DNA from: Rickettsiales bacterium
GTDB lineage: Bacteria > Pseudomonadota > Alphaproteobacteria > Rs-D84
Reading direction: 5' to 3'
Assembly (NCBI GenBank): GCA_031265235.1
Contig: JAISCX010000035.1
Span: 16,839 to 80,838 of the forward strand
Length of the DNA: 64,000 bases
Below are positions 1 to 64,000 of this stretch, in pieces. Positions within the stretch are counted from its first letter, which is position 1. Each line of letters begins with the position of its first letter. A program made the translations under genes and the position numbers. The notes beneath the pieces are model-generated. The model ran no database searches. It saw only the letters and a program-made list of their open reading frames with translations, and had not been told where the DNA came from.

Positions 1-2293
1 GATTTATGAAGTGGTGAATAATTCCATCGACGAGGCAATGGCCGGCTTTGCCGATACCGTTTATGTGTCGCTGAATCCCGACGGATCCGCAACGATCCGC
101 GACAACGGGCGCGGAATGCCGTTCGATATGAATCACAAGGAAGGCCGCAGCGCCCTGGAACTGATTATGTGCGAGCTGCATGCCGGCGGCAAATTCGATA
201 ACGAGACATCCGGCGCATACAAGGTGTCGGGCGGTCTGCACGGCGTCGGCGTTTCCGTTGTCAACGCGCTGTCCACTTGGCTGGAAGTGCGCGTGTGGCG
301 GTCGGGAGAAGAGGCGACGATGTCGTTCGCCGACGGCGCGCCGACGGGTTCCATAAAAATATCGCCGTATCCTGATGCGGCGAGACACGGGACCGAGGTT
401 ACGTTTCTGCCGTCGCCATCCACGTTCACATTCACCGATTTTGAATATGACACTTTGGAAACATGGCTGCGAGAGCAATCTTATCTGAATGCGAATGTAA
501 AAATTATTTTTGAAGATTTGCGCGGGGCGGAAAAAAAGAATCGCGACTTTCATTCCGTTGACGGACTGAAAGGGTTTGCCGCATATCTTGACAAGGCAAA
601 AGAAAAGCTGACGCCCACGCCTATTCATATAGTCCGCCAGATTGACGATTCTTATGTAGAGGTCGTGCTGGAATGGACGACGGCGTATAACGAAACGTCG
701 CTGGCGTTCACGAACAATATTCCGAATCGCGACGGCGGCACGCATTTGGCGGGATTCCGCGCCGGGCTTACGCGCGCGCTGAACAAATACATCGCGGAAA
801 AGAATTCAAAGAAAGACATCGCGCTGTCGGGCGAAGATTTTCGCGAAGGCCTTACCAACATCATATCCGTAAAAATCCCGGACCCAAAGTTTTCAAGCCA
901 GACCAAGGATAAACTGGTATCCAGCGAAGTCCGCCCGATCGTGGAATCCGCGGTAAGCGATTTGCTGTATGAATATCTGGATGAAAACCCGTCGGTCGGC
1001 AAGGCCATAATTGACAAGATTATGGAAGCCGCGACCGCCCGCGAGGCCGCCCGCAAAGCGCGCGAGCTGTCGCGCAAGAAAAACGGTCCGGATTTGAACG
1101 TGATATCCGGAAAACTGGCGCAATGCTCTGAGAAAGATCCGGAAAAGTCGGAATTGTTCATAGTAGAGGGCGATTCCGCCGGCGGCACCGCAAAACAGGG
1201 CCGCGACCGCAAGTTCCAGGCCATACTGCCGCTGCGCGGAAAGATTTTGAATGTAGAGCGCGTGCGGTTTGACCGCATGCTGTCGTCGGAAACTATCGGG
1301 ACCCTGATATCGGCCTTGGGCGCCGGCATCGGCAGCGATGATTTTGATATTGAAAAAATGCGCTATCACAAAGTCATCATCATGACCGACGCGGACGTTG
1401 ACGGCGCGCATATCCAGACGCTGCTGTTGACGTTCTTTTACCGCCATATGCGAGAAGCCATCGACAGAGGATTCGTATATGTTGCAAAGCCGCCGCTTTA
1501 CAGGGTTTCCCGCGGCAAACAGCAGGCGTATTTGCAGAATGAAAAAGAATACGACGATTATCTGCTGGATGTTTTGGCAACGGATGGGATGCTGGAATTA
1601 TCCGACGGCGCGCAGATCGCGGGCGCGGATTTGAAACGCGTGCTGGGGCTTTGCGCGAACGCAAAAACGATTTTATCGCCTTTGTCCAGCGCAATGCCGT
1701 TAAGATTTGTAGAGGCGCTGGCGCTGGCGGACGCGCTGCGTCCGCAAAAGGAACAGGGAACGGATGGCAGAAAACGGCTGGATTTTGTAGAAAAGTTTTT
1801 GGATTCGCAAGAACTGGACTTTGAAAAAGGATGGAAGGTGTCCGCGGATGAATCTGGAATTACAATCACGCGCACGCTGCGTTCCGTCACGGAAACGCAC
1901 GCGTTGCCAACGGGCGTTCTGGATTCCGCGGAAATCCGCGCATGGGAACGCATGGCGGGCCGCGAAGAATTGGTCCAGATGTTTTCCGGCGCCATAGTTC
2001 TGCGCGTAAAAAACAAGACGCAGAAATGCGGGTCGGCATTGGAATTGCTGGATACGGCGTTCAATTATGCAAAGCAGGGGCTGTCCATCCAGCGCTATAA
2101 AGGCCTTGGCGAAATGAATGCGGAACAATTATGGGAAACGACGATGGACCCAAATCATCGCGCGCTGTTCCAGGTCAAGGTCACCGACGCGACCAAGGCG
2201 GACGAAGTATTTTCCATGCTGATGGGCGACGTGGTGGAACCGCGCCGCGACTTTATCGTGGACAACGCGCTGAACGCCAACATAGATATATAA
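1..2293 (+). CDS. gyrB: DNA gyrase subunit B, 5'-truncated at window edge (C-terminal ~760 aa present)
   Basis: The ORF translation contains GKFDNETSGAYKVSGGLHGVGVSVVNALS, TOPRIM motifs (EGDSAGG) and the long proteobacterial insertion. The frame is open to position 1. Confidence 0.95.
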   Translation, partial: IYEVVNNSIDEAMAGFADTVYVSLNPDGSATIRDNGRGMPFDMNHKEGRSALELIMCELHAGGKFDNETSGAYKVSGGLHGVGVSVVNALSTWLEVRVWRSGEEATMSFADGAPTGSIKISPYPDAARHGTEVTFLPSPSTFTFTDFEYDTLETWLREQSYLNANVKIIFEDLRGAEKKNRDFHSVDGLKGFAAYLDKAKEKLTPTPIHIVRQIDDSYVEVVLEWTTAYNETSLAFTNNIPNRDGGTHLAGFRAGLTRALNKYIAEKNSKKDIALSGEDFREGLTNIISVKIPDPKFSSQTKDKLVSSEVRPIVESAVSDLLYEYLDENPSVGKAIIDKIMEAATAREAARKARELSRKKNGPDLNVISGKLAQCSEKDPEKSELFIVEGDSAGGTAKQGRDRKFQAILPLRGKILNVERVRFDRMLSSETIGTLISALGAGIGSDDFDIEKMRYHKVIIMTDADVDGAHIQTLLLTFFYRHMREAIDRGFVYVAKPPLYRVSRGKQQAYLQNEKEYDDYLLDVLATDGMLELSDGAQIAGADLKRVLGLCANAKTILSPLSSAMPLRFVEALALADALRPQKEQGTDGRKRLDFVEKFLDSQELDFEKGWKVSADESGITITRTLRSVTETHALPTGVLDSAEIRAWERMAGREELVQMFSGAIVLRVKNKTQKCGSALELLDTAFNYAKQGLSIQRYKGLGEMNAEQLWETTMDPNHRALFQVKVTDATKADEVFSMLMGDVVEPRRDFIVDNALNANIDI

Positions 2294-2403
2294 AATCAAT
2301 TTCTATGGTCGTCTGCGTGCATTCACAGCCCCCGGTGTATGTTTAATACACGTCGGGTCTGATGAATCCACGCATTCGATTCATATAAATTAAGGAACTT
2401 GTT

Positions 2404-3144
2404 ATGAAAAAACTGATTTGTATTTTGGCGATTTTTCCGATTTTCTGCGCGTTTGGCGCCAGGCAGAAAACACCGGAAGAACAGCTGGAACAAGCGGTTG
2501 CAGAAAATGATATAGGCAGAATTATATACGCTATTTCATCCGGCGCGACAAACAAAGAAAAAGTAACCAAGGACTATCTTGCCCGCAATAATCCGCAATT
2601 TATAACAGCATTGGCTTTGGTGGATAGTGCAAGTAATTTGAAAAACTATTCGATATCAAGTGCAAGCATGTATAACTTTTGTTTCGCAAAGAAGAAGATT
2701 TGGAAATTGACGATCGCGGATATAAAGCGGGACAGCAATTATAGGGAAGGAATATTTGTTTATATCGGTATTGATAATAATGGTAATCTGAAAACAGAAA
2801 AAGTGTGGGCGAAATCTGAATTGACGGAAGCAGAAAAATTCATATGGGCAAAGGGCGTGTGTTATATTGACGACACGCTGAAAGACGCCGATATGATAAA
2901 TTGTTACTTTGATCTGAATGAAAAATATTGCAGCATAGAAAGAAACAAGGAAATTCTGACAGGCATATTGAATCCGGATTCTGGAAAGAAAGATGAAGCA
3001 TCATCATGGGGAAATCTGTCGGCAATGTTGAAACCCCCAGAAAACCAAGGGTCAGAGCAATCAGTATTGAAACAAATCGCATCAGAGCGTCTTGAAAGAT
3101 TAAATAAATTGGAAGAATCCATAAAACAAAAGGCGGCACAATGA
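2404..3144 (+). CDS. hypothetical secreted protein (N-terminal signal peptide MKKLICILAIFPIFCAFGA)
   Basis: 246-aa ORF in an AT-rich segment with a hydrophobic N-terminus. Its TGA stop overlaps the ATG of the next ORF (ATGA). Confidence 0.6.
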   Translation: MKKLICILAIFPIFCAFGARQKTPEEQLEQAVAENDIGRIIYAISSGATNKEKVTKDYLARNNPQFITALALVDSASNLKNYSISSASMYNFCFAKKKIWKLTIADIKRDSNYREGIFVYIGIDNNGNLKTEKVWAKSELTEAEKFIWAKGVCYIDDTLKDADMINCYFDLNEKYCSIERNKEILTGILNPDSGKKDEASSWGNLSAMLKPPENQGSEQSVLKQIASERLERLNKLEESIKQKAAQ

Positions 3145-3731
3145 AATTCAAACTACTCTATTTCGGCGAGCTGCGCGTCAATCCGAAAAAACGCGCGCAG
3201 CATATCACGGACATTCGGATGAAATTTCATCCGCAATTGAAAAAATTGGTGGAACATTCCCCGTGGAACAATCTTCAAAAATACATGATGCCCGCCCCGT
3301 CGAAATCGCCGGTCAACACGCGGCATGTCGGCGGAATCGATTTTAATCCGATCATCACGCCCGCGTTGAAGCTGCTTTGCGAATTGGACGTGCAGCTGTT
3401 GCATCCGGAGGTTGTCGGAATCGCCCGCGCGGATATCGATAACCGCATGAAGACGCTGCTGGATGCGCTGCGCTGTCCGCAGAACGAGCATGAGATAGGC
3501 GAAAACCAGCCAAAGGGAATTGGGCCGGTTTATACCCTTCTGGACGACGACCATTTGGTGACCAGATTGTCGGTGAATACTTCGCATTTTCTTGCGCCCA
3601 ATATGTTTGATGTTGACGCGACGGAAAATGCCCCGGTGTCGATAGAACAGGAAGAACGCATTTTCGCAATGATAGATGTGAATGTGCGCGTGGAAGAGGG
3701 GACGCTTGAAAATTTACCATTCATGGTGTGA
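3141..3731 (+). CDS. hypothetical protein (translationally coupled to the upstream secreted protein)
   Basis: 196-aa ORF with a 4-nt ATGA overlap with the preceding ORF. No recognisable domain; it contains an R-x5-H stretch (RCPQNEH) but this is weak. Confidence 0.5.
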   Translation: MKFKLLYFGELRVNPKKRAQHITDIRMKFHPQLKKLVEHSPWNNLQKYMMPAPSKSPVNTRHVGGIDFNPIITPALKLLCELDVQLLHPEVVGIARADIDNRMKTLLDALRCPQNEHEIGENQPKGIGPVYTLLDDDHLVTRLSVNTSHFLAPNMFDVDATENAPVSIEQEERIFAMIDVNVRVEEGTLENLPFMV

Positions 3732-3826
3732 TAAAATTGTCAAAACGCACCGTCTGCCTTGCGTTCGCAATACGCAGCATCCGGCACATTTTGACAATTT
3801 TATCCGCAGGGCGAGGAATATAGAAG

Positions 3827-4165
3827 ATGAATCCATCAACAAAACAAGTTATAACAGACGTTATAAAATACAAAGGCAAGAATTTTGCCGTACTTTATGC
3901 GATAGAAGAATTTGCGGAACTGACCAAAGAATTATTAAAAGATATAAACCGTCACAAAGATAACATTGATGATATTTTTGAAGAAGTGGCGGACGTCAGT
4001 GTCATTATGGAATACCTTAAATTGATTTATAATATATCAGATGATAAAATCTGGGATTATCTGAATAAAAAAATGCCGGAAAAGTGGGCGCCGCGCATTG
4101 AAAAATGGAAAGCCCGCGTTGCTGATACCGGAAATCCGGATGCAAATAAGAGAATCTTGGATTGA
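3827..4165 (+). CDS. MazG-like nucleotide pyrophosphohydrolase (small single-domain type)
   Basis: 112 aa with EEFAELTKEL and EEVADVSVIMEYLKL, matching the MazG EExxE/EExxD helix pair. A GAGG-type RBS lies upstream. Confidence 0.65.
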   Translation: MNPSTKQVITDVIKYKGKNFAVLYAIEEFAELTKELLKDINRHKDNIDDIFEEVADVSVIMEYLKLIYNISDDKIWDYLNKKMPEKWAPRIEKWKARVADTGNPDANKRILD

Positions 4166-4833
4166 TAAACTTGGATGCGGAATTCTTTTTTGATTTGGAA
4201 CGGCGGTTGAAAGCCGCAGGTTTGGATTCCGATTCAGAAAGTTTTGACGTTATAAAAGAACGCCTGTCGCACAAAGAGCATTTGTCCGCGAATGAATTCG
4301 CGCGCCAGGCAATATATGTAATTCTCGCCGGCGGGTTTTCCCAAAAAACCGCAAAGGTGATTCATGGCAAGGTTATGGATTATATTGAAAAAAATCCGTC
4401 GGCCAGCCATGACCAGATGTTTGGCGATCTGATAAAAACTTTCAATAACAAAAACAAAATCAACGCGGTTATAAAGATTTGGCAGAACAGGCAACAATAT
4501 AGGGATGATTATTATGCGATAAACGGTTCGTTGGAACAAAAATTGGCATACATTGTAAAGTTGCCGCATATTGGAAAAATCACCGCGAACCATCTGGCGC
4601 GGAATCTGGGCGAGGACGTTGTAAAATACGATATATGGATCCAGCGTCTTGGCGTTGTCTTTTCCGGACGTGATTTATGGGACAAGATAGATAATGGCGA
4701 TCTTGATCCACAAGTAAAAGCCGCATGCGACGAAATGTTCGCGCATCTGGCGCGCGAAACAGGTCTGCCCCGCGGATATATCGATGTCGTGTTGTGGAAA
4801 GCATGTCAGAACCATATGATAGAAGGGTTATGA
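4162..4833 (+). CDS. HhH-type DNA glycosylase-like protein (AlkA/Tag-like helix-hairpin-helix)
   Basis: Putative TTG start overlaps the MazG stop. LPHIGKITANHLARNLG is an HhH motif followed by an Asp (KYDIW). The C-terminus has YIDVVLWKACQNH, similar to the AlkA C-terminus. Confidence 0.5.
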   Translation: MINLDAEFFFDLERRLKAAGLDSDSESFDVIKERLSHKEHLSANEFARQAIYVILAGGFSQKTAKVIHGKVMDYIEKNPSASHDQMFGDLIKTFNNKNKINAVIKIWQNRQQYRDDYYAINGSLEQKLAYIVKLPHIGKITANHLARNLGEDVVKYDIWIQRLGVVFSGRDLWDKIDNGDLDPQVKAACDEMFAHLARETGLPRGYIDVVLWKACQNHMIEGL

Positions 4834-4834
4834 T

Positions 4835-5707
4835 ATGTCGAAATATTTACGAAAAGTTTACGATGGCGCAAGCGGTGGATGGGTTATCGAGAAAGGCATG
4901 CAAGAATGCAATACGGCCCAGTTCGGAAAAGGTTGGTTGGCTGATCAGATAAAAGAAAGAAGGATAACAAACAAATTGCTTGCGATCGGCAGGGAAGAAT
5001 ATATCGTCCCGAAAATGTTAGAGATAGACAAAGAAAAAGTCCGGGTGCGGCAAAAATTCATATCGGGCGGCATGGTTACGGAACAATATTTTAAAGGCCT
5101 TTCAAAACAGCATAAAAATAGCGTAATCGCCGCCAATGCGCTTTTTACAGCCGATATGGCGTCGTTAAAGCCAGTGGCATTCCGCAACAGGTTCCGGTTC
5201 TGGGACGGACTGATGAACGATATTTCGACCGGGATGCCCGCCGACGTGTTAAGCTGCCATGACCTTGCATATTTATGCGAATCCGCGCAGGCGGCCAAGG
5301 ATTTTATTGATACCAAACCGTTTTCGCAGGCCTATGTATTTCAACACGGGGACAACAGCTATAATAATGTTTTGTATGATAAGAAAAAACGGCGCATGGG
5401 CGTGATAGATTTTGAAGCGGCGGGAATCGGCGATCTGCACGGCGCGTTCGCCATGCTGCTGCCCGATATGGATCCGGCCTTGGAAAGCATGCAGGGCACC
5501 GTATTCGCGAATGAATATCCGAAAGTTTTCCAAAGCATATCGGCGGCTAATTTTAAGATATATGACTTTGTCCAGGATTTTTATATATACGGATCAATGT
5601 TTCTTCGCGTGCGCAAGCGCGATTATCATAAAAATGGATTCAGAAATATCTTTGCCGAGATGGTCAAATCCGCCAAGATTATAGAAAAAAGCAGGAGCAT
5701 GAAATGA
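4835..5707 (+). CDS. phosphotransferase enzyme family protein (APH/choline-kinase-like fold)
   Basis: FQHGDNSYNNVLYD is a Brenner/HGD catalytic-loop motif and GVIDFEAAGIGD is a DFG-like IDFE motif. The start is 1 nt after the upstream stop. Confidence 0.65.
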   Translation: MSKYLRKVYDGASGGWVIEKGMQECNTAQFGKGWLADQIKERRITNKLLAIGREEYIVPKMLEIDKEKVRVRQKFISGGMVTEQYFKGLSKQHKNSVIAANALFTADMASLKPVAFRNRFRFWDGLMNDISTGMPADVLSCHDLAYLCESAQAAKDFIDTKPFSQAYVFQHGDNSYNNVLYDKKKRRMGVIDFEAAGIGDLHGAFAMLLPDMDPALESMQGTVFANEYPKVFQSISAANFKIYDFVQDFYIYGSMFLRVRKRDYHKNGFRNIFAEMVKSAKIIEKSRSMK

Positions 5708-6378
5708 ACGTAAAAATTGAAGAAACATGGAAAACGGCATTAGAGAATGAATTCGACAAGCCTTATTTTATCGCGCTGACCGATTTCGTGCGCGAACAAT
5801 ACAACAAGTGGGCGAACGGCGCGGCCGCAATTTATCCAAAGCCCGCAGAGATATTCAATGCTTTCAATATGTGCCCGTATGACCGGGCCAGGGTTGTCAT
5901 AATCGGCCAGGACCCGTATCATGAGCCGGGCCAGGCGCACGGGCTGTGCTTTTCCGTGCGCGACGGAATCGCTTTGCCGCCAAGTCTGCAAAATATTTAC
6001 AAAGAAATTCAGAACGATTTGGGACGCGAATCCGTCACGCGCGGTGATTTGACCAAGTGGGCGGAACAGGGCGTTTTATTGCTGAACTCTACGCTGACGG
6101 TCCAGGCGCATTTGGCTGCAAGCCACGCAGGCAAAGGGTGGGAACAATTTACGGATGCCGTGATAAAAGCATTGTCGCGCCAAACCGGAATTGTGTATTT
6201 ACTATGGGGCAGCTATGCCCAGCGAAAAGCCGAATTCGTAAACCCTATGGAAAACCTGGTGCTGAAATCCGTGCATCCGTCGCCGTTGTCGGCGTCGCGG
6301 GGATTTTTCGGCAACCATCACTTTTCCCGCGCGAACGAATATCTGGCCGCCCATGGCAAAGAGCCGATAGAGTGGTAA
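5704..6378 (+). CDS. ung: uracil-DNA glycosylase
   Basis: Contains VVIIGQDPYHEPGQAHGLCFSV, LLLNSTLTV and HPSPLSASRGFFG, which are the canonical family-1 UDG motifs. ATGA overlap with the upstream gene. Confidence 0.92.
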   Translation: MNVKIEETWKTALENEFDKPYFIALTDFVREQYNKWANGAAAIYPKPAEIFNAFNMCPYDRARVVIIGQDPYHEPGQAHGLCFSVRDGIALPPSLQNIYKEIQNDLGRESVTRGDLTKWAEQGVLLLNSTLTVQAHLAASHAGKGWEQFTDAVIKALSRQTGIVYLLWGSYAQRKAEFVNPMENLVLKSVHPSPLSASRGFFGNHHFSRANEYLAAHGKEPIEW

Positions 6379-6570
6379 GTTCGTGTCCGCGCCATTTTTT
6401 ATAGAGATTGAATCTCTTGCTTTTTTAAATTCTATGTATTAAACTTTCCAACGAGTCTGCAGGGATGCAGGATCGGGACCTTCAAAAGTCCATATAGAAG
6501 ACATTGTCCGCAAGGGCATTGCATCCGCTTGAACAATGGCGGCACGTAAGTGCCTTTTGTTGTTTATAGG

Positions 6571-6689
6571 CCCCGCCGAAAGGTCGGGGAGCTGTCGGTT
6601 ATAAAACAGGTTTTCCCGAAGGCCGATGGGATCATTTCTTCTGTATGATTTTTGAACTCCCCGACCGCCAATTCCCTTGGCGGTTTTTC
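6571..6689 (+). promoter_or_regulatory. attenuator-like leader: GNRA hairpin / antiterminator / intrinsic terminator immediately upstream of RBS+ATG of the 6713 gene
   Basis: Hairpin ccccgcc-gaaa-ggtcgggg. The segment ggtcggggag (6582-6591) is complementary to ctccccgacc (6657-6666), which overlaps the terminator accgccaa-ttccc-ttggcggt-ttttt (6663-6689). An AGGAG RBS and the ATG follow. Confidence 0.4.
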
Positions 6690-6712
6690 GTTGCTGAAAA
6701 ATAGGAGCAATC

Positions 6713-7840
6713 ATGAAGAAGGGCTTATACAGCAAATCGGTCATTTTCGGTCTGTCGGCATGCGCGCTGCTTTCGTCCCAAGAAGCGAAATCTGAAAATG
6801 CAGAAAAAGATTCCGTGCGATTGGTCGAATCTGTCGATAGCCTGACGTCGGCGGGGATCATAAGCTGTGCGGCGTCCGTTTTTTCCGTAAGTGAATCGCT
6901 GGCTGGCGACTTTCACGACATTGAAAAGTTTCTGGCGCGGATAAAATCCGACGGCCCGAAAATCAACCGCGATTCGCTGGCAAATCTTGAATTTTCGGAA
7001 ATTGCGAAATTTGTCGAAAGCGCGAAAAGGCGGCCGGCGCGCGTGGAAATCGAAACCGTTCCGATAAAAAGCGCCGATGATATGAAACGCCTGTTCGAAA
7101 CAGGATCCTTTGTCCAGGCCGGATACAATCAGGATATCAATATAATCGAGATAAACGTGCTGGCCGCGGATTTCAAGCCCGCGGAAAATCCCGGATTGTT
7201 CGCGCTGATCCAATCAATGAACGCGGAATTGCCGTTTCTGTTCGTTCACGAGAAAAAGCACGAATTCGACGCCGCGCGCAAGCGCCCGGAATTTTTGAAT
7301 TTCGATCGGCAAATGCCGGAATATGAGTTTTATTTTGAATGCGCCGGCTATGTTTCCGGGCTGCTTGCAAAGCGGCTGGCGCTTTTGCGCACGCGGGAAT
7401 TGCAAACGGCGGGGCCCATAGACAGCATTTCGTCCGGCGAAATCAGCCGCGACGAGGCGGACGCATTGGTCATGTCGATGATCAAATGGTTAAAGGAAAA
7501 CGGCGCGGACTATGCGCGCCGTCAGATTCCGGGAATGGTCGCGAAAGACGTCCGCGACGCGTTTGCGAATTTGAGAAAAAGCAAAGAGGCCCCGATTCTG
7601 TTTCAAGAACAGGTGCGCCGCCTGTTCCAATTTGAAACAGGAAATCTGCTGGATATTTGCGGACCGGAATTAAGAAAAACGCTGGCCCGCGAAATCGAAA
7701 GTCTGGCGAACGGCAAACGGCTGAAAAAAGATCTGGCGAAATTGTCCGCCCGCATTCCCGCCATGATTCAATTCATAGACCGCGCCCAACGCGCGCGTTT
7801 CGCATTTTATTATCAAAATCAAAAAGGAGATGAAAAATGA
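6713..7840 (+). CDS. hypothetical secreted protein (signal peptide MKKGLYSKSVIFGLSACALLSSQEA)
   Basis: 375-aa ORF with a good RBS (AGGAGCAATCATG). Its stop overlaps the next ATG. Confidence 0.65.
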   Translation: MKKGLYSKSVIFGLSACALLSSQEAKSENAEKDSVRLVESVDSLTSAGIISCAASVFSVSESLAGDFHDIEKFLARIKSDGPKINRDSLANLEFSEIAKFVESAKRRPARVEIETVPIKSADDMKRLFETGSFVQAGYNQDINIIEINVLAADFKPAENPGLFALIQSMNAELPFLFVHEKKHEFDAARKRPEFLNFDRQMPEYEFYFECAGYVSGLLAKRLALLRTRELQTAGPIDSISSGEISRDEADALVMSMIKWLKENGADYARRQIPGMVAKDVRDAFANLRKSKEAPILFQEQVRRLFQFETGNLLDICGPELRKTLAREIESLANGKRLKKDLAKLSARIPAMIQFIDRAQRARFAFYYQNQKGDEK

Positions 7841-8451
7841 AGACTGCTTTTGCGGCCGGTGCTTTGTGTGCGCTGGTATTATTGACGGAAACGGGGAATG
7901 CGTTTTATTGCGCCAACAGTATGACCACTGCTTTCGCGACGTATTGTTCCGGGCTGGGGGGGACGATATCCACGTTGGATAACGCAGAGTTTTCCAACGG
8001 GGGCCATTGCAGCTATGTATGCTTTTCCAACGCGGCCGAGAAGACCTCTGTCGAGTCCAAGAAGAACAACGCCACCGCGGCCACAGGAAGTTGCGGCAGC
8101 AATGCGAGTCCGGTTTACAGTAGTGGGGCGGTGATGACCACAAGCCCGGCGACATGCAATATCAGCGAAAACGTATGCGGCGGGCCCAACAGTCCGACGT
8201 ATTACAGTATAAACAGCGCGGTCAAACCGATATCTTCGTGCAAATGCAATGCCGGATACTGGGGGGCGACGTCCGTCCCGACAACCTGCACCAGGTGTCC
8301 GAAAATTTGCGACAACCCGTCCGGATCGGAAGTGTTCGGGACATCAACGGCCGGATCCACGGCACAAACTCAATGCCAGGCGCCCGCAGGAACACAATGC
8401 AAGGACGGCGCCGGCGATTATACATTTCAAGCCGCTTGCAGTTATCAATAG
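7837..8451 (+). CDS. cysteine-rich secreted protein (signal peptide; C-terminal CxxC-rich modules)
   Basis: 204 aa with the N-terminal signal MKTAFAAGALCALVLLTETGNA and many Cys in CxC/CxxC spacing. Translationally coupled to the 6713 gene. Confidence 0.6.
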   Translation: MKTAFAAGALCALVLLTETGNAFYCANSMTTAFATYCSGLGGTISTLDNAEFSNGGHCSYVCFSNAAEKTSVESKKNNATAATGSCGSNASPVYSSGAVMTTSPATCNISENVCGGPNSPTYYSINSAVKPISSCKCNAGYWGATSVPTTCTRCPKICDNPSGSEVFGTSTAGSTAQTQCQAPAGTQCKDGAGDYTFQAACSYQ

Positions 8452-8546
8452 CGCGAAAACCAATAAGGAATATTAAAATAAACGGTGCGGGTCGCCGTGA
8501 CATGACCGGACCGGTTTAGTTCGGCAGACCCAACTTTTCACAAAGA

Positions 8547-9095
8547 CTATCTGTATGAAACCTTGTGATTAACTAATTCACATGACCCAAGCTTTTTGTC
8601 GTTATGGACATCCAGGTTATTTATATCCTCTTTGCCCAGCGCGACGCCCAGTAAAAAATAGTGGTGTCGAAAAGGCGCGCCAAAAATATCGAAAAGATTT
8701 TCATAAGTATCAAATAAAGCGTTTGCCCAGTCCTCGTGGTCTTGCTGCTCTAAGCTTGCCAATTCTATAAAAAAAGTTTTTATCTTTGCGCATCGGTTTT
8801 CGTTTTTATGCGCGGCGCAGTATATGTTATCAAAGTCCAAGGGCATTTTTTCAATCTTTCTTATATCAAAGTATCCGGTTTCTTCAATCAATTCACGAAT
8901 GGCGGAAACCATCGGATTTTCATTATCTTCAATTCCACCTTGAACCAAAACATTCCAACCAAATTTCTTATTGCTTAGATACAAATATTTATCTTCTGAC
9001 GGGTGCTTGACCACAACCATGATGGAATCACGTTCCACTGTTTTCATTGATGGATTCAATTTATTTTCATCGATGCTTTCAATTATTGGAATCAT
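8547..9095 (-). CDS. NUDIX hydrolase
   Basis: Nudix box GGIEDNENPMVSAIRELIEETG (GX5EX7REUXEEXGU). The start is taken at MIPIIES with an AAGAGG RBS; the longer ORF to 9167 lacks an RBS. Confidence 0.75.
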   Translation of the reverse strand: MIPIIESIDENKLNPSMKTVERDSIMVVVKHPSEDKYLYLSNKKFGWNVLVQGGIEDNENPMVSAIRELIEETGYFDIRKIEKMPLDFDNIYCAAHKNENRCAKIKTFFIELASLEQQDHEDWANALFDTYENLFDIFGAPFRHHYFLLGVALGKEDINNLDVHNDKKLGSCELVNHKVSYR

Positions 9096-9229
9096 TATAA
9101 AACCTCTTATATTGAACCATTGGAATTTATCGAACGCGCGCATGCTTTGCAAAACCAATGCTATCAAAGGAAATCCAACTTTTCAAGAAAATCTGTGATA
9201 TAATACAACCTGAGCGAGGAGCAGTTGAA

Positions 9230-9802
9230 ATGAAGCTGTATCACGGAACAGATAAAGAGATTCAAGCAGGCGAATATTTAAATCCCCAAAAAAATTGGAT
9301 CGATGGGAAAGAAGAAAAAGAAAAGACGCATGCCGTTTTTGCAACCCCGCTGTTAAACTGGGCTCAGTGCTTTGCTTTTTGCAGGGCTGTGGAGAAAGGC
9401 CTATGCAAAATAAGCCCTATGGATACAGGATTTTTAATCGTATCAAACAACTGCTTGCCGTTTGACGATGCAAAAGATACAAAAATATTTGTATATGAAT
9501 TGCCGACCAAAGGATTTGCACGTTCTAATCCGGAAAAGAAAGGCGGCGTTGAAGAATATATTTCGCACGGTCCTGTAAAAGTTATGCAAACGGTTGCCGA
9601 AACAACGGTTGGGGAATTATTAAAGTCAGGTTATATAAAATTATATACTGTTCCGGACGAAATAATGAAGCAGACGTGGGGTAATAAAAACATAAAAGCA
9701 GCAGATATAATAAATAATCCGGAATACAATGCGCAAATTTATTATGACTTTAACAAGGCATTATTTATGCAGCAAGCAGTTATGATTAAAGACCGAATAT
9801 AA
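9230..9802 (+). CDS. hypothetical protein (divergent from the NUDIX gene)
   Basis: The start MKLYHGTDKE is preceded by a GAGGAG RBS. No confident domain assignment. Confidence 0.5.
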   Translation: MKLYHGTDKEIQAGEYLNPQKNWIDGKEEKEKTHAVFATPLLNWAQCFAFCRAVEKGLCKISPMDTGFLIVSNNCLPFDDAKDTKIFVYELPTKGFARSNPEKKGGVEEYISHGPVKVMQTVAETTVGELLKSGYIKLYTVPDEIMKQTWGNKNIKAADIINNPEYNAQIYYDFNKALFMQQAVMIKDRI

Positions 9803-9834
9803 TCGGTTTATCAAAAAGTCCGATAATTTGTGAA

Positions 9835-9862
9835 AAAGCCCCGTCACGCGGGGCTTTTTTTT
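9835..9862. terminator. bidirectional rho-independent terminator
   Basis: aaaagccccgtcacgcggggctttttttt lies between convergent genes. Confidence 0.6.
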
Positions 9863-9880
9863 AACCAGCAGGGATCGTCC

Positions 9881-10558
9881 CTAGAATGCATAGCGCACGC
9901 CGATGTTGACTTCATGCGAAGACAAATCCATTAACAGTTTTTGAAAGTTGTCGAACCCCTGGATCGTTGCCAAACCATTCACAGTGCCGAAATTTGTATA
10001 GCGATACCCCAGGTCGACCGCTATGTTTGCGCAGATGTCATAAGACACGCCCGCGCCCACGTTCCAGACGATGGTGTTCGTCGAATCTTTGCCGTACAAC
10101 TTTTGCCATGTGCCAAAGCTCTCGGAAACATAGCTGATATGGGCCAGACCGAATCCCGCGCCAACATAAGGCTTGAATGCGGTGCCGGTATCGAAATCGT
10201 AATAGCCATTTACCGCAAAGGTATTCGTTTTGATGTCATTGGCGGCAAAGTTGTCCAATGCGTCAATAAAATAATTGTTCGTGCTGATTTTCGCGTTCCA
10301 TCCCCATTCCAGTTCCGCGCGCAGCGCGCCGGAAATTACGGAAATCGGGGCCGTCGTCAGGCCGACCGCCAGGCGATTGCCGAACACGTTGTCCTTTTCA
10401 TTGGCTTCTTTATTGTGATAAGCCAGCACGATGACATCGGCATTGGAAACGCTGGCGAAACTATAAGAAACTTTTTCCGACACGTATGGGTTTACCTGGG
10501 CGGCGTTTGCGCTGACGGCGGCCAGAATGGCCGCAGATGCCAAGACAAGTTTTTTCAT
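9881..10558 (-). CDS. outer-membrane beta-barrel protein (Omp25/Omp31/OmpA-like porin family)
   Basis: Signal peptide MKKLVLASAAILAAVSANA, alternating beta-strand pattern and a C-terminal ...GVRYAF aromatic terminus. An AAAGGAAAA RBS precedes the ATG. Confidence 0.75.
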   Translation of the reverse strand: MKKLVLASAAILAAVSANAAQVNPYVSEKVSYSFASVSNADVIVLAYHNKEANEKDNVFGNRLAVGLTTAPISVISGALRAELEWGWNAKISTNNYFIDALDNFAANDIKTNTFAVNGYYDFDTGTAFKPYVGAGFGLAHISYVSESFGTWQKLYGKDSTNTIVWNVGAGVSYDICANIAVDLGYRYTNFGTVNGLATIQGFDNFQKLLMDLSSHEVNIGVRYAF

Positions 10559-10779
10559 ATATTTTCCTTTTGGGTTATACACGCGATTTAAGCGTGTTAT
10601 TATTTTAATGCAAATTTAGGAAAAAAATCAAGTGATAGACAGAACCAATCCAAATAATTCCTATTGTCGTTGCAAGGTAACTATTTCATTAATATTTTAC
10701 TGCTGTTCTGCTTTTTTATAATATCGAACGATGTCTTCTGCATGGGCGGTATTGTATCGCACAACGCCGTCAAAATAAC

Positions 10780-11226
10780 TTAGATTTTCCCACGCTGTCT
10801 TTCAGCATAATGGTATTTTCTAGAAAGTTTTTCCCGCTCGTACAACAGGCCGATTGGAACGCCGTTCACTTTCTCTATCGACAGATAATGGACGCGCATG
10901 TTCCTGGCCCTGAACGGAATATCGCGGTGTCTGGCAAAACGAATATCATAAATCGTCACCGAGTCATCGACATTGATGACATCTATGTATCGCATATGCA
11001 TGCCCAAATTCGTCTTGTACATCCAGTCGTTCTTGTAAAAATCTATCACGTAATCCGGAATCGTGTCGCCGGGAACGGTGCTGACATAAACCTTGCCTTC
11101 ATTTTTCAAAAGCACCTTGCCATTATAAAAGCCGGTATGCTTGTCGTCCGTGCCGCCTTTGCAGGAAAGAAACATCAATGGCGCCGCGACCAAAGACAGC
11201 AGTAAAGATTTGTAAATCGTTTTCAT
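10780..11226 (-). CDS. hypothetical lipoprotein
   Basis: Signal MKTIYKSLLLSLVAAPLMFLSC with a lipobox LSC. Confidence 0.55.
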   Translation of the reverse strand: MKTIYKSLLLSLVAAPLMFLSCKGGTDDKHTGFYNGKVLLKNEGKVYVSTVPGDTIPDYVIDFYKNDWMYKTNLGMHMRYIDVINVDDSVTIYDIRFARHRDIPFRARNMRVHYLSIEKVNGVPIGLLYEREKLSRKYHYAERQRGKI

Positions 11227-11324
11227 ATATTATCGCCTGCTTTTGTATTCTCTCTGCCGGGATTATAGTGCGCCACCGCATAAAATCAACAGAAAACAAC
11301 CGCCGGTATCGGGCCGTGAAAGTA

Positions 11325-11354
11325 TTGATTTCAACATCAGAAATATGTTATAAT
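11325..11354 (+). promoter_or_regulatory. sigma70-like promoter (TTGATT-18-TATAAT) upstream of SSR-containing locus
   Basis: ttgatt at 11325-11330 and tataat at 11349-11354. Confidence 0.4.
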
Positions 11355-11425
11355 TTATCCAAAGCAGCAGAGCGGAGCGGGGCAGAAAATGATATATTCT
11401 AACAAAATGCAATCGGAACGCGAAT

Positions 11426-11965
<540 letters not shown>

Positions 11966-12015
11966 TTGGGATTCCAGCCCAGGCCCGGAATGACACGGTA
12001 AGAAAGAAGGATATG

Positions 12016-13164
12016 TTTATGAAAAAACTATTGGCCGTCAGCTGTTTTCTATGGGCTTTGCCCGCATTGGCGGCGGACCCGGCTTTTACCAATCTATCGG
12101 TCAAAAATCGTATTCTGAATATCATTGGTTCTGATTTTCCTTATTCGCCGATTTCATCGTATGTTACAAGCGACCGCCTTTTGCATTTGGACGCTATTGA
12201 CAACACAGGCGCCGGCGATATGAATCATTCATATGCCACGACCACTTGGACCGATTTGTCCGGCAACGCCAACAATATTTCAGGTATGGTCGGAATCCTG
12301 AATTGGTCTGTGCAAAGTCTGAAAATCGGCGGCAGCGACGGGATTATTTACGCGCCGACAATCAAACTGCAACCGCAATACGACGATGGCAAAACTCTCA
12401 CAAAAATGACTTACGAGTATATTTTCAGTGGAAATTCGTATATCGCAAATGCAGGAATAAACAGTATTGACACCGACCCCTTTGACAAAAGCATCAACAA
12501 TTGTTTCTGGAAACAAACGTCCAATTCCGGCGGCAATATTACTTGGCAATGGACGGACAAGGGAAATATCCGCCGGGCAACCGTATCTATTCCGGATGAT
12601 GGAAAAATTCACGCGGTATCGGTAAGTCTTGATATGACGGTGCAGACCAACGGATTATTAAAGTTTTATGTAGACGGGGTCTATCAAACCAGCGCTTCCA
12701 CCAATAGCAACACCGGATATTCCAGCGGATTTACTTTGGGCAGAAGTTTCCAAGACGATTTTCCCGCCCCGAACGTAAAGCTGCACAGTGTCAGAATTTA
12801 TAATACAAATCTGACCGACGCCCAATTGATGAATAATTTTACAGTGGATTCTATACGGTTTCTGGCCCCGCCGGTAATAAAAATCGGAAATGCCGTTTGC
12901 GGCGAAGTTTCTGTTTTATCATCCGGCGCGATAAGTTGCATGGTGCCGGCATCCGTTGTGGCCGGCGAGTACGAGGTTACTTATACCGAAAACGGAACAG
13001 TGTTTACGGTCGGAAAATGCACTTATGACGGGCAGAATTGCATAGATGTGAATTTTAATTATAGCAACATTGCAAAGTCCGGAAAGCTGATGAAAGCAAT
13101 TTATCGTGGCGGCAGCAAAGTCAAGGCGGTGTTCAAAAACGGGGTCCAAATATTTTCTGAATAA
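12016..13164 (+). CDS. secreted LamG/concanavalin-A-like lectin domain protein
   Basis: Signal MFMKKLLAVSCFLWALPALA with an AAGAAGGA RBS. The block FTLGRSF...KLHSVRIYNTNLTDAQL is typical of LamG jelly-roll domains. Confidence 0.6.
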   Translation, partial: FMKKLLAVSCFLWALPALAADPAFTNLSVKNRILNIIGSDFPYSPISSYVTSDRLLHLDAIDNTGAGDMNHSYATTTWTDLSGNANNISGMVGILNWSVQSLKIGGSDGIIYAPTIKLQPQYDDGKTLTKMTYEYIFSGNSYIANAGINSIDTDPFDKSINNCFWKQTSNSGGNITWQWTDKGNIRRATVSIPDDGKIHAVSVSLDMTVQTNGLLKFYVDGVYQTSASTNSNTGYSSGFTLGRSFQDDFPAPNVKLHSVRIYNTNLTDAQLMNNFTVDSIRFLAPPVIKIGNAVCGEVSVLSSGAISCMVPASVVAGEYEVTYTENGTVFTVGKCTYDGQNCIDVNFNYSNIAKSGKLMKAIYRGGSKVKAVFKNGVQIFSE

Positions 13165-13230
13165 AGGAAAAATTTATAGGGGCTGTCTATGCGCAATGGA
13201 AAGTGGCCGCATCCGGGTCTGGAAAAAAGA

Positions 13231-13258
13231 TTGATTTTTGCGCGCGGGTCTGTATAAT
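13231..13258 (+). promoter_or_regulatory. sigma70-like promoter for tRNA-Thr (TTGATT-16-TATAAT)
   Basis: ttgatt at 13231-13236 and tataat at 13253-13258, about 12 nt before the tRNA 5' end. Confidence 0.5.
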
Positions 13259-13269
13259 GGCCCCCAACA

Positions 13270-13343
13270 GCCCGCATAGTATAATGGTAGAACAGGTCCT
13301 TGGTAAGGACCAGGCGCAAGTCCGATTCTTGCTGCGGGCACCA
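13270..13343 (+). tRNA. tRNA-Thr (anticodon GGT)
   Basis: Acceptor stem GCCCGCA/TGCGGGC, anticodon stem GGTCC/GGACC with loop TTGGTAA and T-arm GCAAG-TCCGATT-CTTGC. Discriminator A and an encoded CCA. One A-A mismatch in the D stem. Confidence 0.85.
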
Positions 13344-13396
13344 TGATTTCTGCCGAATATACATTCCAAATTTACAAAAAATTTATGAAAATCAAC

Positions 13397-13424
13397 TTGA
13401 TTTTTGATTTCCGTCGTATATAAT
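13397..13424 (+). promoter_or_regulatory. sigma70-like promoter for aspS leader (TTGATT-16-TATAAT)
   Basis: ttgatt at 13397-13402 and tataat at 13419-13424. Confidence 0.45.
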
Positions 13425-13436
13425 TGGCATTACAAA

Positions 13437-13655
13437 GCCGGCGAGGTGCAAACAACACTTAGGCGAAAGAAGAACGGCGCATTGCGCGCTTATTAGAACT
13501 TTCCGGGGATGCCCGTTACAGCAGAGAATTTCTTTAATGGTGGTCAATCCAGCGAGAGATAAAGGCGGCAATGGCGACATTATCGCAAAGCAAGGTGGCA
13601 CCGCGTCGCTATCAGACGCCCTTGCATAATGATTTTTCAGACAAAGGATGCCAAA
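13437..13655 (+). promoter_or_regulatory. candidate T-box leader of aspS (~220-nt 5' UTR)
   Basis: AAGCAAGGTGGCACCGCG (13588-13605) matches the T-box consensus AANNNGGGUGGNACCGCG with a UGGC bulge. CCGTTA, an F-box-like element, lies at 13513-18. A possible antiterminator is GCAAGG[UGGCACC]GCGUC-loop-GACGCCCUUGC. Confidence 0.4.
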
Positions 13656-15407
13656 ATGAAGCCAAATATTTACAGATCCCACACCTGCGGCGAATTGTCC
13701 GCAAATGACGTCGGCACATCCGTGAAGCTTTCCGGATGGGTGCACCGCAAGCGCGACCATGGCGGGCTGGTGTTCGTGGATCTGCGCGACAATTACGGGA
13801 TCACCCAGATTGTTTTCGACAACGACGAGGAAATTGAAAAGGTTCGCCCGGAATCCGTAATAATGGTTTCCGGCAAAGTGATCGCGCGCGGGGCAAAGGA
13901 AACAAACCCGAAAATTTCAACCGGCGAAATCGAAGTGGCGGCGAAAGAATGGAATGTTCTGACCAGCGCGGATGTTCTGCCGATCCAGGTATTTGAAAGC
14001 GACGAACTGGCGGCGGAAGAATTGCGGCTTAGATACCGCTATATCGACTTGCGCCGCAAATCGCTGCACGACAATATATTATTTCGCAACAAAGTCATAA
14101 AATTTATGCGCGACAAGATGTGGGATTTGGGATTCTCGGAATTCCAGACACCCGTTCTGACGGTATCGTCGCCGGAAGGGGCCCGCGATTTTCTGGTGCC
14201 CAGCCGCTTTCATCACGGATGTTTTTATGCGCTGCCGCAATCGCCGCAGCAATTCAAGCAGCTTTTGCAGATATCGGGATTCGACCGGTATTTCCAGGTC
14301 GCCCCGTGTTTTCGCGATGAAGATTTGCGCAGCGACAGGCTGTTGGAGCATTATCAGCTTGATTTCGAAATGTCTTTCGTCGAATCCAAAGATATTCAGG
14401 CGGTCGGCAATGCGGTAATTTCCGCCGTGATAAAAGAATTTGTTCCGAATGCGAAGTTTTGTGATGAAATCCCGAATATCACGTATGCCGAAGCGCAATT
14501 AAAATACGGAACGGACAAGCCGGATCTGCGCAACCCGATAATCATTTCGGACGTGTCCGACATATTCCGGGACAGCGAATTCGGGATTTTTGCGGACGCT
14601 GTGAAAAACGGGTCCGCCGTCAGGGCGATACCTGCGCCCAAAACGGCGGACAAGCCGCGGTCCTGGTTTGATAAAACCGAATCTTTTGCCAAGGACGAAT
14701 TAAAGCTGGCCGGTCTGGGATATATTGTCTTTGCCGAAGAAGCCAAAGGGCCCGTCGCAAAAAAGCTGGACGTCGCGCGAATTGAAAAAATACGGGAAAT
14801 CTGCGGTCTGGCGACGGGCGATTCCGTGTTCTTTGTTTGCGACAATGAATCCGCCGCCGCCAAAGCGGCCGGCAGACTGCGCACGCGATTCGGCAACGAT
14901 CTGGGTCTGGTTGATCCCGATGAATTCAAAATGTGCTGGATAGATGATTTCCCGATGTATGAGCAGAACGAGGAAACCGGAACCATAGATTTCGGACACA
15001 ATCCGTTCACAATGCCAAAGTCGTCGCTTGACGGGGACCCGCTGAAAATCGTCGCGCATCAGTTTGACTGTGTCATGAACGGGATGGAACTGTGTTCCGG
15101 CGGTCTGCGCAATTACAATCCTGAAACGATGATAAAGGCGTTCGCAATAGCCGGATACGACGAGGACGAGGTCAAGAAAAAATTCGGCGGAATGTGGAGC
15201 GCGTTTCAATACGGCGCCCCGCCGCACGGCGGCTGTGGCTTTGGGATAGACCGGATCGTTATGATCGCCTTGAAAGAGCCAAGCATGCGCGAAGTCGTCG
15301 CATTTCCGACAAACCAGCGGGGCCAGGATCTGATGATGGGCAGCCCGGCGCCCGTGTCGGAACAGCAGCTGCGCGAAGTGCATATACAGGTTCGAAAGAA
15401 AAGCTAA
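13656..15407 (+). CDS. aspS: aspartyl-tRNA synthetase
   Basis: Start MKPNIYRSHTCGEL. Class II motifs include FRDEDLRSDRLLEHYQLDFEMSF and GGCGFGIDRIVM. Confidence 0.95.
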   Translation: MKPNIYRSHTCGELSANDVGTSVKLSGWVHRKRDHGGLVFVDLRDNYGITQIVFDNDEEIEKVRPESVIMVSGKVIARGAKETNPKISTGEIEVAAKEWNVLTSADVLPIQVFESDELAAEELRLRYRYIDLRRKSLHDNILFRNKVIKFMRDKMWDLGFSEFQTPVLTVSSPEGARDFLVPSRFHHGCFYALPQSPQQFKQLLQISGFDRYFQVAPCFRDEDLRSDRLLEHYQLDFEMSFVESKDIQAVGNAVISAVIKEFVPNAKFCDEIPNITYAEAQLKYGTDKPDLRNPIIISDVSDIFRDSEFGIFADAVKNGSAVRAIPAPKTADKPRSWFDKTESFAKDELKLAGLGYIVFAEEAKGPVAKKLDVARIEKIREICGLATGDSVFFVCDNESAAAKAAGRLRTRFGNDLGLVDPDEFKMCWIDDFPMYEQNEETGTIDFGHNPFTMPKSSLDGDPLKIVAHQFDCVMNGMELCSGGLRNYNPETMIKAFAIAGYDEDEVKKKFGGMWSAFQYGAPPHGGCGFGIDRIVMIALKEPSMREVVAFPTNQRGQDLMMGSPAPVSEQQLREVHIQVRKKS

Positions 15408-15631
15408 TTGCGTTTGCGTGATAATGCGTCAAATCGACGCAAAGACGGCCCCTCGTGTATTTCAATACACGTCGGGCCCGTTTTCATGCCACCTTGCCGC
15501 ATTCTGACGCAAACGCGTCATTTGTATGGTGTATTTTTTCATACTTGTATTTTTAACATATTCGGCATATAATCCAATCGGAATTTAACATTCCGGCAAC
15601 GGGGCCTGATAACCCTTAATACAATGAAATA

Positions 15632-15738
15632 CCCTGCCTAGGGCGGGAGAATGGCGAAATATCCAATACGCCATGCCATTTCCATTGTGTTAGTGGTATC
15701 AGTCTCCCGCCATCTTTTTCAAAGATGGTTTTTTTAAC
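15632..15738 (+). ncRNA. sRNA candidate 1 (stem-enclosed, ends in intrinsic terminator)
   Basis: GGGCGGGAGA...TCTCCCGCC is a long-range stem. The terminator is ccatcttt-ttc-aaagatgg followed by T7. Confidence 0.35.
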
Positions 15739-15745
15739 AAAAAAC

Positions 15746-15845
15746 TTGGGCAGGAGGCCGATGAAATATGTTGAATACATCGGGCTACGATCTTGGTAGA
15801 TTGAACCTCCTGCCACTTTTGATTTTCAAAGGTGGTTTTTTATAT
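15746..15845 (+). ncRNA. sRNA candidate 2 (paralogue of candidate 1, ends in intrinsic terminator)
   Basis: GGGCAGGAGG...CCTCCTGCC is the enclosing stem. It shares the GAAATAT...AATAC core with candidate 1. The terminator is ccacttttg-atttt-caaaggtgg followed by T6. Confidence 0.35.
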
Positions 15846-15863
15846 AACCCAAGGAAGGATTAA

Positions 15864-16034
15864 ATGTTTACAAAATTTGCAACATATAAAGAAGTCAGGG
15901 AAATGGTTGAAAACAATCTGCAAAATGATATTGCAATAGACTTTATCATGAAATATATTTTTGAGACCAGAAAAAGAATTAAAAATCTTTTAAAAGAATT
16001 GGAATCTTTGAAAGACCCAGAAAAAATCGATTAG
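15864..16034 (+). CDS. small hypothetical protein (56 aa; below ORF-track cutoff)
   Basis: ATG at 15864 preceded by an AAGGAAGG RBS at a spacing of 5 nt. Translation MFTKFATYKEVREMVENNLQ...KDPEKID. Confidence 0.4.
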   Translation: MFTKFATYKEVREMVENNLQNDIAIDFIMKYIFETRKRIKNLLKELESLKDPEKID

Positions 16035-16134
16035 AACGATGCGAATGCGGTTTTAATTTTTTCCTAGGGAGTCATTCTCATTCATATTGCGGCCATGGTT
16101 TTGTATCATTTCCAATAAGAGAAGAGGGAGAATG

Positions 16135-16503
16135 CATATGAACAAAGCCCGGCTGGAAAAGATTTCAGAACATTTGCGGCTGTCGCCTTATCAGACGTAT
16201 ATTCTGTCCATGAACATGCAGAAATACAAGATGGACAGGCTGGTCAAGCGCGGCGATGTTTTATATGCGCCTTATCGATGCTCGCTGCCGCGCGGAATGC
16301 GCGATTATTTTTCCAAACTGTTCCTGGGCCCGCGGGCGGACCTGATTGGTGCCGATAGAATGCTGGTAATCGGCCGCCGCGGAATAAGACTGTATCCGAC
16401 CGGGTTTTACAAAGCGTGCGACAATACCGGCCGTTCTTACTATGCCGATTCAATGGGACAAAAAATAGAGAGAAGTTTGTTCGAAGATATTCTTGGATTA
16501 TAG
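16135..16503 (+). CDS. hypothetical protein
   Basis: ORF taken from MHMNKARLEK; a longer version starts at 16087. No domain recognised. Confidence 0.45.
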   Translation, partial: HMNKARLEKISEHLRLSPYQTYILSMNMQKYKMDRLVKRGDVLYAPYRCSLPRGMRDYFSKLFLGPRADLIGADRMLVIGRRGIRLYPTGFYKACDNTGRSYYADSMGQKIERSLFEDILGL

Positions 16504-16518
16504 CTGGCGGCGGAATTG

Positions 16519-19149
16519 TTAAAACTTGTCATGCGTCTTAACAAATTCCCGCATGTAATCCGGATCCAGGGTCAGCATTATTTCAGACAGCGAATAATCG
16601 CGTTCGCCGTCCCGGGATATGTCAAGCGAGATCGGCAGCGGCTTTGGCGACGTCGCGCGAAGCAAGACTTGCAATTGCGCCGCCATCTTTCCGTTCCGTA
16701 CCTGCAATTTTCCGGTTATTTCCGAATGCCGCGCGGACGCGGACAAAGGCACGGTTGTCTGGAATCCGCCGTTTTCATACCGTCCGGCAAGATGAAGTGA
16801 TTTTAGCTTTGTCGTCCCGCCGGACAGCGCGTCGGAAATCGCATATTCCGCATTCATCTTGGTTATGTTTTTCGCGTTCGCGTAAAATCTGTCTATGTCG
16901 AATCCGACCAGTGTTCCGCCGTCAAAGGCCAGGTCCAGGCTGCCCGACATATTCGCCCAGAAATCATATGCCGTGATCCCGTGTGTTGCAAGCTCTGCCT
17001 GGGCGGTCAGCACCGTGTCCGCGACATTCAGCGGCGATCTTGACGGCAGCACCAGTCCCATAATCTCGAAACGGTTCGATTGGACCAGCAAATTGTATTT
17101 TGTCGATTTCTTGTCGATAGACAATAACACCGAACCGCGCGCGGCGTCCGTCACGGACATCTTTTGACTTTCAGGTTTCAGGGAATAGTTGAAATTATCA
17201 TAAACCTCGTTCCCGAATTTTATCCGGTCCGCGGACATGGTCAGATTCATGCCAAGCAGGAACGGAAATGTCAAAGGCTCGGCCGATACGTATCTGGCGG
17301 ATTCGTATTGTTCGATATAATTCCGATCTATCAATTCGTCCATATCCAAAATGTCCGCATGCAGGTCGAATTTTCTGCCATCGAATTTTCCTGAAAATTC
17401 CGCGGCATGATCCCCCGTAATCGTTATGTTTATATCCGGAATATATCCTGATTTATAATGCCCGGTAACAGACATGGGCAGTTCCGCGCGTAAAAACTTT
17501 GCATCCAGATTTGGATAATACAAAGACAGCAGATAACGCGCGTCGATGTAAAACCGCACAAGTTCCTGGTCGTCAATGCCGACCGACCATTGATTTTTTC
17601 TGCCGTTATGCAGAAAGTCCAATGACAGCAGCTTTCCATTTAAAATTCGCGCGTTTTCAACAACGCCGCGCGTTTTCATCAGATCTTTGGGCAAAAGTTT
17701 TAAAAAGTCATGCATTGCCGGCAGCGCGTTCAGCGTTGTGTCCGCATGGTTTGAATATTCTATATCCGTGTTTTTTCCGTCCAGTCTGACCGTTCCAATC
17801 ATGCCATTGGCAAGCCGGAATCCAATCGTTCCCTTGGGACAATCAAACAGGGTTGAAAACCTTTGGTTGAGGGTAGAGATATCGATAGATTCCGGATGCA
17901 AATTATCGGACGCGAATTGCATTTGGAATTCGTCCGGATTGACCGTCAGTGTTCCGCCGGCGGCGAAATCGGCGTTCGCATAATCCCAGCGGGCGCACGA
18001 CCAATCGCCGCGGCGGCCCGACAGAATGCAATGGATTGATTCGTTCGTCTCTCTGCGCCAAAATGATATGTCCAGATTTTCCGGCGATTCCTTTGCAATT
18101 CTTCCGAATGCGGACAATGAAAAATCCGGACCTTCCAAAACCATTTCCTTGACGGTTATCGTGTCGGAATCGGATGCGGTTTGAATTTTGATTCTGTTGA
18201 ATACTGGTTCGCGGCCCTTGTCGTTTCCGGTCGGGATCATGCCGGACATTGTAAGGCGTCCGTTCCCTGCAAAGTTTATTTCGGAATTATTTAGGAATTC
18301 CGGATGCTGATGCAGAAACGAAAAGTCATAATCCAGGTTGTCCGCAACGATGCTTATTTTTTTGCGTCCGCGTCCGAATTCTATGCCGCCCGCGAAATCG
18401 CCGTCGTCAAGCTCGCCTTTTATATTGGAAAATAAGAATATTCCGTCGCCCCACAGAAAGTCCGATTTGAATTTCACGCGCCCCTTGATTTTTGGAACGT
18501 CAAATTCAAACCATTTGTTTATATCGTCAGATTCAAGCGCCATTTCGCCGTATGCGGATATGTTGCCGTCGTCGTCCGACGCCAGTTGTCCCACGATATC
18601 CAGCTTTATGTTCGGGTTTGTTATGCGGAAATTGTCGCCGTCGGATTCCAAGGTATATTTATGTTCTTGCGTGCGCACGACCCCGTTGAATATTCCGTTC
18701 TTGAATACCCCGTCGATATGGTCATAAGTCTTGCCCGCGAACACAACGGATCCATTGCGGAATATAATGCGCGACTGAACACCGGCCGGCGCGGACAGGC
18801 TTGACAGGTTAAGCCGCGCGCCGTCAATGATAATCGTGCTGTTTATCGAAGCGGTGTTGATGTCATCCAGAGAGCGGAATGGAATATAAAAGGAAACGGA
18901 ATCGGCAAAGCCGTCGTATTCGGCGATCGCGACCTGGGTCGCGGTCAGTGTCGCGCGCCCCAGCAGGGACAGGCGGACATGCCCGCGTATATCGATATTG
19001 ATTCCGGTCTGGTTCCGGACGGCGGATTCTATCTGGGGTTTCAGTCTGTCAAAGTTGATAAGGGGCGGCACGCAGATCACGGCCAGCATGGCGGCCAGCA
19101 CCGCGCCGATTCCAAAATAGAAAAGCTTTCGCTTTGTTCTGGCCTTCAT
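16519..19149 (-). CDS. asmA: AsmA family outer-membrane assembly protein
   Basis: 876 aa with an N-terminal TM helix [33 protein letters not shown] followed by an AsmA-like N domain ([26 protein letters not shown]). Confidence 0.75.
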
Positions 19150-19200
19150 CTCTCACTTTCCCTTGAATGTATGATAAAATTTATTATATTAATATGCAAT

Positions 19201-21345
19201 ATGAAAAGCAAAGTATTTCAGCTTGAATCAAATTACAAGCCGGCGGGCGATCAGCCGGGTGCCATACGCGAATTGTCCGACGGTCTGAAAGACGGCGTTC
19301 GCGACCAGGTTCTGCTTGGCGTCACGGGTTCCGGCAAGACATTCACAATGGCAAGCGTTATCGCGGAAATGGACCGGCCTGCGTTAATTATGGCGCCGAA
19401 CAAGATTCTGGCCGCGCAATTATATACTGAAATGAAGGGATTTTTTCCAAACAATCATGTCGAATATTTTGTGTCATATTACGACTATTACCAGCCAGAG
19501 GCTTACGTTCCCACAACCGACACCTATATAGACAAGGACGCCAGCATAAACGACCAGCTGGACAGAATGCGTCATTCTGCCACGCGCGCCATGCTGGAAG
19601 AGCGCGATGTTGTCGTTGTATCATCAGTGTCCAGCATCTACGGGCTTGGGTCGCCGGAAACATATTCGGAAATGAAGGCCGTGTTCGCGGCCGGCGACAA
19701 GATTGGCATCCGCGATGTTGTCGACGCATTGGTGCGATTGCAATACAAACGCAACGACATCGGATTCAACCGCGGCGAATTCCGCGTCCGCGGCGATTCA
19801 TTGGATGTATTTCCGTCGCACAGTCAGGACCGCGGCTGGCGATTTTCATTCTTTGGCGATGAAATAGAAGACATTTATGAATTTGATGTTTTAACGGGGC
19901 AGAAAACGCGAATGATGGACAGGGCCGCGGTATATCCGAATACCCACTATGCTACGCCGCAGCTGTCAGTGGTTCAGGCCATACACGAAATCCGCCGTGA
20001 ATTGTCGGACCGGTTGGATTATTTCAAATCGAATATGAAATATTTGGAAGAACAGCGCCTGCGCGAACGGACAAACTTTGATATGGAAATGATGGAGGCG
20101 ACGGGCGCATGCCGCGGAATTGAAAACTATTCCAGGTATTTGTCGGGGAGAGGCCCCGGCGAACCGCCGCCAACGCTGTTCGAATATCTGCCAAAGGACG
20201 CCATTTTATTCGTGGATGAAAGCCACGTTTCCGTCCCGCAAATCGGCGGCATGGCGCGGGGCGACCGCGCACGGAAAGAAACGCTGTCACAGTATGGATT
20301 CAGGTTGCCCAGCGCGTTGGACAATCGCCCGCTGACATTCGAAGAATGGGACGGGTTCCGCCCGCAGACCATATTTGTGTCCGCGACGCCTAACGATTGG
20401 GAAATAGAACAGGCGCATGGCGTCGTCGTAGAACAAGTGATACGTCCGACGGGTCTGCTGGATCCCGAATGTTTCGTTCGTCCGACAAAAAATCAGGTTG
20501 ACGATTTATTGCACGAGATCAAAAAAATAGTATGTCATCCCGGCGCGCGCGCTGGCGCGAACCCGGGATCCGGTCATGACATGTGTGTAGAAAATGTTTC
20601 AAACAAGAAAAATCAAGCTAGTTCCCGACCCCACCAGGTCCCGGATAATTTGCCTGCGGCAAATTTCCGGGATGACACCTGTGATACGGGGCGTGTTCTC
20701 ATCACCACGCTTACCAAAAAGATGGCGGAACAGCTGACGGATTATCTTGTCGAAAATGGCGTCCGCGCGCGATATCTGCATTCCGATATAGAAACTTTGG
20801 AACGTATCGAATTGCTGCGGTCCTTGCGACTTGGCGAATTTGACGTTCTGGTCGGAATCAACCTGCTGCGCGAAGGATTGGATATTCCGGAATGCGAACT
20901 GGTCGCGATCATGGATGCGGACAAGGAAGGTTTTCTGCGTTCGGCGCGGTCACTGATCCAGACGATCGGCCGCGCGGCGCGCAACGTGAACGGCCGCGTG
21001 ATTCTGTATGCCGATAGAATAACAAACAGTATGAAGATTGCGCTGGACGAGACCGCGCGTCGCCGGGAAAAACAAAGCGCGTATAACAAAAAGCATAAGA
21101 TAACGCCCGTGACCACGACCAAGGCCGTATTTGCCGAAGTGTCCGAGTTTAAGAAAAAAACAGATGCAAGGAAACAATTTGTGTATAACGACGACGGGCT
21201 TATGACTGCGGACGATATCCGTAAAGAAATTGCAAAGCAGACGCGCCAGATGAAAAAGCATGCGGAAAATCTGGAATTCGAACAAGCCGGGGCCGCGCGC
21301 GACGCAATCCGGCGATTAGAGGACGATCTGTTGTTGTTGGGATAA
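19201..21345 (+). CDS. uvrB: excinuclease ABC subunit B (carries an in-frame palindromic-element insertion)
   Basis: [22 protein letters not shown]...GVTGSGKTF. Helicase motifs and the UvrB YY motif [15 protein letters not shown] are present. A 48-aa insert ([15 protein letters not shown]...) precedes [13 protein letters not shown]. Confidence 0.95.
20533..20677. mobile_element. RPE-like palindromic element, copy A (in-frame within uvrB)
   Basis: Terminal inverted repeats tgtcatcccgg...ccgggatgaca with two internal hairpin modules (GC-stem; tcccggataattt-hp-aaatttccggga). 145 bp, roughly a multiple of 3. Confidence 0.7.
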
Positions 21346-21349
21346 CTTA

Positions 21350-21385
21350 TAGATAATAGATAATAGATAGTAGATACTAGATATC
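21350..21385. repeat. TAGATA-hexamer repeat block (half element)
   Basis: tagataatagataatagatagtagatactagatatc directly after the uvrB stop. Confidence 0.6.
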
Positions 21386-21412
21386 GCTCTGTCCGATAAT
21401 AGGGGTGCTGCA

Positions 21413-21652
21413 AATGTGATTTGTGATCTGTGATTTGAAAATCCGCCGCGGTCTAAATTCCCCTCCTTGGGAGGGGTGTCGGCAAAGCCGACGGGGTGGG
21501 TGCGCAAAATCTGGGCATGCTTGTTTTCGTCTCTCACAAAGTCCGAATACCCACCCCGGACTGCTAGGGCAGCATAGCTGCCAAGCAGGCCGCCCCTCCT
21601 CCGGAGGGGAATGTCGACCGCGGCGGATTTTCAAATCACAGATCACAAATCA
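21413..21652. repeat. 240-bp structured palindromic element with 38-nt terminal inverted repeats (aatgtgatttgtgatctgtgatttgaaaatccgccgcggtc)
   Basis: Left arm at 21413-21452 and right arm at 21615-21652 as an exact reverse complement. The interior carries five or more hairpins. ORFs on both strands start MICDLKIRRG, a mirror artefact. Confidence 0.7.
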
Positions 21653-21674
21653 CGCTTCACCAATCACACTTCAC

Positions 21675-21702
21675 AAAAAATCCGGCATTCGCCGGATTTT
21701 TT
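21675..21702. terminator. bidirectional rho-independent terminator
   Basis: aaaaaatccggcattcgccggatttttt between convergent genes. Confidence 0.6.
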
Positions 21703-23194
21703 ATTCCCCAAAATTATACCTGTTTTCTATATACAGTTCCGTTTTTGCGCCATTCGTATGTGAAAGCAGCCCGATGCCGTGCGGTATGCATTTATTGCTT
21801 TCGAATCTACACACGTTTGCCAATAAGTCGCCATTGTGCCGTATTACATACCAATCTGTTCCTGATGCCGCCGATGCCAGCACATTAAACTTATAACTGC
21901 TTGCTTTATTTTTCTCGATCTCTGCTTCTGAATATGTCGAGAATTTTTGCTGAACCCCGCCATTTGGTATTGTATAGTTGCCGGAATGAGACGAGTCTGC
22001 TGTCGCCGGTTCTATCTTATCCATGCAATCGCCAGCATTTGTTGCGGACGCGCAATAGTTTTTCCATTGGCTATAGGATGACAGAGTCACTTTGCCTTTG
22101 GAAATTATATCTTGTTCTGTTCTGTACGCATGGCCGTTGTCGTCCCAATACAAATATTCTTCGCATGCGGTCAGCTTTTTGCGTTCTTTGCCGATAGTGC
22201 TTTTATTGCTGGCAACGATTACGATTGATACCACGCTGGCGCCCGCGCCGACGCCCGCAGCAATTGTCGCACCCTTGTTCAGTCCGTTATTCAGACCGTC
22301 TTTTTCCTTGACTGCGTTTATGTTCCCGGCGCCGGACGCAATCGCGGACCCGGCGTTGGCCACGGCGCCGACAATCTGGAAAGTCTTTGCGGTTTTCAAA
22401 TTCTTTGCAGGTTTAGACACGTCGATGTTATTCGCGCATTTTGCTATTTCCATCATGGGATTGTTATCGCGTCCCTCTGTATGCGCCTGCATTGCTATTT
22501 CTTTGAATTCCTTGACTGCGCTGTTCCACTCGTTTGTTTTTGCATCGGCGAGATCATTTGCAACGCTGCCGATCACACTGACCGAAATCACGTTGGTGAT
22601 CAATCCGCCGGCCGCCGCGCCCATTCGCACCCAGTTCATGGTTTGGTTGAACCCGGCGTTGGAATCGTTCTTGTTGACCAGGTACGCGATCATCGCGTCG
22701 TTGGACACTTCCTTGCCTTCGCTGGTCTTGAATATGTCGTTTTTCAGATCGTCGCACGTTTTGGCCTTGATCGTTTTGCCGTCGGCGTCTTTGGAATCCT
22801 TATACGCGTCCGGGTTTTTGGATTTGTCAGCCGCGCAGTCTGCAGAGAAAGCCGATTCGAATTCTTTTTTCAGATCAGCGTCCGCCATCTTGGCCAGATC
22901 ATCCCCGTATTTCGCATCCGCGCGCGCGGACCTGGAATCCTTTATAATTCCGGTCGCGACAGCCGCGCCGTCAAGAATGACGCCGATAACGGACGCAAGC
23001 ATCGCGTTTGACAATTTTTTTTCTGCGCCGTATATGGAATCGAACAGCGCGTCGTGCTTGTCGCGCATGTTTTTGATCGCGCCCAGTTCGAAATCTGTCA
23101 TGTCGCCGTATGATTGCGCGTCGATCGGACGTGCCGCGAAAGCAGGTGTAATTAAAATTGCGGATAATAATCCGGAGATAATTTTTGTTTTCAT
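21701..23194 (-). CDS. hypothetical secreted Ala/Gly/Lys-rich protein (signal peptide MKTKIISGLLSAILITPAFAA)
   Basis: 497-aa ORF of low complexity with Cys pairs near the C-terminus. Confidence 0.6.
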   Translation of the reverse strand: MKTKIISGLLSAILITPAFAARPIDAQSYGDMTDFELGAIKNMRDKHDALFDSIYGAEKKLSNAMLASVIGVILDGAAVATGIIKDSRSARADAKYGDDLAKMADADLKKEFESAFSADCAADKSKNPDAYKDSKDADGKTIKAKTCDDLKNDIFKTSEGKEVSNDAMIAYLVNKNDSNAGFNQTMNWVRMGAAAGGLITNVISVSVIGSVANDLADAKTNEWNSAVKEFKEIAMQAHTEGRDNNPMMEIAKCANNIDVSKPAKNLKTAKTFQIVGAVANAGSAIASGAGNINAVKEKDGLNNGLNKGATIAAGVGAGASVVSIVIVASNKSTIGKERKKLTACEEYLYWDDNGHAYRTEQDIISKGKVTLSSYSQWKNYCASATNAGDCMDKIEPATADSSHSGNYTIPNGGVQQKFSTYSEAEIEKNKASSYKFNVLASAASGTDWYVIRHNGDLLANVCRFESNKCIPHGIGLLSHTNGAKTELYIENRYNFGE

Positions 23195-23271
23195 GTTATC
23201 CTTCCTTTACAGATATTATATCATGCTATCAATTTGAGTTCAACATATATTTGCTATCAAAATGCTGGCAA

Positions 23272-23520
23272 ATGAAAACGACCACCAAATCCATTTTCAA
23301 TCCGAAATACAAACGCCTGATTGACGATATGGTGGACGCGCGCAAGAAAAAGGGGTGGAGCCAGCGCGAGCTGGCCAAGCAGGCAGGCGTGTCGCATTGC
23401 TTTATCGGGCGCATGGAGACACGCGAACGTCGGCTGGATGTGATCGAGGCCGTCGAGATTATGAAGCTTTTGGGGTTGAGCAGGTCGATGATTCTTAAAA
23501 AAGTATCTGAATTGCTGTAA
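23272..23520 (+). CDS. XRE-family helix-turn-helix transcriptional regulator
   Basis: GWSQRELAKQAGVSHCFIGRMETRER is a typical HTH_XRE segment. Start at MKTTTKS. Confidence 0.7.
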   Translation: MKTTTKSIFNPKYKRLIDDMVDARKKKGWSQRELAKQAGVSHCFIGRMETRERRLDVIEAVEIMKLLGLSRSMILKKVSELL

Positions 23521-23596
23521 GCATGGCCGGCGCCCGCATTTTCTTGAAATCGTATAATAATTTGATAAACTATTTCCAAAGCCAAGGGATTATAAA

Positions 23597-24016
23597 ATGC
23601 ATATTGCCACCGTATCTGATATGCGCGCATGGGCGTGCGGGTTCGCAATGGGTCTGCGCGCGCCGCGCGCGGTCGCGCTGCACGGCGATCTGGGAATGGG
23701 AAAAACCGAAATCGCGCGCGCGATTATTCAAACGCTTTGCGGGTCGGATACCGTGGTGCCAAGCCCGACATTTACGCTGGTTCAGAGTTATGATGCGAAA
23801 TCCGGGGGAGACGCGACTCCCCGGATTTCGCATTTTGACCTGTATCGTATAACAGACGCGTCAGAGCTGGAAGAAATAGGATTATCGCACGCATGCGCGA
23901 ATGATATAACGCTTATAGAATGGCCCGAGATTGCGGAAAGCATGCTGCCCCGCGACACCGTTCATATTTATATCACGGCGGAAGGAGAAGGGAGGAAGAT
24001 AGAAATTAAAGAATGA
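23597..24016 (+). CDS. tsaE: tRNA threonylcarbamoyladenosine biosynthesis ATPase TsaE
   Basis: Contains GDLGMGKTEIARAI, PSPTFTLVQSY and HFDLYRI. A short palindromic insert (GGDATPRI) sits inside. Confidence 0.8.
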   Translation: MHIATVSDMRAWACGFAMGLRAPRAVALHGDLGMGKTEIARAIIQTLCGSDTVVPSPTFTLVQSYDAKSGGDATPRISHFDLYRITDASELEEIGLSHACANDITLIEWPEIAESMLPRDTVHIYITAEGEGRKIEIKE

Positions 24017-24092
24017 ATCCGCCAAATCGCTTTGCGGCGACGCATTGACTGCTTTGCTTTTTTACTTATAAAATCCGGCTTTGCCCGGATTT

Positions 24093-24722
24093 TTATTGCG
24101 GCAGCAACGATTGAACGGCAATCGCAAAGTCCGGCGCATTGGCCAGATAATTGCCGCTTACCAGAAAATCCGCGCCGGCGCGCCAGCATGCGGCCGCGGT
24201 ATCCGGGTTTATTCCGCCGTCCACGCTTATTTTGAATCCAAGGCCATACCTTTTGCGCGTGTTGTTCAATGCGAATATGCGGCCCAAAGCGGCGGCCAGG
24301 AATTCCTGGCCGCCCGCGCCGGGCACGACCGACATTACGAGTATCTCGTCAATCTCGCGCAGTATCGGCTTTAATATTTCGATCGGTGTTTCCGGATGCA
24401 GCGCGATTCCGGCGCGTTTGCCCCGCCGCTTGATTTCCGCGATCGCTTTCCGGACGCCCGCTGTTCCCGTTGAAAGTATTATCGTGTCCGCGCCTGCGTC
24501 CGCCGCCTGTCCCGCCCAGGATTCCGGGCTTTCAGTCATCAGATGCACATGCAGGTGCGCTTTCGTATGTTCGCGGATAAATTTCAATTCATCAATTCCG
24601 CCGGACACCGTGTCCACATAGAATCCGTCCATTATATCAACGTGAATCATAGAAACGCCGCCTGATTGAAAACGTGCGTATGTCGCGGGATCGCGCATGT
24701 TGAACGCAAGCGTGCTGGGCAT
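24093..24722 (-). CDS. rpe: ribulose-phosphate 3-epimerase (in the same reading frame as, and continuous with, upstream ftsA)
   Basis: Contains MIHVDIMDG, VMSVVPGAGGQEF and ISVDGGIN. Its ATG at 24722 overlaps an out-of-frame TAA (TAATG). Confidence 0.8.
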   Translation of the reverse strand: MPSTLAFNMRDPATYARFQSGGVSMIHVDIMDGFYVDTVSGGIDELKFIREHTKAHLHVHLMTESPESWAGQAADAGADTIILSTGTAGVRKAIAEIKRRGKRAGIALHPETPIEILKPILREIDEILVMSVVPGAGGQEFLAAALGRIFALNNTRKRYGLGFKISVDGGINPDTAAACWRAGADFLVSGNYLANAPDFAIAVQSLLPQ

Positions 24723-25880
24723 TATCGGGATAAATCTTTGTTTTTTCTTTTTCGGGAAAAGCTTTGAGAATGCGGATATGATTTTTGACAAGGCTTTTTC
24801 GCGGCGGTCGGATCGCGCCGCATATGTTCTGGCGAGCGGTTCCATCTGTTTCCAAATATATGATGCGTTCGCTTGGACCGCGGCTGCGGGACCGATGTTT
24901 TTGACGGGAATTCCGAACATGTTTGATACAAAATCGTCTATGCCCGTGATGTTCGCGCCGCCGCCGGACAGATATATTCGGACGGGCGCGTATTTTTGAA
25001 TCGCATTTTTTGTGGCATCGAACGCCGCCTGCAAGATTTCGGAAAGCACCGGAATCGCGATATCGTTCACGTCGCCTTTGGAAAAATCATGTTTGGAACT
25101 GGCCGGCGTAAACCTGTCCATATCGCCGCCGGATAGGGATATGTTCTCGCGTTTTATCTTTTCCGCAGCGTTGAAGGACAAATCAAGCCCGCTGGCGACG
25201 GAGTCGGTTATCGATGACTGCGCGTTCGGTATTTTTTTATAAAAAACCGGCCCCCTGCTTGTCCAAACCGACACGGACGTATGGCTTGCCCCAAGGTCCA
25301 GTAATACAGCCGGCTCTTTTTTTGGGCGCATTGTGCATGCGATTAAAAACGCCGGATCAAAAAAATCGCGCCCCATGATGTGCGCGGCGCGCGCGGCGCC
25401 GCGCACATCATTTATCCCGTCGGCATCATAGGCGATCGCGCCAAATGCCGCGGAAACATGCGTATCCGAAAGACCAACCGGCGTCGTGATATTTTGCAGT
25501 TCAAGCAGATCATAGCGCAGCGGAATTATATGCATCGGCGCGAAATAGGGCGATATTTCGGGAATTTCCGAAATCAAAGCATCAATATCGGCGTCCGATA
25601 TTTTATGTTCTTTGATCCAGTCTTTCTTTCTGACAAGCAAGATATATTCCAATGCGCCGAAATTTCCGGTGACATATGCGGAATCAAAGCGCGCGCCGAT
25701 GTCTGATTCTATCGCGTCGACGACAGTCCGGACCCCGGCGCCCGTATCGAACGATTCGCATGCGCGGATGGCGGATTTTGCAATGCGTCCGGACACTATG
25801 CGGAACCCTATCCCGCGAACCGCGGTTGTGCCGATGTCAAGACATAGAAAAGAGTTGTCGAATAAATTCATAATCAGCAA
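24723..25880 (-). CDS. ftsA: cell division protein FtsA (no in-frame stop; reads through into rpe as a 595-aa fusion ORF)
   Basis: Actin-fold motifs LCLDIGTTAVRG, LLDLGASHTSVSVW and IYLSGGGANITG. The C-terminal amphipathic segment is ALSKIISAFSKLFPKKKK. The gene lies downstream of ftsQ as in the dcw cluster. Confidence 0.75.
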
Positions 25881-25938
25881 TCGGCGACCGGTGGACGGTA
25901 ATCAGAGATCGAATTGCAGCAATGCCGATGATTGCCAG

Positions 25939-26637
25939 CTATCGATTGCCGATCACCACCAATGTTCTGTCCGAATCGCGCATATCTATGACAGATATTT
26001 TGCGGTTCAGTATAGAGTTCTGTTTTTGCAACGCGGACAATTTTGATATTGCCGCCTTGACCCCGGATCCGGGTAGGCGCACCGTAATTCCGGTTCTGGT
26101 CGCAAGATCCCATCTGCGGCCTTCGATCCAGGATAGCGTCTCTATTTCCGAAAATACGTTCGGTGTGTTTTTTATAATTTCTGCAATGTCCGCGATATTG
26201 TCCGGCAATACGCCCGAAAAAACAAGCATGCCCGCGTCCGCCGTATCCGCCGCCCTGTTCATTATTTTACCGTCCGCCGCCAGCGGATAGAATTTGCCGC
26301 CGTCCGTCCAGTTGGCGACAATTTTTCGCATGGTCAATTTGACTTCCATTCTTCCGTTCGGGTATTTGCGGATTGCCGCTTGGCCGACATCAGGCAATCC
26401 GGTTATTCTTGACAGGCAATCGTCCAGATCAACCGAATACGCGGATTTGCCGGGCTGCATCCGCAAGGCGTTCGCAATGTCGCCGGCGGAAGCGGTTCCT
26501 TTGGCCCGAACGGAAACAGGTCCGACGGGCGCAATATTCCCGATCCCCAATGCCGCCATTGAAATGCGCACGGACAGATACAGCGCGATCAGAATTGCGG
26601 ACGCAAACACCAGCCAAAACAGGATTGATTTTTTCAT
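25939..26637 (-). CDS. ftsQ: cell division protein FtsQ
   Basis: TM helix followed by a POTRA-like domain (start MKKSILFWLVFASAILIALYL). Position is upstream of ftsA. Confidence 0.8.
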   Translation of the reverse strand: MKKSILFWLVFASAILIALYLSVRISMAALGIGNIAPVGPVSVRAKGTASAGDIANALRMQPGKSAYSVDLDDCLSRITGLPDVGQAAIRKYPNGRMEVKLTMRKIVANWTDGGKFYPLAADGKIMNRAADTADAGMLVFSGVLPDNIADIAEIIKNTPNVFSEIETLSWIEGRRWDLATRTGITVRLPGSGVKAAISKLSALQKQNSILNRKISVIDMRDSDRTLVVIGNR

Positions 26638-26688
26638 AAACGGATTATAGCATAAAAAAAGCGCGAGTGTAAGCGCAAGTGACAAGTA

Positions 26689-27585
26689 TCAGAATGTCAT
26701 TTGTTTCACGGTGTGTTCTATCGAAAACTTTTTCGCGGCGTCCAAATTTTTCTTTTCGATAGCCGCGCGTTCGGAACCTGACATCGCCAAAACGCGAACC
26801 AGCGCGTGCCGAATGTCATCCGCGGTCGGGTTAACGGGCGGCCGTATGTTCGCACGAATCCCAAATTCATTGTCCGGCCATATTGTCGGCCGCCCTTGCG
26901 CCACCGCCGCCATCAGCAAGTCACGGTCGGCAGGCCCGATCGACATAACCGCATAGGTTGAACGCATAACGGTCGGCAAGTCCGCATCGTTTTTTATATA
27001 TATTGTTCTGAATTCCTGTCCGGACGCCTTTGTTTGCGACATTATTTTTCGTGCGTGCCGAACGCCCGAAAATCCATAGATGGCGATTACCAGATCTGGG
27101 TCGTCTATCCGTTTCATCGCGTCCAGCAAGGCGTTCAAACTTGCGCCCATCTGACTTATGACGACGATCATCTTTTGGTGCGGCGCGATATTGTATTCGG
27201 ACAAAAACCGCGTGATGCGCAGCACCGCTATGGAATTCGGCGAGAATAGGGCCAGGTCCAGCCCGAAATCAATCGGTTTTGACGACGCTTTCAGCTTCAT
27301 TCTGGCGGCCAGCTTGGCGGCCGGCATATCTATGGCATGTATGGCGTGCGGCCCGGATTTTAAAAATTCGCGGAATTTTCGCGACGGTATCAGGAATTCG
27401 CGCCCGAATATCTTGATTTTATAAATTTCGACATGCGGCACCCGCAGACGCCGCACAATGCCGTTTGACACAGGCGACGCGATTGCCGCGGAAAATCCGG
27501 ATTTTTGCAAACTGGTCGCCAATGTGGCCAATCCGCGCGAAACGTTGGACGTTACAAACAGAAAAGATTTGGGATTTGCTGTCAT
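26689..27585 (-). CDS. GT-B fold glycosyltransferase-like protein (possibly LpxB-like; uncertain)
   Basis: C-terminal half resembles GT1/LpxB C-domains (VVISQMGASLNALLDAMKRI ... AAVAQGRPTIWP). Start is uncertain. Confidence 0.4.
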   Translation of the reverse strand: MTANPKSFLFVTSNVSRGLATLATSLQKSGFSAAIASPVSNGIVRRLRVPHVEIYKIKIFGREFLIPSRKFREFLKSGPHAIHAIDMPAAKLAARMKLKASSKPIDFGLDLALFSPNSIAVLRITRFLSEYNIAPHQKMIVVISQMGASLNALLDAMKRIDDPDLVIAIYGFSGVRHARKIMSQTKASGQEFRTIYIKNDADLPTVMRSTYAVMSIGPADRDLLMAAVAQGRPTIWPDNEFGIRANIRPPVNPTADDIRHALVRVLAMSGSERAAIEKKNLDAAKKFSIEHTVKQMTF

Positions 27586-27659
27586 TTTAACTTTATAGAG
27601 CAATCGGGAGTATATTTTATTCTTATACTCTGCGCGCAAAGCGCGGCGTTAATCTTTTT

Positions 27660-28049
27660 TTACGCGGCCCGCAGCAGATATCCCTTGCGAAACATGCATT
27701 TTCGGTATGCGCCGACGGATTTGGACGCCGTATTCGGTGGGACCGACATCAGAACCCGCTGTCCGGTATCCATGAATTCATTGGATTGGAACGTTACCCA
27801 TAAGCCATCCCAGTCCGGCATCTGCGTCGCGGAATTCGGCATCAGCAGCTTTGAAAGGCGGGAACGCGGCATGTGCGACGGCTTTGTTATGCCCAGACAG
27901 TTCTTGTGGTCTTTTACGAATTGATCCGTTGTCACCATTTCGTTTTCCCAGTTCAGAACGGTGGCGTTGTCAATGCTGCCTAAATTCGGGCTGGCGCATC
28001 CGAAAAGGGCAAAGATCAGAGGGCAAAAAGCAAAAATACTGAATTTCAT
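27660..28049 (-). CDS. hypothetical lipoprotein
   Basis: Signal MKFSIFAFCPLIFALFGC with a lipobox. The longer 275-aa ORF is probably an artefactual extension. Confidence 0.5.
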   Translation of the reverse strand: MKFSIFAFCPLIFALFGCASPNLGSIDNATVLNWENEMVTTDQFVKDHKNCLGITKPSHMPRSRLSKLLMPNSATQMPDWDGLWVTFQSNEFMDTGQRVLMSVPPNTASKSVGAYRKCMFRKGYLLRAA

Positions 28050-28124
28050 AATCCGATTATAATTTAATTGCGTTACCGGGGCAATAGTTTTTATAATCAG
28101 GGAAAAGGGCAGAGGTGGAAGAGA

Positions 28125-28433
28125 ATGACGGACACGGAAAAATTTAATAACCTGGCTAATTTCTATGAGTATATGAAAACGGTTATGTCCGCCATATGCG
28201 TCAGCAAAGGCGGGATTCCGTTGGAAAATTATGCGGGGCGTTTTTTCGCGGCGGATGTCTTGGAAATGCTGAACGCGTACGGGGGCAAAATCGGGCGGGC
28301 GGACACGGCCATGGCGGCCAAGCTGGATAAATACAAGCAGGAATTTGCAAAAATGCGGGATATGGCGACGCCATCGCAAAAGCCGATACATGAAATGACG
28401 CTGGAAGAATTCGAAAAGGTTATGAATATTTAA
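28125..28433 (+). CDS. hypothetical protein
   Basis: AGGTGG RBS 8 nt before ATG (MTDTEKFNNLANFYEY...). Confidence 0.45.
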   Translation: MTDTEKFNNLANFYEYMKTVMSAICVSKGGIPLENYAGRFFAADVLEMLNAYGGKIGRADTAMAAKLDKYKQEFAKMRDMATPSQKPIHEMTLEEFEKVMNI

Positions 28434-28456
28434 CGCGCAAAGCGAGGTTAAATGTT

Positions 28457-28579
28457 CAAAGAGCAAAGAGCAAAGAACAAAGAGCAATAATGCCCTTGTC
28501 TTTATCCTTGCTTTACAACATAGGTTATAAAGATGAGAAAATATTATTTGTTCTTTGCTCTTTGCTCTTTACTCTTTGC
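28457..28579. repeat. heptamer-repeat palindrome: (CAAAGAG)4 ... (CTCTTTG)4 arms separated by ~50 nt
   Basis: Left arm at 28457-28491 and right arm at 28543-28579. The right arm overlaps the start and signal peptide of the 28533 gene. Confidence 0.7.
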
Positions 28580-29855
28580 TGCTGGCTGCGTACAACAGAT
28601 GCAAAACCGGGGACAGCCGATGTATGATGATGTTACGGTTGTCGAAAATCTGGTTATTGACGAACGGTCCGTGCCAATATTCCCGCGCAAAGCCGCGCTT
28701 ACGACCGATACCGCGCGTCGTTTTGCGCTGGATCTGCCGAAACGCTGCACGGTTGATTGGGACAATCAGCGCGTTTTATCCGTTCTGCCGGAAGAACGCG
28801 TGGAAATGACGCAATTGGACAAAGGCGACCCGCTGCCCGAATTTGCCGTTGAAAACTATTCCTTTGAAAAACTGACCGTCCGGGACGCGCTGGAAAAACT
28901 GCTTGCCGGAACGAATATCCGCGTGATAGAGGACGAGAATATCCCCGATAAAATCACCGGCACGATCAAATCCGGGGAACTGGCTGATGCCGTGGACCTG
29001 CTGGTCAGAATGGGCAAGGCATATTATTCTTATGACGACGCGACGCGCGATCTGCATATAGGGCGCCGGGCGCAATTTCTGATGAAAATGCCGAAAGATC
29101 AAATGATAATAATGGCGCTGATCGATGCGATGCGCGGAATGGGGATTGGAAACCTGATGGTCAACTGGGAAGACAAGACGCTTGCATTCGAAGGAAATTA
29201 CCAGACCGAACGCGAAGCGCGTCAGATAATCACCGATCTTGGCGCCCAAAAATATCTGATCGCATGGGATATTGACATATACCGCGTATATCCGCGGACG
29301 GATAATCCGATTATCTGGATGAACATGCTGCCTGCGCTGGGCGAAAAGAATATAAAAATGTCCATTCCGGGCGTCGTCGGGCGCGCGCTGGTCGTGGGAC
29401 CCGAAATAAATACCAAAACATTGCAGGAGTTTCTGGGCCAGCAGGCAAACGTGGTTCTTATTTCCCAGGGGACTTTCTCGATCCCGAACGGGTGGCAGTC
29501 GCGGTTTGACATCGGCCAATGTTCGCGCGAAGAACGTTTGGAAACAGACCTGATTGTCGGCGCGATCGGCAAATACGGCGACTATGCGGGGATGAAGAAA
29601 TTGGATACAAAGCTGGCGCTGCGAACGCATGCCGGGGAAATCGCGACATACCAGGTGCCCAGCACCATCGGCGACAATTATGTAATTATCGGGATTCCAA
29701 CGCATTCGTTTGTGCAAGGCACGGAAACATTGATATCGCCCTTTGCCGAGTTGGTCGTGTTCATGTCCCCCCGCATTATTTCAATAACAAATGGCGCCGC
29801 GGTGCCGGCGGCGGCGCTGTCGGGTCAGAACCTCCGGGACTATTTGGATGAATAA
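28533..29855 (+). CDS. outer-membrane lipoprotein with secretin-like C-terminus (putative)
   Basis: Lipobox LLFAAGC. The C-terminal VPSTIGDNYVIIGIPTHSF...AELVVFMSPRII resembles the secretin signature (VP.LGDIP..G.LF...ELLIFITPRI). Confidence 0.45.
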   Translation: MRKYYLFFALCSLLFAAGCVQQMQNRGQPMYDDVTVVENLVIDERSVPIFPRKAALTTDTARRFALDLPKRCTVDWDNQRVLSVLPEERVEMTQLDKGDPLPEFAVENYSFEKLTVRDALEKLLAGTNIRVIEDENIPDKITGTIKSGELADAVDLLVRMGKAYYSYDDATRDLHIGRRAQFLMKMPKDQMIIMALIDAMRGMGIGNLMVNWEDKTLAFEGNYQTEREARQIITDLGAQKYLIAWDIDIYRVYPRTDNPIIWMNMLPALGEKNIKMSIPGVVGRALVVGPEINTKTLQEFLGQQANVVLISQGTFSIPNGWQSRFDIGQCSREERLETDLIVGAIGKYGDYAGMKKLDTKLALRTHAGEIATYQVPSTIGDNYVIIGIPTHSFVQGTETLISPFAELVVFMSPRIISITNGAAVPAAALSGQNLRDYLDE

Positions 29856-29917
29856 GGTTGACAGTATGGAAAATGTTCCATATTTCGCGTCTTCATAATA
29901 AAGTTTAAGGTTTTTCC

Positions 29918-31171
29918 ATGTTTGCAAAGCTTGAAAAAAAAGTGGCTTTTCTATATCTGCGGGCCCGCGGCCGCGGATTCGGCAGCGTCATATCATGGGT
30001 GTCGCTGCTTGGCATCATGCTGGGGGTCGCGACGCTGGTCGTCGTTATGTCCGTTATGTCCGGATTTCATGACGCGCTGTTGTCACGCATTATCGGCATG
30101 AACGGACATGTCGTTGTATATCACCAGGACGGCGCGATAAAAGATTATGATTTTCTTATCGATAAAATAAAACAAAACAAAGTGGTCCGCGCGAATATGA
30201 TCGGCACAGTCCCCGTGTTAGAGGGCCAGGTCATGGTATCCGCGAACGGCACCAATTCCGGCGCCATGGTCCGCGGAATCCGCATGTCCGACCTGTCGCG
30301 TGTTTCCGGCGTCGGCACGAAAATATACGGAACTGAACTGAAAGACATAAAGGATGGCGAGCTGGTGATGGGAATGGCGCTGGCCCGCAATCTTAAACTT
30401 ACCATGAACGACACTGTGTCATTGATATCCGCGAACGGCGGGACGCCGACCGCGTTCGGCACCATGCCGCGGATGATGTCTTATCCCGTCCGTTCCACGT
30501 TCATGATGGGTATGTACGAATATGATTCCGGATATGTGTTTATGAATTTGGAAACGGCCCAGAAATACCTGAACGTGCCGGGCGGAGTGTCGCATATAGA
30601 CCTGTTCCTGAAAGACGCCGAACGGACGGCCGCGGTGCGCGACGCATTGCGCGATCTGTTGCCGGGCGGATTTATAGTGCGCGACTGGCGGGATCTGAAC
30701 CGCGGATTTGTCGGCGCGCTGCAAGTTGAATCAAACGTGATGTTCCTGATCCTTTTGCTGATCGTGATCGTCGCGGCGTTCAATATTGTATCAAGCCTTG
30801 TCATGCTGGTCAAAGACAAGTCGCGCGACATCGCGGTATTGCGCACGTTCGGGGTCCGGCGCAGCTCTATGATGAAGATATTCATTCTTGCCGGAACGTC
30901 AATCGGCGTTATCGGCGCGGTGTTCGGGACAATCTTGGGGCTGGTTATCGCCAAATATATTGAGCCGATCCGGAAATTTTTCCAGTGGGCGACGGGCCGC
31001 GATTTATTCCCGGCTGAATTATATTACCTGTCGGAACTGCCGTCCAAGATTGATCCAATATCGGTTGTCGGAATCGCGGTTGTCGCGGTCGCGCTGGCAT
31101 TCTTGGCGACGCTGTATCCCGCGTGGCGCGCGGCAAGGCTGGACCCGGTAGAGGTGTTAAGGAATGAATAA
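29918..31171 (+). CDS. lolE: lipoprotein-releasing system transmembrane subunit LolC/LolE (FtsX-like permease)
   Basis: 417 aa with an N-terminal TM, a large periplasmic loop and a C-terminal FtsX 3-TM bundle. Adjacent to lolD. Confidence 0.85.
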   Translation: MFAKLEKKVAFLYLRARGRGFGSVISWVSLLGIMLGVATLVVVMSVMSGFHDALLSRIIGMNGHVVVYHQDGAIKDYDFLIDKIKQNKVVRANMIGTVPVLEGQVMVSANGTNSGAMVRGIRMSDLSRVSGVGTKIYGTELKDIKDGELVMGMALARNLKLTMNDTVSLISANGGTPTAFGTMPRMMSYPVRSTFMMGMYEYDSGYVFMNLETAQKYLNVPGGVSHIDLFLKDAERTAAVRDALRDLLPGGFIVRDWRDLNRGFVGALQVESNVMFLILLLIVIVAAFNIVSSLVMLVKDKSRDIAVLRTFGVRRSSMMKIFILAGTSIGVIGAVFGTILGLVIAKYIEPIRKFFQWATGRDLFPAELYYLSELPSKIDPISVVGIAVVAVALAFLATLYPAWRAARLDPVEVLRNE

Positions 31172-31175
31172 AATT

Positions 31176-31294
31176 TAGATACTAGATACTGGATACTAGA
31201 TATTAGATATTAGTTTTGAACGCACTGAGAATTTATTGCGCCATCCGAACCAATATCTAGAATCTAATATCTAGAATCTAGTATCTAGTATCTA
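31176..31294. repeat. TAGATA-hexamer palindromic element (full, two inverted arms around 40-nt core)
   Basis: tagatactagatactggatactagatattagatattag ... ctaatatctagaatctaatatctagaatctagtatctagtatcta. Confidence 0.7.
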
Positions 31295-31306
31295 AAAAGG
31301 TAAATA

Positions 31307-32017
31307 GTGACTAGCATACTGAAATCCCTTTCAAAACCGAAAAACCGCGACGTGGTTTTAAGCGTGCGCGAAATCGGCAAGACATTCATGGAAGGGGGGC
31401 AGCCGCTGGCGATACTCCGCGGCGGCGGATTTGATCTGGGCCGCGGGGAAATAGTGGCGCTTGTCGGCCCCAGCGGATGCGGCAAATCAACGCTGTTGCA
31501 ATGCGTCGGGCTGCTGGAACGACCGACGCATGGGAATATCATGGTAACGGGACAGGCTGTGCACAAGATGAATGATGAAGACCGCACGCGCATCCGCCGC
31601 GACAAGATCGGCTTTGTATACCAGCGGCATAATTTATTGGAAGATTTCACGGCGTTGGAAAACGTTGTTCTGCCCATGCTTGCCGCCGGCATAGACGAAG
31701 AAGCCGCGGATGTTCGGGCAAAGAAATTGTTAAAGATGGTAAACGTCTTGCATCGCGCGACGCATAGGCCCAGCCAAATGTCCGGCGGGGAACAACAGCG
31801 CACGGCGGTCGCGCGGGCTCTTTCAAATAATCCCGACATAATTCTGGCGGACGAACCGACGGGGAGTCTGGACCCAAAGCACGCCGGCGCGGTGTTCGAT
31901 CTGTTGCTGGGCCTTGCGCGCGAACAAAGGATGGCGATGCTGTTTGTTACGCATGATATGAATCTTGCCGCGCGCGCGGACAGAACGATTACGATTGCAA
32001 ACGGAATTGTCGGATAA
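31307..32017 (+). CDS. lolD: lipoprotein-releasing system ATP-binding protein LolD
   Basis: GTG start. Walker A GPSGCGKST, signature LSGGEQQR and Walker B ILADEPTGSLD. Confidence 0.9.
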   Translation: MTSILKSLSKPKNRDVVLSVREIGKTFMEGGQPLAILRGGGFDLGRGEIVALVGPSGCGKSTLLQCVGLLERPTHGNIMVTGQAVHKMNDEDRTRIRRDKIGFVYQRHNLLEDFTALENVVLPMLAAGIDEEAADVRAKKLLKMVNVLHRATHRPSQMSGGEQQRTAVARALSNNPDIILADEPTGSLDPKHAGAVFDLLLGLAREQRMAMLFVTHDMNLAARADRTITIANGIVG

Positions 32018-32037
32018 ATAAAATACAGGAGAGAGTA

Positions 32038-32541
32038 ATGACAACCCCAAAAACATCGGCGACAAGTCAGACGCGGCACGCGTGGGCCTTGCCGCTTTTT
32101 GCCGCCGCGACAAGCTGTTTGTTTTCCATGGGGGCGAATGCAGAGGATTCAAGCATTCTTGCAAATAATATTGCAAGCCAGATATCGAAAGGACAGGATG
32201 CCGCGGCAAATCCGGACGCTTGCGGAACGCTGAAAAGCATTCTTTTGAAAAAACTGGACGATTATCCCGAACTGTCGGACAAGGCGATGGACCATGTCCA
32301 GCGGGCGGAGATTTATTCGCGTCTGGGCAAGAATAACTGCGCGGATGACAGCGGCGCGAATTATGCGGAATTGGAAAAGAAAGAATTGTCTGTCGCGGCG
32401 GCGCTTGACGACATGAACGAAGAAACGTATAAAAAGTATTACGACGCGGCCAAGGCCAAGATCAAAAAGCACGGCATTCCGGTTGTCATGGACATACTGG
32501 ACTTTACGGATTCCGTGACGGACGCCGTGGACAAGAGATAA
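32038..32541 (+). CDS. hypothetical secreted protein
   Basis: Signal peptide with AAATSCLFSMGANA. Confidence 0.55.
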   Translation: MTTPKTSATSQTRHAWALPLFAAATSCLFSMGANAEDSSILANNIASQISKGQDAAANPDACGTLKSILLKKLDDYPELSDKAMDHVQRAEIYSRLGKNNCADDSGANYAELEKKELSVAAALDDMNEETYKKYYDAAKAKIKKHGIPVVMDILDFTDSVTDAVDKR

Positions 32542-32555
32542 CGCCCAAGAATAAT

Positions 32556-32583
32556 TTGCATTTTTGGAAAAAATAGTTATAAT
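32556..32583 (+). promoter_or_regulatory. sigma70-like promoter for tRNA-Gly/tRNA-Tyr (TTGCAT-16-TATAAT)
   Basis: ttgcat at 32556-32561 and tataat at 32578-32583. Confidence 0.4.
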
Positions 32584-32604
32584 AACCAAGCTTTTTGTTG
32601 TCGC

Positions 32605-32678
32605 GGGCGTAGTCCAATGGTAGAATGCAAGCCTTCCAAGCTCGAGACGCGGGTTCGATTCCCGCCGCCCGCACCACC
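32605..32678 (+). tRNA. tRNA-Gly (anticodon TCC)
   Basis: Acceptor GCGGGCG/CGCCCGC, anticodon loop CTTCCAA and T-arm GCGGG-TTCGATT-CCCGC with an encoded CCA. Very similar to E. coli tRNA-Gly(UCC). Confidence 0.9.
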
Positions 32679-32775
32679 AATTTTCGTTAATGGCGAAGCC
32701 TTTAAGAAAATTGAGTGCCGCGCCATAGCGCAAGCGAAGGCAGGCAGGTTGATCAAACAAAGCAAATTTTTCCAA

Positions 32776-32861
32776 GGGCGTGCGCCGGAGTCGGAGAGCC
32801 GGGGCAGACTGTAAATCTGTTGTCTTAGACTGAGATGGTTCGAATCTATCCACGCCCACCA
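32776..32861 (+). tRNA. tRNA-Tyr (anticodon GTA), type II with long variable arm
   Basis: Acceptor GGGCGTG/CACGCCC, D-stem CCGG/CCGG, anticodon stem GCAGA/TCTGT with loop CTGTAAA, a 13-nt variable arm and T-arm GATGG-TTCGAAT-CTATC. CCA is encoded. Confidence 0.88.
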
Positions 32862-32870
32862 AGATAAAAT

Positions 32871-32903
32871 ACCCGTCGCGACTGCGACGGGTATTATTGT
32901 TTT
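32871..32903 (+). terminator. rho-independent terminator after tRNA-Tyr
   Basis: acccgtcgcgactgcgacgggt followed by attattgtttt. Confidence 0.5.
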
Positions 32904-33097
32904 AATGGTTGTGGGCAGATTTGAACCATCGGCAAACGGCAAAGCCGCAACCCCGGCATCCCAGGCCCCGCCGCGAACAAAGTTCGCGGCGGGTGGGGAT
33001 GGCCGGGGGCAGCGGCGGATGGTTCGCGTATGAGTTGGGTTCTGCAATTGCGAAGCGATGGCGGAACCCTTACGAATGCTAACGCGCGAAGCGCGGA

Positions 33098-33235
33098 AGC
33101 CATCTATCCACGCCCACCACGTATTACAGACCTGTGAAAAACAGGTCTTTTTGTTTAGATTCATATACTCTTGAATGAGTTCTAATCTAGATTTTTCAAA
33201 GAAATGTTGATTTTTAGCCAGTTTTGAACTATTAT
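33098..33235. repeat. cassette-boundary repeat unit, copy 1 (starts with tRNA-Tyr 3'-end-like ccatctatccacgcccaccac)
   Basis: Shares ccaccacNtattacag-hairpin-tttttgtttagattNNtatactNttg...gagttc...ccagtttNgaactatt with copies at 34027 and 35120. Confidence 0.5.
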
Positions 33236-33258
33236 CGCAAAAAGCCAAAGGTTTTCCA

Positions 33259-33627
33259 ATGATACAGTATGAAATTTTAATAGATTTTATAGCATCGTTT
33301 GAAAAAATAAAATCAGGCAAGAAAACAGTAGAGATGCGTCTGGATAATGGGGATATTCCATTCCTGTCGTCAATTAAGATTAATGATACAATTTCTTTTA
33401 CAAACACGGAAAATAGCGAACGCATACAGACCAAAGTCATAGGTCTTTGTCGATTTAAGAGCTTTAACGCATTGGTTGAATTTCTAGGTGTTCAGCGCTG
33501 TCTTACAAATAGTGATAATCCACCAAAAGATATTGATGCTTATATGGAGTTATATTATCCACGCGAACAAATAGAAAGATGCGAAAAATTAGGTATTGTG
33601 ATAGATGTAAAAATGAGAGGCATGTAA
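33259..33627 (+). CDS. ASCH domain protein (YqfB-like)
   Basis: KSGKKTVEMR is a GxKxxExR ASCH motif. 122 aa, the size of the E. coli YqfB family. Confidence 0.7.
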   Translation: MIQYEILIDFIASFEKIKSGKKTVEMRLDNGDIPFLSSIKINDTISFTNTENSERIQTKVIGLCRFKSFNALVEFLGVQRCLTNSDNPPKDIDAYMELYYPREQIERCEKLGIVIDVKMRGM

Positions 33628-33995
33628 TGACACAACATGAAGTTTTAATAGATTTTCCTTGGGCATTTGAAAAAATCAAATCGGGTCAAAAGACCATAGA
33701 ACGCAGAATGTATGATGACAAGTTTCGCGCAATAAAAATTGGTGACACTATCTTGTTTGTAAATCTTGCGAATGGCGAAACCGTAACTTGTGATGTGAAA
33801 GGATTGTGCATTTTTCCAAATTACACAGAATTAATGAGAGTTGTTGATGCAAAAGCCTGTGGCTGGAACAAAGAAGATGAAGCGATACAAGACCCGGATG
33901 GGTTCATAGAAAGAAACTATGGGCAATTTGGCTATACAAAAGAAAATATCAAAAAATATGGCGCAGTGGGCATAGTTATTAAGCTTTGTTCATAA
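33627..33995 (+). CDS. ASCH domain protein (paralogue of upstream gene)
   Basis: Start MTQHEVLIDF overlaps the upstream stop (TAATG). KSGQKTIERR motif. About 35% identity to the neighbouring ASCH protein. Confidence 0.7.
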   Translation: MTQHEVLIDFPWAFEKIKSGQKTIERRMYDDKFRAIKIGDTILFVNLANGETVTCDVKGLCIFPNYTELMRVVDAKACGWNKEDEAIQDPDGFIERNYGQFGYTKENIKKYGAVGIVIKLCS

Positions 33996-34026
33996 AAGTT
34001 TGAATATTTTGTCCCAGTGTTATGAA

Positions 34027-34185
34027 TTCTTGCGGTGAATCAGTTCGAAACTTGTCGAAAGTCTTCCACCACTTATTACAGGTCGCAGAGAATGCGACCT
34101 TTTTGTTTAGATTTGTATACTTTTGGCTGAGTTCGAAGCTTATGTTTTGAAAAATGGCTAAAAATAAGCCAGTTTCGAACTATTT
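34027..34185. repeat. cassette-boundary repeat unit, copy 2
   Basis: gttcgaaacttgtcgaaagtcttccaccacttattacag-gtcgcagagaatgcgacc-tttttgtttagatttgtatacttttggctgagttcgaagc... Homologous to 33098-33235. Confidence 0.5.
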
Positions 34186-34995
34186 CAATTTTTGACACTG
34201 AATTATTCGTTGCGGATTTGTGAACCAAAAGTTCGTGCCGTCTGTATCAAAATGTGGTCGTTTTTCTTTTGGAACGGCCGCAATCATATCGCAAATGGCC
34301 TGTTGTTGCCCTGTATCAAAATGATACCTATTACGCATAGATTCGGCTGTAAAATCAAGACTACGAGAGTTCGGATTTGGTAAAAACTTTGCATTTTTAA
34401 AAACTTTCTTATGCATACCATAAAAATCTGCAATCGTATTCCAACGAACTGATTTCGGAAGAATTTTGTAGAACCTATTTTCCAAATCCGCTTCTGATGC
34501 AAGACGAAATGCGACTGAATAATTTATAAGATATCCACCAGGTTTTAATGCGCAAAAAGCTTGTTTTATTACTTGCTCTTGAGCCTGCTTTGTATCTTCA
34601 TAATGAAATGCCCCACGCATAAAAACAACATCAAAAAAATTATCAGCAAAAGGAATACTTTTATTATCCGCACAGAACCAGGTTATATCTGGCGCATCCT
34701 TTTTATTTTGTTGTATTAAATCGTCCTGACAATCAATCCCATAATACAGAACCGGCTGAAAGCCATTGCGTTCAGGCAGATTCAATTTTTGTTTTAGATT
34801 TTTAACAATTATCCCGGTCCCAGTCCCCATATCAAGAACGTGAATTATGGTATTTGGTTGATTATCCATTGATTCTATTGTGCGCTCTGAAATAGGATTT
34901 ACTATATCGGCGATAACTTTCGGTTCAGAAAAGAAACCGAAATTAGGATTTAGAAAGTTTTTACCTTCTGCGGTCGGATCTGTCTTTTTATCCAT
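34180..34995 (-). CDS. class I SAM-dependent methyltransferase
   Basis: Motif I VLDMGTGTGIIVKNL and post-motif LKPGGYLINYS. AAAGGGA RBS before MDKKTDP. Confidence 0.7.
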   Translation of the reverse strand: MDKKTDPTAEGKNFLNPNFGFFSEPKVIADIVNPISERTIESMDNQPNTIIHVLDMGTGTGIIVKNLKQKLNLPERNGFQPVLYYGIDCQDDLIQQNKKDAPDITWFCADNKSIPFADNFFDVVFMRGAFHYEDTKQAQEQVIKQAFCALKPGGYLINYSVAFRLASEADLENRFYKILPKSVRWNTIADFYGMHKKVFKNAKFLPNPNSRSLDFTAESMRNRYHFDTGQQQAICDMIAAVPKEKRPHFDTDGTNFWFTNPQRIIQCQKLK

Positions 34996-35119
34996 TTTAT
35001 TCCCTTTCATTCCCAGACTTGGATTAAACATTACGAAACCTATTTTGTCCAAATTATATAACTATAATTGATCTTGTCAATCTAACGCCTGGAAATTTTA
35101 TGACGTTTGTTTTTGAAAT

Positions 35120-35245
35120 TTAGGATACTCTGTGCCAAACTCTGAAAGTTTTAAGGGTTCTGAGTTCAAGACTTGTCAAATCTCTTCCATCATAATAAAC
35201 AAACGCACCTTTTGGGTGCGTTTTATTCCAACTGTTTCCCATCGC
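35120..35245. repeat. cassette-boundary repeat unit, copy 3 (modules in swapped order)
   Basis: tttgtttttgaaatttaggatactctgtgcc...gttcaagacttgtcaaatctcttccatcat...acaaacgcaccttttgggtgcgtttt. Confidence 0.45.
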
Positions 35246-35276
35246 TTTGGCGGCGGCGTGCAAGCCGCGGCTTTTT

Positions 35277-36929
35277 TTATCTGGTCGTGACGGTCACGCT
35301 GTCCATGTATGTCTTTTCGATCGTGTCCATCTGGTATGGCTGAAAGTTCGGATCGGACATAATCGAAATATCCGAATCATCTTCGGGCAGTATATAAATA
35401 GGCGACATTTGCGGCGATACGGGCGCCGCGGCCGATGCGCCGGACAATCTGTATGTCTTTGCGGAATACTGGCCCGCCAATGATTTTGGCAGCGATATGT
35501 AATCCATCGGGTTTATGCCGTTCGTTATTTCAATTTCCGACGGACGCCGGCTGTCCGCGGCTGTCGTGTTGTATAACGGGTTTATAAAGTTCCGGGCGGC
35601 CGGTGCTTTGACCTTGGGTGCGCCGCTGCCGTCAAGGCGCATGATTTGCAGCGCGCGTTCGTCCGCGCCGTTCGGACGCAGCCGCACAAGCCCGTCCAGC
35701 CCCTTGAATCCGGACGGATCCAGCAGATACGCCGCCAGGCTTTTGCTTGAAGACAAAGCGCCGATGGAAAGCATCGCCGCATCATATCCCATGGAATTCA
35801 TGCGGTTCGGCGCGACCCCCATCAAGTCCGTGTATGTCCGCGCGAAATCCAAAGAAATGGACGGCAGCGCCGCGTATTCCGCGCCATTCAGCGTCATGTC
35901 GGAAAACATGCTGTCCGCGTCCCACATCGCCGTTCCGTAAAATCTGATCGTGTTTGTTGGCACGTCGTAATAACGCAAAAATGACGCCAGTGCCTTGGAA
36001 TCAGCGGCATTGCCCAGGAACAGGACGGCGTCATACGGCAGTTTTCCGACGGTGTCCGATTTGTTCAGCGCTTCCAATTGTTTGTTGATGTATGCTTTTT
36101 CGACCGACGGCAGCTGCTTTTTCAAAAGAATGTCGGACAATATCTCTTTGGCGCCGTTGTTCGCCTTTTCCCGCGGACCAAACATTGACGCGCGTTCGGC
36201 CACTGATTTTTGGCTGCCCATGTCGCCTTCGTCATAGTAATACATGCCGGTCACGCGCATATTGTTAATATATGCCGATTCAAGCGCGGCATTGGCAAGC
36301 ATGTATCCCGTCTTTGTATCGGGGCTTAATATCAATATGTTTGATGCGCCCGCGGCCGCCATGTGGCTGGTCACCGCCTCGGCCCCTTGGTTCGGCAACA
36401 GCGCGAGCGTAAAGACGCCGCCGCTTAGCGCCGTTTGGTCGGACGTGAACGTTATCGCAGGAATCGCGTCAGGCTTTAACCCGCGCAATATTTCGACGTC
36501 TTCGGCGAATATGGGTCCAAGAATCATATCCGGGTTGCGGGATATCACATGTTCCGCGACCGCGATTTTTTTCGCCCGATCGCCCGACATATCGTTAAAC
36601 GCGACCATTACGCCATTCGGCTGTTTTTGAAAGAACGCGATTTCTATCGCATGCTGGATGCCCTGGCCGATTGCGGCGTTGGGACCCGACAGCGGCAAAA
36701 GCACCGCCACGGTTTTTATGTTTTCCGAAAATGCGTCCGGTTCTTCGAATGACACCAGGGCCGCGGATTCATGGCCTTCGTCGTAAAAATCCTGGTCGAT
36801 TGCGGCAGGCGCGCCGGCTGGCGGCAGTTCGCCGTATTCATATCCCCAATCGCGGTTATGATTGGCACAGCCAATCAGAAAGAACAAAGAACAAATAGCG
36901 CACAGCAAAGATATTTTTTTAATAAACAT
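35277..36929 (-). CDS. lpoA: LppC/LpoA-family lipoprotein (penicillin-binding protein activator-like, periplasmic-binding-protein fold)
   Basis: Lipobox LFFLIGC. VAVLLPLSGPNAAIGQGIQHAIEIAF is PBP-type-I-like. Divergent from rsmI as in the E. coli rsmI-lpoA arrangement. Confidence 0.65.
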   Translation of the reverse strand: MFIKKISLLCAICSLFFLIGCANHNRDWGYEYGELPPAGAPAAIDQDFYDEGHESAALVSFEEPDAFSENIKTVAVLLPLSGPNAAIGQGIQHAIEIAFFQKQPNGVMVAFNDMSGDRAKKIAVAEHVISRNPDMILGPIFAEDVEILRGLKPDAIPAITFTSDQTALSGGVFTLALLPNQGAEAVTSHMAAAGASNILILSPDTKTGYMLANAALESAYINNMRVTGMYYYDEGDMGSQKSVAERASMFGPREKANNGAKEILSDILLKKQLPSVEKAYINKQLEALNKSDTVGKLPYDAVLFLGNAADSKALASFLRYYDVPTNTIRFYGTAMWDADSMFSDMTLNGAEYAALPSISLDFARTYTDLMGVAPNRMNSMGYDAAMLSIGALSSSKSLAAYLLDPSGFKGLDGLVRLRPNGADERALQIMRLDGSGAPKVKAPAARNFINPLYNTTAADSRRPSEIEITNGINPMDYISLPKSLAGQYSAKTYRLSGASAAAPVSPQMSPIYILPEDDSDISIMSDPNFQPYQMDTIEKTYMDSVTVTTR

Positions 36930-36975
36930 TTGAAAATTCCCTTATAAGGAGTATTATATTATAAAAGGTTTTGTA

Positions 36976-37836
36976 ATGCAATCAGGACTTTATATTGTAG
37001 GAACGCCGATCGGAAATCTATCCGATATGTCGCCGCGCGCGATCGACGTCTTGAAAACGGCGGATTTGATTGCCGCCGAAGATACGCGCGTCGCCGGCAA
37101 ACTATTGTGTCATTTCGGCATAAAGACAAAGATGATCGCATTGCACGAGCATAATGAGCGCGAGACAAGCGCAAAAATCGCCGACATGATCGCAGGGCGC
37201 GTTTCTGTCGGCGGTGCGGCGCAACTGGAAGGGCTGAACCCGGGCGCGGCAGTGGCGCTGGTCAGTGATTCCGGAATGCCGGCAATATCGGATCCGGGGT
37301 TTCGCGTCATCCGCACGTGCCGGGCGGATGGTTTGCCGGTATTTGTTGTTCCGGGGCCGACGGCCCTTGTAAGTGCGCTGGTTTTGTCGGGATTTCCGAC
37401 GGACAGGTTTACTTTTTGCGGCTTTCTGCCATCGGGGGACGTCGCGCGCGAAACGGTTTTGCGAAACGACAATAAAATTCGCCATACCATAATTTATTAT
37501 GAATCGCCGAACCGGATTATGGATACCGTTTCCGCGTGCGCCCGGATTATGCCGGAACGGCGCATGGCAATAGTTCGCGAAATTACAAAAATTCACGAAG
37601 AAACGATAATCGGGTATCCTGCGGAAATATCCGTGCGCGCGGAACATTCTTTCAAGGGCGAAATCGTGATCGTCATAGAGCCTGCGCCGGATGTCAGGAT
37701 GTCGGACGATCAGATAAACGAAATAGTGCGCGAAGTCGTCGCCGGCGGCATAAGCACGAAATCCGCCGCCAATGAGATTGCAGAACGCACGGGGATCAGC
37801 AAATCGGAAGCATATGAAAGGGTCATAAAAAAATGA
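36976..37836 (+). CDS. rsmI: 16S rRNA (cytidine1402-2'-O)-methyltransferase
   Basis: LYIVGTPIGNLSDMSPRAIDVLKTADLIAAEDTR is a tetrapyrrole-methylase-fold RsmI signature. Confidence 0.9.
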   Translation: MQSGLYIVGTPIGNLSDMSPRAIDVLKTADLIAAEDTRVAGKLLCHFGIKTKMIALHEHNERETSAKIADMIAGRVSVGGAAQLEGLNPGAAVALVSDSGMPAISDPGFRVIRTCRADGLPVFVVPGPTALVSALVLSGFPTDRFTFCGFLPSGDVARETVLRNDNKIRHTIIYYESPNRIMDTVSACARIMPERRMAIVREITKIHEETIIGYPAEISVRAEHSFKGEIVIVIEPAPDVRMSDDQINEIVREVVAGGISTKSAANEIAERTGISKSEAYERVIKK

Positions 37837-38426
37837 TTAAATTCATAGGTTCTTTTGAAACAGCGGAATCTCTGCCAAAAAAGCAAATGCCCGAATATGC
37901 TTTCGTGGGCCGGTCCAATGTCGGGAAATCGTCTTTATTGAACGCTTTGGTCGGTCAAAAAATCGCGCGTACCAGCAATACCCCCGGCCGCACGCAATCC
38001 ATTAACTTGTTTGAGTGGTCCGTCCCGGCCGGGCCGGGCCGAGATTCTCATGTAATGTTAGCGGACCTTCCGGGTTATGGATATGCGAAAGCGTCAAAGA
38101 CGGAAATATCTAAATGGGCGCTGCGCTTGGAAAAATATCTGCTTTCGCGCGCGCAGATGAAGCGCGTGTTTATTCTGGTCGATTCGCGGCACGGCTTGAA
38201 GCCGTCGGATTTAGAGCTGATGCAGTTCTGCGATGAAAACGCGGTTCGATATCAGATAATTCTGACCAAAACGGACAAGATAAAAAAAGTTGCAAGCGAA
38301 AAGCTGAGAATTGAAACGGAAGAGCTGGTAAAAAAACGTGGCGCGGCGTGTTCAACGGTGCACGCAACATCCGCCGATAAAAAATGCGGGATAGAGGAAT
38401 TGAAAGGCGAAATAGCGAAAGAGTGA
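37833..38426 (+). CDS. engB: ribosome biogenesis GTP-binding protein YihA/EngB
   Basis: G1 GRSNVGKSSLLNAL, G3 DLPGYGYA and G4 TKTDK. Confidence 0.9.
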   Translation: MIKFIGSFETAESLPKKQMPEYAFVGRSNVGKSSLLNALVGQKIARTSNTPGRTQSINLFEWSVPAGPGRDSHVMLADLPGYGYAKASKTEISKWALRLEKYLLSRAQMKRVFILVDSRHGLKPSDLELMQFCDENAVRYQIILTKTDKIKKVASEKLRIETEELVKKRGAACSTVHATSADKKCGIEELKGEIAKE

Positions 38427-38429
38427 AAA

Positions 38430-41222
38430 GTGTCGGCGAATAACATTTTTTGCGCAAGCAACCCGGCAAAGATTGTCGACGCGCTGTGGCAGGTTCTGAC
38501 AAATAAAATCTCGGCGCGTGAAAGCGCGACGGATGATTTTTCCAACGATATAATTTTTTTGCCCAGCCGCCGCGCCGTCGGAACCGTTGAAAGGATGATT
38601 GCCGAAAAGACGGGCGCGGCCGTATTGCTGCCGCGGCTTGTCGCGCTTGGGGAAGAAGCCGAAGATGACGGGCCGCAAGAAGATAAATCTGAAAAAGGCG
38701 GCCCGGGCGCGCCGGTATCGAATCTTGAACGCGCGGCTGTCCTGGCAAAAATGCTGACCGCGCACATGGACGGCGGAATAGCCGGGACACTGCCGGTTGC
38801 GAAAGATCTGGTTCGGACGATGGATTATCTGGAAAACGAAAGGAACGCGGACCGGAAAACAGAAATAAACTGGTCTGAATTGGTTTGCGAGAAATACGCC
38901 GTGCATTTCCGGGACAAGGCGCGGTTCTTGGATTTGGCATGCAGGGCTTTGCCCCTTGTATTTCCAGGAAGAGAGACTGTCGCGCAAAAACGCAACAAGG
39001 ACGTTCGCGGCTGGATCGAATATCTGAATAAGCACAAATCACGAATAATTGTATGCGGATCAACCGGCTCGGTGCCCGCGACTGCGGACCTGATGGAATA
39101 TATCGCGGGGCGCGCTAATGGATATATTATTCTTCCTGGAAAGATAAACGAGATCCGAGATACGTTGTGCGAGATCCGAGATACAAATCCGTATTATTCT
39201 GAAATGAAGTTTCTTGAACGGATTTGTGTCATGCCAACTGATGTTCAAACGATTGATGTTGGCGAATCCGCCATAGGTTTTTTCAATTCAGCTTTTGATA
39301 ATAATACAAATCACAGATCACAAATAACAAATCACGACGCGCGTTTCACGCGCGTCGACTGTGCCCGCGAAGCGGAAGAAATGGAGACTGTCGCCGAAAT
39401 CGCAAAGGACGCCGCATCAAGCGGCAAGACCGTTCTGATCGTATCCCCGGACAAGGCCGCGGCGCAGCGGCTGCGGGAATCATTGATTATGCGATCCGTG
39501 GAATTTGACTTTTCCATCGGGATGTCCGGCGGATCGACAAAGCTGGGAAGACTTGTTTTGAACATGCTGGATGAGGGAAAAGGGAAAAGGGATGGGGGAA
39601 AAGGATATGTGCGGGACATTTGCGCTGAATACAAAAAAACGGGCGATTTGTTTGGGGCCGTCCAGAATATGGTTGAAGATTATGTGTCATCCCGGGCGCC
39701 GCTTTGCGGCGACCCGGTATCTTGTCAGGACCAGGGACTAGAAGATGTTCAAAATAACGAAGATTCCGATTATCTCCAGAATGACAAGATCCCGGGTTCC
39801 GCTTCGCGGCCCCGGGATGACACAAATCGCCACTCACAAATCACCCATCACGATATAACATCCGAAGAATCTCTGGCGGTTTGGGACGCCGTTCGCGAAG
39901 TTTCGGATATCATAAAAAATAACAGGCTTGAACTGTCAAAGCCCGATTTGCGCGGACTGGTCGCGGAAGCGTTAGATACGGTGAATATCAGGCCGCCGGG
40001 AAAGGAAGGCTGTCCCGTCTGCATTCTTGGCACAATCGAATCGCGAATGCAGACGGCGGACGTCGTGATTTTAACCGGGCTTAATGAAAACATGTTTCCG
40101 GCGACGGGTTATGAAAATCCCTGGCTGCCGCGGCGCGTATGCGACGCGCTGGGCATGCCGCCGCCCGAACGAAAAGTGTCTTTGATGGCGATGGATTTTA
40201 TTACGCTTTCCTGCGGGGGGGATGTTTATTGGACGCGGTCAAAGACATCGGGCGGATATGACACGACGGAATCGCGATTTCTGTCGCGGGTAAGTGTGAA
40301 AGAAAACAAGGGCAAGGAAATTCTTATTGATGACGGTTCCGAATGGCTTGCGCGGGTTCGCGCCCGCGACAGTGTGCCGCTGCGTCCTTTGGATTATTTA
40401 GCGCCAAAACCAAACGCCGATTGGTCGGATGTTTTTGTGACGGAATTGGAACTGCTGGTTCATAATCCGTATGCTTTTTATGCCAGACATATATTGCGCC
40501 TGAGACCATCGCCGGATCCGTGGGATGACGCATCCGCGATTGATTTCGGAAATATCGTGCACGAGGCGATAAAGGAATTGACGATATCCGAAAAGGACAC
40601 GCAATGTCGCGACATTATCGAAATACTTAAACAGAAAGCGAAAGAAAAGCTGGAACCCGGCAGCATTCTGTTTCATTTCTGGGATGCGCGCTTTAAAGAA
40701 ATGGCGCCGTTGGTAAAAGAATTTATAGACGAGGCTAAAAGCGACGACGTTGTGTGGTCTGCCGCGGAAGACGCGGCCACGGGCGTTGTTGAAATCGCGG
40801 GCCGAAATGTTCGCGCCAAGGCGGATTGCGTTTATGTAAAGAGGGAAGAGGGAAGAGGGAAGAGGGAAGAAATCGGTTGTGCCATAGATATAAAAACCGG
40901 AAGGGTGCCTTCGAATTCTCAATTAGATAACGGCATGATGCCGCAGCTGCCGTTAGAGGCATATATGCTGAAAAATAAAAAGTTTACCGGGCAAAACGTT
41001 TTGCCCGCGCGCGTCGTTATGAAGTTCCTGCAACTTTCCCGCGGAAAATGCGGCGTGATTGAATATGCGGGCGAAGACTTGGATAATAAAATCGGCGCGG
41101 CGATCGCCAAGACGACCGAATTGTTCAATATGTATTCCGCGGGCGGCAAGGCGTATGAGTATCGCGAAACAGGGGACGATAAATACAAGGCATACGACGA
41201 TCTGGCGCGGGCGTGGGATTAG
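38430..41222 (+). CDS. addB: double-strand break repair nuclease AddB-like (alphaproteobacterial type) riddled with in-frame repeat insertions
   Basis: IIFLPSRRAV...LLPRLVALG resembles the AddB N-terminus and TVLIVSPDKAAAQRLRESL is AddB-like. The C-terminal block AKADCVYV...AIDIKTGR is PD-(D/E)XK-like. Inserts include EGKGKRDGGKG, KREEGRGKREE and an RPE-like copy. Confidence 0.5.
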   Translation: MSANNIFCASNPAKIVDALWQVLTNKISARESATDDFSNDIIFLPSRRAVGTVERMIAEKTGAAVLLPRLVALGEEAEDDGPQEDKSEKGGPGAPVSNLERAAVLAKMLTAHMDGGIAGTLPVAKDLVRTMDYLENERNADRKTEINWSELVCEKYAVHFRDKARFLDLACRALPLVFPGRETVAQKRNKDVRGWIEYLNKHKSRIIVCGSTGSVPATADLMEYIAGRANGYIILPGKINEIRDTLCEIRDTNPYYSEMKFLERICVMPTDVQTIDVGESAIGFFNSAFDNNTNHRSQITNHDARFTRVDCAREAEEMETVAEIAKDAASSGKTVLIVSPDKAAAQRLRESLIMRSVEFDFSIGMSGGSTKLGRLVLNMLDEGKGKRDGGKGYVRDICAEYKKTGDLFGAVQNMVEDYVSSRAPLCGDPVSCQDQGLEDVQNNEDSDYLQNDKIPGSASRPRDDTNRHSQITHHDITSEESLAVWDAVREVSDIIKNNRLELSKPDLRGLVAEALDTVNIRPPGKEGCPVCILGTIESRMQTADVVILTGLNENMFPATGYENPWLPRRVCDALGMPPPERKVSLMAMDFITLSCGGDVYWTRSKTSGGYDTTESRFLSRVSVKENKGKEILIDDGSEWLARVRARDSVPLRPLDYLAPKPNADWSDVFVTELELLVHNPYAFYARHILRLRPSPDPWDDASAIDFGNIVHEAIKELTISEKDTQCRDIIEILKQKAKEKLEPGSILFHFWDARFKEMAPLVKEFIDEAKSDDVVWSAAEDAATGVVEIAGRNVRAKADCVYVKREEGRGKREEIGCAIDIKTGRVPSNSQLDNGMMPQLPLEAYMLKNKKFTGQNVLPARVVMKFLQLSRGKCGVIEYAGEDLDNKIGAAIAKTTELFNMYSAGGKAYEYRETGDDKYKAYDDLARAWD
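39686..39821. mobile_element. RPE-like palindromic element, copy B (in-frame within addB)
   Basis: tgtcatcccgggcgccgctttgcggcgacccgg...cccgggttccgcttcgcggccccgggatgaca, the same architecture as copies A and C. Confidence 0.7.
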
Positions 41223-41525
41223 AGTAAGAGGGTGAAAGAGCTTATTTAATTTCATAATTCACTACTTTCTTACTCTTCTACTCTCCTACTCTTAATAAAA
41301 AATACTTCGTGCTAAAAAACACAACTCGCAGACACAAAGGCTTTGCGGGTTATTTCTTGGAATCGCCAAAATCCTATGTAGCATGCCCAGACAGCCCCAA
41401 ACACCCATAAAAACCGCTTTTGGTAGATTTATTTACTATGGATTATTTTTATATATTTTGCTAAAATTATCGTTGTCCTTTATAAAGGACAAGTAATATA
41501 TAACCAAATATTTTAGGAAAAAATT

Positions 41526-42368
41526 ATGATCGACCCAAGAATTGAACAAATGTTTACGCCTGGACTTTTGGAAGAATACGATATTCTTAAAATCGCACTA
41601 ACATATTATGACGAGTTAGAGGCATCTTGCCAAAAGCCCATATCGGAATATGTCGCCAAAAATCCAAACCAATCGGACTATAAAGTTATAGAGGCGGGCT
41701 TTGGGACATTTATCACGACCAATAATATCTTGGCGGCTGGCGATAAAATATCTGTATATGCTTTTGACCCAGATATAGGCATGTTCAAGAACGCTATTAG
41801 AACTTTTCTTGAATGGAAAAATAAGTCGGGAGGTTTTACAAAAGTTGGAACGAATGAACGGGATTTAATAGACCTTGCCGATAGCGATATTGATTTTGCT
41901 AAAACTAAGTGTGTAGCGTATTTTGACCGCAATTCGTTTATGAAAGTGATAGTATTTTGTGATAAGATTCAAGACGGATTAAAATTATATTCTGATGGTT
42001 ATTTTGACGGTTTTGCGTCGGGCTTTATGTTGCATAATCTAACCCCTGAACAAAGAACAGATATATTTCCATATATATCCAAAGTCATAAAGTCGGGTGG
42101 ATTTTATGTAAATGTGGACAAGTATGCGGTGGATGATGACGCGAAACATAAAGAAGAATATAATGCTGAAATCGTGTTGCTGGACAAATTGGAGCAAAAT
42201 GGATATCCGCAAGTAAAACAGGAATGGATTGACCATTACGAAAAAGACGACACTATCAAATTCACTCACGCAGAACAGCAAAAATTGCTGTCCGATAACG
42301 GATTTTCAGAACCAATAAATCTATTTAAAGAATTGTTATCTGAAACATTTTCGGCGACTAAAAAATAA
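41526..42368 (+). CDS. SAM-dependent methyltransferase-like protein (AT-rich, likely acquired)
   Basis: VIEAGFGTFITTNNILAAG is a motif I-like segment and MLHNLTPEQRTDIFPYISKVIKSGGFYVN follows. Flanked by similar hairpins (ttgtcctttataaaggacaa; gtttgtccattataatggacaaac). Confidence 0.5.
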   Translation: MIDPRIEQMFTPGLLEEYDILKIALTYYDELEASCQKPISEYVAKNPNQSDYKVIEAGFGTFITTNNILAAGDKISVYAFDPDIGMFKNAIRTFLEWKNKSGGFTKVGTNERDLIDLADSDIDFAKTKCVAYFDRNSFMKVIVFCDKIQDGLKLYSDGYFDGFASGFMLHNLTPEQRTDIFPYISKVIKSGGFYVNVDKYAVDDDAKHKEEYNAEIVLLDKLEQNGYPQVKQEWIDHYEKDDTIKFTHAEQQKLLSDNGFSEPINLFKELLSETFSATKK

Positions 42369-42571
42369 AATTGCTATTCGTTTGTCCATTATAATGGACA
42401 AACACTACATTGACTTGTTCGGTGTATGTATTGGATATGTAGCAATCTCTATGTAGCGTAGCGAATAGTTGGGATGTCTGCAAACTGCCTCAATCTGCAC
42501 CCGTTTGACCCGAAATAACCTCAAATGACCCGCCAAATGGGAACTATAAAAAACGGCGCAAAGCGCCGTTT

Positions 42572-44152
42572 TTATTCTTTCCTTATCGGATATTCGCCTT
42601 GTTCCAGTTTTTCGCGGACAACATGGTGCTTTATTTTTTGCGTTGATGTCAGCGGCAGATCATCCGTCGTCATTGCGAAATGTGTCACCCATTTATAGCT
42701 GGCCACCCTTTTGTTCTTTTCCGCGACGGCCGCGGCAAGCTTTGCCAATGTCATGCCTTCGTCCACTGAAAACACGCCGTATGCCACGGTCTTGTTCTTG
42801 ACGGCATGTTCAAATACCGCGATGTTTTTAACGCCGGGAATTTCCAGAAACAATGCCTCTAATTCGTCCGGATAGACGTTTTTTCCGGAATCCAGCACGA
42901 TCACCTGCTTTTTGCGTCCGTGGAAATGCAATTCCCCGTTCGTGTCCATGCTGACCAGATCGCCGGTGTTAAAGAATCCGCGTTCGTCAAAAATTTCGGA
43001 ATTCACAATCGGATTGTTCAGGTATCCGCCAAACACCTGATGCCCGCGCAGCCACAGCACGCCGATGCCTTCGCTGTTTTTATCGCGCAGCTCGCAATCG
43101 TTGTTCGTGATGGGGCCCCCGAATGCAAACGGGAAACGGTGCTTGCCCGGCTTTGATATGCAGATAGGCCCGACTGTTTCCGTCAATCCGTATCCTTGGA
43201 TAAAGGGCAGACCCAGACGTTCATAAAAGGTCTCTACTTCCGGTTTGGTTGCTGCGCCGCCGGCAATAAGCAGACTGACGCGGCCGCCGAATACGGCAAG
43301 CACGGGATCCTGGATTTTTTTGACCAGAAATCCAAATCCGATTTTCTTTAAAACAGGTCCGAATTTCAAGACAAAGCTTGCCAGCCACCACAGCTTTTTC
43401 TTTTTAAAGTTTTCAATGATCTTGTTGCGGAATACTTCCCAAAGTCGCGGCACGGCCGGAATGACATGCGGCCGGTATTGCTTAAAGTCGTCGAGAATCC
43501 CCGCGGGATTGACGGCCGCCTGCAACAGGACGCTGGAACGGTAATGGATGGACGCCAAAATCTCTACGGCAAAACCGTAAACATGATACATCGGCAGAAA
43601 ACCATAGATTATATATCCCCTGTCGAACCAGGCACTCATGTCTTCCAGCGAATTTGCGCATTCTATCAGGTTGAAATGGGTCAGCGGCACGATTTTCGGA
43701 ACACCCGTGGAACCCGATGTGAAAGACAAGGTCGCTATATCCGGTGATTCAACCGCAGCCGGCTGCAAATCCTGGTTGATGCCGGCGTCTTCGGATTCTA
43801 TGTCATAGAACGCAAAGTTTTTCGTCTTGAAAAAGAAAGACTTTTCCGCACAGACGAGGCGGCAATTCGCAAGGCTTGCCATATTGTCGTATTCAAACGG
43901 CGTCAGGTTCGTGTCCAGCAATAACGCCTGGGCCCCCAGATACCATATTGCGAAAGCGGTCAGCGGAAATTCCGGGATATTGTGGGACAGGATTCCGATC
44001 ACGTCGTCCTTTTTGACGCCCATATTGGCCAGCGTTGCCGCCCGCTTTTTGACGTTTTCATTAAATTTGGAATATGTTATCCCTTCGCGGGTAAGGAAAA
44101 GCATATCCGGCGCGTCTGCGACGGCGCTTTCCAGAAATTGATACATGTTCAT
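42572..44152 (-). CDS. AMP-dependent synthetase/ligase (acyl-CoA synthetase family)
   Basis: LSFTSGSTGVPKIV is the AMP-binding motif, with YGLTETVG and GDLVSMDTNGELHFHGRKK. AAAGGAA RBS before MNMYQF. Confidence 0.8.
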   Translation of the reverse strand: MNMYQFLESAVADAPDMLFLTREGITYSKFNENVKKRAATLANMGVKKDDVIGILSHNIPEFPLTAFAIWYLGAQALLLDTNLTPFEYDNMASLANCRLVCAEKSFFFKTKNFAFYDIESEDAGINQDLQPAAVESPDIATLSFTSGSTGVPKIVPLTHFNLIECANSLEDMSAWFDRGYIIYGFLPMYHVYGFAVEILASIHYRSSVLLQAAVNPAGILDDFKQYRPHVIPAVPRLWEVFRNKIIENFKKKKLWWLASFVLKFGPVLKKIGFGFLVKKIQDPVLAVFGGRVSLLIAGGAATKPEVETFYERLGLPFIQGYGLTETVGPICISKPGKHRFPFAFGGPITNNDCELRDKNSEGIGVLWLRGHQVFGGYLNNPIVNSEIFDERGFFNTGDLVSMDTNGELHFHGRKKQVIVLDSGKNVYPDELEALFLEIPGVKNIAVFEHAVKNKTVAYGVFSVDEGMTLAKLAAAVAEKNKRVASYKWVTHFAMTTDDLPLTSTQKIKHHVVREKLEQGEYPIRKE

Positions 44153-44199
44153 AATAAAAATTCCTTTGAGTTTATATTGGACAAAGGGTATTATAGATG

Positions 44200-44236
44200 A
44201 GGAATTAGCAATTAGCAATTAACAATTAACAATTTA
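44200..44236. repeat. heptamer tandem repeat (TTAGCAA)2(TTAACAA)2 in xthA promoter region
   Basis: attagcaattagcaattaacaattaacaattt read from sequence. Confidence 0.6.
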
Positions 44237-44247
44237 GGAATGTTTAA

Positions 44248-45018
44248 ATGAAAATATTGTCAATAAACATCAATTCAATCCGCGCGCATGCGGAAAGCTT
44301 TATAAAGGTTTTGACCGCGCGCGCGCCGGACGTGGTTCTGGTTCAGGAAACAAAAGTCGAAGATCACGCGTTTCCGCATGTCTTGTTTGAACATTTGGGA
44401 TACAATGTTAAGACTTTCGGCCAAAAATCATGGAACGGCGTCGCGGTTTTTTCAAAGGCATCGATAGAAGATGTCGTCAAAGGCCTGTCCGGTCATTCTG
44501 ATCCGGCCGCACGGATGCTGGAATGCGTTATCGATGGGCGCATTCGTATAATAAACGTATATATGCCGAACGGAGAGGCAACCGATTCCCCGAAATTTCC
44601 GCCGAAAATAGAATGGATGAATCATTTCACCCGGCATATCGAACCGCTGTTGCATTCGGAAGAGCCGGTAATAATAGGCGGCGATTTTAATGTCGCAATA
44701 GAAGACCGGGACGTCTGGAATCCGACTGCATACATTGGATCCAGCATTTCTGCGCCCGCCGCGCGCGACATTATGCGGAAATGGCTGGATGCCGGATGGA
44801 TTGACTGTTATCGCAAATATCATCCGACGCAGGAAAAACCATGGACATGGATCGGATATCGCGGCGGATCGCTGGGCAAAGACAACGGTCTGCGGCTGGA
44901 TTATTTCCTGGCCAACAATGCGGCGGAAAAATTGATAAAGGGCTGTGATATAGACATGATGCCCCGGACAGAGGATAAGCCGACGGATCATTGCGGATTG
45001 GTTCTTGAAATCGCATAG
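44248..45018 (+). CDS. xthA: exodeoxyribonuclease III
   Basis: MKILSININSIRA...VVLVQETKV, colinear with E. coli XthA. The C-terminal PTDHCGLVLEI matches. Confidence 0.9.
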   Translation: MKILSININSIRAHAESFIKVLTARAPDVVLVQETKVEDHAFPHVLFEHLGYNVKTFGQKSWNGVAVFSKASIEDVVKGLSGHSDPAARMLECVIDGRIRIINVYMPNGEATDSPKFPPKIEWMNHFTRHIEPLLHSEEPVIIGGDFNVAIEDRDVWNPTAYIGSSISAPAARDIMRKWLDAGWIDCYRKYHPTQEKPWTWIGYRGGSLGKDNGLRLDYFLANNAAEKLIKGCDIDMMPRTEDKPTDHCGLVLEIA

Positions 45019-45059
45019 CGGTTTCAAGAAAATGACAAATAATTTAAAAAGGCAGTGAA

Positions 45060-45782
45060 ATGAAAATAGTTGCGATTGGCGGCGGTCAAAACGGCAGAAA
45101 GAAAACCATGCCGGACGGAACGGTAAAGCAATACCCTTTTGACAATGTGCCTATAAATAAAAAGATTATTGAATTATCAGGTAAGAAAAATCCTAATTTG
45201 CTGTTGCTTGGGACTGCTGGTCGTGATGTGGTGTCATTCACGGATTACTTGGCAGACCATTTCAAGTCTCTTGGTGCAAATGTTTCGGAATTGAAACTGG
45301 CGGAAAACAACCCGACAGAGGCGGAAATGAGAAAAATTTTAGATAAAACAGATATCGTTTATGCAGGCGGCGGAGACACTTTGATTCTGATGAATCGTTG
45401 GCGTGAAACAGGTTTTGACAGACTGTTGAAAGAATACGGCGACCAGGGGGTTGTTCTTTCGGGATTGTCCGCCGGTGGGATATGTTGGTTTGACTATTAT
45501 GACAACGATGAATATATTGACGGAGATATGTCAAAACTGGATTTTCTGCCGGGACTTGGGTTTATCAAAGGATTTGCAGTTCCGCATTATGACGATAAAA
45601 CGCCGGAAGAAAAGAAATTGTTTGATAACTTGCTTGTTAAGAAAGGTGTCGTTGGATATGGAATTGATAATAATGCCGCGATAATTTTTGATAATGGAAA
45701 AATGTCCATCATGTCCAGCCAGCCAAATGTCGGAATACATTATTTGAATACGCCTAAACAAAACATGAAAGAACGTGGGTAA
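45060..45782 (+). CDS. peptidase S51 family (dipeptidase E-like)
   Basis: YAGGGDTLILMNRWRETG...LSGLSAGGICWFD aligns with PepE GGGNTF...GWSAGAN. Confidence 0.7.
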   Translation: MKIVAIGGGQNGRKKTMPDGTVKQYPFDNVPINKKIIELSGKKNPNLLLLGTAGRDVVSFTDYLADHFKSLGANVSELKLAENNPTEAEMRKILDKTDIVYAGGGDTLILMNRWRETGFDRLLKEYGDQGVVLSGLSAGGICWFDYYDNDEYIDGDMSKLDFLPGLGFIKGFAVPHYDDKTPEEKKLFDNLLVKKGVVGYGIDNNAAIIFDNGKMSIMSSQPNVGIHYLNTPKQNMKERG

Positions 45783-45889
45783 AATTTGAGATTTCAGACA
45801 TATTCTGGACATAGAAATTGCACAATAAAAAAACAATCACCCGCAGACCTATAAAATCTGCGGGTTTGATTTTTTGCACAAAGCTGTTT

Positions 45890-46315
45890 TTATTTGGCGT
45901 TTTTTTCTTCATACAGTTTTTGAAAATCAACCGGTTGCATCGCGAATGGCGGGAATCCGCTTTCCGCCGTCAGACGCACGACCAGTGCGCGCACGCTTGG
46001 GAATATCAATGTCGGCACTTCGATCAGCAGCGTCCGTTTCAATTCCTCTTCGTTTTCGGTCTTTTCCATCTGGACCAGTCCGGAATAAGTGCATTCGATC
46101 ATGAATATGGATTTGTCGCCCTGTTCCAGCTTGCTGTGCAGTTTCGTGATCAAATCAACCATATACAGATTGTTTTCGGTGCCCTTAATCTGGATATCGA
46201 TATTGATTTCCATCTTGGCTTGGCCGTTTTCCTGTTTAAAGAACAATTCCGGAACGTTCGGGCTTTCAAAAGAAATGTCCTTTAAAAACTGGGATATTAT
46301 ATTGAATTGCGGCAT
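45890..46315 (-). CDS. secB: protein-export chaperone SecB
   Basis: 141 aa colinear with SecB, beginning MPQFNIISQFLKDISFESPNVPELF. Confidence 0.85.
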   Translation of the reverse strand: MPQFNIISQFLKDISFESPNVPELFFKQENGQAKMEINIDIQIKGTENNLYMVDLITKLHSKLEQGDKSIFMIECTYSGLVQMEKTENEEELKRTLLIEVPTLIFPSVRALVVRLTAESGFPPFAMQPVDFQKLYEEKNAK

Positions 46316-46412
46316 TGATTGCTCCTTTGTTTGCGTGCCATTTTATGATAATATAGCATAAACGAATAATTTTTCAAGCCCGGGGCCTGAAAAATAATTA
46401 ATGGAATCTGAA

Positions 46413-47495
46413 ATGAAAAAATCTTTGATATTTGCTATTTGCTCTCTTCTCTTTGTTTATGGTTGCCGCGACTTGACGCAGCAAAGCCCGTCCGTCACGA
46501 CGGACGACGGAATAAAGCCGCGGAATTTGACGCGCGCGTCGTTTTCCGATTTGCCGGGGTGGCGCGCGGATGACGTGCGTTATGCGCTGAAAGCTTTCCG
46601 CAATACGTGCAAAGCAAAAATAAGCTATTCCGGCAAGGTTGTCCCGGACCGGTATCTGCTGGAAGAAAAGTGCCGGGTTTTGCCGAATGAATCCGCGGAC
46701 AATGCCACCGTCCGCGCATGGTTTGAATCGCATTTCCAGCCTTATAAAATAGCGGACGAATCCGGCAAGACCAAGGGAACGTTTACGGGGTATTATTCCC
46801 CTGTCGTACAGGCATGCCGCGCGCAGACTGCGAAGTGCAGCGTGCCGATTATGGATACGCCCGTCGACGGCCGCCAGTATAAAGGCGTCGATAGCAAAAC
46901 ATTGGTCAAGGGCAGAATCGGCCGCGTGATTTTCTGGATAGATCCGATTGACTTGCAGGATATGGGATCGGCAACGCTGATACTTGATGACGGGACCAAG
47001 GCAAAGGTAAACGTCGCGTCCACGAACGATCTGCCGTTCAACGGGATCGGGGGCCAGCTGAAAAATCGCGGAATCCGTCCCGCGGACGGATACGGCATGA
47101 AGTCGGTCCGCGCACACCTGAAACAAAATCGGACGCTTGCCAATGAACTGATAGACAATAATCCGCGGTACGTATATTACCGCCAGTCGGATAATTTCGA
47201 TGTGATCGGAAACATGGGCGTGGGCTTGTCAAAAATACGCTCCATCGCCATGGATACCAGCATTTATTCATTGGGGCTGCCGGTTTTTGTGGATACAAAC
47301 CTGTCAGATTCCAGCAAGTTTCAGCGTCTTATGATCGCCCAGGATACCGGTGGCGCAATCAAGGGCTGGGTGCGCGCAGACATTTATTTCGGCGTGGGGG
47401 ACGACGCGTTTCAATACGCCCAGGGACAGTATTCAAGCGGCGAAGCATACATACTTATGCCGAAACAGTATGAATACGTAAAGCCAAGCTTTTAA
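46413..47495 (+). CDS. mltA: membrane-bound lytic murein transglycosylase A
   Basis: Lipobox LLFVYGC. TFTGYYSP is the MltA motif, and the C-terminal 3D domain is AQDTGGAIKGWVRADIYFGVGDDA. Confidence 0.8.
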   Translation: MKKSLIFAICSLLFVYGCRDLTQQSPSVTTDDGIKPRNLTRASFSDLPGWRADDVRYALKAFRNTCKAKISYSGKVVPDRYLLEEKCRVLPNESADNATVRAWFESHFQPYKIADESGKTKGTFTGYYSPVVQACRAQTAKCSVPIMDTPVDGRQYKGVDSKTLVKGRIGRVIFWIDPIDLQDMGSATLILDDGTKAKVNVASTNDLPFNGIGGQLKNRGIRPADGYGMKSVRAHLKQNRTLANELIDNNPRYVYYRQSDNFDVIGNMGVGLSKIRSIAMDTSIYSLGLPVFVDTNLSDSSKFQRLMIAQDTGGAIKGWVRADIYFGVGDDAFQYAQGQYSSGEAYILMPKQYEYVKPSF

Positions 47496-47606
47496 AGCAA
47501 ATTATCATTGCGTGCGGACAGAATTCGCGAAGCAATTTTTTAAATTCGGGAATTAAGGGACTCTCTTGAATCCGCGAAATTGCTTTGTCGCCTGCGGCCC
47601 ATCGCA

Positions 47607-48104
47607 ATGACAGCCATAATTATGAACAAAGCACAGGATTTTAACAAACGCAAAGGCCGTCCGCAGACGCTGGGCGGGGCCTTTGGCGATCTTTTGCGAA
47701 AGTTTGGACGACATTCGTCCGATGCGGATTTGGTGGCCAGATGGGTTGATATCATGGGGCCGGAAATTGCAGGAATCGCGGATTTGGTTTCGATATCAAA
47801 AATTAAAAGCAATGTGTCATCCCGGGCGCGGCAGAGCCGCGACCCGGGACCTGGTCATAGCCAGGGAATAGAAAATGTTTCCGATAGAAGAAACATTAAT
47901 AATCCCAATTCCCACCAGATCCCGGATAATTTTTCGCATTCTGCGAAAAATTTCCGGGATGACACCCTTGGCCGCGTAATGACCGTGCGGGCAAAGAATC
48001 CGGCTGCGGCGCTGGCCCTTTCCTATAAGGTTGCCGATATCCGCGCGGCCGCAAACAAGTATTTCGGATACGACGCCGTCGTGCGCGTGATCGTGAAAAA
48101 ATGA
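47607..48104 (+). CDS. DUF721 (DciA-like) family protein with in-frame palindromic-element insertion (start uncertain)
   Basis: C-terminal YFGYDAVVRVIVKK and N-terminal ...LVARWVDIMGPEIAGIADLVSI fit DUF721. The middle ~50 aa are encoded by RPE-like copy C. Confidence 0.5.
   Translation: MTAIIMNKAQDFNKRKGRPQTLGGAFGDLLRKFGRHSSDADLVARWVDIMGPEIAGIADLVSISKIKSNVSSRARQSRDPGPGHSQGIENVSDRRNINNPNSHQIPDNFSHSAKNFRDDTLGRVMTVRAKNPAAALALSYKVADIRAAANKYFGYDAVVRVIVKK
47816..47964. mobile_element. RPE-like palindromic element, copy C (in-frame within DUF721 gene)
   Basis: tgtcatcccgggcgcggcagagccgcgacccggga...cccggataatttttcgcattctgcgaaaaatttccgggatgaca. Confidence 0.7.
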
Positions 48105-48251
48105 ATCCGCCGCTGATTTTTAGATTAACGTTTAATATATCTTTATTTTTCTGACATTTCTGTTATAATTAACTTGTCGCAGGGTGTTCCCGCGGCGGGG
48201 GATGATTGCCCCTTTATTGGCGTCTATGAAGACGAAAAACTCCAGCCCGAC

Positions 48252-48345
48252 GGTTGGAGGGTTCGCGTTATACATTGAAAGCGCGACACAATTTCCAATA
48301 AATTGCAATCAACCTCCAACCGCCAATGTTTTGGTGGTTTTTTGT
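48252..48345 (+). promoter_or_regulatory. attenuator-like leader (paralogue of 6571-6689) upstream of large Cys-rich secreted protein gene
   Basis: ggttggagg (48252-60) is complementary to cctccaacc (48313-21), which overlaps the terminator aaccgccaa-tgtt-ttggtggtt-tttttt (48318-48345). The terminator core accgccaat is shared with the 6663 terminator. Confidence 0.4.
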
Positions 48346-48360
48346 ATAAAAGAATATATC

Positions 48361-50886
48361 ATGAAAAAAATTTTGATATTTTCAACGTTGTGCATGACGC
48401 TTGCTTTCGGCGCGCGCGCCGACGACTGCATCATGGACCAGTTTCTGGGTACAAAGATTTCCTGCAACGACAGCTGTGCCGGCGATTGGGAAATGAAATG
48501 GGGCGCGGTGTCATTCGGTCAATGCCCGTACGGCCAGATGCGGGAATGCTATGAGCAGCGCCTGCTTATCGGCGTCAACGACAAATGGACGGCGTGCAAG
48601 AACCGTGGCAGCTCTGGCCGCAGTTTTGTATGTCCCAATGCGCCGGACGAATTGCCCCTATATGCAACGACCAAAGGCGTTGCTAACATGCTTGACAAGG
48701 CTCACCCGACGACTTGGTGGGACGGTACTGTATCTTATAACAGGACGTATCTCGCGCTGACCAAAGCGAACAATAATAACTGGTGCTGGACATTTGAATG
48801 CCCGTCGGACAAGCCGTGGCATCTTTGGCTTGACGGCAGAAATGAGTGCGTCGCCGCATGCGGAGACGCGGGCGCCTATGCCCCTTATGGCGAACACACT
48901 TGCGGCCATTGCAGACAGAATTCTGACTATAGACTTGCAGACGGCAAATGCATAAGAAGACAAAACTACGACTATAAAGGATGCTATCAAAGAGTTAATG
49001 CTGTGCTGAAATCCGTCAGTCTTGGCGAAGACGTCAACGGTTTCTGCATACCGTCGGAAATTGATCCTAAAATGTCCCGTTATGCCATAATGGTGGGGGG
49101 CCAGCTTTGGCAAATACCGCTTTCGATAGAAAAAGAAAATGATATGTTGATGGCGTTAGGATGGACAGATTATAAAAAAGATGCCCCATGGTGCTGGGCT
49201 GAAGAAAAGATGAAGGAACCGAAAAAAAACGGTTTCAAAAAAATCCCAAGATGCAAAAAAAGTACAAGTTCCGCCGCATCGGCCGCGATGGTCGCAGGCA
49301 ACTGCATAACCGATCCGTTCTCCCAGAAAAACATCTGTTGTAATAATGACACCCTTTACAGCACGTCTTTTTACGGCTGCGAATATCCAAATCTGACATG
49401 GTGCGGACAAGACGGCAAATGGTCGGATTGCGGCATTGCGACCGTCGGTATAATTGGGACGGACGGAAAAGACATTGCCGGGATATGCACGATTGATAAC
49501 CTGAATACAGATTTGTATGAGTATGAAAAGCACCAGAATGGCAAGGCGAGTTTTTCATTCAAGAACAACAAACTTATGCATAATGTCTGCTGGGATTCGG
49601 TGCAGCCCAAGGCCGAAAGCAATATGTACCGGAGGTCTGGAACTCTATCGGATGGAACCGATTGTGAAGCAAAATGGGCGAACAAAGACAAAACCAAGTG
49701 CGTTGATCGTTGCGAAGATTCTATTATTTACGCATCAGATATTGATTCCGAACAAAAATTTGTCTGGGTGGCAAAAGATGACTGCGCTGGATTTTACTGC
49801 GCCGACGAAGCTGGAAATCCGGATCCGAATCTTGTTTGGGATTATTTTGTTGAAAAGCATAACAATAAAATAAAGTGCACGTCAAAAGATAGAACAGATA
49901 ACTCGCAACAGTCGGGAGAATCCACCAAGAAAGAACAGGAACAGAGGGAAACCGAAGAAACGCGGCTAGCAAATGAACGTGAATCGGCGCGTCTGGATCG
50001 AGAACGCGAGCAAAAACTCGCCGCCATAGAAACCATGATAACATCGCACACTAAAACAATGTCAGATATCAAATCCGCGCATGCGGGCGACAAGGTCAGC
50101 GCCTGGAAGACTGCGGACGGGAATTTCAACGGCGCGCGCTTGGCGTCCGATTCCATCGCGGGCGCCGCAATCGGCACGCTGGGCGGCGTCATCACGTTCA
50201 ACATCATAAAGAAAAACCAAATAAACAATGGATTCGACGACCTGGATTGCGTTGTCGGGGGTGCGGGAACGGCCAATGTAGGGGCGCCCCTACAAATAAC
50301 TATCAGCTGGGGGGACGTGTTCATGATATCCGGACCCACAACCAAGAAAGACTGCGAAGCGGCGTCAAACGGCCGGAACAATATCTTTGTCTGGGCGGCA
50401 AAGACCGGCACGGGCGCGGATTATGCGACTTTACGCGAAGACATGAAAGACACGGCGAATAATGCGTGCTGGGTCCGTGTTGATATCATATCGAAAGATC
50501 CAAACATCAATACGGATCTGATGAAGCCACGATGGTTTATGACGGGCGCCCGGGAAACATGCGGCGGTTGGCTGGACGAGAATTTTGTGCGGCAAAAGAT
50601 ATTGGACGCGAAAAAGACAAAGCGGACATGGGGGACTGTGGCTGGCGCGGTTGGGGGCGCGGCGGTTGGCGTCGGCACCATGGAATTGTTTGGGAACAAG
50701 CTGATCGGCGGCAAGGTGATGGGCCAGAAAGCATTAAAGGAAGAAGAGCTGTTGCGGAGCCAGATATTGGCAGGTCCCGGCGGTGCGGCGGAATGGACAC
50801 GGTATGAATCCGCAAAAGCAGGACTGGCCGCCGCATGCAATGAATTGCGCGCAGCGGGCGGGAAATTGCCGAAAGAGTGCGAATGA
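48361..50886 (+). CDS. large secreted cysteine-rich protein with Glu/Arg-rich coiled segment and Gly-rich C-terminus (hypothetical surface/effector-like)
   Basis: Signal MKKILIFSTLCMTLAFGARA, then more than 40 Cys in the N-terminal 550 aa. TKKEQEQRETEETRLANERESARLDREREQKLAA is a charged helix, and the C-terminus is a GxxxG-rich hydrophobic segment. Confidence 0.6.
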   Translation: MKKILIFSTLCMTLAFGARADDCIMDQFLGTKISCNDSCAGDWEMKWGAVSFGQCPYGQMRECYEQRLLIGVNDKWTACKNRGSSGRSFVCPNAPDELPLYATTKGVANMLDKAHPTTWWDGTVSYNRTYLALTKANNNNWCWTFECPSDKPWHLWLDGRNECVAACGDAGAYAPYGEHTCGHCRQNSDYRLADGKCIRRQNYDYKGCYQRVNAVLKSVSLGEDVNGFCIPSEIDPKMSRYAIMVGGQLWQIPLSIEKENDMLMALGWTDYKKDAPWCWAEEKMKEPKKNGFKKIPRCKKSTSSAASAAMVAGNCITDPFSQKNICCNNDTLYSTSFYGCEYPNLTWCGQDGKWSDCGIATVGIIGTDGKDIAGICTIDNLNTDLYEYEKHQNGKASFSFKNNKLMHNVCWDSVQPKAESNMYRRSGTLSDGTDCEAKWANKDKTKCVDRCEDSIIYASDIDSEQKFVWVAKDDCAGFYCADEAGNPDPNLVWDYFVEKHNNKIKCTSKDRTDNSQQSGESTKKEQEQRETEETRLANERESARLDREREQKLAAIETMITSHTKTMSDIKSAHAGDKVSAWKTADGNFNGARLASDSIAGAAIGTLGGVITFNIIKKNQINNGFDDLDCVVGGAGTANVGAPLQITISWGDVFMISGPTTKKDCEAASNGRNNIFVWAAKTGTGADYATLREDMKDTANNACWVRVDIISKDPNINTDLMKPRWFMTGARETCGGWLDENFVRQKILDAKKTKRTWGTVAGAVGGAAVGVGTMELFGNKLIGGKVMGQKALKEEELLRSQILAGPGGAAEWTRYESAKAGLAAACNELRAAGGKLPKECE

Positions 50887-51016
50887 CGGCGGAGTATGAC
50901 GTGTTCATTGTAGGGGCGCAATTATGCGCCCCTACAATGAACAACCATGAAAAAATCCGTGCGGTGCGCATATTTTTATCCTTTATTCTTTCTCTCCTAT
51001 TATCTATACTGTTTTT

Positions 51017-51499
51017 ATGACAACGCGAATTCTTGGGATTGATCCCGGACTTGTGCATACCGGATGGGCCGTTATTGAATCTGCCGGATCGGACAGGCGC
51101 TATATAGCATCCGGCGTGATTTTGCCGCCTGCGCGCGCGGCGCTGGCCGTGCGGTTGACGCATATCTTTGACAGCGTTAAAAAGATTTGCAAAGACATGG
51201 GTCCTGACGAATGCGCGATAGAAATAACGTTTGTGAACAAGAATCCGACATCCACGCTTTTGCTGGGGCATGCGCGCGCGGCGGCGATTGTCGCGGTCGG
51301 AACGTTTGATATGCCTATTTACGAATATGAGCCGAACAAGATCAAAAAGGCAATAACCGGCGCGGGGCACGCAGATAAAAACCAGATCGATACCATGGTC
51401 CGGATACTGTTGCCGGGCGCGCGTGCAAAGACCACGGATGAATCCGATGCCATCGCCATCGCCATCGCCCATTCGAACATGAGCAAAATCCTGGTCTGA
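51017..51499 (+). CDS. ruvC: crossover junction endodeoxyribonuclease RuvC
   Basis: ILGIDPGLVHTGWAV with the catalytic D in GIDPG, and ...DESDAIAIAIAH as the C-terminal acidic motif. Confidence 0.9.
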   Translation: MTTRILGIDPGLVHTGWAVIESAGSDRRYIASGVILPPARAALAVRLTHIFDSVKKICKDMGPDECAIEITFVNKNPTSTLLLGHARAAAIVAVGTFDMPIYEYEPNKIKKAITGAGHADKNQIDTMVRILLPGARAKTTDESDAIAIAIAHSNMSKILV

Positions 51500-51606
51500 A
51501 TTTCCACGAATCCGTTCCTATCGGTAAGAACTTAAATTTTTGATAAAATTGATTAAACAGGGCGCATGGTTCGCCCTGTATCCACAATCAACAAAAGGAA
51601 GCAAAA

Positions 51607-51918
51607 ATGAAAGACTTGAAAATGCCTAAGGAATGGATGGAGCACAAGCTTCACAAACTATACCACAAGCGGAACTTTCTGTTAAAGGCGTTTGTCATCA
51701 ACTATGCGCTGATCGCGGCCGTATGGCTGATTTCCATGGCGCCGTGGTATGACGGCCTGATGATGGGCTTTATGCACTGCGACGCGCAGCAGGCGGAAAT
51801 ATACACGATGGACATGCTGGGGCTGTGGAAAATCGCGGGCGTGGTGTTGTTTTTGGTGCCGGCGATCGCCGCATGGTGGGAAATGCATTCTGTTAAAAAA
51901 TATCTGCTGAACAAATGA
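51607..51918 (+). CDS. hypothetical small membrane protein
   Basis: 103 aa with two predicted TM helices (FVINYALIAAVWLISMAPW; IAGVVLFLVPAIAAWW). Confidence 0.4.
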   Translation: MKDLKMPKEWMEHKLHKLYHKRNFLLKAFVINYALIAAVWLISMAPWYDGLMMGFMHCDAQQAEIYTMDMLGLWKIAGVVLFLVPAIAAWWEMHSVKKYLLNK

Positions 51919-52031
51919 TGACCGGCGGATGCGGATTGGCTCTTGGTCCCGGCAATGGGTCTGAGAACCATCCGCGCCGGGATGAAAAATTACCGGTCGT
52001 TCGCGTCTTTTTTTAACAAAGTTTTTTCCCG

Positions 52032-53102
52032 TTATTTTTCTTCCGGATCGTCCGATGGGCCGACGGTCATCTCTTCGGCGATGCCGGCCGATTTCTCTAC
52101 GATTTTTTTCAACAGCTCTTCCGCGACATTCGGATTGTTTTTCAGCCATTCGCGTGCGTTCGCCTCGCCCTGGCCGATGCGTTCGGAATTATAAGAATAG
52201 AACGAACCGGCTTTTTCGATCAGGTTCATCTTGACCCCCATGTCAAGGATTTCGCTGACGCGGCTGATGCCTTCGCCATACATGATCTTAAAGTCCACGG
52301 TGCGGAATGGCGGCGCGACCTTGTTCTTTACAACCTTTACCCGCGTTTCGTTGCCGACCACGTTTTCCTTGTCTTTTATCGCGCCGATGCGACGTATGTC
52401 GATGCGCACGGACGCATAGAATTTCAGCGCGTTCCCGCCGCTTGTCGTTTCAGGATTGCCGAACATCACGCCGATTTTCATGCGGATCTGATTGATGAAG
52501 ATCAAAAGCGCGTTGCTTCTGGACACGCTGCCCGCCAGTTTTTTCAATGCCTGGGACATCAGGCGCGCGGTTGTTCCCATGAATGTGTCGCCGATGTTGC
52601 CTTCTATTTCGGCGCGCGGCACCAGGGCTGCGACGCTGTCCACGACCACCACGTCCACCGCGCCCGATTTGATCAGCGTGTCCGCGATTTCCAAAGCCTG
52701 TTCGCCGGAATCAGGTTGGGATACGATCAGATTTTTCACATCCACGCCAAGCTTGTGCGCATAGTTCGGATCCAAAGCGTTTTCCGCGTCGATATATGCG
52801 GCCGTGCCGCCAAGCTTTTGCGCCTCGGCGACCGCATGCAGCGCGAGCGTTGTTTTCCCGGACGATTCCGGCCCGTATATTTCGACAATGCGTCCGCGCG
52901 GATAACCGCCGATGCCAAGCGCAATGTCAAGGCCCAGCGATCCGCTCGACACTGCGTCGATATTCTGCGTGGCGCCGTCGCCCATTGTCATAATGGCGTC
53001 TTTTCCGAATTCTTTCTTTATCTGGGCAAGCGCGGATTCCAGCGCCGGATTTGTGTTCGCCGCGCTTGATGCCGCCGCTTTTTCTTCGATTTTCTTTGCC
53101 AT
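52032..53102 (-). CDS. recA: recombinase RecA
   Basis: Walker [13 protein letters not shown], the L2 loop and the C-terminal acidic tail DDPEEK. Confidence 0.97.
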
Positions 53103-53161
53103 AAAAAACTCCTTTTCCTTGTGGAAAAAGCATAGGAAAAAAACGTGGGGAAAGCAAGGGA

Positions 53162-53283
53162 ATAGATAATAGATAGTAGATACTAGATATTAGATATCGA
53201 TTTTTGGCAGACATGGCAAGCATCAAAATCTGGAAAGTCCACATCAGTTCAACTGTGAACGAATATCTAATATCTACTATCTC
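53162..53283. repeat. TAGATA-hexamer palindromic element (full)
   Basis: atagataatagatagtagatactagatattagatatcga ... cgaatatctaatatctactatct flanking a ~75-nt core. Confidence 0.7.
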
Positions 53284-54464
53284 TTCTTTGGCAATAACAC
53301 GAATATTCCGGTCAATATGCCGATGACCCCGGTCAGCAGCCAGACAGAGCCGGTCGTGCCGAACAGCATGATGACAAAGGCGCCCATCATCGGAACGATA
53401 AACCGCGGCAAACGGTTTACGGTTTTGAATATTCCGAAAAACTTCTCGCGGTCGCGTCCGCGCGCCGCGTCGAAAAAGAACATGTCTGTCAGCGGTTCTA
53501 TCAATGCGCCCGAGATCTGCCAAAGTATGAATATCCAAAGCAATGTCCGCCCTGTCGCAAACGATGCCCAGAATGAAAACGCCGCGAATGACAGAAAGCC
53601 CAGCGCCACCCATATGTTTATGCCTGTTTTTTTTGCGATTCTTCCCAACGGCTCTGCCAGGATTATGTATGGAACGATTCCAGCGGTCAGCACCAGCCCA
53701 AGCGTATCTTTGCTGAATCCTGCCTCTATAACCATTATCGGAACATACAAAAGCCGGATTGCGGAAAGCGCGTATTGCCCGAAATTTATCATATACGCGC
53801 GGACCAGTTCGCGCCGGCGGAAATATCCGATCGTTGTTTTCCATACGGATTTCATCGTCCTGCGCGTGCTTATTTTCGGAATCCGCTTGTCCGGCTGGAT
53901 AATGCCGAACCATTTGAAATAAAGCAGCCCCAAGATATTGAACAAGGCGACTGCAAAAAACGGCGTTCTGATTCCAAAATTTTTTGCCATATACATTGCA
54001 AGAATAGGCGCGAGAAGCGCGCCCATGTTTATCCAGAACACATAGCGGCCGTTAAGCTTTTCCATGCCGACGCCCTTGGAAAAATCCACCATAAACAGAG
54101 CAAGCAGCGACGTCACCAGCATCTGCGGCACGGCGGAAGCAAAGTCCAGCGCGACAAATGTCGCCGGCTTTACGGAAAACGCCATCATGAAATACATTGC
54201 GGCGACGGACAGCAGGCTGAATGTCAACAGCTTTGCCTTGCTGGATAATTTTAACAATTCGCCGGAAAATAAAGTTATCAGCATGAAAAACACGTAATAC
54301 ACGGAAGAATAAATGCCGATGGTCGCAGAGTTATGGAATATGTCCAACAGCACCAACGCCCATACGGCGTTTATTATGCCATCGCTAAATCCTTTGAATA
54401 GTCCGAGATTTGCGAACGAGAATCCGTTGACGCGTTCTCTGACGGACAGATATTTATCGGCCAT
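53277..54464 (-). CDS. MFS transporter
   Basis: 395 aa with about 12 predicted TM helices and an MFS-typical G-x3-D/R loop (GELLKLSSKAK). Substrate unknown. Confidence 0.7.
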   Translation of the reverse strand: MADKYLSVRERVNGFSFANLGLFKGFSDGIINAVWALVLLDIFHNSATIGIYSSVYYVFFMLITLFSGELLKLSSKAKLLTFSLLSVAAMYFMMAFSVKPATFVALDFASAVPQMLVTSLLALFMVDFSKGVGMEKLNGRYVFWINMGALLAPILAMYMAKNFGIRTPFFAVALFNILGLLYFKWFGIIQPDKRIPKISTRRTMKSVWKTTIGYFRRRELVRAYMINFGQYALSAIRLLYVPIMVIEAGFSKDTLGLVLTAGIVPYIILAEPLGRIAKKTGINIWVALGFLSFAAFSFWASFATGRTLLWIFILWQISGALIEPLTDMFFFDAARGRDREKFFGIFKTVNRLPRFIVPMMGAFVIMLFGTTGSVWLLTGVIGILTGIFVLLPKKR

Positions 54465-54589
54465 TTTTTCTAGTCTTCCTCGTTGATTGAGATAATATCA
54501 GAAACTGTGGAATTTGGAAAGTGGAATTGTAGTGGCGCGCATGCGCGCAATTTTTCTTGACTTATAAAGGATTCGTGTTAGATTGCGCT

Positions 54590-54785
54590 AGCCGTGAAAA
54601 TGGTCAGGGGCCTAACAAATCCTTGAACACGCGATATGTCTTATTCTTGCTTGCAATAAGGCGTATGGGGCTGTGCTTTCCGACTAACTCCTATATGGTC
54701 GGGGTGACCGGGCTATACAACAATGCGTTGCATAAAAGCCCGGTGGTCAAGCGTGTTTGACTTTGTTAGCCCCCGGCCGCCAATC
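54590..54785 (+). ncRNA. structured ncRNA candidate (strand and identity uncertain)
   Basis: Long closing helix ggggcctaacaaa.../...tttgttagccccc, with internal hairpins cttatt/aataag, ccgac/gtcgg and accgggct/agcccggt (perfect 8 bp). No ORF. Confidence 0.3.
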
Positions 54786-54929
54786 TGAGTATTATGCTTT
54801 TGCAAGCCGCAATATGGATTGGCTGTTTCAATTGTAGCAAATTTTTAGAAATATTTCCCTAAGAACAAAATCCGCTTGATTTATAACCTGCGATCAGAGA
54901 TGATCGGTTTGATAAAAAAAGGATTATCC

Positions 54930-55643
54930 ATGCCCGAAGAAAAGCTTCCGTATATTAAAATAACCGAAGACGGGCCGTATCTTTTGTTCGGCGCGAAACA
55001 AATTTCCGAGAAAATAATCCTGACGGACGAGAACGGCATATCCGTGAAATACGGCGACGGCAAGGTATTTGAAATCAAGTCCGACCCCGTGGCGCTTTGC
55101 CGCTGCGGACACAGCAAGATCGCGCCGTTCTGCGACGGATCGCATATAGATGCCGAATGGTCCGGGCGTGAAACCGCGCCTTTCACGCCGATTATGAAAC
55201 AGCCGTCCGCCGAAGCCATAAAAGGCCCGACCCAGACATTGCTGGACAACCAGAATTACTGCGCTTTCGCGCGGTTCTGCGATCGCGGCGGCCGCATATG
55301 GAATCTGGTGATAAAGGGCGGCGCGGCGGCGGACAAGTTATCGGCGGAAGAAGCGAACCTGTGTCCCGCGGGGCGTTTGATGATGTTTACAAATTCCGGT
55401 GAATTGTTGGAAGAAAAAACAGAACCCCGGGTTCACACTATCGAAGACGGCGGTCTGAAAATCAGCGGGCCGTTATGGATACGCGGCGGAATCAGGGTTG
55501 AATCGGCGGACGGGCGCAGCTATGAAGTTCGGCAGAAACAAACATTGTGCAGATGCGGGGCAAGCGGGAATAAACCGTTCTGCAATGGCGCGCATGCGTC
55601 CATGCGCTGGAAAGCAAAGACGGGAAATGACGCGCATTCGTGA
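54930..55643 (+). CDS. CDGSH iron-sulfur (mitoNEET-like) domain protein, two CDGSH modules
   Basis: CRCGHSKIAPFCDGSH and CRCGASGNKPFCNGAH match C-x-C-x2-S-x3-P-x-C-[DN]-G-[SA]-H. AAGGA RBS before MPEEK. Confidence 0.7.
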   Translation: MPEEKLPYIKITEDGPYLLFGAKQISEKIILTDENGISVKYGDGKVFEIKSDPVALCRCGHSKIAPFCDGSHIDAEWSGRETAPFTPIMKQPSAEAIKGPTQTLLDNQNYCAFARFCDRGGRIWNLVIKGGAAADKLSAEEANLCPAGRLMMFTNSGELLEEKTEPRVHTIEDGGLKISGPLWIRGGIRVESADGRSYEVRQKQTLCRCGASGNKPFCNGAHASMRWKAKTGNDAHS

Positions 55644-55709
55644 TATGGGACAAACCGGCGCATGGGCGCACACTCGTATATTTATATTGTATGAAAAGTA
55701 TGCTGTTTT

Positions 55710-57068
55710 TTATTTTCCCAAGCATAATTGTCCAAATATTTTGTCCGCGATTTCGTCGGCCCCAATGATTCCAAGGATCCGGCCGATCGCATCACTTGCC
55801 GCGCGCGCATGTTCGGCGAAAATATCATGACTGGAATTATTGCTTATCGCCTGATTTAATTCGGCGGCGGATTCTTCAAGCAAGGTTTTCGTCCGCGCAT
55901 TGACGACGACGTCCGATTCCGCGCCATCAAGCATTTCATGGACTTTCCGCTTTATAATTTCCAACAATTCCGGAATGCCTTTACCTGTCAAAGCAGAAAC
56001 AAGAATGTGGTTCGCAGATTGCAGGGCGCTGTTTTCTGTGTGCAGATCACTTTTGTTCACAACAACAATTTCATTATCTTTTATATCGTCTGACTGCGCT
56101 ATGTGCTTTGCACTCTGCAATCTTATCACCATATCCGCATTGTCGCATGCATCCATTGTTCGGGAAATTCCCATATTTTCAATCGGGTCATCCGTATCGC
56201 GCAGTCCCGCGGTATCCAGCAATCTGACAAGGTATCCGTCGACATCGATTTCCGCAGTTATCACATCGCGCGTGGTGCCCGGAATATCCGACACTATCGC
56301 GCGGGATTCCCCGACAAGACGGTTGAACAGGCTGGATTTTCCGGCATTAACCGGTCCCGCCAATGCAATGTTAAATCCTGATTGCACGGCGCGCGTCGCA
56401 TTTGCGCGGGCAAGCGCCGCAGTTATTTCATCATGCAATTCTTTCGTCCGTGAAAGCAGCGTTTTGCCGATATTCTGTGGCAATTCGTCCGACGGATAAT
56501 CCAGCATTGCCGCAGAATAGGCCGCGATCTCGATCATCCGGTTCCGCCAATTTTCATACGCGGCCGAATCCGCGCCCGCCATAGACTTTAACGCGCGCGC
56601 GCGCTGTTTGTCCGTCCGCGAATCGATCAGCGCGCATAGACCGTCAACCTCGGCCAGGTCCATTTTGCTATTATGGAACGCGCGGCGGGTGAATTCGCCG
56701 GGTTCCGCCATCCGCGCGCCGTGCGATTTCAATGTGTCGAATAATTTCTGGATTACCGCTTGTGATCCATGTGTATGAAATTCTATAACATCTTCGCCGG
56801 TAAAGGAATTCGGCGCCGAAAAATAAATCGCGATCGCGCGGTCGATAACATCGCCGGCGTCATCCGCCAGATCTGCAAGATACGCATGCCGCGGGGTTAT
56901 TTCAAATTCGGAGAATCGCGTCTCACCCCCGTAGGGGGGGGAGACGCGACTCCCCACTGGGCTGACAATAGATGCAAACAATCCGCGGAGGTTCGCGCCG
57001 GATATGCGGATCACAGCGATGCCGGCGCGGCCGTGTCCACTTGAAAGCGCAAAGATTGTATCGGTCAT
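55710..57068 (-). CDS. mnmE: tRNA modification GTPase MnmE (with short in-frame palindromic insertion near N-terminus)
   Basis: MTDTIFALSSGHGRAGIAVIRISG, G-domain GPVNAGKSSLFN and the C-terminal CLGK motif. The insert ...VSPVGSRVSPPYGGETRFSEFE is encoded by a palindrome. Confidence 0.9.
   Translation of the reverse strand: MTDTIFALSSGHGRAGIAVIRISGANLRGLFASIVSPVGSRVSPPYGGETRFSEFEITPRHAYLADLADDAGDVIDRAIAIYFSAPNSFTGEDVIEFHTHGSQAVIQKLFDTLKSHGARMAEPGEFTRRAFHNSKMDLAEVDGLCALIDSRTDKQRARALKSMAGADSAAYENWRNRMIEIAAYSAAMLDYPSDELPQNIGKTLLSRTKELHDEITAALARANATRAVQSGFNIALAGPVNAGKSSLFNRLVGESRAIVSDIPGTTRDVITAEIDVDGYLVRLLDTAGLRDTDDPIENMGISRTMDACDNADMVIRLQSAKHIAQSDDIKDNEIVVVNKSDLHTENSALQSANHILVSALTGKGIPELLEIIKRKVHEMLDGAESDVVVNARTKTLLEESAAELNQAISNNSSHDIFAEHARAASDAIGRILGIIGADEIADKIFGQLCLGK
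56908..56957. repeat. small palindromic element inside mnmE sharing core GGGGAGACGCGACTCCCC with a tsaE-internal palindrome (23797-23833)
   Basis: ggagaatcgcgtctcaccccc-gta-gggggggagacgcgactcc. The same 18-nt core appears at 23806-23823. Confidence 0.55.
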
Positions 57069-57565
57069 AATGATTTCACGGATTCCAAATACATGCACAT
57101 TTTCCAACGCATGTCGTGTCTTTTTTGAACATGTCCGGGAAGATCGCTGGTCCAGATGTTCCATTCCCTGTTTTCCGGTCTGGGCAGATTATACCATAGC
57201 ATTTTTGCGATATGCTTGGCATATTCCTGCATTTTGCGAGCAATCGCGTATGCGGGCGCCAGATGGGGAAAGGACTTTGCCCTATGAAAATCTTTTAGCG
57301 AGATGTTCTTGTCTATTCCCCAATTCGTTGCGCTTTGCTTTATAAAATTATATGCATCGGCAAAATTTCCGTGCATGTCTATGATTTTTTTGTCTTTTGC
57401 AAATTCGAAACTTGCATCGCCAAGGGCTTTTCTTATAAAGCCGACATCCGCGCTGTATTCGGTTTTTTTCACTTCGTCCAGTATGCCAATGATCGTTTCC
57501 GTATCCAGGATATGTTTTTTCATTTTATCCATCCTATTGTTCCCAATCTGCTTTAACATGTTCAT
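57065..57565 (-). CDS. hypothetical protein (between ruvA and mnmE; occupies the position usually held by ruvB)
   Basis: AAAGGAG RBS before MNMLKQIGNN. The start abuts the ruvA stop and the end overlaps the mnmE start (ATGA). Confidence 0.5.
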   Translation of the reverse strand: MNMLKQIGNNRMDKMKKHILDTETIIGILDEVKKTEYSADVGFIRKALGDASFEFAKDKKIIDMHGNFADAYNFIKQSATNWGIDKNISLKDFHRAKSFPHLAPAYAIARKMQEYAKHIAKMLWYNLPRPENREWNIWTSDLPGHVQKRHDMRWKMCMYLESVKSL

Positions 57566-58140
57566 TTCGTTATCTCCTTTAATGCTGCGCGGACCAGTGA
57601 TCCCATGTCCGTTTCCGGATTCTCGCGGACAAGTTTCTGGGCGCATTCCGCAACATCGGCCCGTCTGTATCCCAGCGATTCCAATGCGGACAGCAAGTCG
57701 GATAGATTATTGCCGGCGCCGCCATCGCCACCGCCAAGGTCAAATCCCTTGGTCTTGCCCTTTAATTCCACGATGATTTTTTCCGCGACCTTTTTGCCGA
57801 CCCCGGGCGCGCTGGAAATGGTCTTGGCATCGCCGGTTGCGATTGCGGAAAGCAAAACGTTTGCTTTCAATGAACCGATTATGGACATTCCGACCTTTGG
57901 CCCCACGCCGGATACGGATGTCAGCTTGCCGAATAAATCCTGTTGGGCCATGCTTTCAAACCCGAACAGTTTGAACGAATCTTCGCGGACAATCGTTTCG
58001 ATCCAGAGCGTCATCTGCGAACCATAAGTCGCGCACTGTAAATTTGCCGGCACGAAAACGTGGTATCCGACGCCGCCGACCATAAGAATAATATATCCGT
58101 CGCCGATATAATCAATAATTCCTTGCAATTTTCCAATCAT
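57562..58140 (-). CDS. ruvA: Holliday junction DNA helicase RuvA
   Basis: MIGKLQGIIDYIGDGYIILMVGGVGYHVFVP, followed by HhH domains and the C-terminal domain III. Confidence 0.9.
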   Translation of the reverse strand: MIGKLQGIIDYIGDGYIILMVGGVGYHVFVPANLQCATYGSQMTLWIETIVREDSFKLFGFESMAQQDLFGKLTSVSGVGPKVGMSIIGSLKANVLLSAIATGDAKTISSAPGVGKKVAEKIIVELKGKTKGFDLGGGDGGAGNNLSDLLSALESLGYRRADVAECAQKLVRENPETDMGSLVRAALKEITK

Positions 58141-58191
58141 TTTGTATCCTTTGAAAGCAATTATACTAAACTTAAATCAAAAGGCAAATTT

Positions 58192-58908
58192 ATGTCCGGA
58201 CACAGCAAATGGCACAATATCATGCATAAAAAGGGCGCGGCCGACGCGGCGCGTTCCGGTCTCTTTACCAAACTGGCCCGCGAAATTACCATGGCAGCGA
58301 AGCTGGGCGATTCAAATCCCGACAATAACCCGCGCCTGCGATTGGCAATTCTGAATGCGCGCAAAAATTCGATGCCGAATGACAATATAAAACGCGCGAT
58401 AGAGAAATCCCAAGGCGCGGGCGCCGAAAATTATGATTCTGTGCGCTATGAAGGATATGGCCCCGGCGCGGTGCCGATGATTGTAGAGGCCATGACGGAC
58501 AATCCCCGCAGAACAGTGCCCGAAGTGCGCAGCATATTCGCCAAGAACGGCGGCAATATGGGCGAAGAGGGCAGCGTCGCGTTCATGTTCACCCGTGCGG
58601 GCGTGATATATTACCCGCTGTCAGCCGCAAAATCCGAAGACGAGATGGCAGAAGAGATAATGAATGCGGGCGCGGACGATTTGGAAACGTCGGATGAAGG
58701 GTATATTGTAAAAACCAAGCCGGATGATTTTATGGCCGTGCAAAAGATCTTGTCCGACAAACTGGGCGAACCGGAACGGGCGGAATTAACCTGGATACCG
58801 AACATGCCGATGGATCTGGATGACGACGCGTATGCCAAATTGGAAAAATTGGCGGATGCGCTGGATGCGAACGACGACGTGCAGCGCGTAATCACCGCCG
58901 CGCAGTGA
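58192..58908 (+). CDS. yebC: YebC/PmpR family DNA-binding transcriptional regulator
   Basis: MSGHSKWHNIMHKKGAADAARSG... is the hallmark N-terminus. Confidence 0.9.
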   Translation: MSGHSKWHNIMHKKGAADAARSGLFTKLAREITMAAKLGDSNPDNNPRLRLAILNARKNSMPNDNIKRAIEKSQGAGAENYDSVRYEGYGPGAVPMIVEAMTDNPRRTVPEVRSIFAKNGGNMGEEGSVAFMFTRAGVIYYPLSAAKSEDEMAEEIMNAGADDLETSDEGYIVKTKPDDFMAVQKILSDKLGEPERAELTWIPNMPMDLDDDAYAKLEKLADALDANDDVQRVITAAQ

Positions 58909-58913
58909 TTAAA

Positions 58914-60725
58914 TTATGCTTTCTTTGCTTTCTTGCGCATGGTGGAATCAAGTTCTCTTTTTCGCAGCCTGATTGTTTGCGGCGTGACTTCCACCAGTTC
59001 GTCGTCCTGTATATATGACAGCGCTTCTTCCAATGTAATGCGCCGCGGCGGCGCCAGAAACAGCTTTTCATCCGCGGTCACGGACCGCATGTTGGTCAGT
59101 TCCTTGCCTTTTATCGGATTTATTTCCAGATCGTTTTCCTTGGAATGCTCGCCTATTATCATGCCGCTGTAAACCTGTGTCTGCGGTTCTATAAACAGTG
59201 TTCCGCGCGGCTGCAGGTTGAACAAGGCATAAGTCGCGGCAGCCCCGTTTTCCATGCTTACAAGCACGCCCGGACGATACGCTTCGATGTCGCCCCTGTA
59301 TGGCGCGTATTCTGCGAATATGCGGTTCATGATTCCGGTGCCGCGCGTGTCAGTGCGGAATTCGGAAAGATATCCGATCAGCCCGCGCGACGGCGCCGAA
59401 AATACAATGCGCGTTTTTCCGGCGCCCGACGGTTTCATTTCTGTGATCGTCGCCTTGCGCTTTGTCATTTTTTCAATCACGACGCCGCTGAATTCATCGT
59501 CAACGTCAATCACCACGTCTTCGATAGGTTCGTTCCCGTCAACCATCACGACGCGCGGGCGCGAAACCGACAGCTCAAAGCCTTCTCTGCGCATGGTTTC
59601 AATAAGTATCCCCAGCTGCAATTCGCCGCGTCCGGATACTTCGAATGATTCGTTGTTCGCGGACTGTGCGACGCGCAGCGCGATATTTGTTTCCGCTTCT
59701 TTGAACAGGCGTTCGCCGATCATGCGGCTTGTCAATTTCTTGCCGCCGGAACGGCCGGCAAGCGGCGAAGTATTTACAAAAAACGTCATGGTAAGCGTCG
59801 GCGGGTCGATCGGCAGCGCCGGGATCGGTTCCGTCACCTCTGGCGCGCACAATGTGTCCGCCACGGTGGCCTTGGAAAAACCGGCGATGACGACAATGTC
59901 GCCGGCGCTTGCGGATTCCAGCGAAATCTTTTCAACGCCGCGGTGTTCTATGATTTTTGTAATTTTGGCGTTTTCTATGAATTCGCCTTGCATGTTTATA
60001 GCCTTGACGCTTTGCCCCACGCGAACGGTTCCTGATTCGATTTTTCCGGTCAGTATCCGACCCACGTACGGATCCGCTTCCAAGGTGGTCGCAAGCATTT
60101 TGAAAGGCGCGTCCAATTCGCAGCGCGTACCGTTGCAGTCCGGTGCGGGAACATGGTCGATAATCAGCTGGAACAGCGTCGTCAGATCCTTGCGTTCGTC
60201 CGTTAAATTCCGAACCGCCCAGCCGTCGCGTCCGACGGCGTATACATACGGGAAATCCAGCTGGGAATCCGTGGCGCCAAGCTTGTCAAACAAATCGAAT
60301 GTTTCTGACAGCACTTCGTCCGGGCGCGCGTCGGAACGGTCAATTTTATTAATGCATACAATGGGCTTTAACCCAAGTTTCAGCGCCTTGCTCAGCACGA
60401 ATTTGGTCTGGGGCAGGGGGCCTTCGCTTGAATCCACCAGCAGAATAACGCCGTCAACCATGGACAGTATTCGTTCAACCTCGCCCCCGAAATCCGCGTG
60501 TCCCGGTGTGTCCACGATATTGATTTTATAATCGTTCCACATGACGGACGTCGGCTTTGCTGAAATGGTGATGCCGCGTTCGCGTTCCAGATCGCCGCTG
60601 TCCATGACGCGGTCGGCGACGCGTTCGTTCTCGCGGAATGTTCCGGCCTGTTTCAGCATGTTGTCCACAAGCGTCGTCTTGCCATGGTCAACGTGCGCGA
60701 TGATCGCGATATTTCTAATCTTCAT
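58914..60725 (-). CDS. typA: translational GTPase TypA/BipA
   Basis: MKIRNIAIIAHVDHGKTTLVD...DSGDLERERGITI, EF-G-like domains at 603 aa. Confidence 0.95.
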   Translation of the reverse strand: MKIRNIAIIAHVDHGKTTLVDNMLKQAGTFRENERVADRVMDSGDLERERGITISAKPTSVMWNDYKINIVDTPGHADFGGEVERILSMVDGVILLVDSSEGPLPQTKFVLSKALKLGLKPIVCINKIDRSDARPDEVLSETFDLFDKLGATDSQLDFPYVYAVGRDGWAVRNLTDERKDLTTLFQLIIDHVPAPDCNGTRCELDAPFKMLATTLEADPYVGRILTGKIESGTVRVGQSVKAINMQGEFIENAKITKIIEHRGVEKISLESASAGDIVVIAGFSKATVADTLCAPEVTEPIPALPIDPPTLTMTFFVNTSPLAGRSGGKKLTSRMIGERLFKEAETNIALRVAQSANNESFEVSGRGELQLGILIETMRREGFELSVSRPRVVMVDGNEPIEDVVIDVDDEFSGVVIEKMTKRKATITEMKPSGAGKTRIVFSAPSRGLIGYLSEFRTDTRGTGIMNRIFAEYAPYRGDIEAYRPGVLVSMENGAAATYALFNLQPRGTLFIEPQTQVYSGMIIGEHSKENDLEINPIKGKELTNMRSVTADEKLFLAPPRRITLEEALSYIQDDELVEVTPQTIRLRKRELDSTMRKKAKKA

Positions 60726-60809
60726 TCATAATCCTTAGTCTAGCGCGGGATTATACAGCGCATGAATTTATTTGCAAGAAAAAAACCGCACCAAGATGCG
60801 GTTTTTCTT

Positions 60810-62096
60810 TCAGTTTTTCGCCCCAATGCGTGTTCGTCCGCCCATCAGTGGTTGCAGTGCCTTTGGGATGCTCACACTGCCGTCCGCGTTCTGATGGTTT
60901 TCAATAATAAACGCCAATGCGCGCGGCAGTGCAATCGCGGTATTGTTCAGGGTCGCGCAAAATTTAACCTCGTTCGTGCCATTTTCGCGATAGCGGGTCA
61001 TCGTGCGCCGCGCTTGAAATTCGCCGATTGCGCTGCAGCTGCCGGCTTCGCCCCATCTGTCTTGTCCCGGCATCAAGACCTCTACATCGTGCATTTTTAT
61101 CTTGTTGAATCCCATGTCGCCCGTGCTGGTCGCTATGACGCGGTTCGGCAATTCCATATCCGATAGAATCTCGCACAGGTTTCCCAGCATGTAATCGAAC
61201 ATCTCGTCGCTCTGTTCCGGTTTGCAATAAACGTATTGTTCAACTTTGTGGAATTCATGTATCCGGTAAAGTCCGCGGGTATCGCGGCCCGCCGCGCCCG
61301 CTTCTTTCCGAAAGCAATGCGAATATCCCGCGTATTTGATTGGCAGCGCATCTTCGGCCATGATTTCATTCGCGTGCAGCTTGTTCAGGGTAATCTCTGC
61401 GGTTCCGGCAAGGCTGCGGTCGGTATCTTCCAGCATGAATACGTCATTGTTCATTACTGATAAATCGCTGCCCAGAAAATGTCCCGCATCAAAAACGCTT
61501 TGCGGTTTTGTGATTGCAGGGACATGGATATAGGAAAATCCCTTTGCGATCATTTTTTGCGTAACAAACGCCCGTATCGCATCATCAAGCTCTGCCGCTT
61601 CTCCTATCAGACAGTAAGTGCGGCTGCCGCATATGTCCGCAATCTTTTCCGGCATCCACCATCCGTTCATGTCCAGAATATCCCAATGCGGCCGCGGCGT
61701 GAAATCAAAATCGCGGATGTTTCCCATTCGGCGAAGCTCTATATTCGCGTCGGAATCGGCGCCTATCGGTTCCGTTGTGGCCGGGATTTGCGGGACACGA
61801 TGAAGCAGGTCGTTCAGGATTGCTTCTTTATCTGTCAATTCCGCCATCTCGGAAGCCAATTCAGCATTCACGCGTTTTGATTCGTTTATATATCCCATGC
61901 GGGCGGACGGATTCGCACCCGGAATCTTTGCAGTGATTTTATTTTTATACGCGGTTTTCGTTTGCGTCGTTGTTTTCAGCTCGCGCACGCGAATGTCCAG
62001 CGCAATTATTTCGTCTGTCCGGTCTGCAAAGCCCTTGACCTCGCACGCCCATTTTACTTTTTCGGGATTTTCCCGAATGAATTTTATATCCAGCAT
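60810..62096 (-). CDS. serS: seryl-tRNA synthetase
   Basis: MLDIKFIRENPE with an N-terminal coiled coil and class II motifs (FRKEAGAAGRDTRGLYRIHEFHKVEQ). Confidence 0.95.
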   Translation of the reverse strand: MLDIKFIRENPEKVKWACEVKGFADRTDEIIALDIRVRELKTTTQTKTAYKNKITAKIPGANPSARMGYINESKRVNAELASEMAELTDKEAILNDLLHRVPQIPATTEPIGADSDANIELRRMGNIRDFDFTPRPHWDILDMNGWWMPEKIADICGSRTYCLIGEAAELDDAIRAFVTQKMIAKGFSYIHVPAITKPQSVFDAGHFLGSDLSVMNNDVFMLEDTDRSLAGTAEITLNKLHANEIMAEDALPIKYAGYSHCFRKEAGAAGRDTRGLYRIHEFHKVEQYVYCKPEQSDEMFDYMLGNLCEILSDMELPNRVIATSTGDMGFNKIKMHDVEVLMPGQDRWGEAGSCSAIGEFQARRTMTRYRENGTNEVKFCATLNNTAIALPRALAFIIENHQNADGSVSIPKALQPLMGGRTRIGAKN

Positions 62097-62298
62097 TGTT
62101 TTGCCTTTGTATTATTTCGAAACAAATATTGATTTTAATTATTATAATGTCTGCGAAAGAATTCGCAAATAAAAATTATTCCCCCAAAGGGGACGAAGAA
62201 GAGCAGGATGACAAATGGTTCATAACGAATGGTCTAAACATGTTTTACATTTTATAAAATATGACCGGAAAGTCAAATAAATTTTAGGTTGTCGATTT

Positions 62299-62850
62299 TT
62301 ACGCGACGGCGGCAAGCGGCAGTTGTGTCGTCGCCATCTCGTCGTTGAATAATGCGGGTTGTGCCGCGACGCCCCGTTCGAACGATTTTACGAACAAGTA
62401 ATCGCTAAGTCTGTTGAAATACTGGACCATCGGCGCGATGTCGGACAGGGGCATATAACGTTCTTCATCTATCAGCGCGCGTTCGCTTTCCGCAAATTCC
62501 ACGATGCGGCGTTCTGCGCGGCGGCATATCGCGCGCGCCAAAGACGCCGCGCCGCGCGGATTTACAAACCACGGCGGGATTGAATTGTTGTGTTCGGATA
62601 TGTATTCTTCCAGTGTTTCTATCTGGGCGTGCACGCGGGAAACGTCAACGGTTTTATAGTATAAATACCCCATAATCTCGGATAAAAACGTCTGGATGGC
62701 GTCAAACCGTCCGCCGTCCATGCCCAGCGCGCAGGACAGTTCGTCAACCTCGCCCATGATCCATATCACCGGATGCGTTTTTGACGCGATCCGGTCCGGA
62801 TTCAACTGGGTCATCCCCTGGTCGCCATTCTTTGTTGTTATCTGTGCCAT
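62299..62850 (-). CDS. ATP:cob(I)alamin adenosyltransferase, PduO-type
   Basis: ITTKNGDQGMTQL...IWIMGEVDELSCALG matches Cob_adeno_trans (TGDKGxTSL...GxVDELNxxIG). Confidence 0.8.
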   Translation of the reverse strand: MAQITTKNGDQGMTQLNPDRIASKTHPVIWIMGEVDELSCALGMDGGRFDAIQTFLSEIMGYLYYKTVDVSRVHAQIETLEEYISEHNNSIPPWFVNPRGAASLARAICRRAERRIVEFAESERALIDEERYMPLSDIAPMVQYFNRLSDYLFVKSFERGVAAQPALFNDEMATTQLPLAAVA

Positions 62851-62874
62851 TGCAAAAATCTTTCTTGTTTTTTA

Positions 62875-62968
62875 GTGTAAGTGACAGTGTAAGTGCAAGT
62901 GGTTTAGATTATAATATAAAGCTTGTCCATAATCCGAACCGCTTGCACTTACACTGTCCTTACACTTA
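62875..62968. repeat. palindromic element (gtgtaagtgacagtgtaagtgcaagtgg ... cgcttgcacttacactgtccttacactta)
   Basis: 28-nt inverted arms around an AT-rich core. Related motifs are gtgtaagcgcaagtgacaag at 26652 and agagtaagagg.../...cctactctt at 41221-41293. Confidence 0.6.
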
Positions 62969-63424
62969 TTATTTCATCCCGCTTGACCCAAAGCCTTTTC
63001 CACCGCGGTCCGTTTCCATCAGTTCGCTGACAAATTCTATTTGCGGCTTTTCTATTTTCTGCACGACTATCTGCGCGATTCTGTCGCCGAATTCTATATG
63101 GACCGGCGCGCCCGACAAGTTGGTCAGGCACACCCCGCCGATCCCGGTATAGGAATGGTCGATCGTTCCATAATGGCACAATATCCCCTTGGACGACATG
63201 CCGCTCCTTGGACGTATCAGCCATTCGACCATATCGTCGTCGCCCGTAATTTGCAGACGCACGCCAGAGCTGATTATTTTCGTTTCGCCCGGGTTTATGA
63301 CGACGCCGTCTTCCGCGCATCGCATGTCAATCCCGGAATTGCCGGCGCCCCACGCGAACTTTTTTTCGCCGTTCAGATATGCGTCACGGATTCGGTCGCT
63401 TTCAAATACTATGTTTAGTTTCAT
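62969..63424 (-). CDS. dut: dUTP diphosphatase
   Basis: AGNSGIDMR, GETKIISSGV, RPRSGMSSKG, GTIDHSYTGIGGV and FGDRIAQIVV are dUTPase motifs 1-5. Confidence 0.9.
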   Translation of the reverse strand: MKLNIVFESDRIRDAYLNGEKKFAWGAGNSGIDMRCAEDGVVINPGETKIISSGVRLQITGDDDMVEWLIRPRSGMSSKGILCHYGTIDHSYTGIGGVCLTNLSGAPVHIEFGDRIAQIVVQKIEKPQIEFVSELMETDRGGKGFGSSGMK

Positions 63425-63426
63425 TG

Positions 63427-64000
63427 CTATATCACCTCGCATCCGCCGCCTGCGCATGCCGGCGCGGCAGCAAAGTTAACGAAATTCTTTTCTTCCACGA
63501 TCTTGTCGAATTCAAACTTGTAATGACAGTCGGCAAAGGCCTTGTAGACTTCTTCGTTGGTGTCTTCAAACGGCGCCTGTTCATAGCTGGAATCGGAATA
63601 AGGCAGCAGCGATATCCCGGTGTAATTGCCGCGGTTCGCCCACATCCATTCGCGCACTTCGTCCCATTCGTGATTCTTGACGTTGCATGTGCAGGACACG
63701 TTGTTATAGTTGTCGCCCTTGATATGTCCCGGCATGATCCAATGTTCGAACAGATATTTCACCCGCTCTAAAAATTGGATCGCGGTTTCATTCCTTCGCG
63801 TTACCGCGCCTTCGGGCGCGCGTATCACAAGGGATATGACGCCGTCCGTGGATTTTCGCTTGTCGTCTTCTATCAGATCCGGGAAATTTTTCAATATATA
63901 GCCATACATCGGTTCCACCTTGTTCACGCGGATGCGGCGGATGTAATGCTTTGCATGCCACGGATGTATGCCGGAAGACGTGCCGAGCACCGGCGCCCCC
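63427..64000 (-). CDS. nrdJ: ribonucleotide reductase, C-terminal part (probably class II adenosylcobalamin-dependent NrdJ); 5' end beyond window
   Basis: The frame is open to the window edge and the C-terminal tail ends ...AAAPACAGGGCEVI, a redox Cys pair. The RNR C-terminal region precedes it. Neighbouring dut and the PduO adenosyltransferase support a B12-dependent class. Confidence 0.5.
   Translation of the reverse strand, partial: GAPVLGTSSGIHPWHAKHYIRRIRVNKVEPMYGYILKNFPDLIEDDKRKSTDGVISLVIRAPEGAVTRRNETAIQFLERVKYLFEHWIMPGHIKGDNYNNVSCTCNVKNHEWDEVREWMWANRGNYTGISLLPYSDSSYEQAPFEDTNEEVYKAFADCHYKFEFDKIVEEKNFVNFAAAPACAGGGCEVI

Follow-up and report, generated by a model that had tools for sequence, protein, structure and literature searches.

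Do genes for nucleotide hydrolysis, base excision and small-molecule phosphorylation that overlap on one strand also form one pathway? The question is raised by a 64,000-nucleotide stretch of DNA from a Rickettsiales bacterium (contig JAISCX010000035.1; hereafter "the window"), in which genes for a MazG-like protein, an HhH protein, a kinase and a uracil-DNA glycosylase follow one another almost without spacing. The original prediction took these four genes for an operon dedicated to the surveillance of non-canonical nucleotides, or else for a base-modification, phage or defence module. Comparison with 80 species-representative genomes of the order Rs-D84, all of which carry the HhH gene, makes it probable that the region is this genome's form of a DNA-maintenance neighbourhood found throughout the lineage, with accessory insertions. 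It would thus consist of a conserved cluster and three optional genes, including a rare kinase, and a dedicated new pathway is therefore not supported.

Gene order and packing

The host is a small-genome gut bacterium of the kind represented by termite-gut-type MAGs. The ORF reading of the window recovered the six predicted genes in their expected places, all on the plus strand. They are preceded by gyrB, for the B subunit of a type IIA topoisomerase (11..2293, plus strand; Pfam DNA_gyraseB, Toprim, DNA_gyraseB_C and HATPase_c), whose N-terminus lies beyond the window edge. Four-nucleotide overlaps of the ATGA type are present at 3141, where the signal-peptide gene had been predicted to be coupled to the 196-aa gene, and at 5704, and a TTGA overlap of the same length at 4162. 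The HhH/kinase junction, by contrast, had been described as a 1-nt overlap but is a 1-nt spacer (TGA-T-ATG).

Within the cluster, 4/5 junctions measure 2 nt or less, compared to 5/33 of the other same-strand junctions of the window as delimited by a rough greedy ORF call (Fisher p = 0.0075), and its packing therefore exceeds the local norm in density. The overlaps of the optional (cargo) genes are as tight as those of the conserved (backbone) genes, so that the cargo is probably transcribed by read-through from one or more backbone promoters. A single shared pathway for the encoded proteins is not demonstrated by such overlaps.

A conserved backbone with two glycosylases

Rs-D84 comprises gut Alphaproteobacteria with reduced genomes, relatives of Ca. 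Enterousia (PMC12306168; record titles). Among its species representatives, the HhH gene has ung as a neighbour in 78/80, gyrB, which anchors the neighbourhood, in 76/80 and the gene of the 196-aa protein in 72/80; the gap between HhH gene and ung is at most 30 nt in 53/76 co-oriented cases. The order gyrB ... HhH-ung ... aspS-asmA-uvrB is common to the window and the long contigs of relatives. A backbone of gyrB, a RusA-like gene, an Ogg2-like gene and ung is thus almost universal in the lineage. Translational coupling of the two glycosylase genes is the norm, whereas here the kinase gene lies between them.

The gene at 5704..6378 (plus strand) encodes a 224-aa protein whose predicted identity as a uracil-DNA glycosylase, clearly of family 1, is confirmed by profile matches (NCBIfam equivalogs, 9e-93; TIGR00628, 3e-77; also Pfam UDG) and by the motifs GQDPYH and HPSPLS in its translation. 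It is a full-length equivalog of E. coli Ung with both catalytic motifs, and its one lineage-specific trait is the constant partnership of its gene with that of the Ogg2-like protein.

That partner gene (4162..4833, plus strand; TTG start) encodes a 223-aa protein, HhH223, which profile and fold comparison confirm as an HhH-GPD glycosylase of an uncharacterised family closest to archaeal-type Ogg2. The glycosylase part of the original prediction is thereby upheld, but its AlkA- or Tag-like identity was dropped. The family numbers 1783 homologues, with 345 loci among species-representative genomes. Its profile gives a full-length match to MjOgg (3KNT/3FHF; E 2e-7), and no Pfam model covers it. 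The Foldseek search that had been proposed for this protein returned MjOgg as the top PDB match of the AF2 model (pLDDT 97.2; TM 0.63-0.71). With the Ogg2 enzymes (MjOgg, PDB 3FHF/3KNT; SsOgg, 3FHG; TmOgg, 3N0U), HhH223 has in common a similar size (~205-220 aa), a two-domain all-helical HhH-GPD fold, an HhH motif of the type IG..(A/T).H(F/L)(L/A)RN(V/L)G, a C-terminal (I/L)D...W helix and the catalytic Asp, D157 being equivalent to D147 of MjOgg. Identity is only ~15%, however, and the Schiff-base Lys of MjOgg, K129, is replaced by Ile, with no conserved Lys at this position in the family; K139, beside it, is not invariant. Across 45 diverse members, K99, G138, G150, K155, D157 and D208 are invariant, of which K155, two residues N-terminal to the Asp (KxD), distinguishes the family from Ogg2. 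Because the Schiff-base Lys of Ogg2 is missing, HhH223 would be expected to act as a monofunctional glycosylase via Asp157. Its target would be a damaged base, for which a purine altered by oxidation or alkylation is the most plausible candidate.

The 196-aa protein (3141..3731, plus strand), which had been regarded as unknown, is probably a RusA-like Mg-dependent structure-specific endonuclease with a Holliday-junction-resolvase fold and long insertions, a call made from weak, below-threshold sequence scores and a low-confidence model. E. coli RusA (PDB 1Q8R; Pfam PF05866) has only 120 aa and is prophage-borne, whereas the gene discussed here is chromosomal, conserved and gyrB-linked. It belongs to the backbone and is not a partner of the secreted-protein gene that overlaps it in the window.

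Optional genes in the flanking junctions

Three genes, encoding the MazG-like protein, a secreted-type protein and the kinase, appear to be accessory cargo of the junctions that flank the HhH gene. The 112-aa product of the gene at 3827..4165 (plus strand) is supported as a MazG-like (all-alpha) NTP pyrophosphohydrolase, as had been proposed, by a match to PHROG 2245 (NTP pyrophosphohydrolase; 5e-15), an EExxE...EExxD motif in which E28, E31, E52, E53 and D56 are invariant among 10 homologues, and family profile matches to B. subtilis YpjD 2GTA (1.5e-4), 5IE9 and 1VMG. Like these enzymes (1VMG being Sulfolobus SSO3215), it would form a single helical domain of ~100 aa with this metal-binding signature, but it stays below the Pfam MazG thresholds; tblastn gave weak matches to phage NTP-PPase-like genes. 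The gene occurs in only 9/80 species, as optional cargo and one of several alternative occupants of the slot between gyrB and the glycosylase gene. Its product might plausibly serve in house-cleaning of non-canonical dNTPs and would hence be functionally compatible with base-excision repair.

The first gene of the cluster (2404..3144, plus strand; sec246) encodes a 246-aa protein with a predicted N-terminal signal peptide, MKKLICILAIFPIFCAFGA, and without matches in Pfam, NCBIfam, PHROG or PADLOC. The protein is 28% identical to a 306-aa secreted protein of the locus L007, which is in turn related to a 303-aa protein of L009; both of these are encoded between HhH/kinase and ung. The gene sec246 is accessory, and the secreted family to which it belongs is rare (1/80 species) and specific to the lineage. 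In composition, sec246 (GC3 0.39) and the MazG-like gene (0.345) are clearly atypical compared to gyrB, the RusA-like gene, ung and aspS (0.61-0.65). GC3 is nevertheless an imperfect marker of acquisition, since HhH223, a backbone gene, has an intermediate value of 0.49.

In other species, the same junctions hold other genes. Between gyrB and the HhH gene, two families of K/E-rich small ORFs (25 and 16 species), the MazG-like gene (8), a gene for a 238-aa protein (8) and singletons including an alpha/beta-hydrolase are found, and in L009 an AAA_14/DUF4143 ATPase followed by an HD/YfbR-like nucleotidase. The slot between the HhH gene and ung contains YunG, GNAT, an opposite-strand GT2 gene, unknowns and the secreted 303-aa protein. 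Both junctions are therefore recurrent insertion slots for unrelated cargo. Depending on the genome, the slot directly ahead of the HhH gene may encode either of two nucleotide hydrolases, MazG-like or YfbR-like HD, which hints that nucleotide-pool functions recur there non-randomly.

The remaining cargo gene (4835..5707, plus strand) encodes a 290-aa protein for which the predicted fold, that of an APH-type (eukaryotic-like) small-molecule kinase, is confirmed by profile comparison (Pfam APH, 3.4e-9; 37.2 bits vs a cut-off of 23.2), and the predicted HGD...N and IDFE motifs are present. Its C-lobe aligns with that of APH(2'')-Ia (PDB 5IQI/4ORK), including D173 and N178 of the H-G-D-x4-N catalytic loop and the DFG-like Mg site I-D192-F-E, both of which are also shared with APH(3'); the match is weak (28 bits) and restricted to this lobe, whereas the N-terminal lobe matches no model. 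In 5.8 billion proteins, the search retrieved the kinase itself and one homologue of 51% identity, encoded likewise between the HhH gene and ung in L007/L008, from a sister termite-gut lineage; a metagenome scan added no further homologue, neither viral contigs nor phage records contained a match, and the gene was found in 0/80 related species. With two members known, the family is thus practically an orphan, and the kinase a rare cargo of this slot. Its retention there in two lineages diverged to 51% identity implies some selection. Most likely the enzyme has no part in DNA repair and is, for instance, a kinase of the small-molecule or antibiotic type.

Competing explanations

That the MazG-like protein, HhH223, the kinase and UNG form one module for non-canonical nucleotide surveillance or salvage seems unlikely. 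In such a scheme, the MazG-like protein (or the HD nucleotidase elsewhere) would dephosphorylate aberrant dNTPs or dNMPs, the kinase would re-phosphorylate the nucleoside or mark a lesion or intermediate, and the glycosylases would remove what had been incorporated. The tight coupling at all junctions, the recurrence of a nucleotide hydrolase upstream of the HhH gene (MazG-like or, in L009/L013, a YfbR-like HD 5'-deoxynucleotidase) and the retention of the kinase in two diverged lineages agree with it, as does the probable dependence of these reduced genomes on salvage (PMC12306168). However, while the proposed survey of gene neighbourhoods found the HhH gene and ung side by side, it did not extend this association to the other two: because the MazG-like gene is missing from 71/80 and the kinase from 80/80 HhH-carrying species, and the slots also accommodate GNAT, YunG, alpha/beta-hydrolase, secreted proteins and K/E-rich small ORFs, the four genes are not a conserved functional unit. 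Furthermore, the GC3 of the MazG-like gene suggests recent acquisition, and the sole detectable similarity of the kinase is to aminoglycoside-type APH enzymes. Nucleoside kinases are not known to use the APH fold.

A phage-derived, defence-related or DNA-base-modifying origin is very improbable and largely refuted by distribution. Phage thymidine hypermodification, which combines a 5-hmdU DNA kinase with the glycosylase-fold enzyme aGPT-Pplase, would offer one model, and the Ogg-like sensors of END nucleases another. END defence nucleases indeed use Ogg/EndoIII-like domains as modified-base sensors (PMC12191111), HhH223 matches the PADLOC 'OGG' model (5e-18), the top family match of the MazG-like protein is a PHROG, with weak phage matches besides, and a BFVD fold search weakly recovers amino-acid:DNA transferase and Pplase proteins. 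Yet these viral matches (best E 5e-3, TM <=0.56) fall short of Ogg2, no PADLOC system proteins were detected beyond the single-domain OGG match, and HhH223, with its catalytic Asp intact, stands alone and is not fused to a nuclease. Its gene is conserved vertically and in single copy next to gyrB and ung across a bacterial order, in relatives that lack the kinase. The kinase itself is not a P-loop 5-HMUDK, and the locus lacks genes for a hydroxymethylase, an integrase and phage structural proteins.

It is possible, though doubtful, that the kinase is a phosphotransferase cassette of the aminoglycoside or macrolide type, modifying xenobiotics or antibiotics, that came to lie in a permissive, transcribed repair-cluster junction. 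This reading would refine the explanation of a conserved cluster with optional cargo and is not an alternative to it. Consistent with such a role, it best matches structures of APH(3'), APH(2'') and APH(2'')-Ia, in which the catalytic D and N and the Mg-binding D align with its own, its distribution is rare and patchy, and in another species the same slot holds a GNAT acetyltransferase, whose fold is the second classic one for drug modification. On the other hand, no NCBIfam resistance model reached its cut-off (<=32 vs >=205 bits), the N-terminal lobe has no counterpart among the models, the ORF reading of the locus contains no flanking mobile-element genes, and its GC3 (0.53) departs only mildly from the norm.

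Within the conserved cluster, the most likely role of HhH223 and UNG is co-expressed base-excision repair, in which UNG would excise uracil. The points of interest are two uncharacterised, highly conserved families of these gut Alphaproteobacteria: the Ogg2-like glycosylase that lacks the Schiff-base Lys, and the long, probably RusA-like protein.

Gene packing and the conserved neighbourhood

Downstream of gyrB (11-2293, + strand; Pfam DNA_gyraseB, Toprim and GyrB_C), the ORF list places six genes on the + strand exactly where the original prediction had put them: sec246 (2404-3144), unk196 (3141-3731), mazG112 (3827-4165), HhH223 (4162-4833, with a TTG start), kin290 (4835-5707) and ung224 (5704-6378), the number in each name being the length of the product in amino acids. 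The junction sequences, read directly, contain ATGA overlaps at 3141 and 5704 and a TTGA overlap at 4162, which bears out the predicted 4-nt overlaps; the supposed 1-nt overlap between HhH223 and kin290, however, is a 1-nt spacer (4833/4835, TGA-T-ATG), and unk196 and mazG112 are separated by 95 nt. In a rough greedy gene call across the whole window, junctions of ≤2 nt account for four of the five within the six-gene set compared to 5/33 elsewhere (Fisher p = 0.0075): the tight packing is genuine and exceeds that seen in the rest of the window. A promoter and terminator scan of the locus gave a result no better than that for shuffled sequence, and four of the six proteins have no match in Pfam and NCBIfam.

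The genes differ strongly in how often they are found together. A profile built from the 12 closer HhH sequences detected 345 HhH loci in species-representative genomes, and the neighbourhoods of the best 80 of these were counted by tblastn. Near HhH, ung was present in 78/80 species, gyrB in 76/80 and unk196 in 72/80, a MazG-like gene in 9/80, the sec246 family in a single one, and the kinase in none (0/80). The start of ung lies ≤30 nt from the HhH stop in 53 of the 76 co-oriented cases; this glycosylase pair would be translationally coupled across a whole bacterial order. unk196 is either divergent from gyrB or located between gyrB and HhH. On long contigs with HhH homologues the order is gyrB, unk196, HhH, ung, followed by aspS, asmA and uvrB, and the same order is kept in the window. 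What is conserved is a backbone for DNA maintenance, made up of gyrB, the RusA-like candidate nuclease unk196, an Ogg2-like glycosylase and UNG.

By the names of its homologues, the window belongs with uncultured gut Alphaproteobacteria, among them Candidatus Enterousia and MAGs from termite guts. Genome reduction is common in Rs-D84, the order to which Ca. Enterousia has been assigned, with analyzed genomes of 0.67-1.6 Mb (PMC12306168), and a complete 716-kb chromosome is among the HhH-locus matches. This chromosome (OZ246409.1, 716,531 bp) is one of six records titled “uncultured Muribaculaceae bacterium” (L016, L017, L022, L024, L028 and L030) that carry the alphaproteobacterial gyrB/unk196/HhH/ung cluster with an HhH identity of 60-69%; the Muribaculaceae labels on these MAGs look wrong. 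In two Rickettsiales-labelled MAGs (L058 and L079) the block is rearranged, so that gyrB(-mazG)-ung and unk196-HhH lie on opposite strands, and in L079 the MazG-like gene goes with ung, not with HhH. Since unk196 and HhH are still neighbours in both genomes, where HhH and ung are separated, the unk196-HhH adjacency survives the loss of HhH-ung.

Proteins of the backbone

HhH223 has no match in Pfam or NCBIfam, and a PDB search with its single sequence returned nothing meaningful, so that a family profile was needed. With 45 members, this profile gives a full-length match to the Methanocaldococcus Ogg structures 3KNT/3FHF (2e-7). The HhH-GPD hallmarks, i.e., the helix-hairpin-helix, the Gly/Pro-rich loop and the conserved catalytic Asp, are present in the segment L-P-H-I-G138-K-I-T-A-N-H-L-A-R-N-L-G150-E-D-V-V-K155-Y-D157. 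K99, G138, G150, K155, D157 and D208 are invariant among the 45 family members, the consensus at K155-D157 is K-P-D, and the profile alignment pairs D157 with D147 of MjOgg, the catalytic Asp of Ogg2. The AF2 model (pLDDT 97.2) has a two-domain all-alpha fold of 12 helices. The fold comparison proposed along with the original prediction was carried out with Foldseek: the top 47 PDB matches are all HhH-GPD glycosylases (Ogg2, AlkA, OGG1, EndoIII, MagIII and ROS1), and the nearest are MjOgg and SsOgg (TM 0.63-0.71), before AlkA, OGG1, EndoIII and MagIII.

The protein had been described as an HhH protein with AlkA/Tag-like features, of which the HhH-GPD superfamily stands by motif and fold, but the nearest relative is Ogg2. 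An AlkA or Tag assignment was taken to require closest sequence and fold to AlkA, or the Tag Zn-snap motif without the catalytic Asp. AlkA structures, however, reach a TM of 0.44-0.48 compared to 0.63-0.71 for Ogg2, the Pfam family Adenine_glyco is touched by one of the 45 members (1e-4), and, in contrast to Tag, the protein has a catalytic Asp. HhH223 also differs from Ogg2 itself: the position of the Schiff-base Lys (MjOgg K129) is occupied by Ile140 (family consensus I-G-k-I-T), which speaks against an Ogg2-type bifunctional glycosylase/AP lyase using this Lys, and the adjacent K139 is variable among other members (E, C, N, D, P or A). We take HhH223 to be a catalytically active glycosylase, probably a monofunctional one, from an Ogg2-like family of its own. 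Beyond Rs-D84 the contexts of the family are quite different: the gene of a distant member (P0166, L091:6001-7310, ~29% identity) overlaps by one base with the beginning of a gene for a SET-domain methyltransferase, with an MmeI-type R-M gene ~5 kb upstream.

The partner glycosylase is more straightforward. ung224 matches NCBIfam equivalogs at 9e-93, NF003589 scores 310 bits vs. a cut-off of 223 and TIGR00628 259 bits vs. 186, and its translation contains both the water-activating loop GQDPYH and the Leu-intercalation loop HPSPLS. By these matches and motifs its assignment as a family-1 uracil-DNA glycosylase, as predicted, is unambiguous.

The 249 homologues of unk196 (66-89% identity) are all labelled “hypothetical”, and the protein is extremely conserved within the lineage. 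As marks of RusA, a Pfam RusA match and the catalytic Asp triad (D70, D72 and D91 in E. coli) were looked for. The sole Pfam match of unk196 is RusA, at a weak E of 0.17, and by eye its invariant D98-x-D100-N-R-x-K-x-x-x-D108-x-L and D135-D137 resemble the RusA catalytic motif. hhalign aligned this motif to the E. coli RusA sequence with an E of 0.011 and low probability, and the family profile found no match among PDB sequences. Weak lines of evidence thus converge on unk196 being likely a RusA-like nuclease.

Probable cargo genes and their slots

Two junctions of the backbone, gyrB-to-HhH and HhH-to-ung, serve as slots with changing content. In the former, small K/E-rich ORFs from two families unrelated to each other occur in 25 and 16 of 76 species, besides MazG-like genes (8 species), a 238-aa protein (8), unk196 (5) and singletons, e.g., an alpha/beta-hydrolase. 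The K/E-rich proteins (~90-130 aa; L084:6607-6990, L076:6645-7004 and relatives) are encoded directly upstream of HhH, often overlapping it, and neither family has a Pfam match; such small proteins could partner or regulate the glycosylase, or else be filler that evolves fast. The 238-aa family (L044:5996-6712 and seven other loci) likewise lacks a Pfam match and contains an H-G-H-S-H-P-x-S motif that by eye is JAMM/MPN metalloprotease-like. In L009 the gyrB-to-HhH slot has an HD/YfbR-like 5'-deoxynucleotidase with an AAA_14/DUF4143 ATPase before it. In the HhH-to-ung slot, different genomes have YunG, a GNAT acetyltransferase, a GT2 glycosyltransferase encoded on the opposite strand, one of several proteins without assignment, or a secreted 303-aa protein related to sec246.

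mazG112 has no match to Pfam MazG, MazG-like or PRA-PH at E ≤ 1, and a PDB search gave nothing meaningful with the single sequence. It is nevertheless probably a small MazG-type pyrophosphohydrolase, as predicted: PHROG 2245, an NTP pyrophosphohydrolase family, matches at 5e-15, and the family profile matches B. subtilis YpjD (2GTA, 1.5e-4), 5IE9 and SSO3215. The metal-binding motif EExxE...EExxD is formed by E27-E28-x-x-E31 and E52-E53-x-x-D56, with E28, E31, E52, E53 and D56 invariant among 10 homologues. In L004 and L006, the small ORFs that precede HhH were considered as MazG relatives and rejected, as they show neither similarity nor the EExxE motif. The MazG-like enzyme is an occasional add-on; by sanitising the dNTP pool it would fit in functionally with base-excision repair.

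The predicted phosphotransferase of the aminoglycoside/choline-kinase fold also held up. The APH fold was to be recognized by a Pfam APH match above the gathering score, by the HxDxxxxN loop of the active site and by an Mg-binding Asp of the DFG type. kin290 matches APH (PF01636) with 37.2 bits vs. a cut-off of 23.2, and over its C-lobe it can be aligned with APH(2'')-Ia so that the catalytic Asp, the Asn and the Mg site IDF(G/E) fall into register: H171-G-D173-N-S-Y-N-N178 and I-D192-F-E correspond to HND...N and IDFGD. Identity with a known aminoglycoside or macrolide resistance kinase was rejected (best NCBIfam model APH_3p, 32.1 vs. 205, others lower), as was a choline kinase (Pfam Choline_kinase, 19.9 vs. 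29). By sequence, kin290 resembles drug- or small-molecule-modifying APH enzymes. A single other homologue was found in 5.8 billion proteins (51% identity), and it sits in the HhH-to-ung slot of a sister termite-gut lineage; JGI metagenome contigs did not add another, and neither viral contigs nor phage genomes gave a match. In another genome, the slot of kin290 is occupied by GNAT. Like the secreted sec246, kin290 is cargo of rare occurrence, and a link to repair was detectable for neither. As an orphan kinase it shares the main residual interest of the locus with two uncharacterized conserved families, those of HhH223 and unk196.

Codon composition agrees with the cargo-slot reading: GC3 is 0.61-0.65 for gyrB (0.645), aspS (0.627), unk196 (0.624) and ung (0.609), intermediate for kin290 (0.53) and HhH223 (0.49), and far lower for sec246 (0.39) and mazG112 (0.345). 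Downstream of ung, a NUDIX hydrolase gene (8547-9167, - strand; Pfam 1.4e-6) adds a further nucleotide hydrolase <3 kb away; it overlaps divergently with the gene of a 214-aa protein (9158-9802, + strand), whose sole match is the rifampin ADP-ribosyltransferase Arr, at a weak E of 0.059. Both look recently acquired, given their GC3 of 0.41 and 0.35 vs. ~0.62 for the backbone. Between ung and this pair lie two ATGA-coupled + strand genes (6713-7840 and 7837-8451) for a 375-aa protein whose N-terminus is hydrophobic and a Cys-/Ser-/Thr-rich 204-aa protein with a signal-like N-terminus. They have no family match and are absent at the equivalent site in relatives, where PagL, aspS or others follow ung. 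Another coupled + strand pair (11426-11965 and 11962-13164), directly followed by tRNA-Thr (13270-13343), carries a phage lower-baseplate BppL_N motif (2.9e-6) and Laminin_G_3/TIG domains, and could be an adhesin or phage-receptor-binding-like module.

Competing readings and significance

The original prediction had also considered a phage- or defence-related or base-modification module, a reading that we reject. The PADLOC model “OGG” does recover HhH223 (5e-18), but this single-domain match is joined at the locus by a marginal DruC match (E 0.009), with no partner genes and no system-level defence set in the PADLOC scan. END nucleases use inactivated Ogg/EndoIII domains as sensors of modified bases (PMC12191111), whereas HhH223 stands alone with its catalytic Asp intact. 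Weak matches to amino-acid:DNA transferase and Pplase proteins in a BFVD fold search would fit base modification, yet HhH223 is much nearer to Ogg2 than to any viral protein, and is vertically conserved beside gyrB and ung, and no gene for a defence, nuclease, hydroxymethylase or phage partner lies at the locus.

A different possibility is that the cargo is functionally chosen. In the genome with the HD/YfbR-like enzyme, the place of the MazG-like protein is taken by another nucleotide hydrolase, the single indication that chance does not wholly account for the cargo. We consider it quite unlikely, however, that the Lys-less Ogg2-like glycosylase is the centre of an Rs-D84 system for one non-canonical base, with the MazG-like and HD hydrolases and the termite-gut APH-fold kinase as true partners (the kinase might then, e.g., represent a new APH-scaffold enzyme that phosphorylates nucleosides or lesions), and that, separately, unk196 is a chromosomal, essential RusA-type resolvase replacing RuvC. 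The locus is instead most probably a lineage-specific repair-gene cluster, a known kind of system, with opportunistic cargo. The observation of a tightly packed mixed gene set was thus confirmed and its interpretation supported in part, a dedicated module not being borne out: the backbone is conserved, and the MazG-like enzyme, the kinase and the secreted protein are cargo. The simplest explanation of the tight overlaps is that genes were inserted into an operon that is transcribed, in a genome that is compact.

If the repair-cluster reading is true, the locus is of an ordinary type, a cluster for base excision and DNA maintenance. It also cautions that ATGA coupling in a compact genome is by itself no sign of a shared pathway, as the junctions of a conserved operon are here landing sites for unrelated cargo. 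Genes retained by reduced genomes are usually important, and two highly conserved unannotated families are kept even in gut-symbiont genomes of ~0.7-1 Mb: an Ogg2-like HhH-GPD protein without the lyase lysine, paired with ung, and a long RusA-like protein near gyrB. Characterizing both would fill gaps in the repair of oxidised or alkylated bases and in the resolution of recombination intermediates in such bacteria.

Follow-up and report, generated by a model that had tools for sequence, protein, structure and literature searches.

What kind of element precedes the two secreted-protein genes at 6713 and 48361 of the 64-kb window (the whole stretch of DNA that was analysed), and whether it is confined to these two sites, are the questions raised by this locus. 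An earlier note had described the leaders at 6571–6689 and 48252–48345 as a pair of paralogous four-segment attenuators, and all the pairings that it gave for both leaders are present in the sequence. Leader 1 exhibits the hairpin ccccgcc-gaaa-ggtcgggg (6571–6589, 7 bp with one bulged U on sequence inspection), a long-range pairing of ggtcggggag (6582–6591) with ctccccgacc (6657–6666), and an intrinsic terminator, ACCGCCAA-UUCCC-UUGGCGGU followed by U5 (6664–6689), which was also flagged by a terminator scan, with the arms accgccaa (6664–6671) and ttggcggt (6677–6684) followed by T5. The conserved part of leader 1 is far longer than 6571–6689 and begins at about 6453, right after a promoter (6417–6445; −35 TTGCTT at 6417–6422, a 17-nt spacer and −10 TAAACT at 6440–6445) that received no call in a simple promoter scan and that aligns with the CTTG..N17..TATAAT element conserved upstream of family members; the transcript probably starts near 6453. 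All leader features given here and below lie on the + strand.

From its 5' end, leader 1 comprises the terminal hairpin H1, GAGUCUGC-AGGGAU-GCAGGAUC (6453–6474), which in RNAalifold on 27 leaders has a conserved AGGGAU loop and compensatory changes (CCAC/GUGG, CCAA/UUGG, CUGC/GCAG and CAAC/GUUG); a decoy (6474–6509), made of hairpin H2 (GGGAC..GUCC) and the next linker, which is the 5' strand of a long-range helix with 6630–6661; H5, a GC hairpin GGCAC-GUAA-GUGCC (6541–6554) with compensatory changes (alignment columns 149–151/158 with 168–171), followed by a U-rich linker; the anti-P1 or anti-antiterminator strand CCCCGCC (6571–6577), assigned from sequence and fold, whose partner is the 5' strand of P1; and a three-way-junction core resembling sRNA-Xcc1 (6582–6666), with helices P1 (6582–6591/6657–6666), P2 (6592–6600/6621–6629) and P3 (6630–6635/6645–6650), the joining segment J3/1 (6651–6656) and the conserved P2 loop UAUAAAACAG..GAA. 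The first three nucleotides of the terminator (ACC) are the final three of the P1 3' strand. In a 141-nt section of leader 1 the folding energy by itself is weak (z −0.99); the whole transcript 6453–6715 reaches z −4.44, with 0 of 200 shuffles as stable. Downstream are the Shine–Dalgarno sequence (SD) AGGAG (6703–6707) and a gene with its ATG at 6713 that encodes a 375-aa signal-peptide protein (together 6703–7840, +), and then a Cys-rich secreted-protein gene (7837–8451). A homologue of the 375-aa protein in another locus (L022) is preceded by the same leader type, and in this comparison the leader RNA is conserved far better than the protein, which is 27% identical at the amino acid level.

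Leader 2 carries an extended −10 promoter element, TGTTATAAT (48161–48169); a decoy strand, CGGGGGAUGAUUGCCCCUUUAUUGGC (48196–48221, partner 48294–48318); an anti-P1, CUCCAGCC (48240–48247), where ctccagcc pairs with ggttggag; a core of type B, that is, with a short P2 (48252–48321), which takes the junction fold when isolated and consists of P1 (ggttggagg 48252–48260 with cctccaacc 48313–48321), P2 (48262–48269/48280–48286) and P3 (48287–48292/48300–48305); and a terminator, AACCGCCAA-UGUU-UUGGUGGUU then U6 (48318–48345, stem 48318–48339), that overlaps the P1 3' strand. Its folding energy is good (z −3.49), and it precedes the gene for an 841-aa Cys-rich signal-peptide protein (48361–50886, +, ATG at 48361). 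The homology claimed for the two leaders is borne out by comparison. The covariance model of the family (R1) gives them 95.8 and 52.3 bits, respectively.

The leaders are not restricted to this pair. A degenerate pattern drawn from the shared parts of leaders has three matches in the window, versus 0.00 expected, and it also recurs at 30 loci from about 27 alphaproteobacterial gut MAGs ("Ca. Enterousia", order Rs-D84), so that the leaders are conserved in related genomes; with R1, the 64-kb window and the 30 loci together yielded 42 matches at E ≤ 1e-3, five of them in the window (6582, 15642, 15749, 48252 and 54697). Two of the additional window copies stand in tandem behind one promoter (15545–15573; −35 TTGTAT at 15545, 17-nt spacer, −10 TATAAT at 15568) and one upstream segment (15600–15638) with a decoy (15600–15631) and the anti-P1 CCUGCC (15633–15638): copy 1 at 15642–15739 (core 15642–15711, terminator 15709–15729 then U7; R1 38.4 bits, E 6e-7, filters off), and copy 2 at 15749–15846 (core 15749–15814, terminator 15812–15836 then U6; R1 29.6 bits, E 6e-5), which has no decoy of its own and is followed by the SD AAGGAAGGA and a 56-aa ORF (15864–16034). 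The other, obtained through the pattern search, has a promoter at 54557–54584 (−35 TTGACT at 54557, −10 TAGATT at 54579), a decoy strand at 54606–54636, the anti-P1 CCGAC at 54680–54684 and a three-way-junction core at 54697–54778 (R1 62.6 bits), followed by a long hairpin (54779–54823) that is not a canonical terminator and by a gene for a CDGSH Fe-S protein (Pfam) with its ATG at 54931. What had been taken for a pair of paralogues is, judged from these comparisons, a clade-specific, multi-copy family of 5' leader RNAs in small-genome gut Alphaproteobacteria. The Rs-D84 bacteria, widespread symbionts of the gut that have not been cultured, have genomes smaller than 1 Mb (PMC12306168), and five copies in 64 kb extrapolate to roughly 35–70 per genome. 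A phage origin of the leaders was considered and rejected, the pattern having 0 matches in 2.9 million viral contigs.

The leaders measure 190–340 nt across the family, and a conserved promoter of sigma-70 type lies upstream of every copy. The gap from terminator to ORF is 20–45 nt in most copies, and longer for the upstream tandem copy (15642) and for 54697; the interval separating terminator and start codon is too short to house a promoter, so that expression of the gene depends on passing the terminator. The signal peptides noted for the two initial genes recur in most of the downstream genes, which mainly encode secreted or surface proteins. The high copy number, the near-identical cores across loci, the common promoter and the membership of many downstream genes in one Cys-rich family would also suit a non-regulatory repeat, namely a promoter-plus-UTR cassette spread by mobility or gene conversion, or an inverted repeat at the DNA level, in front of paralogous surface-protein genes and without any switching. 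Such a repeat is very improbable here, in view of its gene context and of the way in which the structure has evolved: every copy is oriented towards a same-strand ORF; the leader also precedes unrelated genes (GT2, RgpF, CDGSH and HTH by Pfam); compensatory changes occur in five helices and in the long-range helix; each nucleotide of the P3-3'/P1-3' strand retains two or three alternative partners; and the structure is strand-specific because G-U pairs are abundant and conserved on one strand only, the reverse-strand model scoring just 15–21 bits.

The consensus structure was set by hand and refined through the covariance model, because RNAalifold on raw MAFFT alignments recovered only part of it; isolated copies each fold into the three-way junction. 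For junction plus terminator, 94.1% of cells are paired and 27 of 32 pairs show double changes (0 of 500 shuffles as good; 31–52% paired in slid controls), and the 8-bp terminator stem including the 3-nt overlap is 91.5% paired, with columns 3, 104 and 128 co-varying, all of these pairing percentages being somewhat inflated because the pattern and the model used for collecting the sequences already assume part of this structure. Alignment columns 104–106 belong to both P1 and the terminator, and both partners of these columns are conserved, so the reported overlap of the terminator 5' arm with the antiterminator 3' strand exists, at a length of only 3 nt. A U tract (five or more U among the 8 nt that follow the stem) is present in 37 of 42 copies and is missing in four related loci and in window copy 54697. 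The anti-P1 hairpin is conserved in the 27 leaders (columns 194–200 with 214–220), and divergent type B copies keep the anti-P1 pairing with different, compensated sequences; the GNRA cap assigned to this hairpin is present in leader 1 and is not conserved, its relatives having loops of 3–17 nt of any sequence. The hairpin, antiterminator and terminator segments recognised initially are all conserved and co-varying. Two further candidates were discarded: H5 as a first terminator, flagged in leader 1, has no U-rich tail in many relatives, and a pairing of the P2 loop with the U-rich linker before anti-P1, partially complementary by eye, shows no covariation. The 1:2, 2:3 and 3:4 layout of four segments recalls ribosome-mediated leader-peptide attenuation of the trp type, which is extremely unlikely for this family, since no ATG, frame, peptide or SD is conserved in 41 leaders, four of which contain no ATG ORF of at least 8 codons; the earlier reading of leader 1 and leader 2, that no leader peptide is evident in them, agrees with this.

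The four-segment scheme, sound in its segments, was incomplete, having overlooked a helix of 20–29 bp between the upstream decoy and the P3/J3-1/P1-3' segment. For 34 of 41 copies the strongest pairing of this segment is with the copy's own decoy, with energies from −21 to −31 kcal/mol. Differential stabilities were observed for cognate and non-cognate duplexes: −29.7 versus −15.7 ± 2.9 kcal/mol for leader 1 (RNAduplex; rank 0 of 27), −26.1 versus −10.9 ± 2.0 kcal/mol for leader 2 (rank 0 of 40), −28.3 versus −19.4 ± 3.6 for the tandem leader (rank 1 of 40), and −30.5 versus −19.6 ± 3.0 kcal/mol for the decoy at 54606 (rank 0 of 40). The helix is present in the whole-leader minimum-energy fold of leader 1, and that of leader 2 holds all 20 long-range pairs. 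In 38 of 41 copies the long-range state has a lower energy than the junction (mean −6.9 kcal/mol). It includes the anti-P1 hairpin and retains on average 6.1 of the 8 terminator pairs per fold, versus 3.2 of 8 in the junction state.

These mutually exclusive, co-varying pairings suggest that the leaders are probably cis-acting attenuator switches of c4/sRNA-Xcc1 type that act on an intrinsic terminator, and we infer that transcription ends prematurely in them and that this termination is regulated. Between promoter and start codon there is a GC-rich hairpin with a U tract, together with conserved antiterminator and anti-antiterminator helices, as in intrinsic-terminator attenuators. RNA polymerase starting at the sigma-70-type promoter would transcribe, in order, the 5' hairpins, anti-P1, the P1/P2/P3 junction, the terminator overlapping P1-3' by 3 nt, and the start codon. 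In the ON state, P3/J3-1/P1-3' would pair with P1-5' and P3-5', and the junction so formed would leave the terminator with 5 of its 8 stem base pairs and shift it off the U tract, giving read-through. In the OFF state, the predicted thermodynamic ground state, the decoy (H2 and linker) would take P3/J3-1/P1-3' into the 20–29-bp helix and anti-P1 would capture P1-5', so that the full terminator could form. Constrained folds can accommodate a 7-bp P1 together with the full terminator, so the exclusivity of ON and OFF would depend on kinetics and on the pairings made by anti-P1 and the long-range helix. The arrangement resembles terminator/antiterminator/anti-antiterminator leaders (riboswitch platforms, T-box and protein-dependent attenuators), where exclusive conserved helices likewise decide on a terminator between promoter and start codon and a P1-closed structured domain serves as the antiterminator; it differs from them in the short antiterminator overlap, in the second, long-range competitor helix, and in having neither a leader peptide nor a match to an Rfam riboswitch or leader family.

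The absence of a known motif, as first reported, does not hold for the antiterminator, a three-way junction that aligns over its full length (model positions 1–87 of 87) with Rfam RF02221, sRNA-Xcc1, at scores below the gathering cut-off of 53 bits. At gathering thresholds, Rfam 15 returned only two tRNAs and no riboswitch class for the whole window; under the full RF02221 model, window positions 6582–6674 reach 35.6 bits and 54698–54786 reach 28.3 bits, relatives in other MAGs 38.6–49.6 bits and control plasmid loci 68.8–72.6 bits, and leader 2 (48252) and the tandem pair give no match. Both RNAs have P1, P2 and P3, a P2 with an inner hairpin, a P2 loop AUACAAYA ... GAA around that small hairpin, and a J3/1 that is rich in U and has AA at its end; bona fide members (68–73 bits) lie about 45–50 nt upstream of a same-strand CDS, and their loci also have an upstream segment complementary to P3/J3-1/P1-3'. 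By these likenesses, the leader core is a distant relative of sRNA-Xcc1. The two differ in that the inner P2 hairpin is flipped (GGG..CCC in the leaders, CCC..GGG in sRNA-Xcc1), that the leaders have a preceding anti-P1 hairpin and a U-tract terminator overlapping P1, and that the leaders are chromosomal and multi-copy in Rs-D84 and do not lie on integrons, plasmids or phages. In Xanthomonas, sRNA-Xcc1 occurs upstream of symE (10.1101/2025.06.18.660453); in X. campestris, where it is integron-borne, it was detected by Northern blots and RACE as a discrete RNA of about 88 nt, and the literature treats it as a trans-acting sRNA and not as a leader (PMC2996969), for which reason the core described here may work chiefly as an sRNA.

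The switch might have a second layer, in which P3/J3-1/P1-3' would pair with the ribosome-binding region and control translation, as this segment is also complementary to that region in the manner of an anti-Shine–Dalgarno sequence. The best downstream duplexes (−7 to −26 kcal/mol) nearly always begin at the SD and span the AUG, and cognate duplexes tend towards low ranks (median 0.20, KS p ~1e-4, the copies not being independent), with many copies no better than non-cognate ones; the signal for cognate-specific pairing with the ribosome-binding site (RBS) is weak. Such pairing is a feature of c4-type antisense RNAs. Control of ant by c4 runs through icd translation and Rho. C4 RNAs (phages P1/P7; RF01695; IsrK; Acinetobacter Group 1 sRNAs) are three-stem RNAs within the leader of the controlled operon, with single-stranded parts complementary to an upstream, a1b1-like site and to an a2b2-like RBS region; their described features include P1/P2/P3, RNase P processing at the GGW with which P1 begins, RBS-occluding loops and, in some genomes, multiple copies (PMC5320573). 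The leaders may, with a smaller but appreciable probability, embed an antisense RNA of this type, which would be released by termination at the hairpin, possibly also through putative processing by RNase P at the GGW that begins P1, and would repress translation of its own or sister mRNAs through pairing of the P3 loop and J3/1 with the RBS region, the decoy being an a1b1-like mimic and the terminator mainly an sRNA 3' end. P1 starts with GGT in 39 and GGC in 2 of the 42 copies, GCCA follows P1 in 34 of 42, an upstream complement exists, the RBS of bona fide sRNA-Xcc1 loci has 8–11-nt matches to the P3 region, and sRNA-Xcc1 itself runs as an 88-nt RNA on Northern blots; however, C4 (RF01695) is not listed in the window even at E ≤ 10 or in the relatives' loci at E ≤ 1, complementarity to the downstream region falls well short of that to the upstream segment in both strength and specificity (z −0.8 versus −2.8), much of the downstream pairing uses P1-3', which is buried in the folded junction, and the conserved 3-nt terminator overlap and anti-P1 hairpin are left unexplained. 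In the leaders, moreover, the upstream complement is a 20–29-bp helix that dissolves the junction, and an intrinsic terminator with anti-P1 is integrated. This reading and the attenuator switch are not exclusive.

For the attenuator switch, our guess is that the trigger would be a trans-acting factor, a protein or RNA being more likely than a metabolite, which would recognise either the P2 loop UAUA[C/A]AAYA..GAA or the H1/H2 module and favour the junction. A riboswitch for a metabolite or second messenger, with the junction as aptamer and a ligand that stabilises P1 and prevents termination, would share the classic layout in which a P1-closed junction lies immediately before a terminator and overlaps it; when only local sequence is folded, ON and OFF have nearly equal energies (−1.2 ± 4.1 kcal/mol), and the copies at 15642 and 15749 recall tandem riboswitches. 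The c-di-GMP riboswitch regulons, too, resemble a multi-copy regulon of surface proteins. A riboswitch is nevertheless unlikely in that J3/1 and the P3 loop are not conserved and co-vary with the decoy, the P2 loop is the sole invariant single-stranded motif and P2 is reduced to a simple hairpin in type B copies, and the downstream genes have no common metabolic theme. With regard to a protein trigger, tblastn for CsrA, Hfq, NusG, RfaH and ProQ in 293 kb of sequence gave no match, a result that is uninformative at that scope, so it stays speculation that control of CsrA type acts at the H1 loop AGGGAU and a GGGGA Shine–Dalgarno sequence.

Tentatively, and as only one possibility, the whole sRNA-Xcc1 family could be the core of a cis leader switch (decoy, junction, and RBS or terminator) that expanded to dozens of copies in Rs-D84 genomes (~0.8–1 Mb) as a secreted- and surface-protein regulon read by one factor at the P2 loop, with terminated leaders perhaps cross-talking in trans. 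sRNA-Xcc1, for which many proteobacterial genomes, plasmids and prophages carry an annotation, would thereby gain a testable mechanism in its leader position, upstream decoy and RBS complementarity to the next gene, and a single strand with three conserved, mutually exclusive partners is an attractive system for studies of co-transcriptional folding. If the proposed switch is true, Rs-D84 would have, in one RNA module preceding many of its secreted, Cys-rich, adhesin-like and envelope-synthesis genes, the foremost candidate for a global control system of the cell surface.

All of the pairings that an earlier note had described for two attenuator-like leaders were found, both in front of the 375-aa protein gene (leader 1, transcript 6453-6715) and in the copy at 48252 (leader 2). 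In leader 1, the segment CCCCGCC (anti-P1, 6571-6577) pairs with GGUCGGGG, the long-range stem P1 is formed by GGUCGGGGAG (6582-6591) and CUCCCCGACC (6657-6666), and the terminator by ACCGCCAA (6664-6671) and UUGGCGGU (6677-6684) followed by U5, with AGGAG at 6703 and the ATG at 6713. Leader 2 shares this layout, with anti-P1 at 48240-48247, P1 at 48252-48260 and 48313-48321, the terminator at 48318-48339 plus U6 and the ATG at 48361, and both terminators were called by a terminator scan. By folding energy alone, the short leader 1 piece did not stand out (z -0.99); leader 2 (z -3.49) and the whole leader 1 transcript (z -4.44) were significant.

The earlier note saw no known riboswitch motif; in leader 1, a permissive Rfam scan aligned 6582-6674 with the entire 87-nt model of sRNA-Xcc1 (RF02221) at 35.6 bits (E 1e-4), below the cut-off of 53 bits. 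This alignment to the whole model argues that the supposed antiterminator pairing is, as modelled, P1, closing a three-way junction with the inner hairpins P2 and P3. The same scan returned no match for leader 2, which alone folds into a junction matching that of leader 1. A third copy (54697-54786), found through the P1-3'/GCCAAU string common to the leaders, scored 28.3 bits on RF02221; the leader in which it lies precedes a gene for a CDGSH iron-sulfur protein. At the Rfam gathering score, only two tRNA genes (13270-13340 and 32603-32673) were detected in the window.

A degenerate pattern derived from these three copies, with 0.00 matches expected in the window, matched 30 stretches in a species-representative genome collection, all in MAGs labelled Alphaproteobacteria, Rickettsiales or "Candidatus Enterousia" (rumen, chicken, deer and human gut) except one contig binned as Bacteroides fragilis (L019, CAVGNU010000002.1). 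The leader and GT2 gene of this contig are near-identical to those of the alphaproteobacterial loci L011, L015 and L024, and it is probably misbinned. Enterousia belongs to the uncultured order Rs-D84, with genomes of ~0.75-1.0 Mb (PMC12306168). The covariance-model search for more copies that had been proposed, run with a model (R1) of 30 distinct sequences whose structure was set by hand, recovered 42 copies at E <= 1e-3 in the window and the 30 loci, both leaders among them. Their homology is borne out, and the paralogous pair becomes exactly five window copies (filters off): 6582, 15642, 15749, 48252 and 54697. Copies 15642 and 15749 stand in tandem, 107 nt start to start (window 15642-15846); each has a terminator of its own, and a 56-aa ORF follows the pair. 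Two subtypes occur: in type A, which includes leader 1 and copy 54697, P1 is GGUCGGGG and P2 contains an inner hairpin; in type B, which includes leader 2 and the tandem pair, P1 is GGUUGGAG or some other sequence and P2 is short. A search of 2.9 million viral contigs yielded no copy.

In the model-based junction alignment, standard pairs occupied 94.1% of cells against 78.6% in shuffles, a figure flattered by the fitting of the alignment to the structure, though the raw MAFFT alignment already had the same pairs. Both-sided changes were seen in 27 of 32 pairs, none of 500 shuffles came up to the observed values, and sliding the partners by 1-3 columns lowered pairing to 31-52%. G-U pairs are common and conserved (e.g., GU in 21 and 26 sequences at the P3 base), and R1 scores only 15-21 bits on the reverse strand; the conserved structure therefore belongs to the RNA read from the sense strand.

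In its full 8-bp form, the terminator takes in the final 3 nt of the P1 3' strand. At least 97% of sequences preserve these three pairs, and column 104 co-varies with both column 3 (P1) and column 128 (terminator); a U tract follows the terminator stem in 37 of 42 copies. The anti-P1 hairpin was predicted independently by RNAalifold from 27 upstream regions, and divergent copies re-create its pairing with other sequences (CUCCAAC/GGUUGGAG, CCUGCC/GGCGGG and UUCCUGAC/GUCGGGAA). With ~45 nt of upstream sequence included, P1-forced and terminator-forced folds are near-isoenergetic (-1.2 +/- 4.1 kcal/mol). By itself, the 3-nt overlap locks only weakly, since the full terminator can form alongside a shortened P1. 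In L006, L008, L017 and L020, which carry the same leader before three different genes, the stem after P1 lacks a U tract (GGUCAACAUUU) and the Shine-Dalgarno sequence CGGGGAU is complementary to the P1 3' strand CUCCCCG; these may represent a translation-only form of the switch.

The fold of the full leader 1 transcript contains a long helix in which an upstream decoy (hairpin H2 and linker, 6474-6509) pairs with P3, the joining strand J3/1 and the start of the P1 3' strand (6630-6661). This complementarity recurs in other copies and co-varies, the variable P3 loop matching the variable linker and J3/1 matching the H2 loop (UUUUCUUAA/UAAGAAA; UUUGAGAA/UCUCAAG; UUACCAA/UGGUAG; CUUUGUUAG/CUAACAAA). 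In all-against-all RNAduplex comparisons, 34 of 41 copies had their best partner in their own upstream segment, which ranked 1-3 in the others, the exception being the second tandem copy, without its own 5' domain (decoy and anti-P1 occur in the first only); for leader 2, the cognate duplex reached -26.1 against -10.9 +/- 2.0 kcal/mol. Across full leaders, the long-range state lay below the junction state in energy (mean -6.9 kcal/mol) for 38 of 41 copies. Of the 41 unconstrained MFE structures, 28 held at least 70% of the long-range pairs and only one an essentially complete P1 (8 pairs or more). On average, 6.1 of the 8 terminator pairs form in the long-range state, together with the anti-P1 hairpin, versus 3.2 in the junction state. 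These lower energies and additional terminator pairs argue that the ground state is, as modelled, OFF, with decoy helix, anti-P1 hairpin and full terminator, and the sRNA-Xcc1-like junction would be a higher-energy antiterminator (ON, read-through) that must be favoured kinetically or via a factor. The proposed attenuator architecture finds support and is considerably extended, and we infer that termination occurs at the leaders and is regulated, as well as the state favoured in vivo.

A same-strand ORF follows all 42 copies, in most starting 20-45 nt past the terminator, and a conserved promoter (CTTG..N17..TATAAT) lies ~7 nt 5' of the conserved 5'-terminal hairpin H1, so that the gene is transcribed only through the leader. 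No conserved leader ORF was found, in agreement with the earlier note, which saw no leader peptide. A signal peptide and many cysteines are present in about two-thirds of the downstream proteins. Pfam domains include YadA anchor, OMP beta-barrel, ephrin-receptor-like Cys repeats (Ephrin_rec_like, in one member of the Cys-rich secreted group), carboxypeptidase-regulatory-like domains, ankyrin repeats, GT2 and RgpF glycosyltransferases, one CDGSH protein and one HTH protein. Behind the same leader, another MAG encodes a homologue of the 375-aa protein with 27% identity; conservation is thus much stronger for the RNA than for the protein. As trigger, a trans-acting protein or RNA that would recognise the invariant P2 loop or the H1/H2 module is favoured over a small ligand, because the junction strand and P3 loop are unconserved and co-vary with the decoy and because the regulated genes have no common metabolic theme.

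Cys-rich secreted proteins behind the leaders share a C-terminal motif, C[YR][IL]PxGT...G.[FY].[FY]T..C.Y, carried by the downstream proteins of L001, L004, L012, L013, L014, L021, L026 and L030 and by the second gene of the leader 1 operon (7837-8451, plus strand), whose protein ends in QCQAPAGTQCKDGAGDYTFQAACSYQ; it may be a sorting or anchoring signal. Other repeats were also observed in the window. A 68-nt repeat with a GC-rich hairpin (CCCGGGCGCCGC..GCGGCGACCCGG) has three copies, 70-81% identical (20561-20600, 39682-39751 and 47812-47881), the third within the long ORF 47580-48104. This ORF matches DciA in its C-terminal part only, and the gene's true start probably lies 3' of the repeat. 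Units of 7 nt also form short tandem arrays, which could be protein-binding iterons: intergenic TAGATAN arrays (21350-21391; 31162-31217; and 53149-53204, directly upstream of recA at 52032-53102, minus strand) and CAAATCA/CACAAAT-like arrays (21618-21688, 39307-39349 and 39823-39865). An 87-nt segment is duplicated 952 nt apart with 72% identity (33114-33200 and 34066-34152), each holding a terminator-like hairpin and T run, then conserved AT-rich sequence.

The c4 RNA is excised from the leader of the operon under its control, and a complementary site occurs upstream too. In phages P1/P7, c4 has three stems, is processed by RNase P at a GGW motif and pairs through its loops with an RBS-proximal site (PMC5320573). 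In the leader family described here, P1 begins with GGU or GGC in 41 of 42 copies, with GCCA after P1 in 34 of 42. The best downstream duplex nearly always runs from the Shine-Dalgarno GGGGA across the AUG, with only modest cognate specificity (median rank 0.20). sRNA-Xcc1 was discovered in Xanthomonas campestris as an 88-nt RNA (PMC2996969), precedes symE within integron cassettes (10.1101/2025.06.18.660453) and occurs in multiple copies in Xylella (PMC12189769). Among three bona fide members from plasmid-collection records (68.8-72.6 bits), two sit ~45-50 nt ahead of a same-strand CDS (one BRO-family protein, one hypothetical), all three have an upstream complement to P3/J3-1/P1-3' (3-7 of 200 shuffles as good), and two repeat the target in the ribosome-binding region (CCAAGCAGAGG; UUGAAC..UCACAAAGGAGG). 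Since the Rfam C4 covariance model matched none of the leaders and all copies score below the RF02221 threshold, they are filed in neither family. They are relatives that probably share the working principle, to which they add an intrinsic terminator and the anti-P1 hairpin, and constitute a new, abundant variant among leader RNAs of the c4/sRNA-Xcc1 kind.

Follow-up and report, generated by a model that had tools for sequence, protein, structure and literature searches.

The aspS gene considered here (13656..15407, + strand) lies within a window of 64,000 nt, that is, the whole stretch of DNA that was analysed, which corresponds to positions 16,839 to 80,838 of the forward strand of contig JAISCX010000035.1 (assembly GCA_031265235.1). 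It encodes a bacterial-type aspartyl-tRNA synthetase (AspRS) of 583 aa (NCBIfam NF001750, 753 bits), in agreement with the first-pass annotation of the locus, and the protein is 100% identical to P0001, deposited as 'MAG: aspartate--tRNA ligase [Rickettsiales bacterium]'. The start codon, ATG 13656, agrees with the N-termini of homologues as well as with the NCBI annotation of this identical protein. The host groups with the order Rs-D84 / 'Candidatus Enterousia', uncultured gut Alphaproteobacteria; Rs-D84 has been described as a clade of reduced-genome, amino-acid-auxotrophic gut Alphaproteobacteria (PMC12306168). A sigma-70-type promoter, TTGATT-16-TATAAT, is present where it had been proposed (13397..13424, + strand, 10/12 consensus matches), with a predicted transcript start at about 13431, immediately 5' of the first stem of the leader. 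The promoter of the tRNA-Thr gene, at 13231-13258, resembles that of aspS.

The leader between this promoter and aspS had been taken as a candidate T-box in an alphaproteobacterial genome, a view borne out by a full-length Rfam alignment, a covarying Stem I and a conserved core. The T-box sequence pointed out earlier, AAGCAAGGTGGCACCGCG, occurs exactly and is unique in the window (13588-13605), and 0.05 matches to the consensus AANNNRGGTGGNACCGCG with ≤1 mismatch are expected per shuffled window. The T-box sequence AANNNGGGUGGNACCGCG, which forms the 5' side of the antiterminator/antisequestrator, is matched here by AAGCAAGGUGGCACCGCG; the sole departure from the consensus, G to A in GGG, is offset by a U in CCUUGC. 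The F-box CCGTTA was likewise confirmed at 13513-13518, 70 nt 5' of the 18-mer, and is aligned to the F-box by the Rfam T-box model. A search of 381 nt with RF00230 aligned 13432-13626 to model positions 1-219 (36.4 bits, E = 1.1e-6), so that the suggested cmsearch check gave a full-length alignment of the leader but a score far below the gathering cut-off of 93. The shortfall arises because 78 model positions of the distal Stem I, the only part of the model deleted in the alignment, are missing, and because of insertions. An Rfam scan of the entire window at the gathering threshold reported two tRNAs only, and a permissive scan of the whole L060 locus, a relative discussed below, returned nothing at E ≤ 0.01; the T-box emerges in Rfam searches only when a short stretch is used as query region.

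Three leaders of non-discriminating AspRS (ND-AspRS) genes, with the window excluded, served to build an nhmmer profile, which matched 13434-13602 with E = 1.7e-34, the only match in the 64-kb window. The 12-mer GGTGGCACCGCG of the core is invariant 5' of aspS in 43 of the 45 related alphaproteobacterial loci and absent from outgroups, which answers the question of conservation raised in the first-pass annotation; overall the T-box core is invariant in about 60 loci. Further cores were not found in 582 kb of sequence beyond one per aspS locus plus that on the minus strand of L060, and the serS leader within the window is without a T-box.

The architecture of the leader, all on the + strand, was derived from the Rfam alignment, RNAalifold and counts of pairs in homologues. 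It begins with an ultrashort Stem I (13437..13464), composed of a C-helix (13437-39 with 13462-64) that covaries (C-G in the window, A-U in the minus-strand leader of L060), a K-turn with the bulge GGC (13440-42) and GA (13443-44) opposite UA (13460-61), an NC helix (GGUG 13445-48 with CACU 13456-59) and the apical loop CAAACAA (13449-55). The second tandem position of the K-turn is A.U (A13444 opposite U13460) and not A.G, whereas the homologues L080 and L081 have the canonical GA/GA. Stem II follows at 13465..13503; its basal helix (GAAAG 13465-69 with CUUUC 13499-503) shows double-sided changes in 3/5 pairs, the variants being GAAAG/CUUUC, GGAAG/CUUCC and GGUGG/CCAUC, and the variable distal hairpin (13476-89) is flanked by AAGAAC (13470-75) and UUAUUAGAA (13490-98), two conserved strands that resemble an S-turn in their position. 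The next element (13504..13525) joins the conserved Stem IIA (CGGG 13504-07 with CCCG 13512-15), the F-box CCGUUA and the pseudoknot IIB (loop 13508-11 with 13522-25), in which 3/4 pairs change on both sides between the outgroup homologue L085 and the others; the Watson-Crick pairs of the pseudoknot in the window are U10-A23 and G11-C22 only. An extra stem (13528..13560; AUUUCU 13528-33 with AGAGAU 13555-60), placed around a small variable hairpin, has 96.9% of cells paired and double changes in 2 pairs, its register in the window being read from the sequence. It overlaps the conserved purine string AGCGAGAGAUAAAGG (13551-65) located 5' of Stem III. Stem III comprises nine positions (13565-73 with 13578-86), eight of them paired and one a C.A mismatch, with two-sided changes in 6/9 pairs, and is closed by the GNRA tetraloop GCGA (13574-77), for which GCGA, GUGA or GCAA is found in 5/5 sequences.

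The T-box sequence and discriminator, or antisequestrator, occupy 13588..13625 according to the Rfam alignment, folding and covariation. The antiterminator proposed earlier folds as described (13590-13625): helix A1 (GCAAGG 13590-95 with CCUUGC 13620-25) and helix A2 (GCGUC 13603-07 with GACGC 13615-19, closed by the loop GCUAUCA, 13608-14) flank the 7-nt discriminator bulge UGGCACC (13596-602), whose UGGC would pair with the tRNA 3' end GCCA. Helix A1 covaries with the homologues (G-C to A-U), and in L080 and L081 helix A2 changes from GCGUC/GACGC to ACGUU/AACGU.

Scored on five homologues and with the pseudoknot counted in, the complete structure shows pairing in 90.3% of cells compared with 36-46% when partners are slid, and 18 double-sided pair changes compared with 2-7 in the same slid-partner controls; 0/500 shuffles reach any of the measures, and RNAalifold recovers most helices independently. 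A single-sequence fold of the entire leader is uninformative: its MFE structure differs from the T-box fold, and shuffles do as well (z = -0.42). This last result is what could be said for a chance resemblance to the T-box consensus without RNA structure, an idea already refuted by the full-length model alignment, the covariation, the homology match at E = 1.7e-34 and the core shared by about 60 loci. On these grounds the aspS leader 13437-13625 is classified as a T-box built like the translational class II elements known from Actinobacteria. The further suggestion that the element may be degenerate is unlikely, because compensatory changes maintain all modules relative to homologous ND-AspRS leaders whose sensing domains are 75-79% identical; the T-box core and the F-box are preserved, as are the GNRA loop and the purine string.

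The Stem I with specifier that had been asked for is foldable and covarying, and its apical loop presents AAC (Asn; 13451..13453), one of the options allowed earlier, followed by the purine A13454. This triplet shares its alignment column with the GAC of L085 and of more than 45 minimal aspS leaders, among whose loop triplets GAC plus purine alone is invariant, and with the AAC of the ND-AspRS leaders L060(-), L080 and L081. The genes behind the AAC leaders L060(-), L080, L081 and L082 match aspartate--tRNA(Asn) ligase (NF003483). Since AAC occupies the column of both the GAC of relatives and the AAC of ND-AspRS leaders, the probable ligand, as judged from the sequence, is tRNA-Asn and not tRNA-Asp, and the tRNA-Asp ligand proposed in the first-pass annotation was replaced. 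The other triplets of the loop fit less well: CAA is followed by a pyrimidine, and ACA (Thr) fits poorly because the tRNA-Thr of the window has A73 and UGGC calls for G73. G73 is assumed for both tRNA-Asp and tRNA-Asn, and UGGC fits that of either. Sensing of tRNA-Asp through a non-canonical or displaced specifier would be in line with the identity of the regulated gene, with the GAC of nearly all aspS leaders of relatives and with a UGGC that, by established knowledge, suits G73 of tRNA-Asp equally; it is nevertheless quite improbable, given that neither GAC nor GAU occurs in the loop CAAACAA or exposed elsewhere in Stem I, and that the AAC loops of ND-AspRS leaders, whose whole sensing domain is 75-79% identical, occupy the same alignment columns as this loop. 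An AAC specifier matches the aspS gene if the AspRS also charges tRNA-Asn, and a non-discriminating AspRS is assumed here. Neither asnS nor gatCAB was found among the larger ORFs scanned, and genes for tRNA-Asn and tRNA-Asp were found neither in the window nor in the 56 scanned loci.

Between the T-box and the start codon the + strand holds no terminator, as had been noted earlier. The expression platform (13644..13658, + strand), defined from the free-ensemble MFE, consists of the Shine-Dalgarno (SD) sequence AAGGA (13644-48), UGCCA (13649-53) and the start codon AUG (13656-58). In that MFE structure the SD base-pairs through AAGG with CCUU in the 3' strand of A1, and GG-A-UGCCA of the SD region is complementary to the entire bulge UGGCACC. 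The energy of this duplex, -9.0 kcal/mol, is matched by 11/2000 shuffles, and the complementarity is also present in other aspS leaders. The lack of a terminator together with the pairing of the SD with the A1 3' strand and the bulge makes translational regulation, raised earlier by analogy with actinobacterial ileS, the simplest reading, and control of aspS by the leader is therefore probably translational, as far as predicted folds can tell.

Transcriptional attenuation was rejected as the main reading, no + strand terminator having been found. A transcriptional T-box with an unrecognised terminator, either Rho-dependent or using the U-run at 13633-13637, appears very improbable: no G+C-rich hairpin precedes the U-run, homologues of the same clade carry SD sequestrators and not terminators, and in many relatives the T-box stands directly behind a co-oriented tRNA-Thr gene. 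What speaks for such a terminator is that most known T-boxes are transcriptional, that the U5 run lies 8 nt 3' of the discriminator and that an evident intrinsic terminator, GGGCCCUUGC...GCGAGGGCC and then UUUUU, is present in the outgroup homologue L085.

In the window the predicted SD accessibility is 0.34 in the free ensemble, where the sequestering fold is the free MFE, and 0.72 with the discriminator locked. The stability gain of the sequestered ensemble is marginal, just 1.1 kcal/mol, and 92/1000 spacer shuffles give an equal or larger change in accessibility, therefore SD sequestration in the window is not taken as evidence alone. The homologous ND-aspS leaders L080-L082 have a clear SD sequestrator, CCUUGUGUUC with GAACACAA(A)GG, which is 7.5-10 kcal/mol more stable, and in homologous ND-aspS leaders accessibility rises from 0.22 to 0.71-0.77 when the discriminator is locked. 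The weak sequestrator of the window, with its small energy difference and frequent equals among shuffles, would suit a relic T-box, recognisable in structure but no longer switching, from which aspS would be expressed constitutively. The sub-threshold Rfam score, the loss of the entire leader in the closest relatives L001 and L003 and a possible origin of the leader as a recombinant of two T-box types point the same way. Such a relic is unlikely, if a less distant prospect than a hidden terminator, given that compensatory substitutions maintain every module at 75-79% overall identity, that core, F-box, GNRA loop and purine string are intact, and that the SD-to-bulge complementarity exceeds chance and is common to other aspS leaders.

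The observed features (motifs, homology, covarying structure, position of the specifier, absence of a terminator and complementarities) are brought together in the reading, held with a probability of about 0.7, that 13437-13655 is a functional translational T-box with an ultrashort Stem I, located before a bacterial-type aspS in a host of the Rs-D84 type and most likely sensing tRNA-Asn. The apical loop of Stem I would offer AAC to the anticodon GUU of tRNA-Asn, and the Stem II domain and the IIA/B pseudoknot would buttress the weak codon-anticodon helix, as in actinobacterial ileS T-boxes. The bulge UGGC would pair with the free 3' GCCA of uncharged tRNA, locking helices A1 and A2. Without uncharged tRNA, CCUU of the A1 3' strand and UGGCA of the bulge would pair with AAGG-A-UGCCA of the SD region and hide the ribosome-binding site, 7 nt 5' of the AUG. 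As uncharged tRNA-Asn builds up, the SD would be freed and more AspRS made, which in an indirect Asn-tRNA-Asn route would be the enzyme that charges tRNA-Asn. The tRNA binding, the identity of the tRNA, the non-discriminating AspRS and the translational read-out are the predicted elements of this scheme. Against the reading stand the low Rfam score, the marginal energetics of the switch in the window, the two Watson-Crick pairs of pseudoknot IIB, the U in the K-turn, the dispensability of the element in its lineage and the lack of a relative with the same leader and gene.

The leaders of relatives differ considerably. Most Rs-D84 aspS leaders are smaller T-boxes without Stem II, IIA/B and Stem III, which reach 27.8 bits with the Rfam T-box model; the near relative L087 has a minimal GAC T-box. 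The element is dispensable in the lineage, given that a T-box is entirely absent from L001 and L003, the closest two relatives by aspS. Relatives with the same combination of leader and gene were not found in genome and metagenome scans or in a search of 5.8 billion proteins, in which AspRS identity was ≤75%. In many relatives the T-box lies immediately 3' of a co-oriented tRNA-Thr gene, and L060 carries two nearly identical T-box cores back to back. For the longer platform of relatives, a relay model in which the variable C element pairs with the SD was not supported (median shuffle fraction 0.14, with 19% of leaders below 0.05); in leaders of this type, locking the antiterminator leaves the predicted SD accessibility unchanged.

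The sensing domain of the window leader is clearly of the ND-aspS type; its discriminator and platform are too short to be assigned by identity alone, and the complementarity to the bulge is the one feature that speaks for an aspS-type origin of the platform. Tentatively, and with less than even odds, the T-boxes of these organisms may form an undescribed alphaproteobacterial lineage with its own SD-bulge platform, the window leader being a natural chimera. The SD region, GG(A/U)GCC(A/G), would then mimic in cis the tRNA 3' end (...GCCA) and pair with the bulge UGGCACC, so that these seven nucleotides would be contested directly between uncharged tRNA and the ribosome-binding site, in place of a strand exchange involving the antisequestrator 3' side. 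The Asn-reading sensing domain with Stem II, of the ND-AspRS type, would have been joined to the bulge-pairing platform of bacterial-type aspS leaders, and recombination between back-to-back, near-identical T-box cores, as in L060-like genomes, could explain such a joining. If this holds, the relatives would show a T-box working without the elbow-binding platform of Stem I and without Stem II.

T-boxes are regarded as Gram-positive regulators, and Alphaproteobacteria are not known to use them. One survey of 125 proteobacterial genomes reported T-boxes in two, each from a deltaproteobacterium and each located on leuA (PMC2494555), and the searchable literature yielded no report of T-boxes in Alphaproteobacteria or Enterousia. 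The present data indicate that the whole Rs-D84 clade uses T-boxes on AspRS genes, which curated models miss because the scores fall below threshold. The clade offers a natural design series: specifiers are for Asp (GAC) or Asn (AAC) and serve two kinds of AspRS, the Stem II domain is present in some leaders and missing from others, and there is either a classical sequestrator or a bulge-pairing SD platform. Such a series makes testable which is the smallest RNA able to read both identity and charging of a tRNA, as well as the evolutionary swapping of specificity and output modules. There is also a consequence for annotation: gene callers ran ORFs through T-box leaders, producing AspRS versions of 592 aa and 615 aa.

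Among known systems, the leader was compared with the translational class II ileS T-boxes of Mycobacterium tuberculosis, M. smegmatis and Nocardia farcinica. Class II T-boxes have an apical specifier, the F-box CCGUCA within a pseudoknot and purines 5' of Stem III, and Stem II is essential where Stem I is truncated (PMC7583486, PMC12647780). The window leader shares with them the ultrashort Stem I with a K-turn and an apical specifier followed by a purine, the Stem II domain with the F-box-bearing IIA/B pseudoknot (CCGUCA in N. farcinica ileS, CCGUUA in the window), the purine-rich linker and then Stem III, the discriminator with the 7-nt bulge UGGN-ACC, and the lack of a terminator with an SD masked in the alternative fold, which for the window is a prediction; the S-turn of its Stem II is proposed from position. 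It differs in phylum (Alphaproteobacteria and not Actinobacteria), in specifier (AAC on aspS instead of AUC on ileS) and in the extra stem between pseudoknot and Stem III. Its sequestrator is also short (bulge UGGCA with UGCCA, plus CCUU with AAGG), whereas that of the ileS elements is a long, much more stable hairpin on the antisequestrator 3' strand.

The glyQS T-boxes naturally lack the Stem II domain, as do most Rs-D84 aspS leaders, that is, the relatives and not the window leader. According to the published rationale, Stem II can be spared where the codon-anticodon helix is strong (PMC7583486), and this fits the split within the clade, in which GAC leaders (two G-C pairs) are without Stem II and AAC leaders (one) carry it. 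However, glyQS keeps a long Stem I with the distal platform that binds the tRNA elbow, and the minimal Rs-D84 leaders lack this platform too.

The specificity proposed for the window has its counterpart in Clostridium acetobutylicum, where the T-box is transcriptional, of the Firmicute kind and built on a long Stem I; the window leader, in contrast, has a short stem and no terminator, and the bacterial-type aspS behind it is assumed to be non-discriminating. In C. acetobutylicum, as far as the account in a later source goes, an Asn-specific T-box controls an ND-AspRS/GatCAB/AsnB operon (Saad et al. 2012, via PMC4206432). Within that account, both systems would place an Asn specifier before an AspRS serving the indirect Asn-tRNA-Asn pathway, a role that is assumed for the window. 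Direct examples of this logic are L060(-), L080, L081 and L082, where an AAC T-box stands before an aspartate--tRNA(Asn) ligase gene.

The aspS leader (window 13437-13655) can be assigned with near certainty to the T-box elements, and the joint reading that it is a real T-box, probably senses tRNA-Asn and probably acts on translation is given a probability of roughly 0.7. The components named in the first-pass annotation are present: a TTGATT-16-TATAAT promoter (13397-13424), an F-box-like CCGUUA (CCGTTA at 13513-13518), the T-box 18-mer AAGCAAGGTGGCACCGCG (13588-13605) and the antiterminator GCAAGG[UGGCACC]GCGUC-loop-GACGC-CCUUGC (13590-13625). The 18-mer is the sole match to AANNNRGGTGGNACCGCG in the window, even with one mismatch allowed; 0.05 matches with at most one mismatch are expected in shuffled windows. 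The downstream gene is a bacterial-type aspS (NF001750, 753 bits) starting at ATG 13656, in agreement with the identical database protein P0001 and the N-termini of homologues. An upstream in-frame ATG at 13629, used in one annotation (IMG, 592 aa), lacks an SD and sits directly 3' of the discriminator. Gene callers run AspRS ORFs through the T-box leader both in this IMG protein (13629-13655) and in the 615-aa Logan version of a relative's AspRS, P0003 (locus L087, 1201-1330). Upstream lies a tRNA-Thr(GGU) gene (13231-13343 including promoter) with A73, an encoded CCA and its own TTGATT-16-TATAAT promoter, which resembles that of aspS, 166 nt further downstream. A tRNA-Thr gene precedes aspS in much of the clade, and in several relatives the T-box begins at most 20 nt from its 3' end, with no promoter in between.

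In the proposed Rfam check, a scan of the whole window at the gathering threshold returned tRNAs only; in a search of the leader alone, to which the E-value of 1.1e-6 refers, RF00230 positions 1-219 aligned to 13432-13626 with 36.4 bits, below the gathering score of 93. The K-turn, Stem II, F-box, Stem III and T-box/antiterminator are correctly placed, and 78 model positions of the distal Stem I are deleted, a 7-nt loop standing in their stead, so that the low score reflects a different architecture and not a poor match. The loop reads CAAACAA, and about 120 nt separate Stem I from the T-box sequence.

Homologues of this long-type leader, with a Stem II domain, were found at other loci. In L060 the GAC-type leader of aspS stands back to back with another T-box, L060(-), on the other strand, and the same long-type element is found in L080, L081 and L082; in all four it precedes a gene best matching aspartate--tRNA(Asn) ligase (NF003483), an archaeal-type non-discriminating AspRS (ND-AspRS). 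A profile built from three of these leaders, with the window left out, matched window 13434-13602 (E = 1.7e-34), with no other match in the window and none in minimal-type loci, and the sensing domains of the window and ND-AspRS leaders share 75-79% pairwise identity. The two T-boxes of L060 (880-1370, both strands) diverge from one 200-nt promoter region, the GAC type facing a bacterial-type aspS and the AAC long type an archaeal-type ND-AspRS. Recombination across the inverted repeat that their cores (CAAGGUGGCACCGCG) make up would exchange the sensing domains.

The structure was examined in five long-type leaders (window, L060(-), L080, L081 and the more distant L085). RNAalifold predicted Stem I, the Stem II basal helix, Stem IIA, an extra stem, Stem III and discriminator helix A1, with 15 of 37 pairs compensated on both sides. 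With the IIA/B pseudoknot included, the full structure paired 90.3% of cells and contained 18 pairs with double-sided changes, as against 36-46% and 2-7 pairs when the 3' partners were slid by 1-3 columns, and none of 500 shuffles matched any of five measures. Stem III (compensation in 6/9 pairs, a GNRA loop in every sequence) and the base of Stem II (3/5) are the strongest helices, and discriminator helix A2 covaries, being GCGUC/GACGC in the window and ACGUU/AACGU in L080 and L081. The NC helix of Stem I reaches only 60% in the alignment because the window and L060(-) pair one column out of register, which is an effect of where gaps were placed; in the sequence itself GGUG 13445-48 pairs with CACU 13456-59.

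The ligand had been proposed to be tRNA-Asp. The bulge sequence UGGC would fit this, as tRNA-Asp and tRNA-Asn both generally have G73, but the specifier column holds AAC, not GAC, in the window (13451-13453, followed by A); AAC also occupies it in the ND-AspRS leaders, and GAC in L085 and the minimal leaders. Two other triplets, ACA and CAA, are common to all AAC-type loops. A pyrimidine follows CAA, against the purine rule, and ACA (Thr) fits UGGC poorly, since the tRNA-Thr gene of the window (13270-13343) has A73. Judged by its specifier, the T-box thus probably reads tRNA-Asn; no tRNA-Asn or tRNA-Asp gene occurs in the window or in 56 loci. In most Alphaproteobacteria AspRS also charges tRNA-Asn, for GatCAB; if the window AspRS does the same, a specifier for Asn in front of aspS is logical. 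As a precedent, an Asn T-box on the ND-AspRS/GatCAB operon of Clostridium acetobutylicum was reportedly described by Saad and colleagues in 2012 (cited in PMC4206432). The AAC leaders, with one G-C pair to the anticodon, keep the Stem II domain and the GAC leaders, with two, have lost it. Two loci depart from this: L085 combines GAC with a Stem II, and L018 has AAC in a leader of the minimal type. The L018 leader (cuAACaac, ~2830-2850) has near-identical counterparts with GAC in L020 and L040; its AAC reflects either a single-base specifier change or a variant of the assembly.

No terminator-like site was found on the plus strand of the leader, as had been noted, and the likeliest output is taken to be translational, through masking of the SD. 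In the ND-AspRS leaders a classical sequestrator is present: the A1 3' strand and the next bases (CCUUGUGUUC) pair with GAACACAA(A)GG, running into the SD GGAGG. The sequestered fold exceeds the locked discriminator in stability by 7.5-10 kcal/mol, and SD accessibility goes from 0.22 (sequestered) to 0.71-0.77 (locked). Within the sequestrator loop, the L060 AAC leader has an AT-rich insertion of ~190 nt. L085 (930-1200, GCA_030604605.1), the leader of a more distant archaeal-type aspS with long architecture, has a true intrinsic terminator in place of the sequestrator, so both read-outs exist in this T-box lineage. In the window only CCUU/AAGG is left of the ND-type helix, and the free MFE adds a pairing of bulge UGGCA with UGCCA 13649-53, between SD and AUG. 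SD accessibility rises from 0.34 in the free state to 0.72 with the discriminator locked, but the ensembles are only 1.1 kcal/mol apart, and an equally large change arises in 92 of 1000 spacer shuffles. Stronger evidence is that the 25 nt preceding AUG are complementary to the entire bulge UGGCACC at -9.0 kcal/mol, a value reached in 11 of 2000 shuffles. The short aspS leaders L060(+), L037, L021 (0/2000 each) and L087 (3/2000) share this complementarity; the ND-AspRS leaders, where 615-921 of 2000 shuffles reach it, lack it. In the window, then, a sensing domain of the ND type is joined to a platform of the aspS type, a combination suggestive of a chimeric origin; on such a platform the SD region could occupy the tRNA acceptor-binding site.

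In genomes and metagenomes, the AspRS relatives (64-75% identity) come from uncultured Alphaproteobacteria of the gut, under the names 'Candidatus Enterousia', 'Rickettsiales bacterium' or 'Alphaproteobacteria bacterium'. Enterousia lies within GTDB order Rs-D84, whose genomes are below 1 Mbp and lack amino-acid biosynthesis (PMC12306168). Conservation of the T-box core, which the annotation had named as a test, holds in their aspS leaders: GGTGGCACCGCG is invariant in 43 of 45 genome loci, and in the metagenome loci too; Lentisphaeria and Stellaceae-type outgroups lack it. The two closest relatives, L001 and L003, have lost the leader; in L087 (74%), which follows them in similarity, a small T-box with GAC lies inside the mis-called 615-aa ORF.

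In Rs-D84 most aspS genes have a minimal T-box leader of ~100 nt (L004 2786-2982 and ~40 other aspS loci; L087 1201-1330), with an RF00230 score of 27.8 bits. The parts of these leaders are a variable basal helix, a K-turn of textbook form (GA facing GA, with a bulge of 3 nt), a covarying 3-4 bp helix (one pair GC:22, AU:14), a 9-nt apical loop (aCUGACAAc), the conserved 18-nt linker AAGUUAUAAAU and the discriminator; Stem II, IIA/B, Stem III and the Stem I platform are all absent. According to the literature, a truncated Stem I makes Stem II essential (PMC7583486). GAC followed by a purine is the sole invariant triplet of the loop and the next one varies (AAC, GAC, ACC, AAA), which fixes the specifier position. 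Most relatives have a longer platform (L004 ~2930-2982; columns 177-245 of alignment A1, of the minimal leaders), in which an invariant GGUGCC downstream of the T-box is complementary to the bulge GGCACC (mean -14.1 kcal/mol), to a variable element further 3' (-11.5), its partner in a local hairpin, and to the invariant SD region GGGACC (-9.0). A relay model for the signal to the SD was not supported, and thermodynamic modelling of this platform gave no explanation of how the signal reaches it.

Of the synthetase leaders in the window, only that of aspS carries a T-box: the other synthetase gene, serS (60810-62096, minus strand), has an ordinary leader of ~200 nt (62097-62300) without a T-box, so T-box control is not general to the synthetase genes of this genome, and no additional T-box cores were found in 582 kb of sequence scanned, apart from a single core at each aspS locus and that of L060(-). 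About 780 nt upstream of serS, a near-perfect hairpin of ~93 nt (62874-62967, -55.9 kcal/mol) attracts spurious microRNA-family matches. Elsewhere in the window, a perfect (CA)18 microsatellite (11441-11476) near the start of ORF 11426-11965 (plus strand) could be a phase-variation tract; the gene that follows (11962-13164) encodes a Laminin_G_3/concanavalin-like protein. A 595-aa ORF (24093-25880, minus strand) joins an FtsA/PilM-like N-terminal part (~47-340) to a ribulose-phosphate 3-epimerase C-terminal part (385-592), either as a fusion or through a missed stop or frameshift.

Proteobacterial T-boxes in a published survey were limited to two Deltaproteobacteria, on leuA (PMC2494555), and the TBDB supplement puts T-boxes outside Firmicutes, Actinobacteria, Chloroflexi and Deinococcus-Thermus down to horizontal transfer. 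The searchable literature yielded no paper that connects T-boxes to Alphaproteobacteria or Enterousia; alphaproteobacterial hits may sit unremarked in Rfam or TBDB. The window element is placed with the known translational T-boxes; its phylum is unexpected for them and its specifier unusual for its gene, and the minimal leaders of its relatives and the bulge-pairing platform may be new variants. The correlation of AAC and GAC specifiers with Stem II parallels the explanation published for Stem II-less glyQS T-boxes (PMC7583486). The layout of the window leader, with an apical-loop specifier, a Stem II domain, the F-box in a pseudoknot and purines 5' of Stem III, is like that of the translational actinobacterial ileS T-boxes, in which the specifier lies in the apical loop, the Stem II domain is essential with a truncated Stem I, the F-box CCGUCA is part of a pseudoknot and the critical purines form a 'GAG linker' 5' of Stem III (PMC7583486, PMC12647780).
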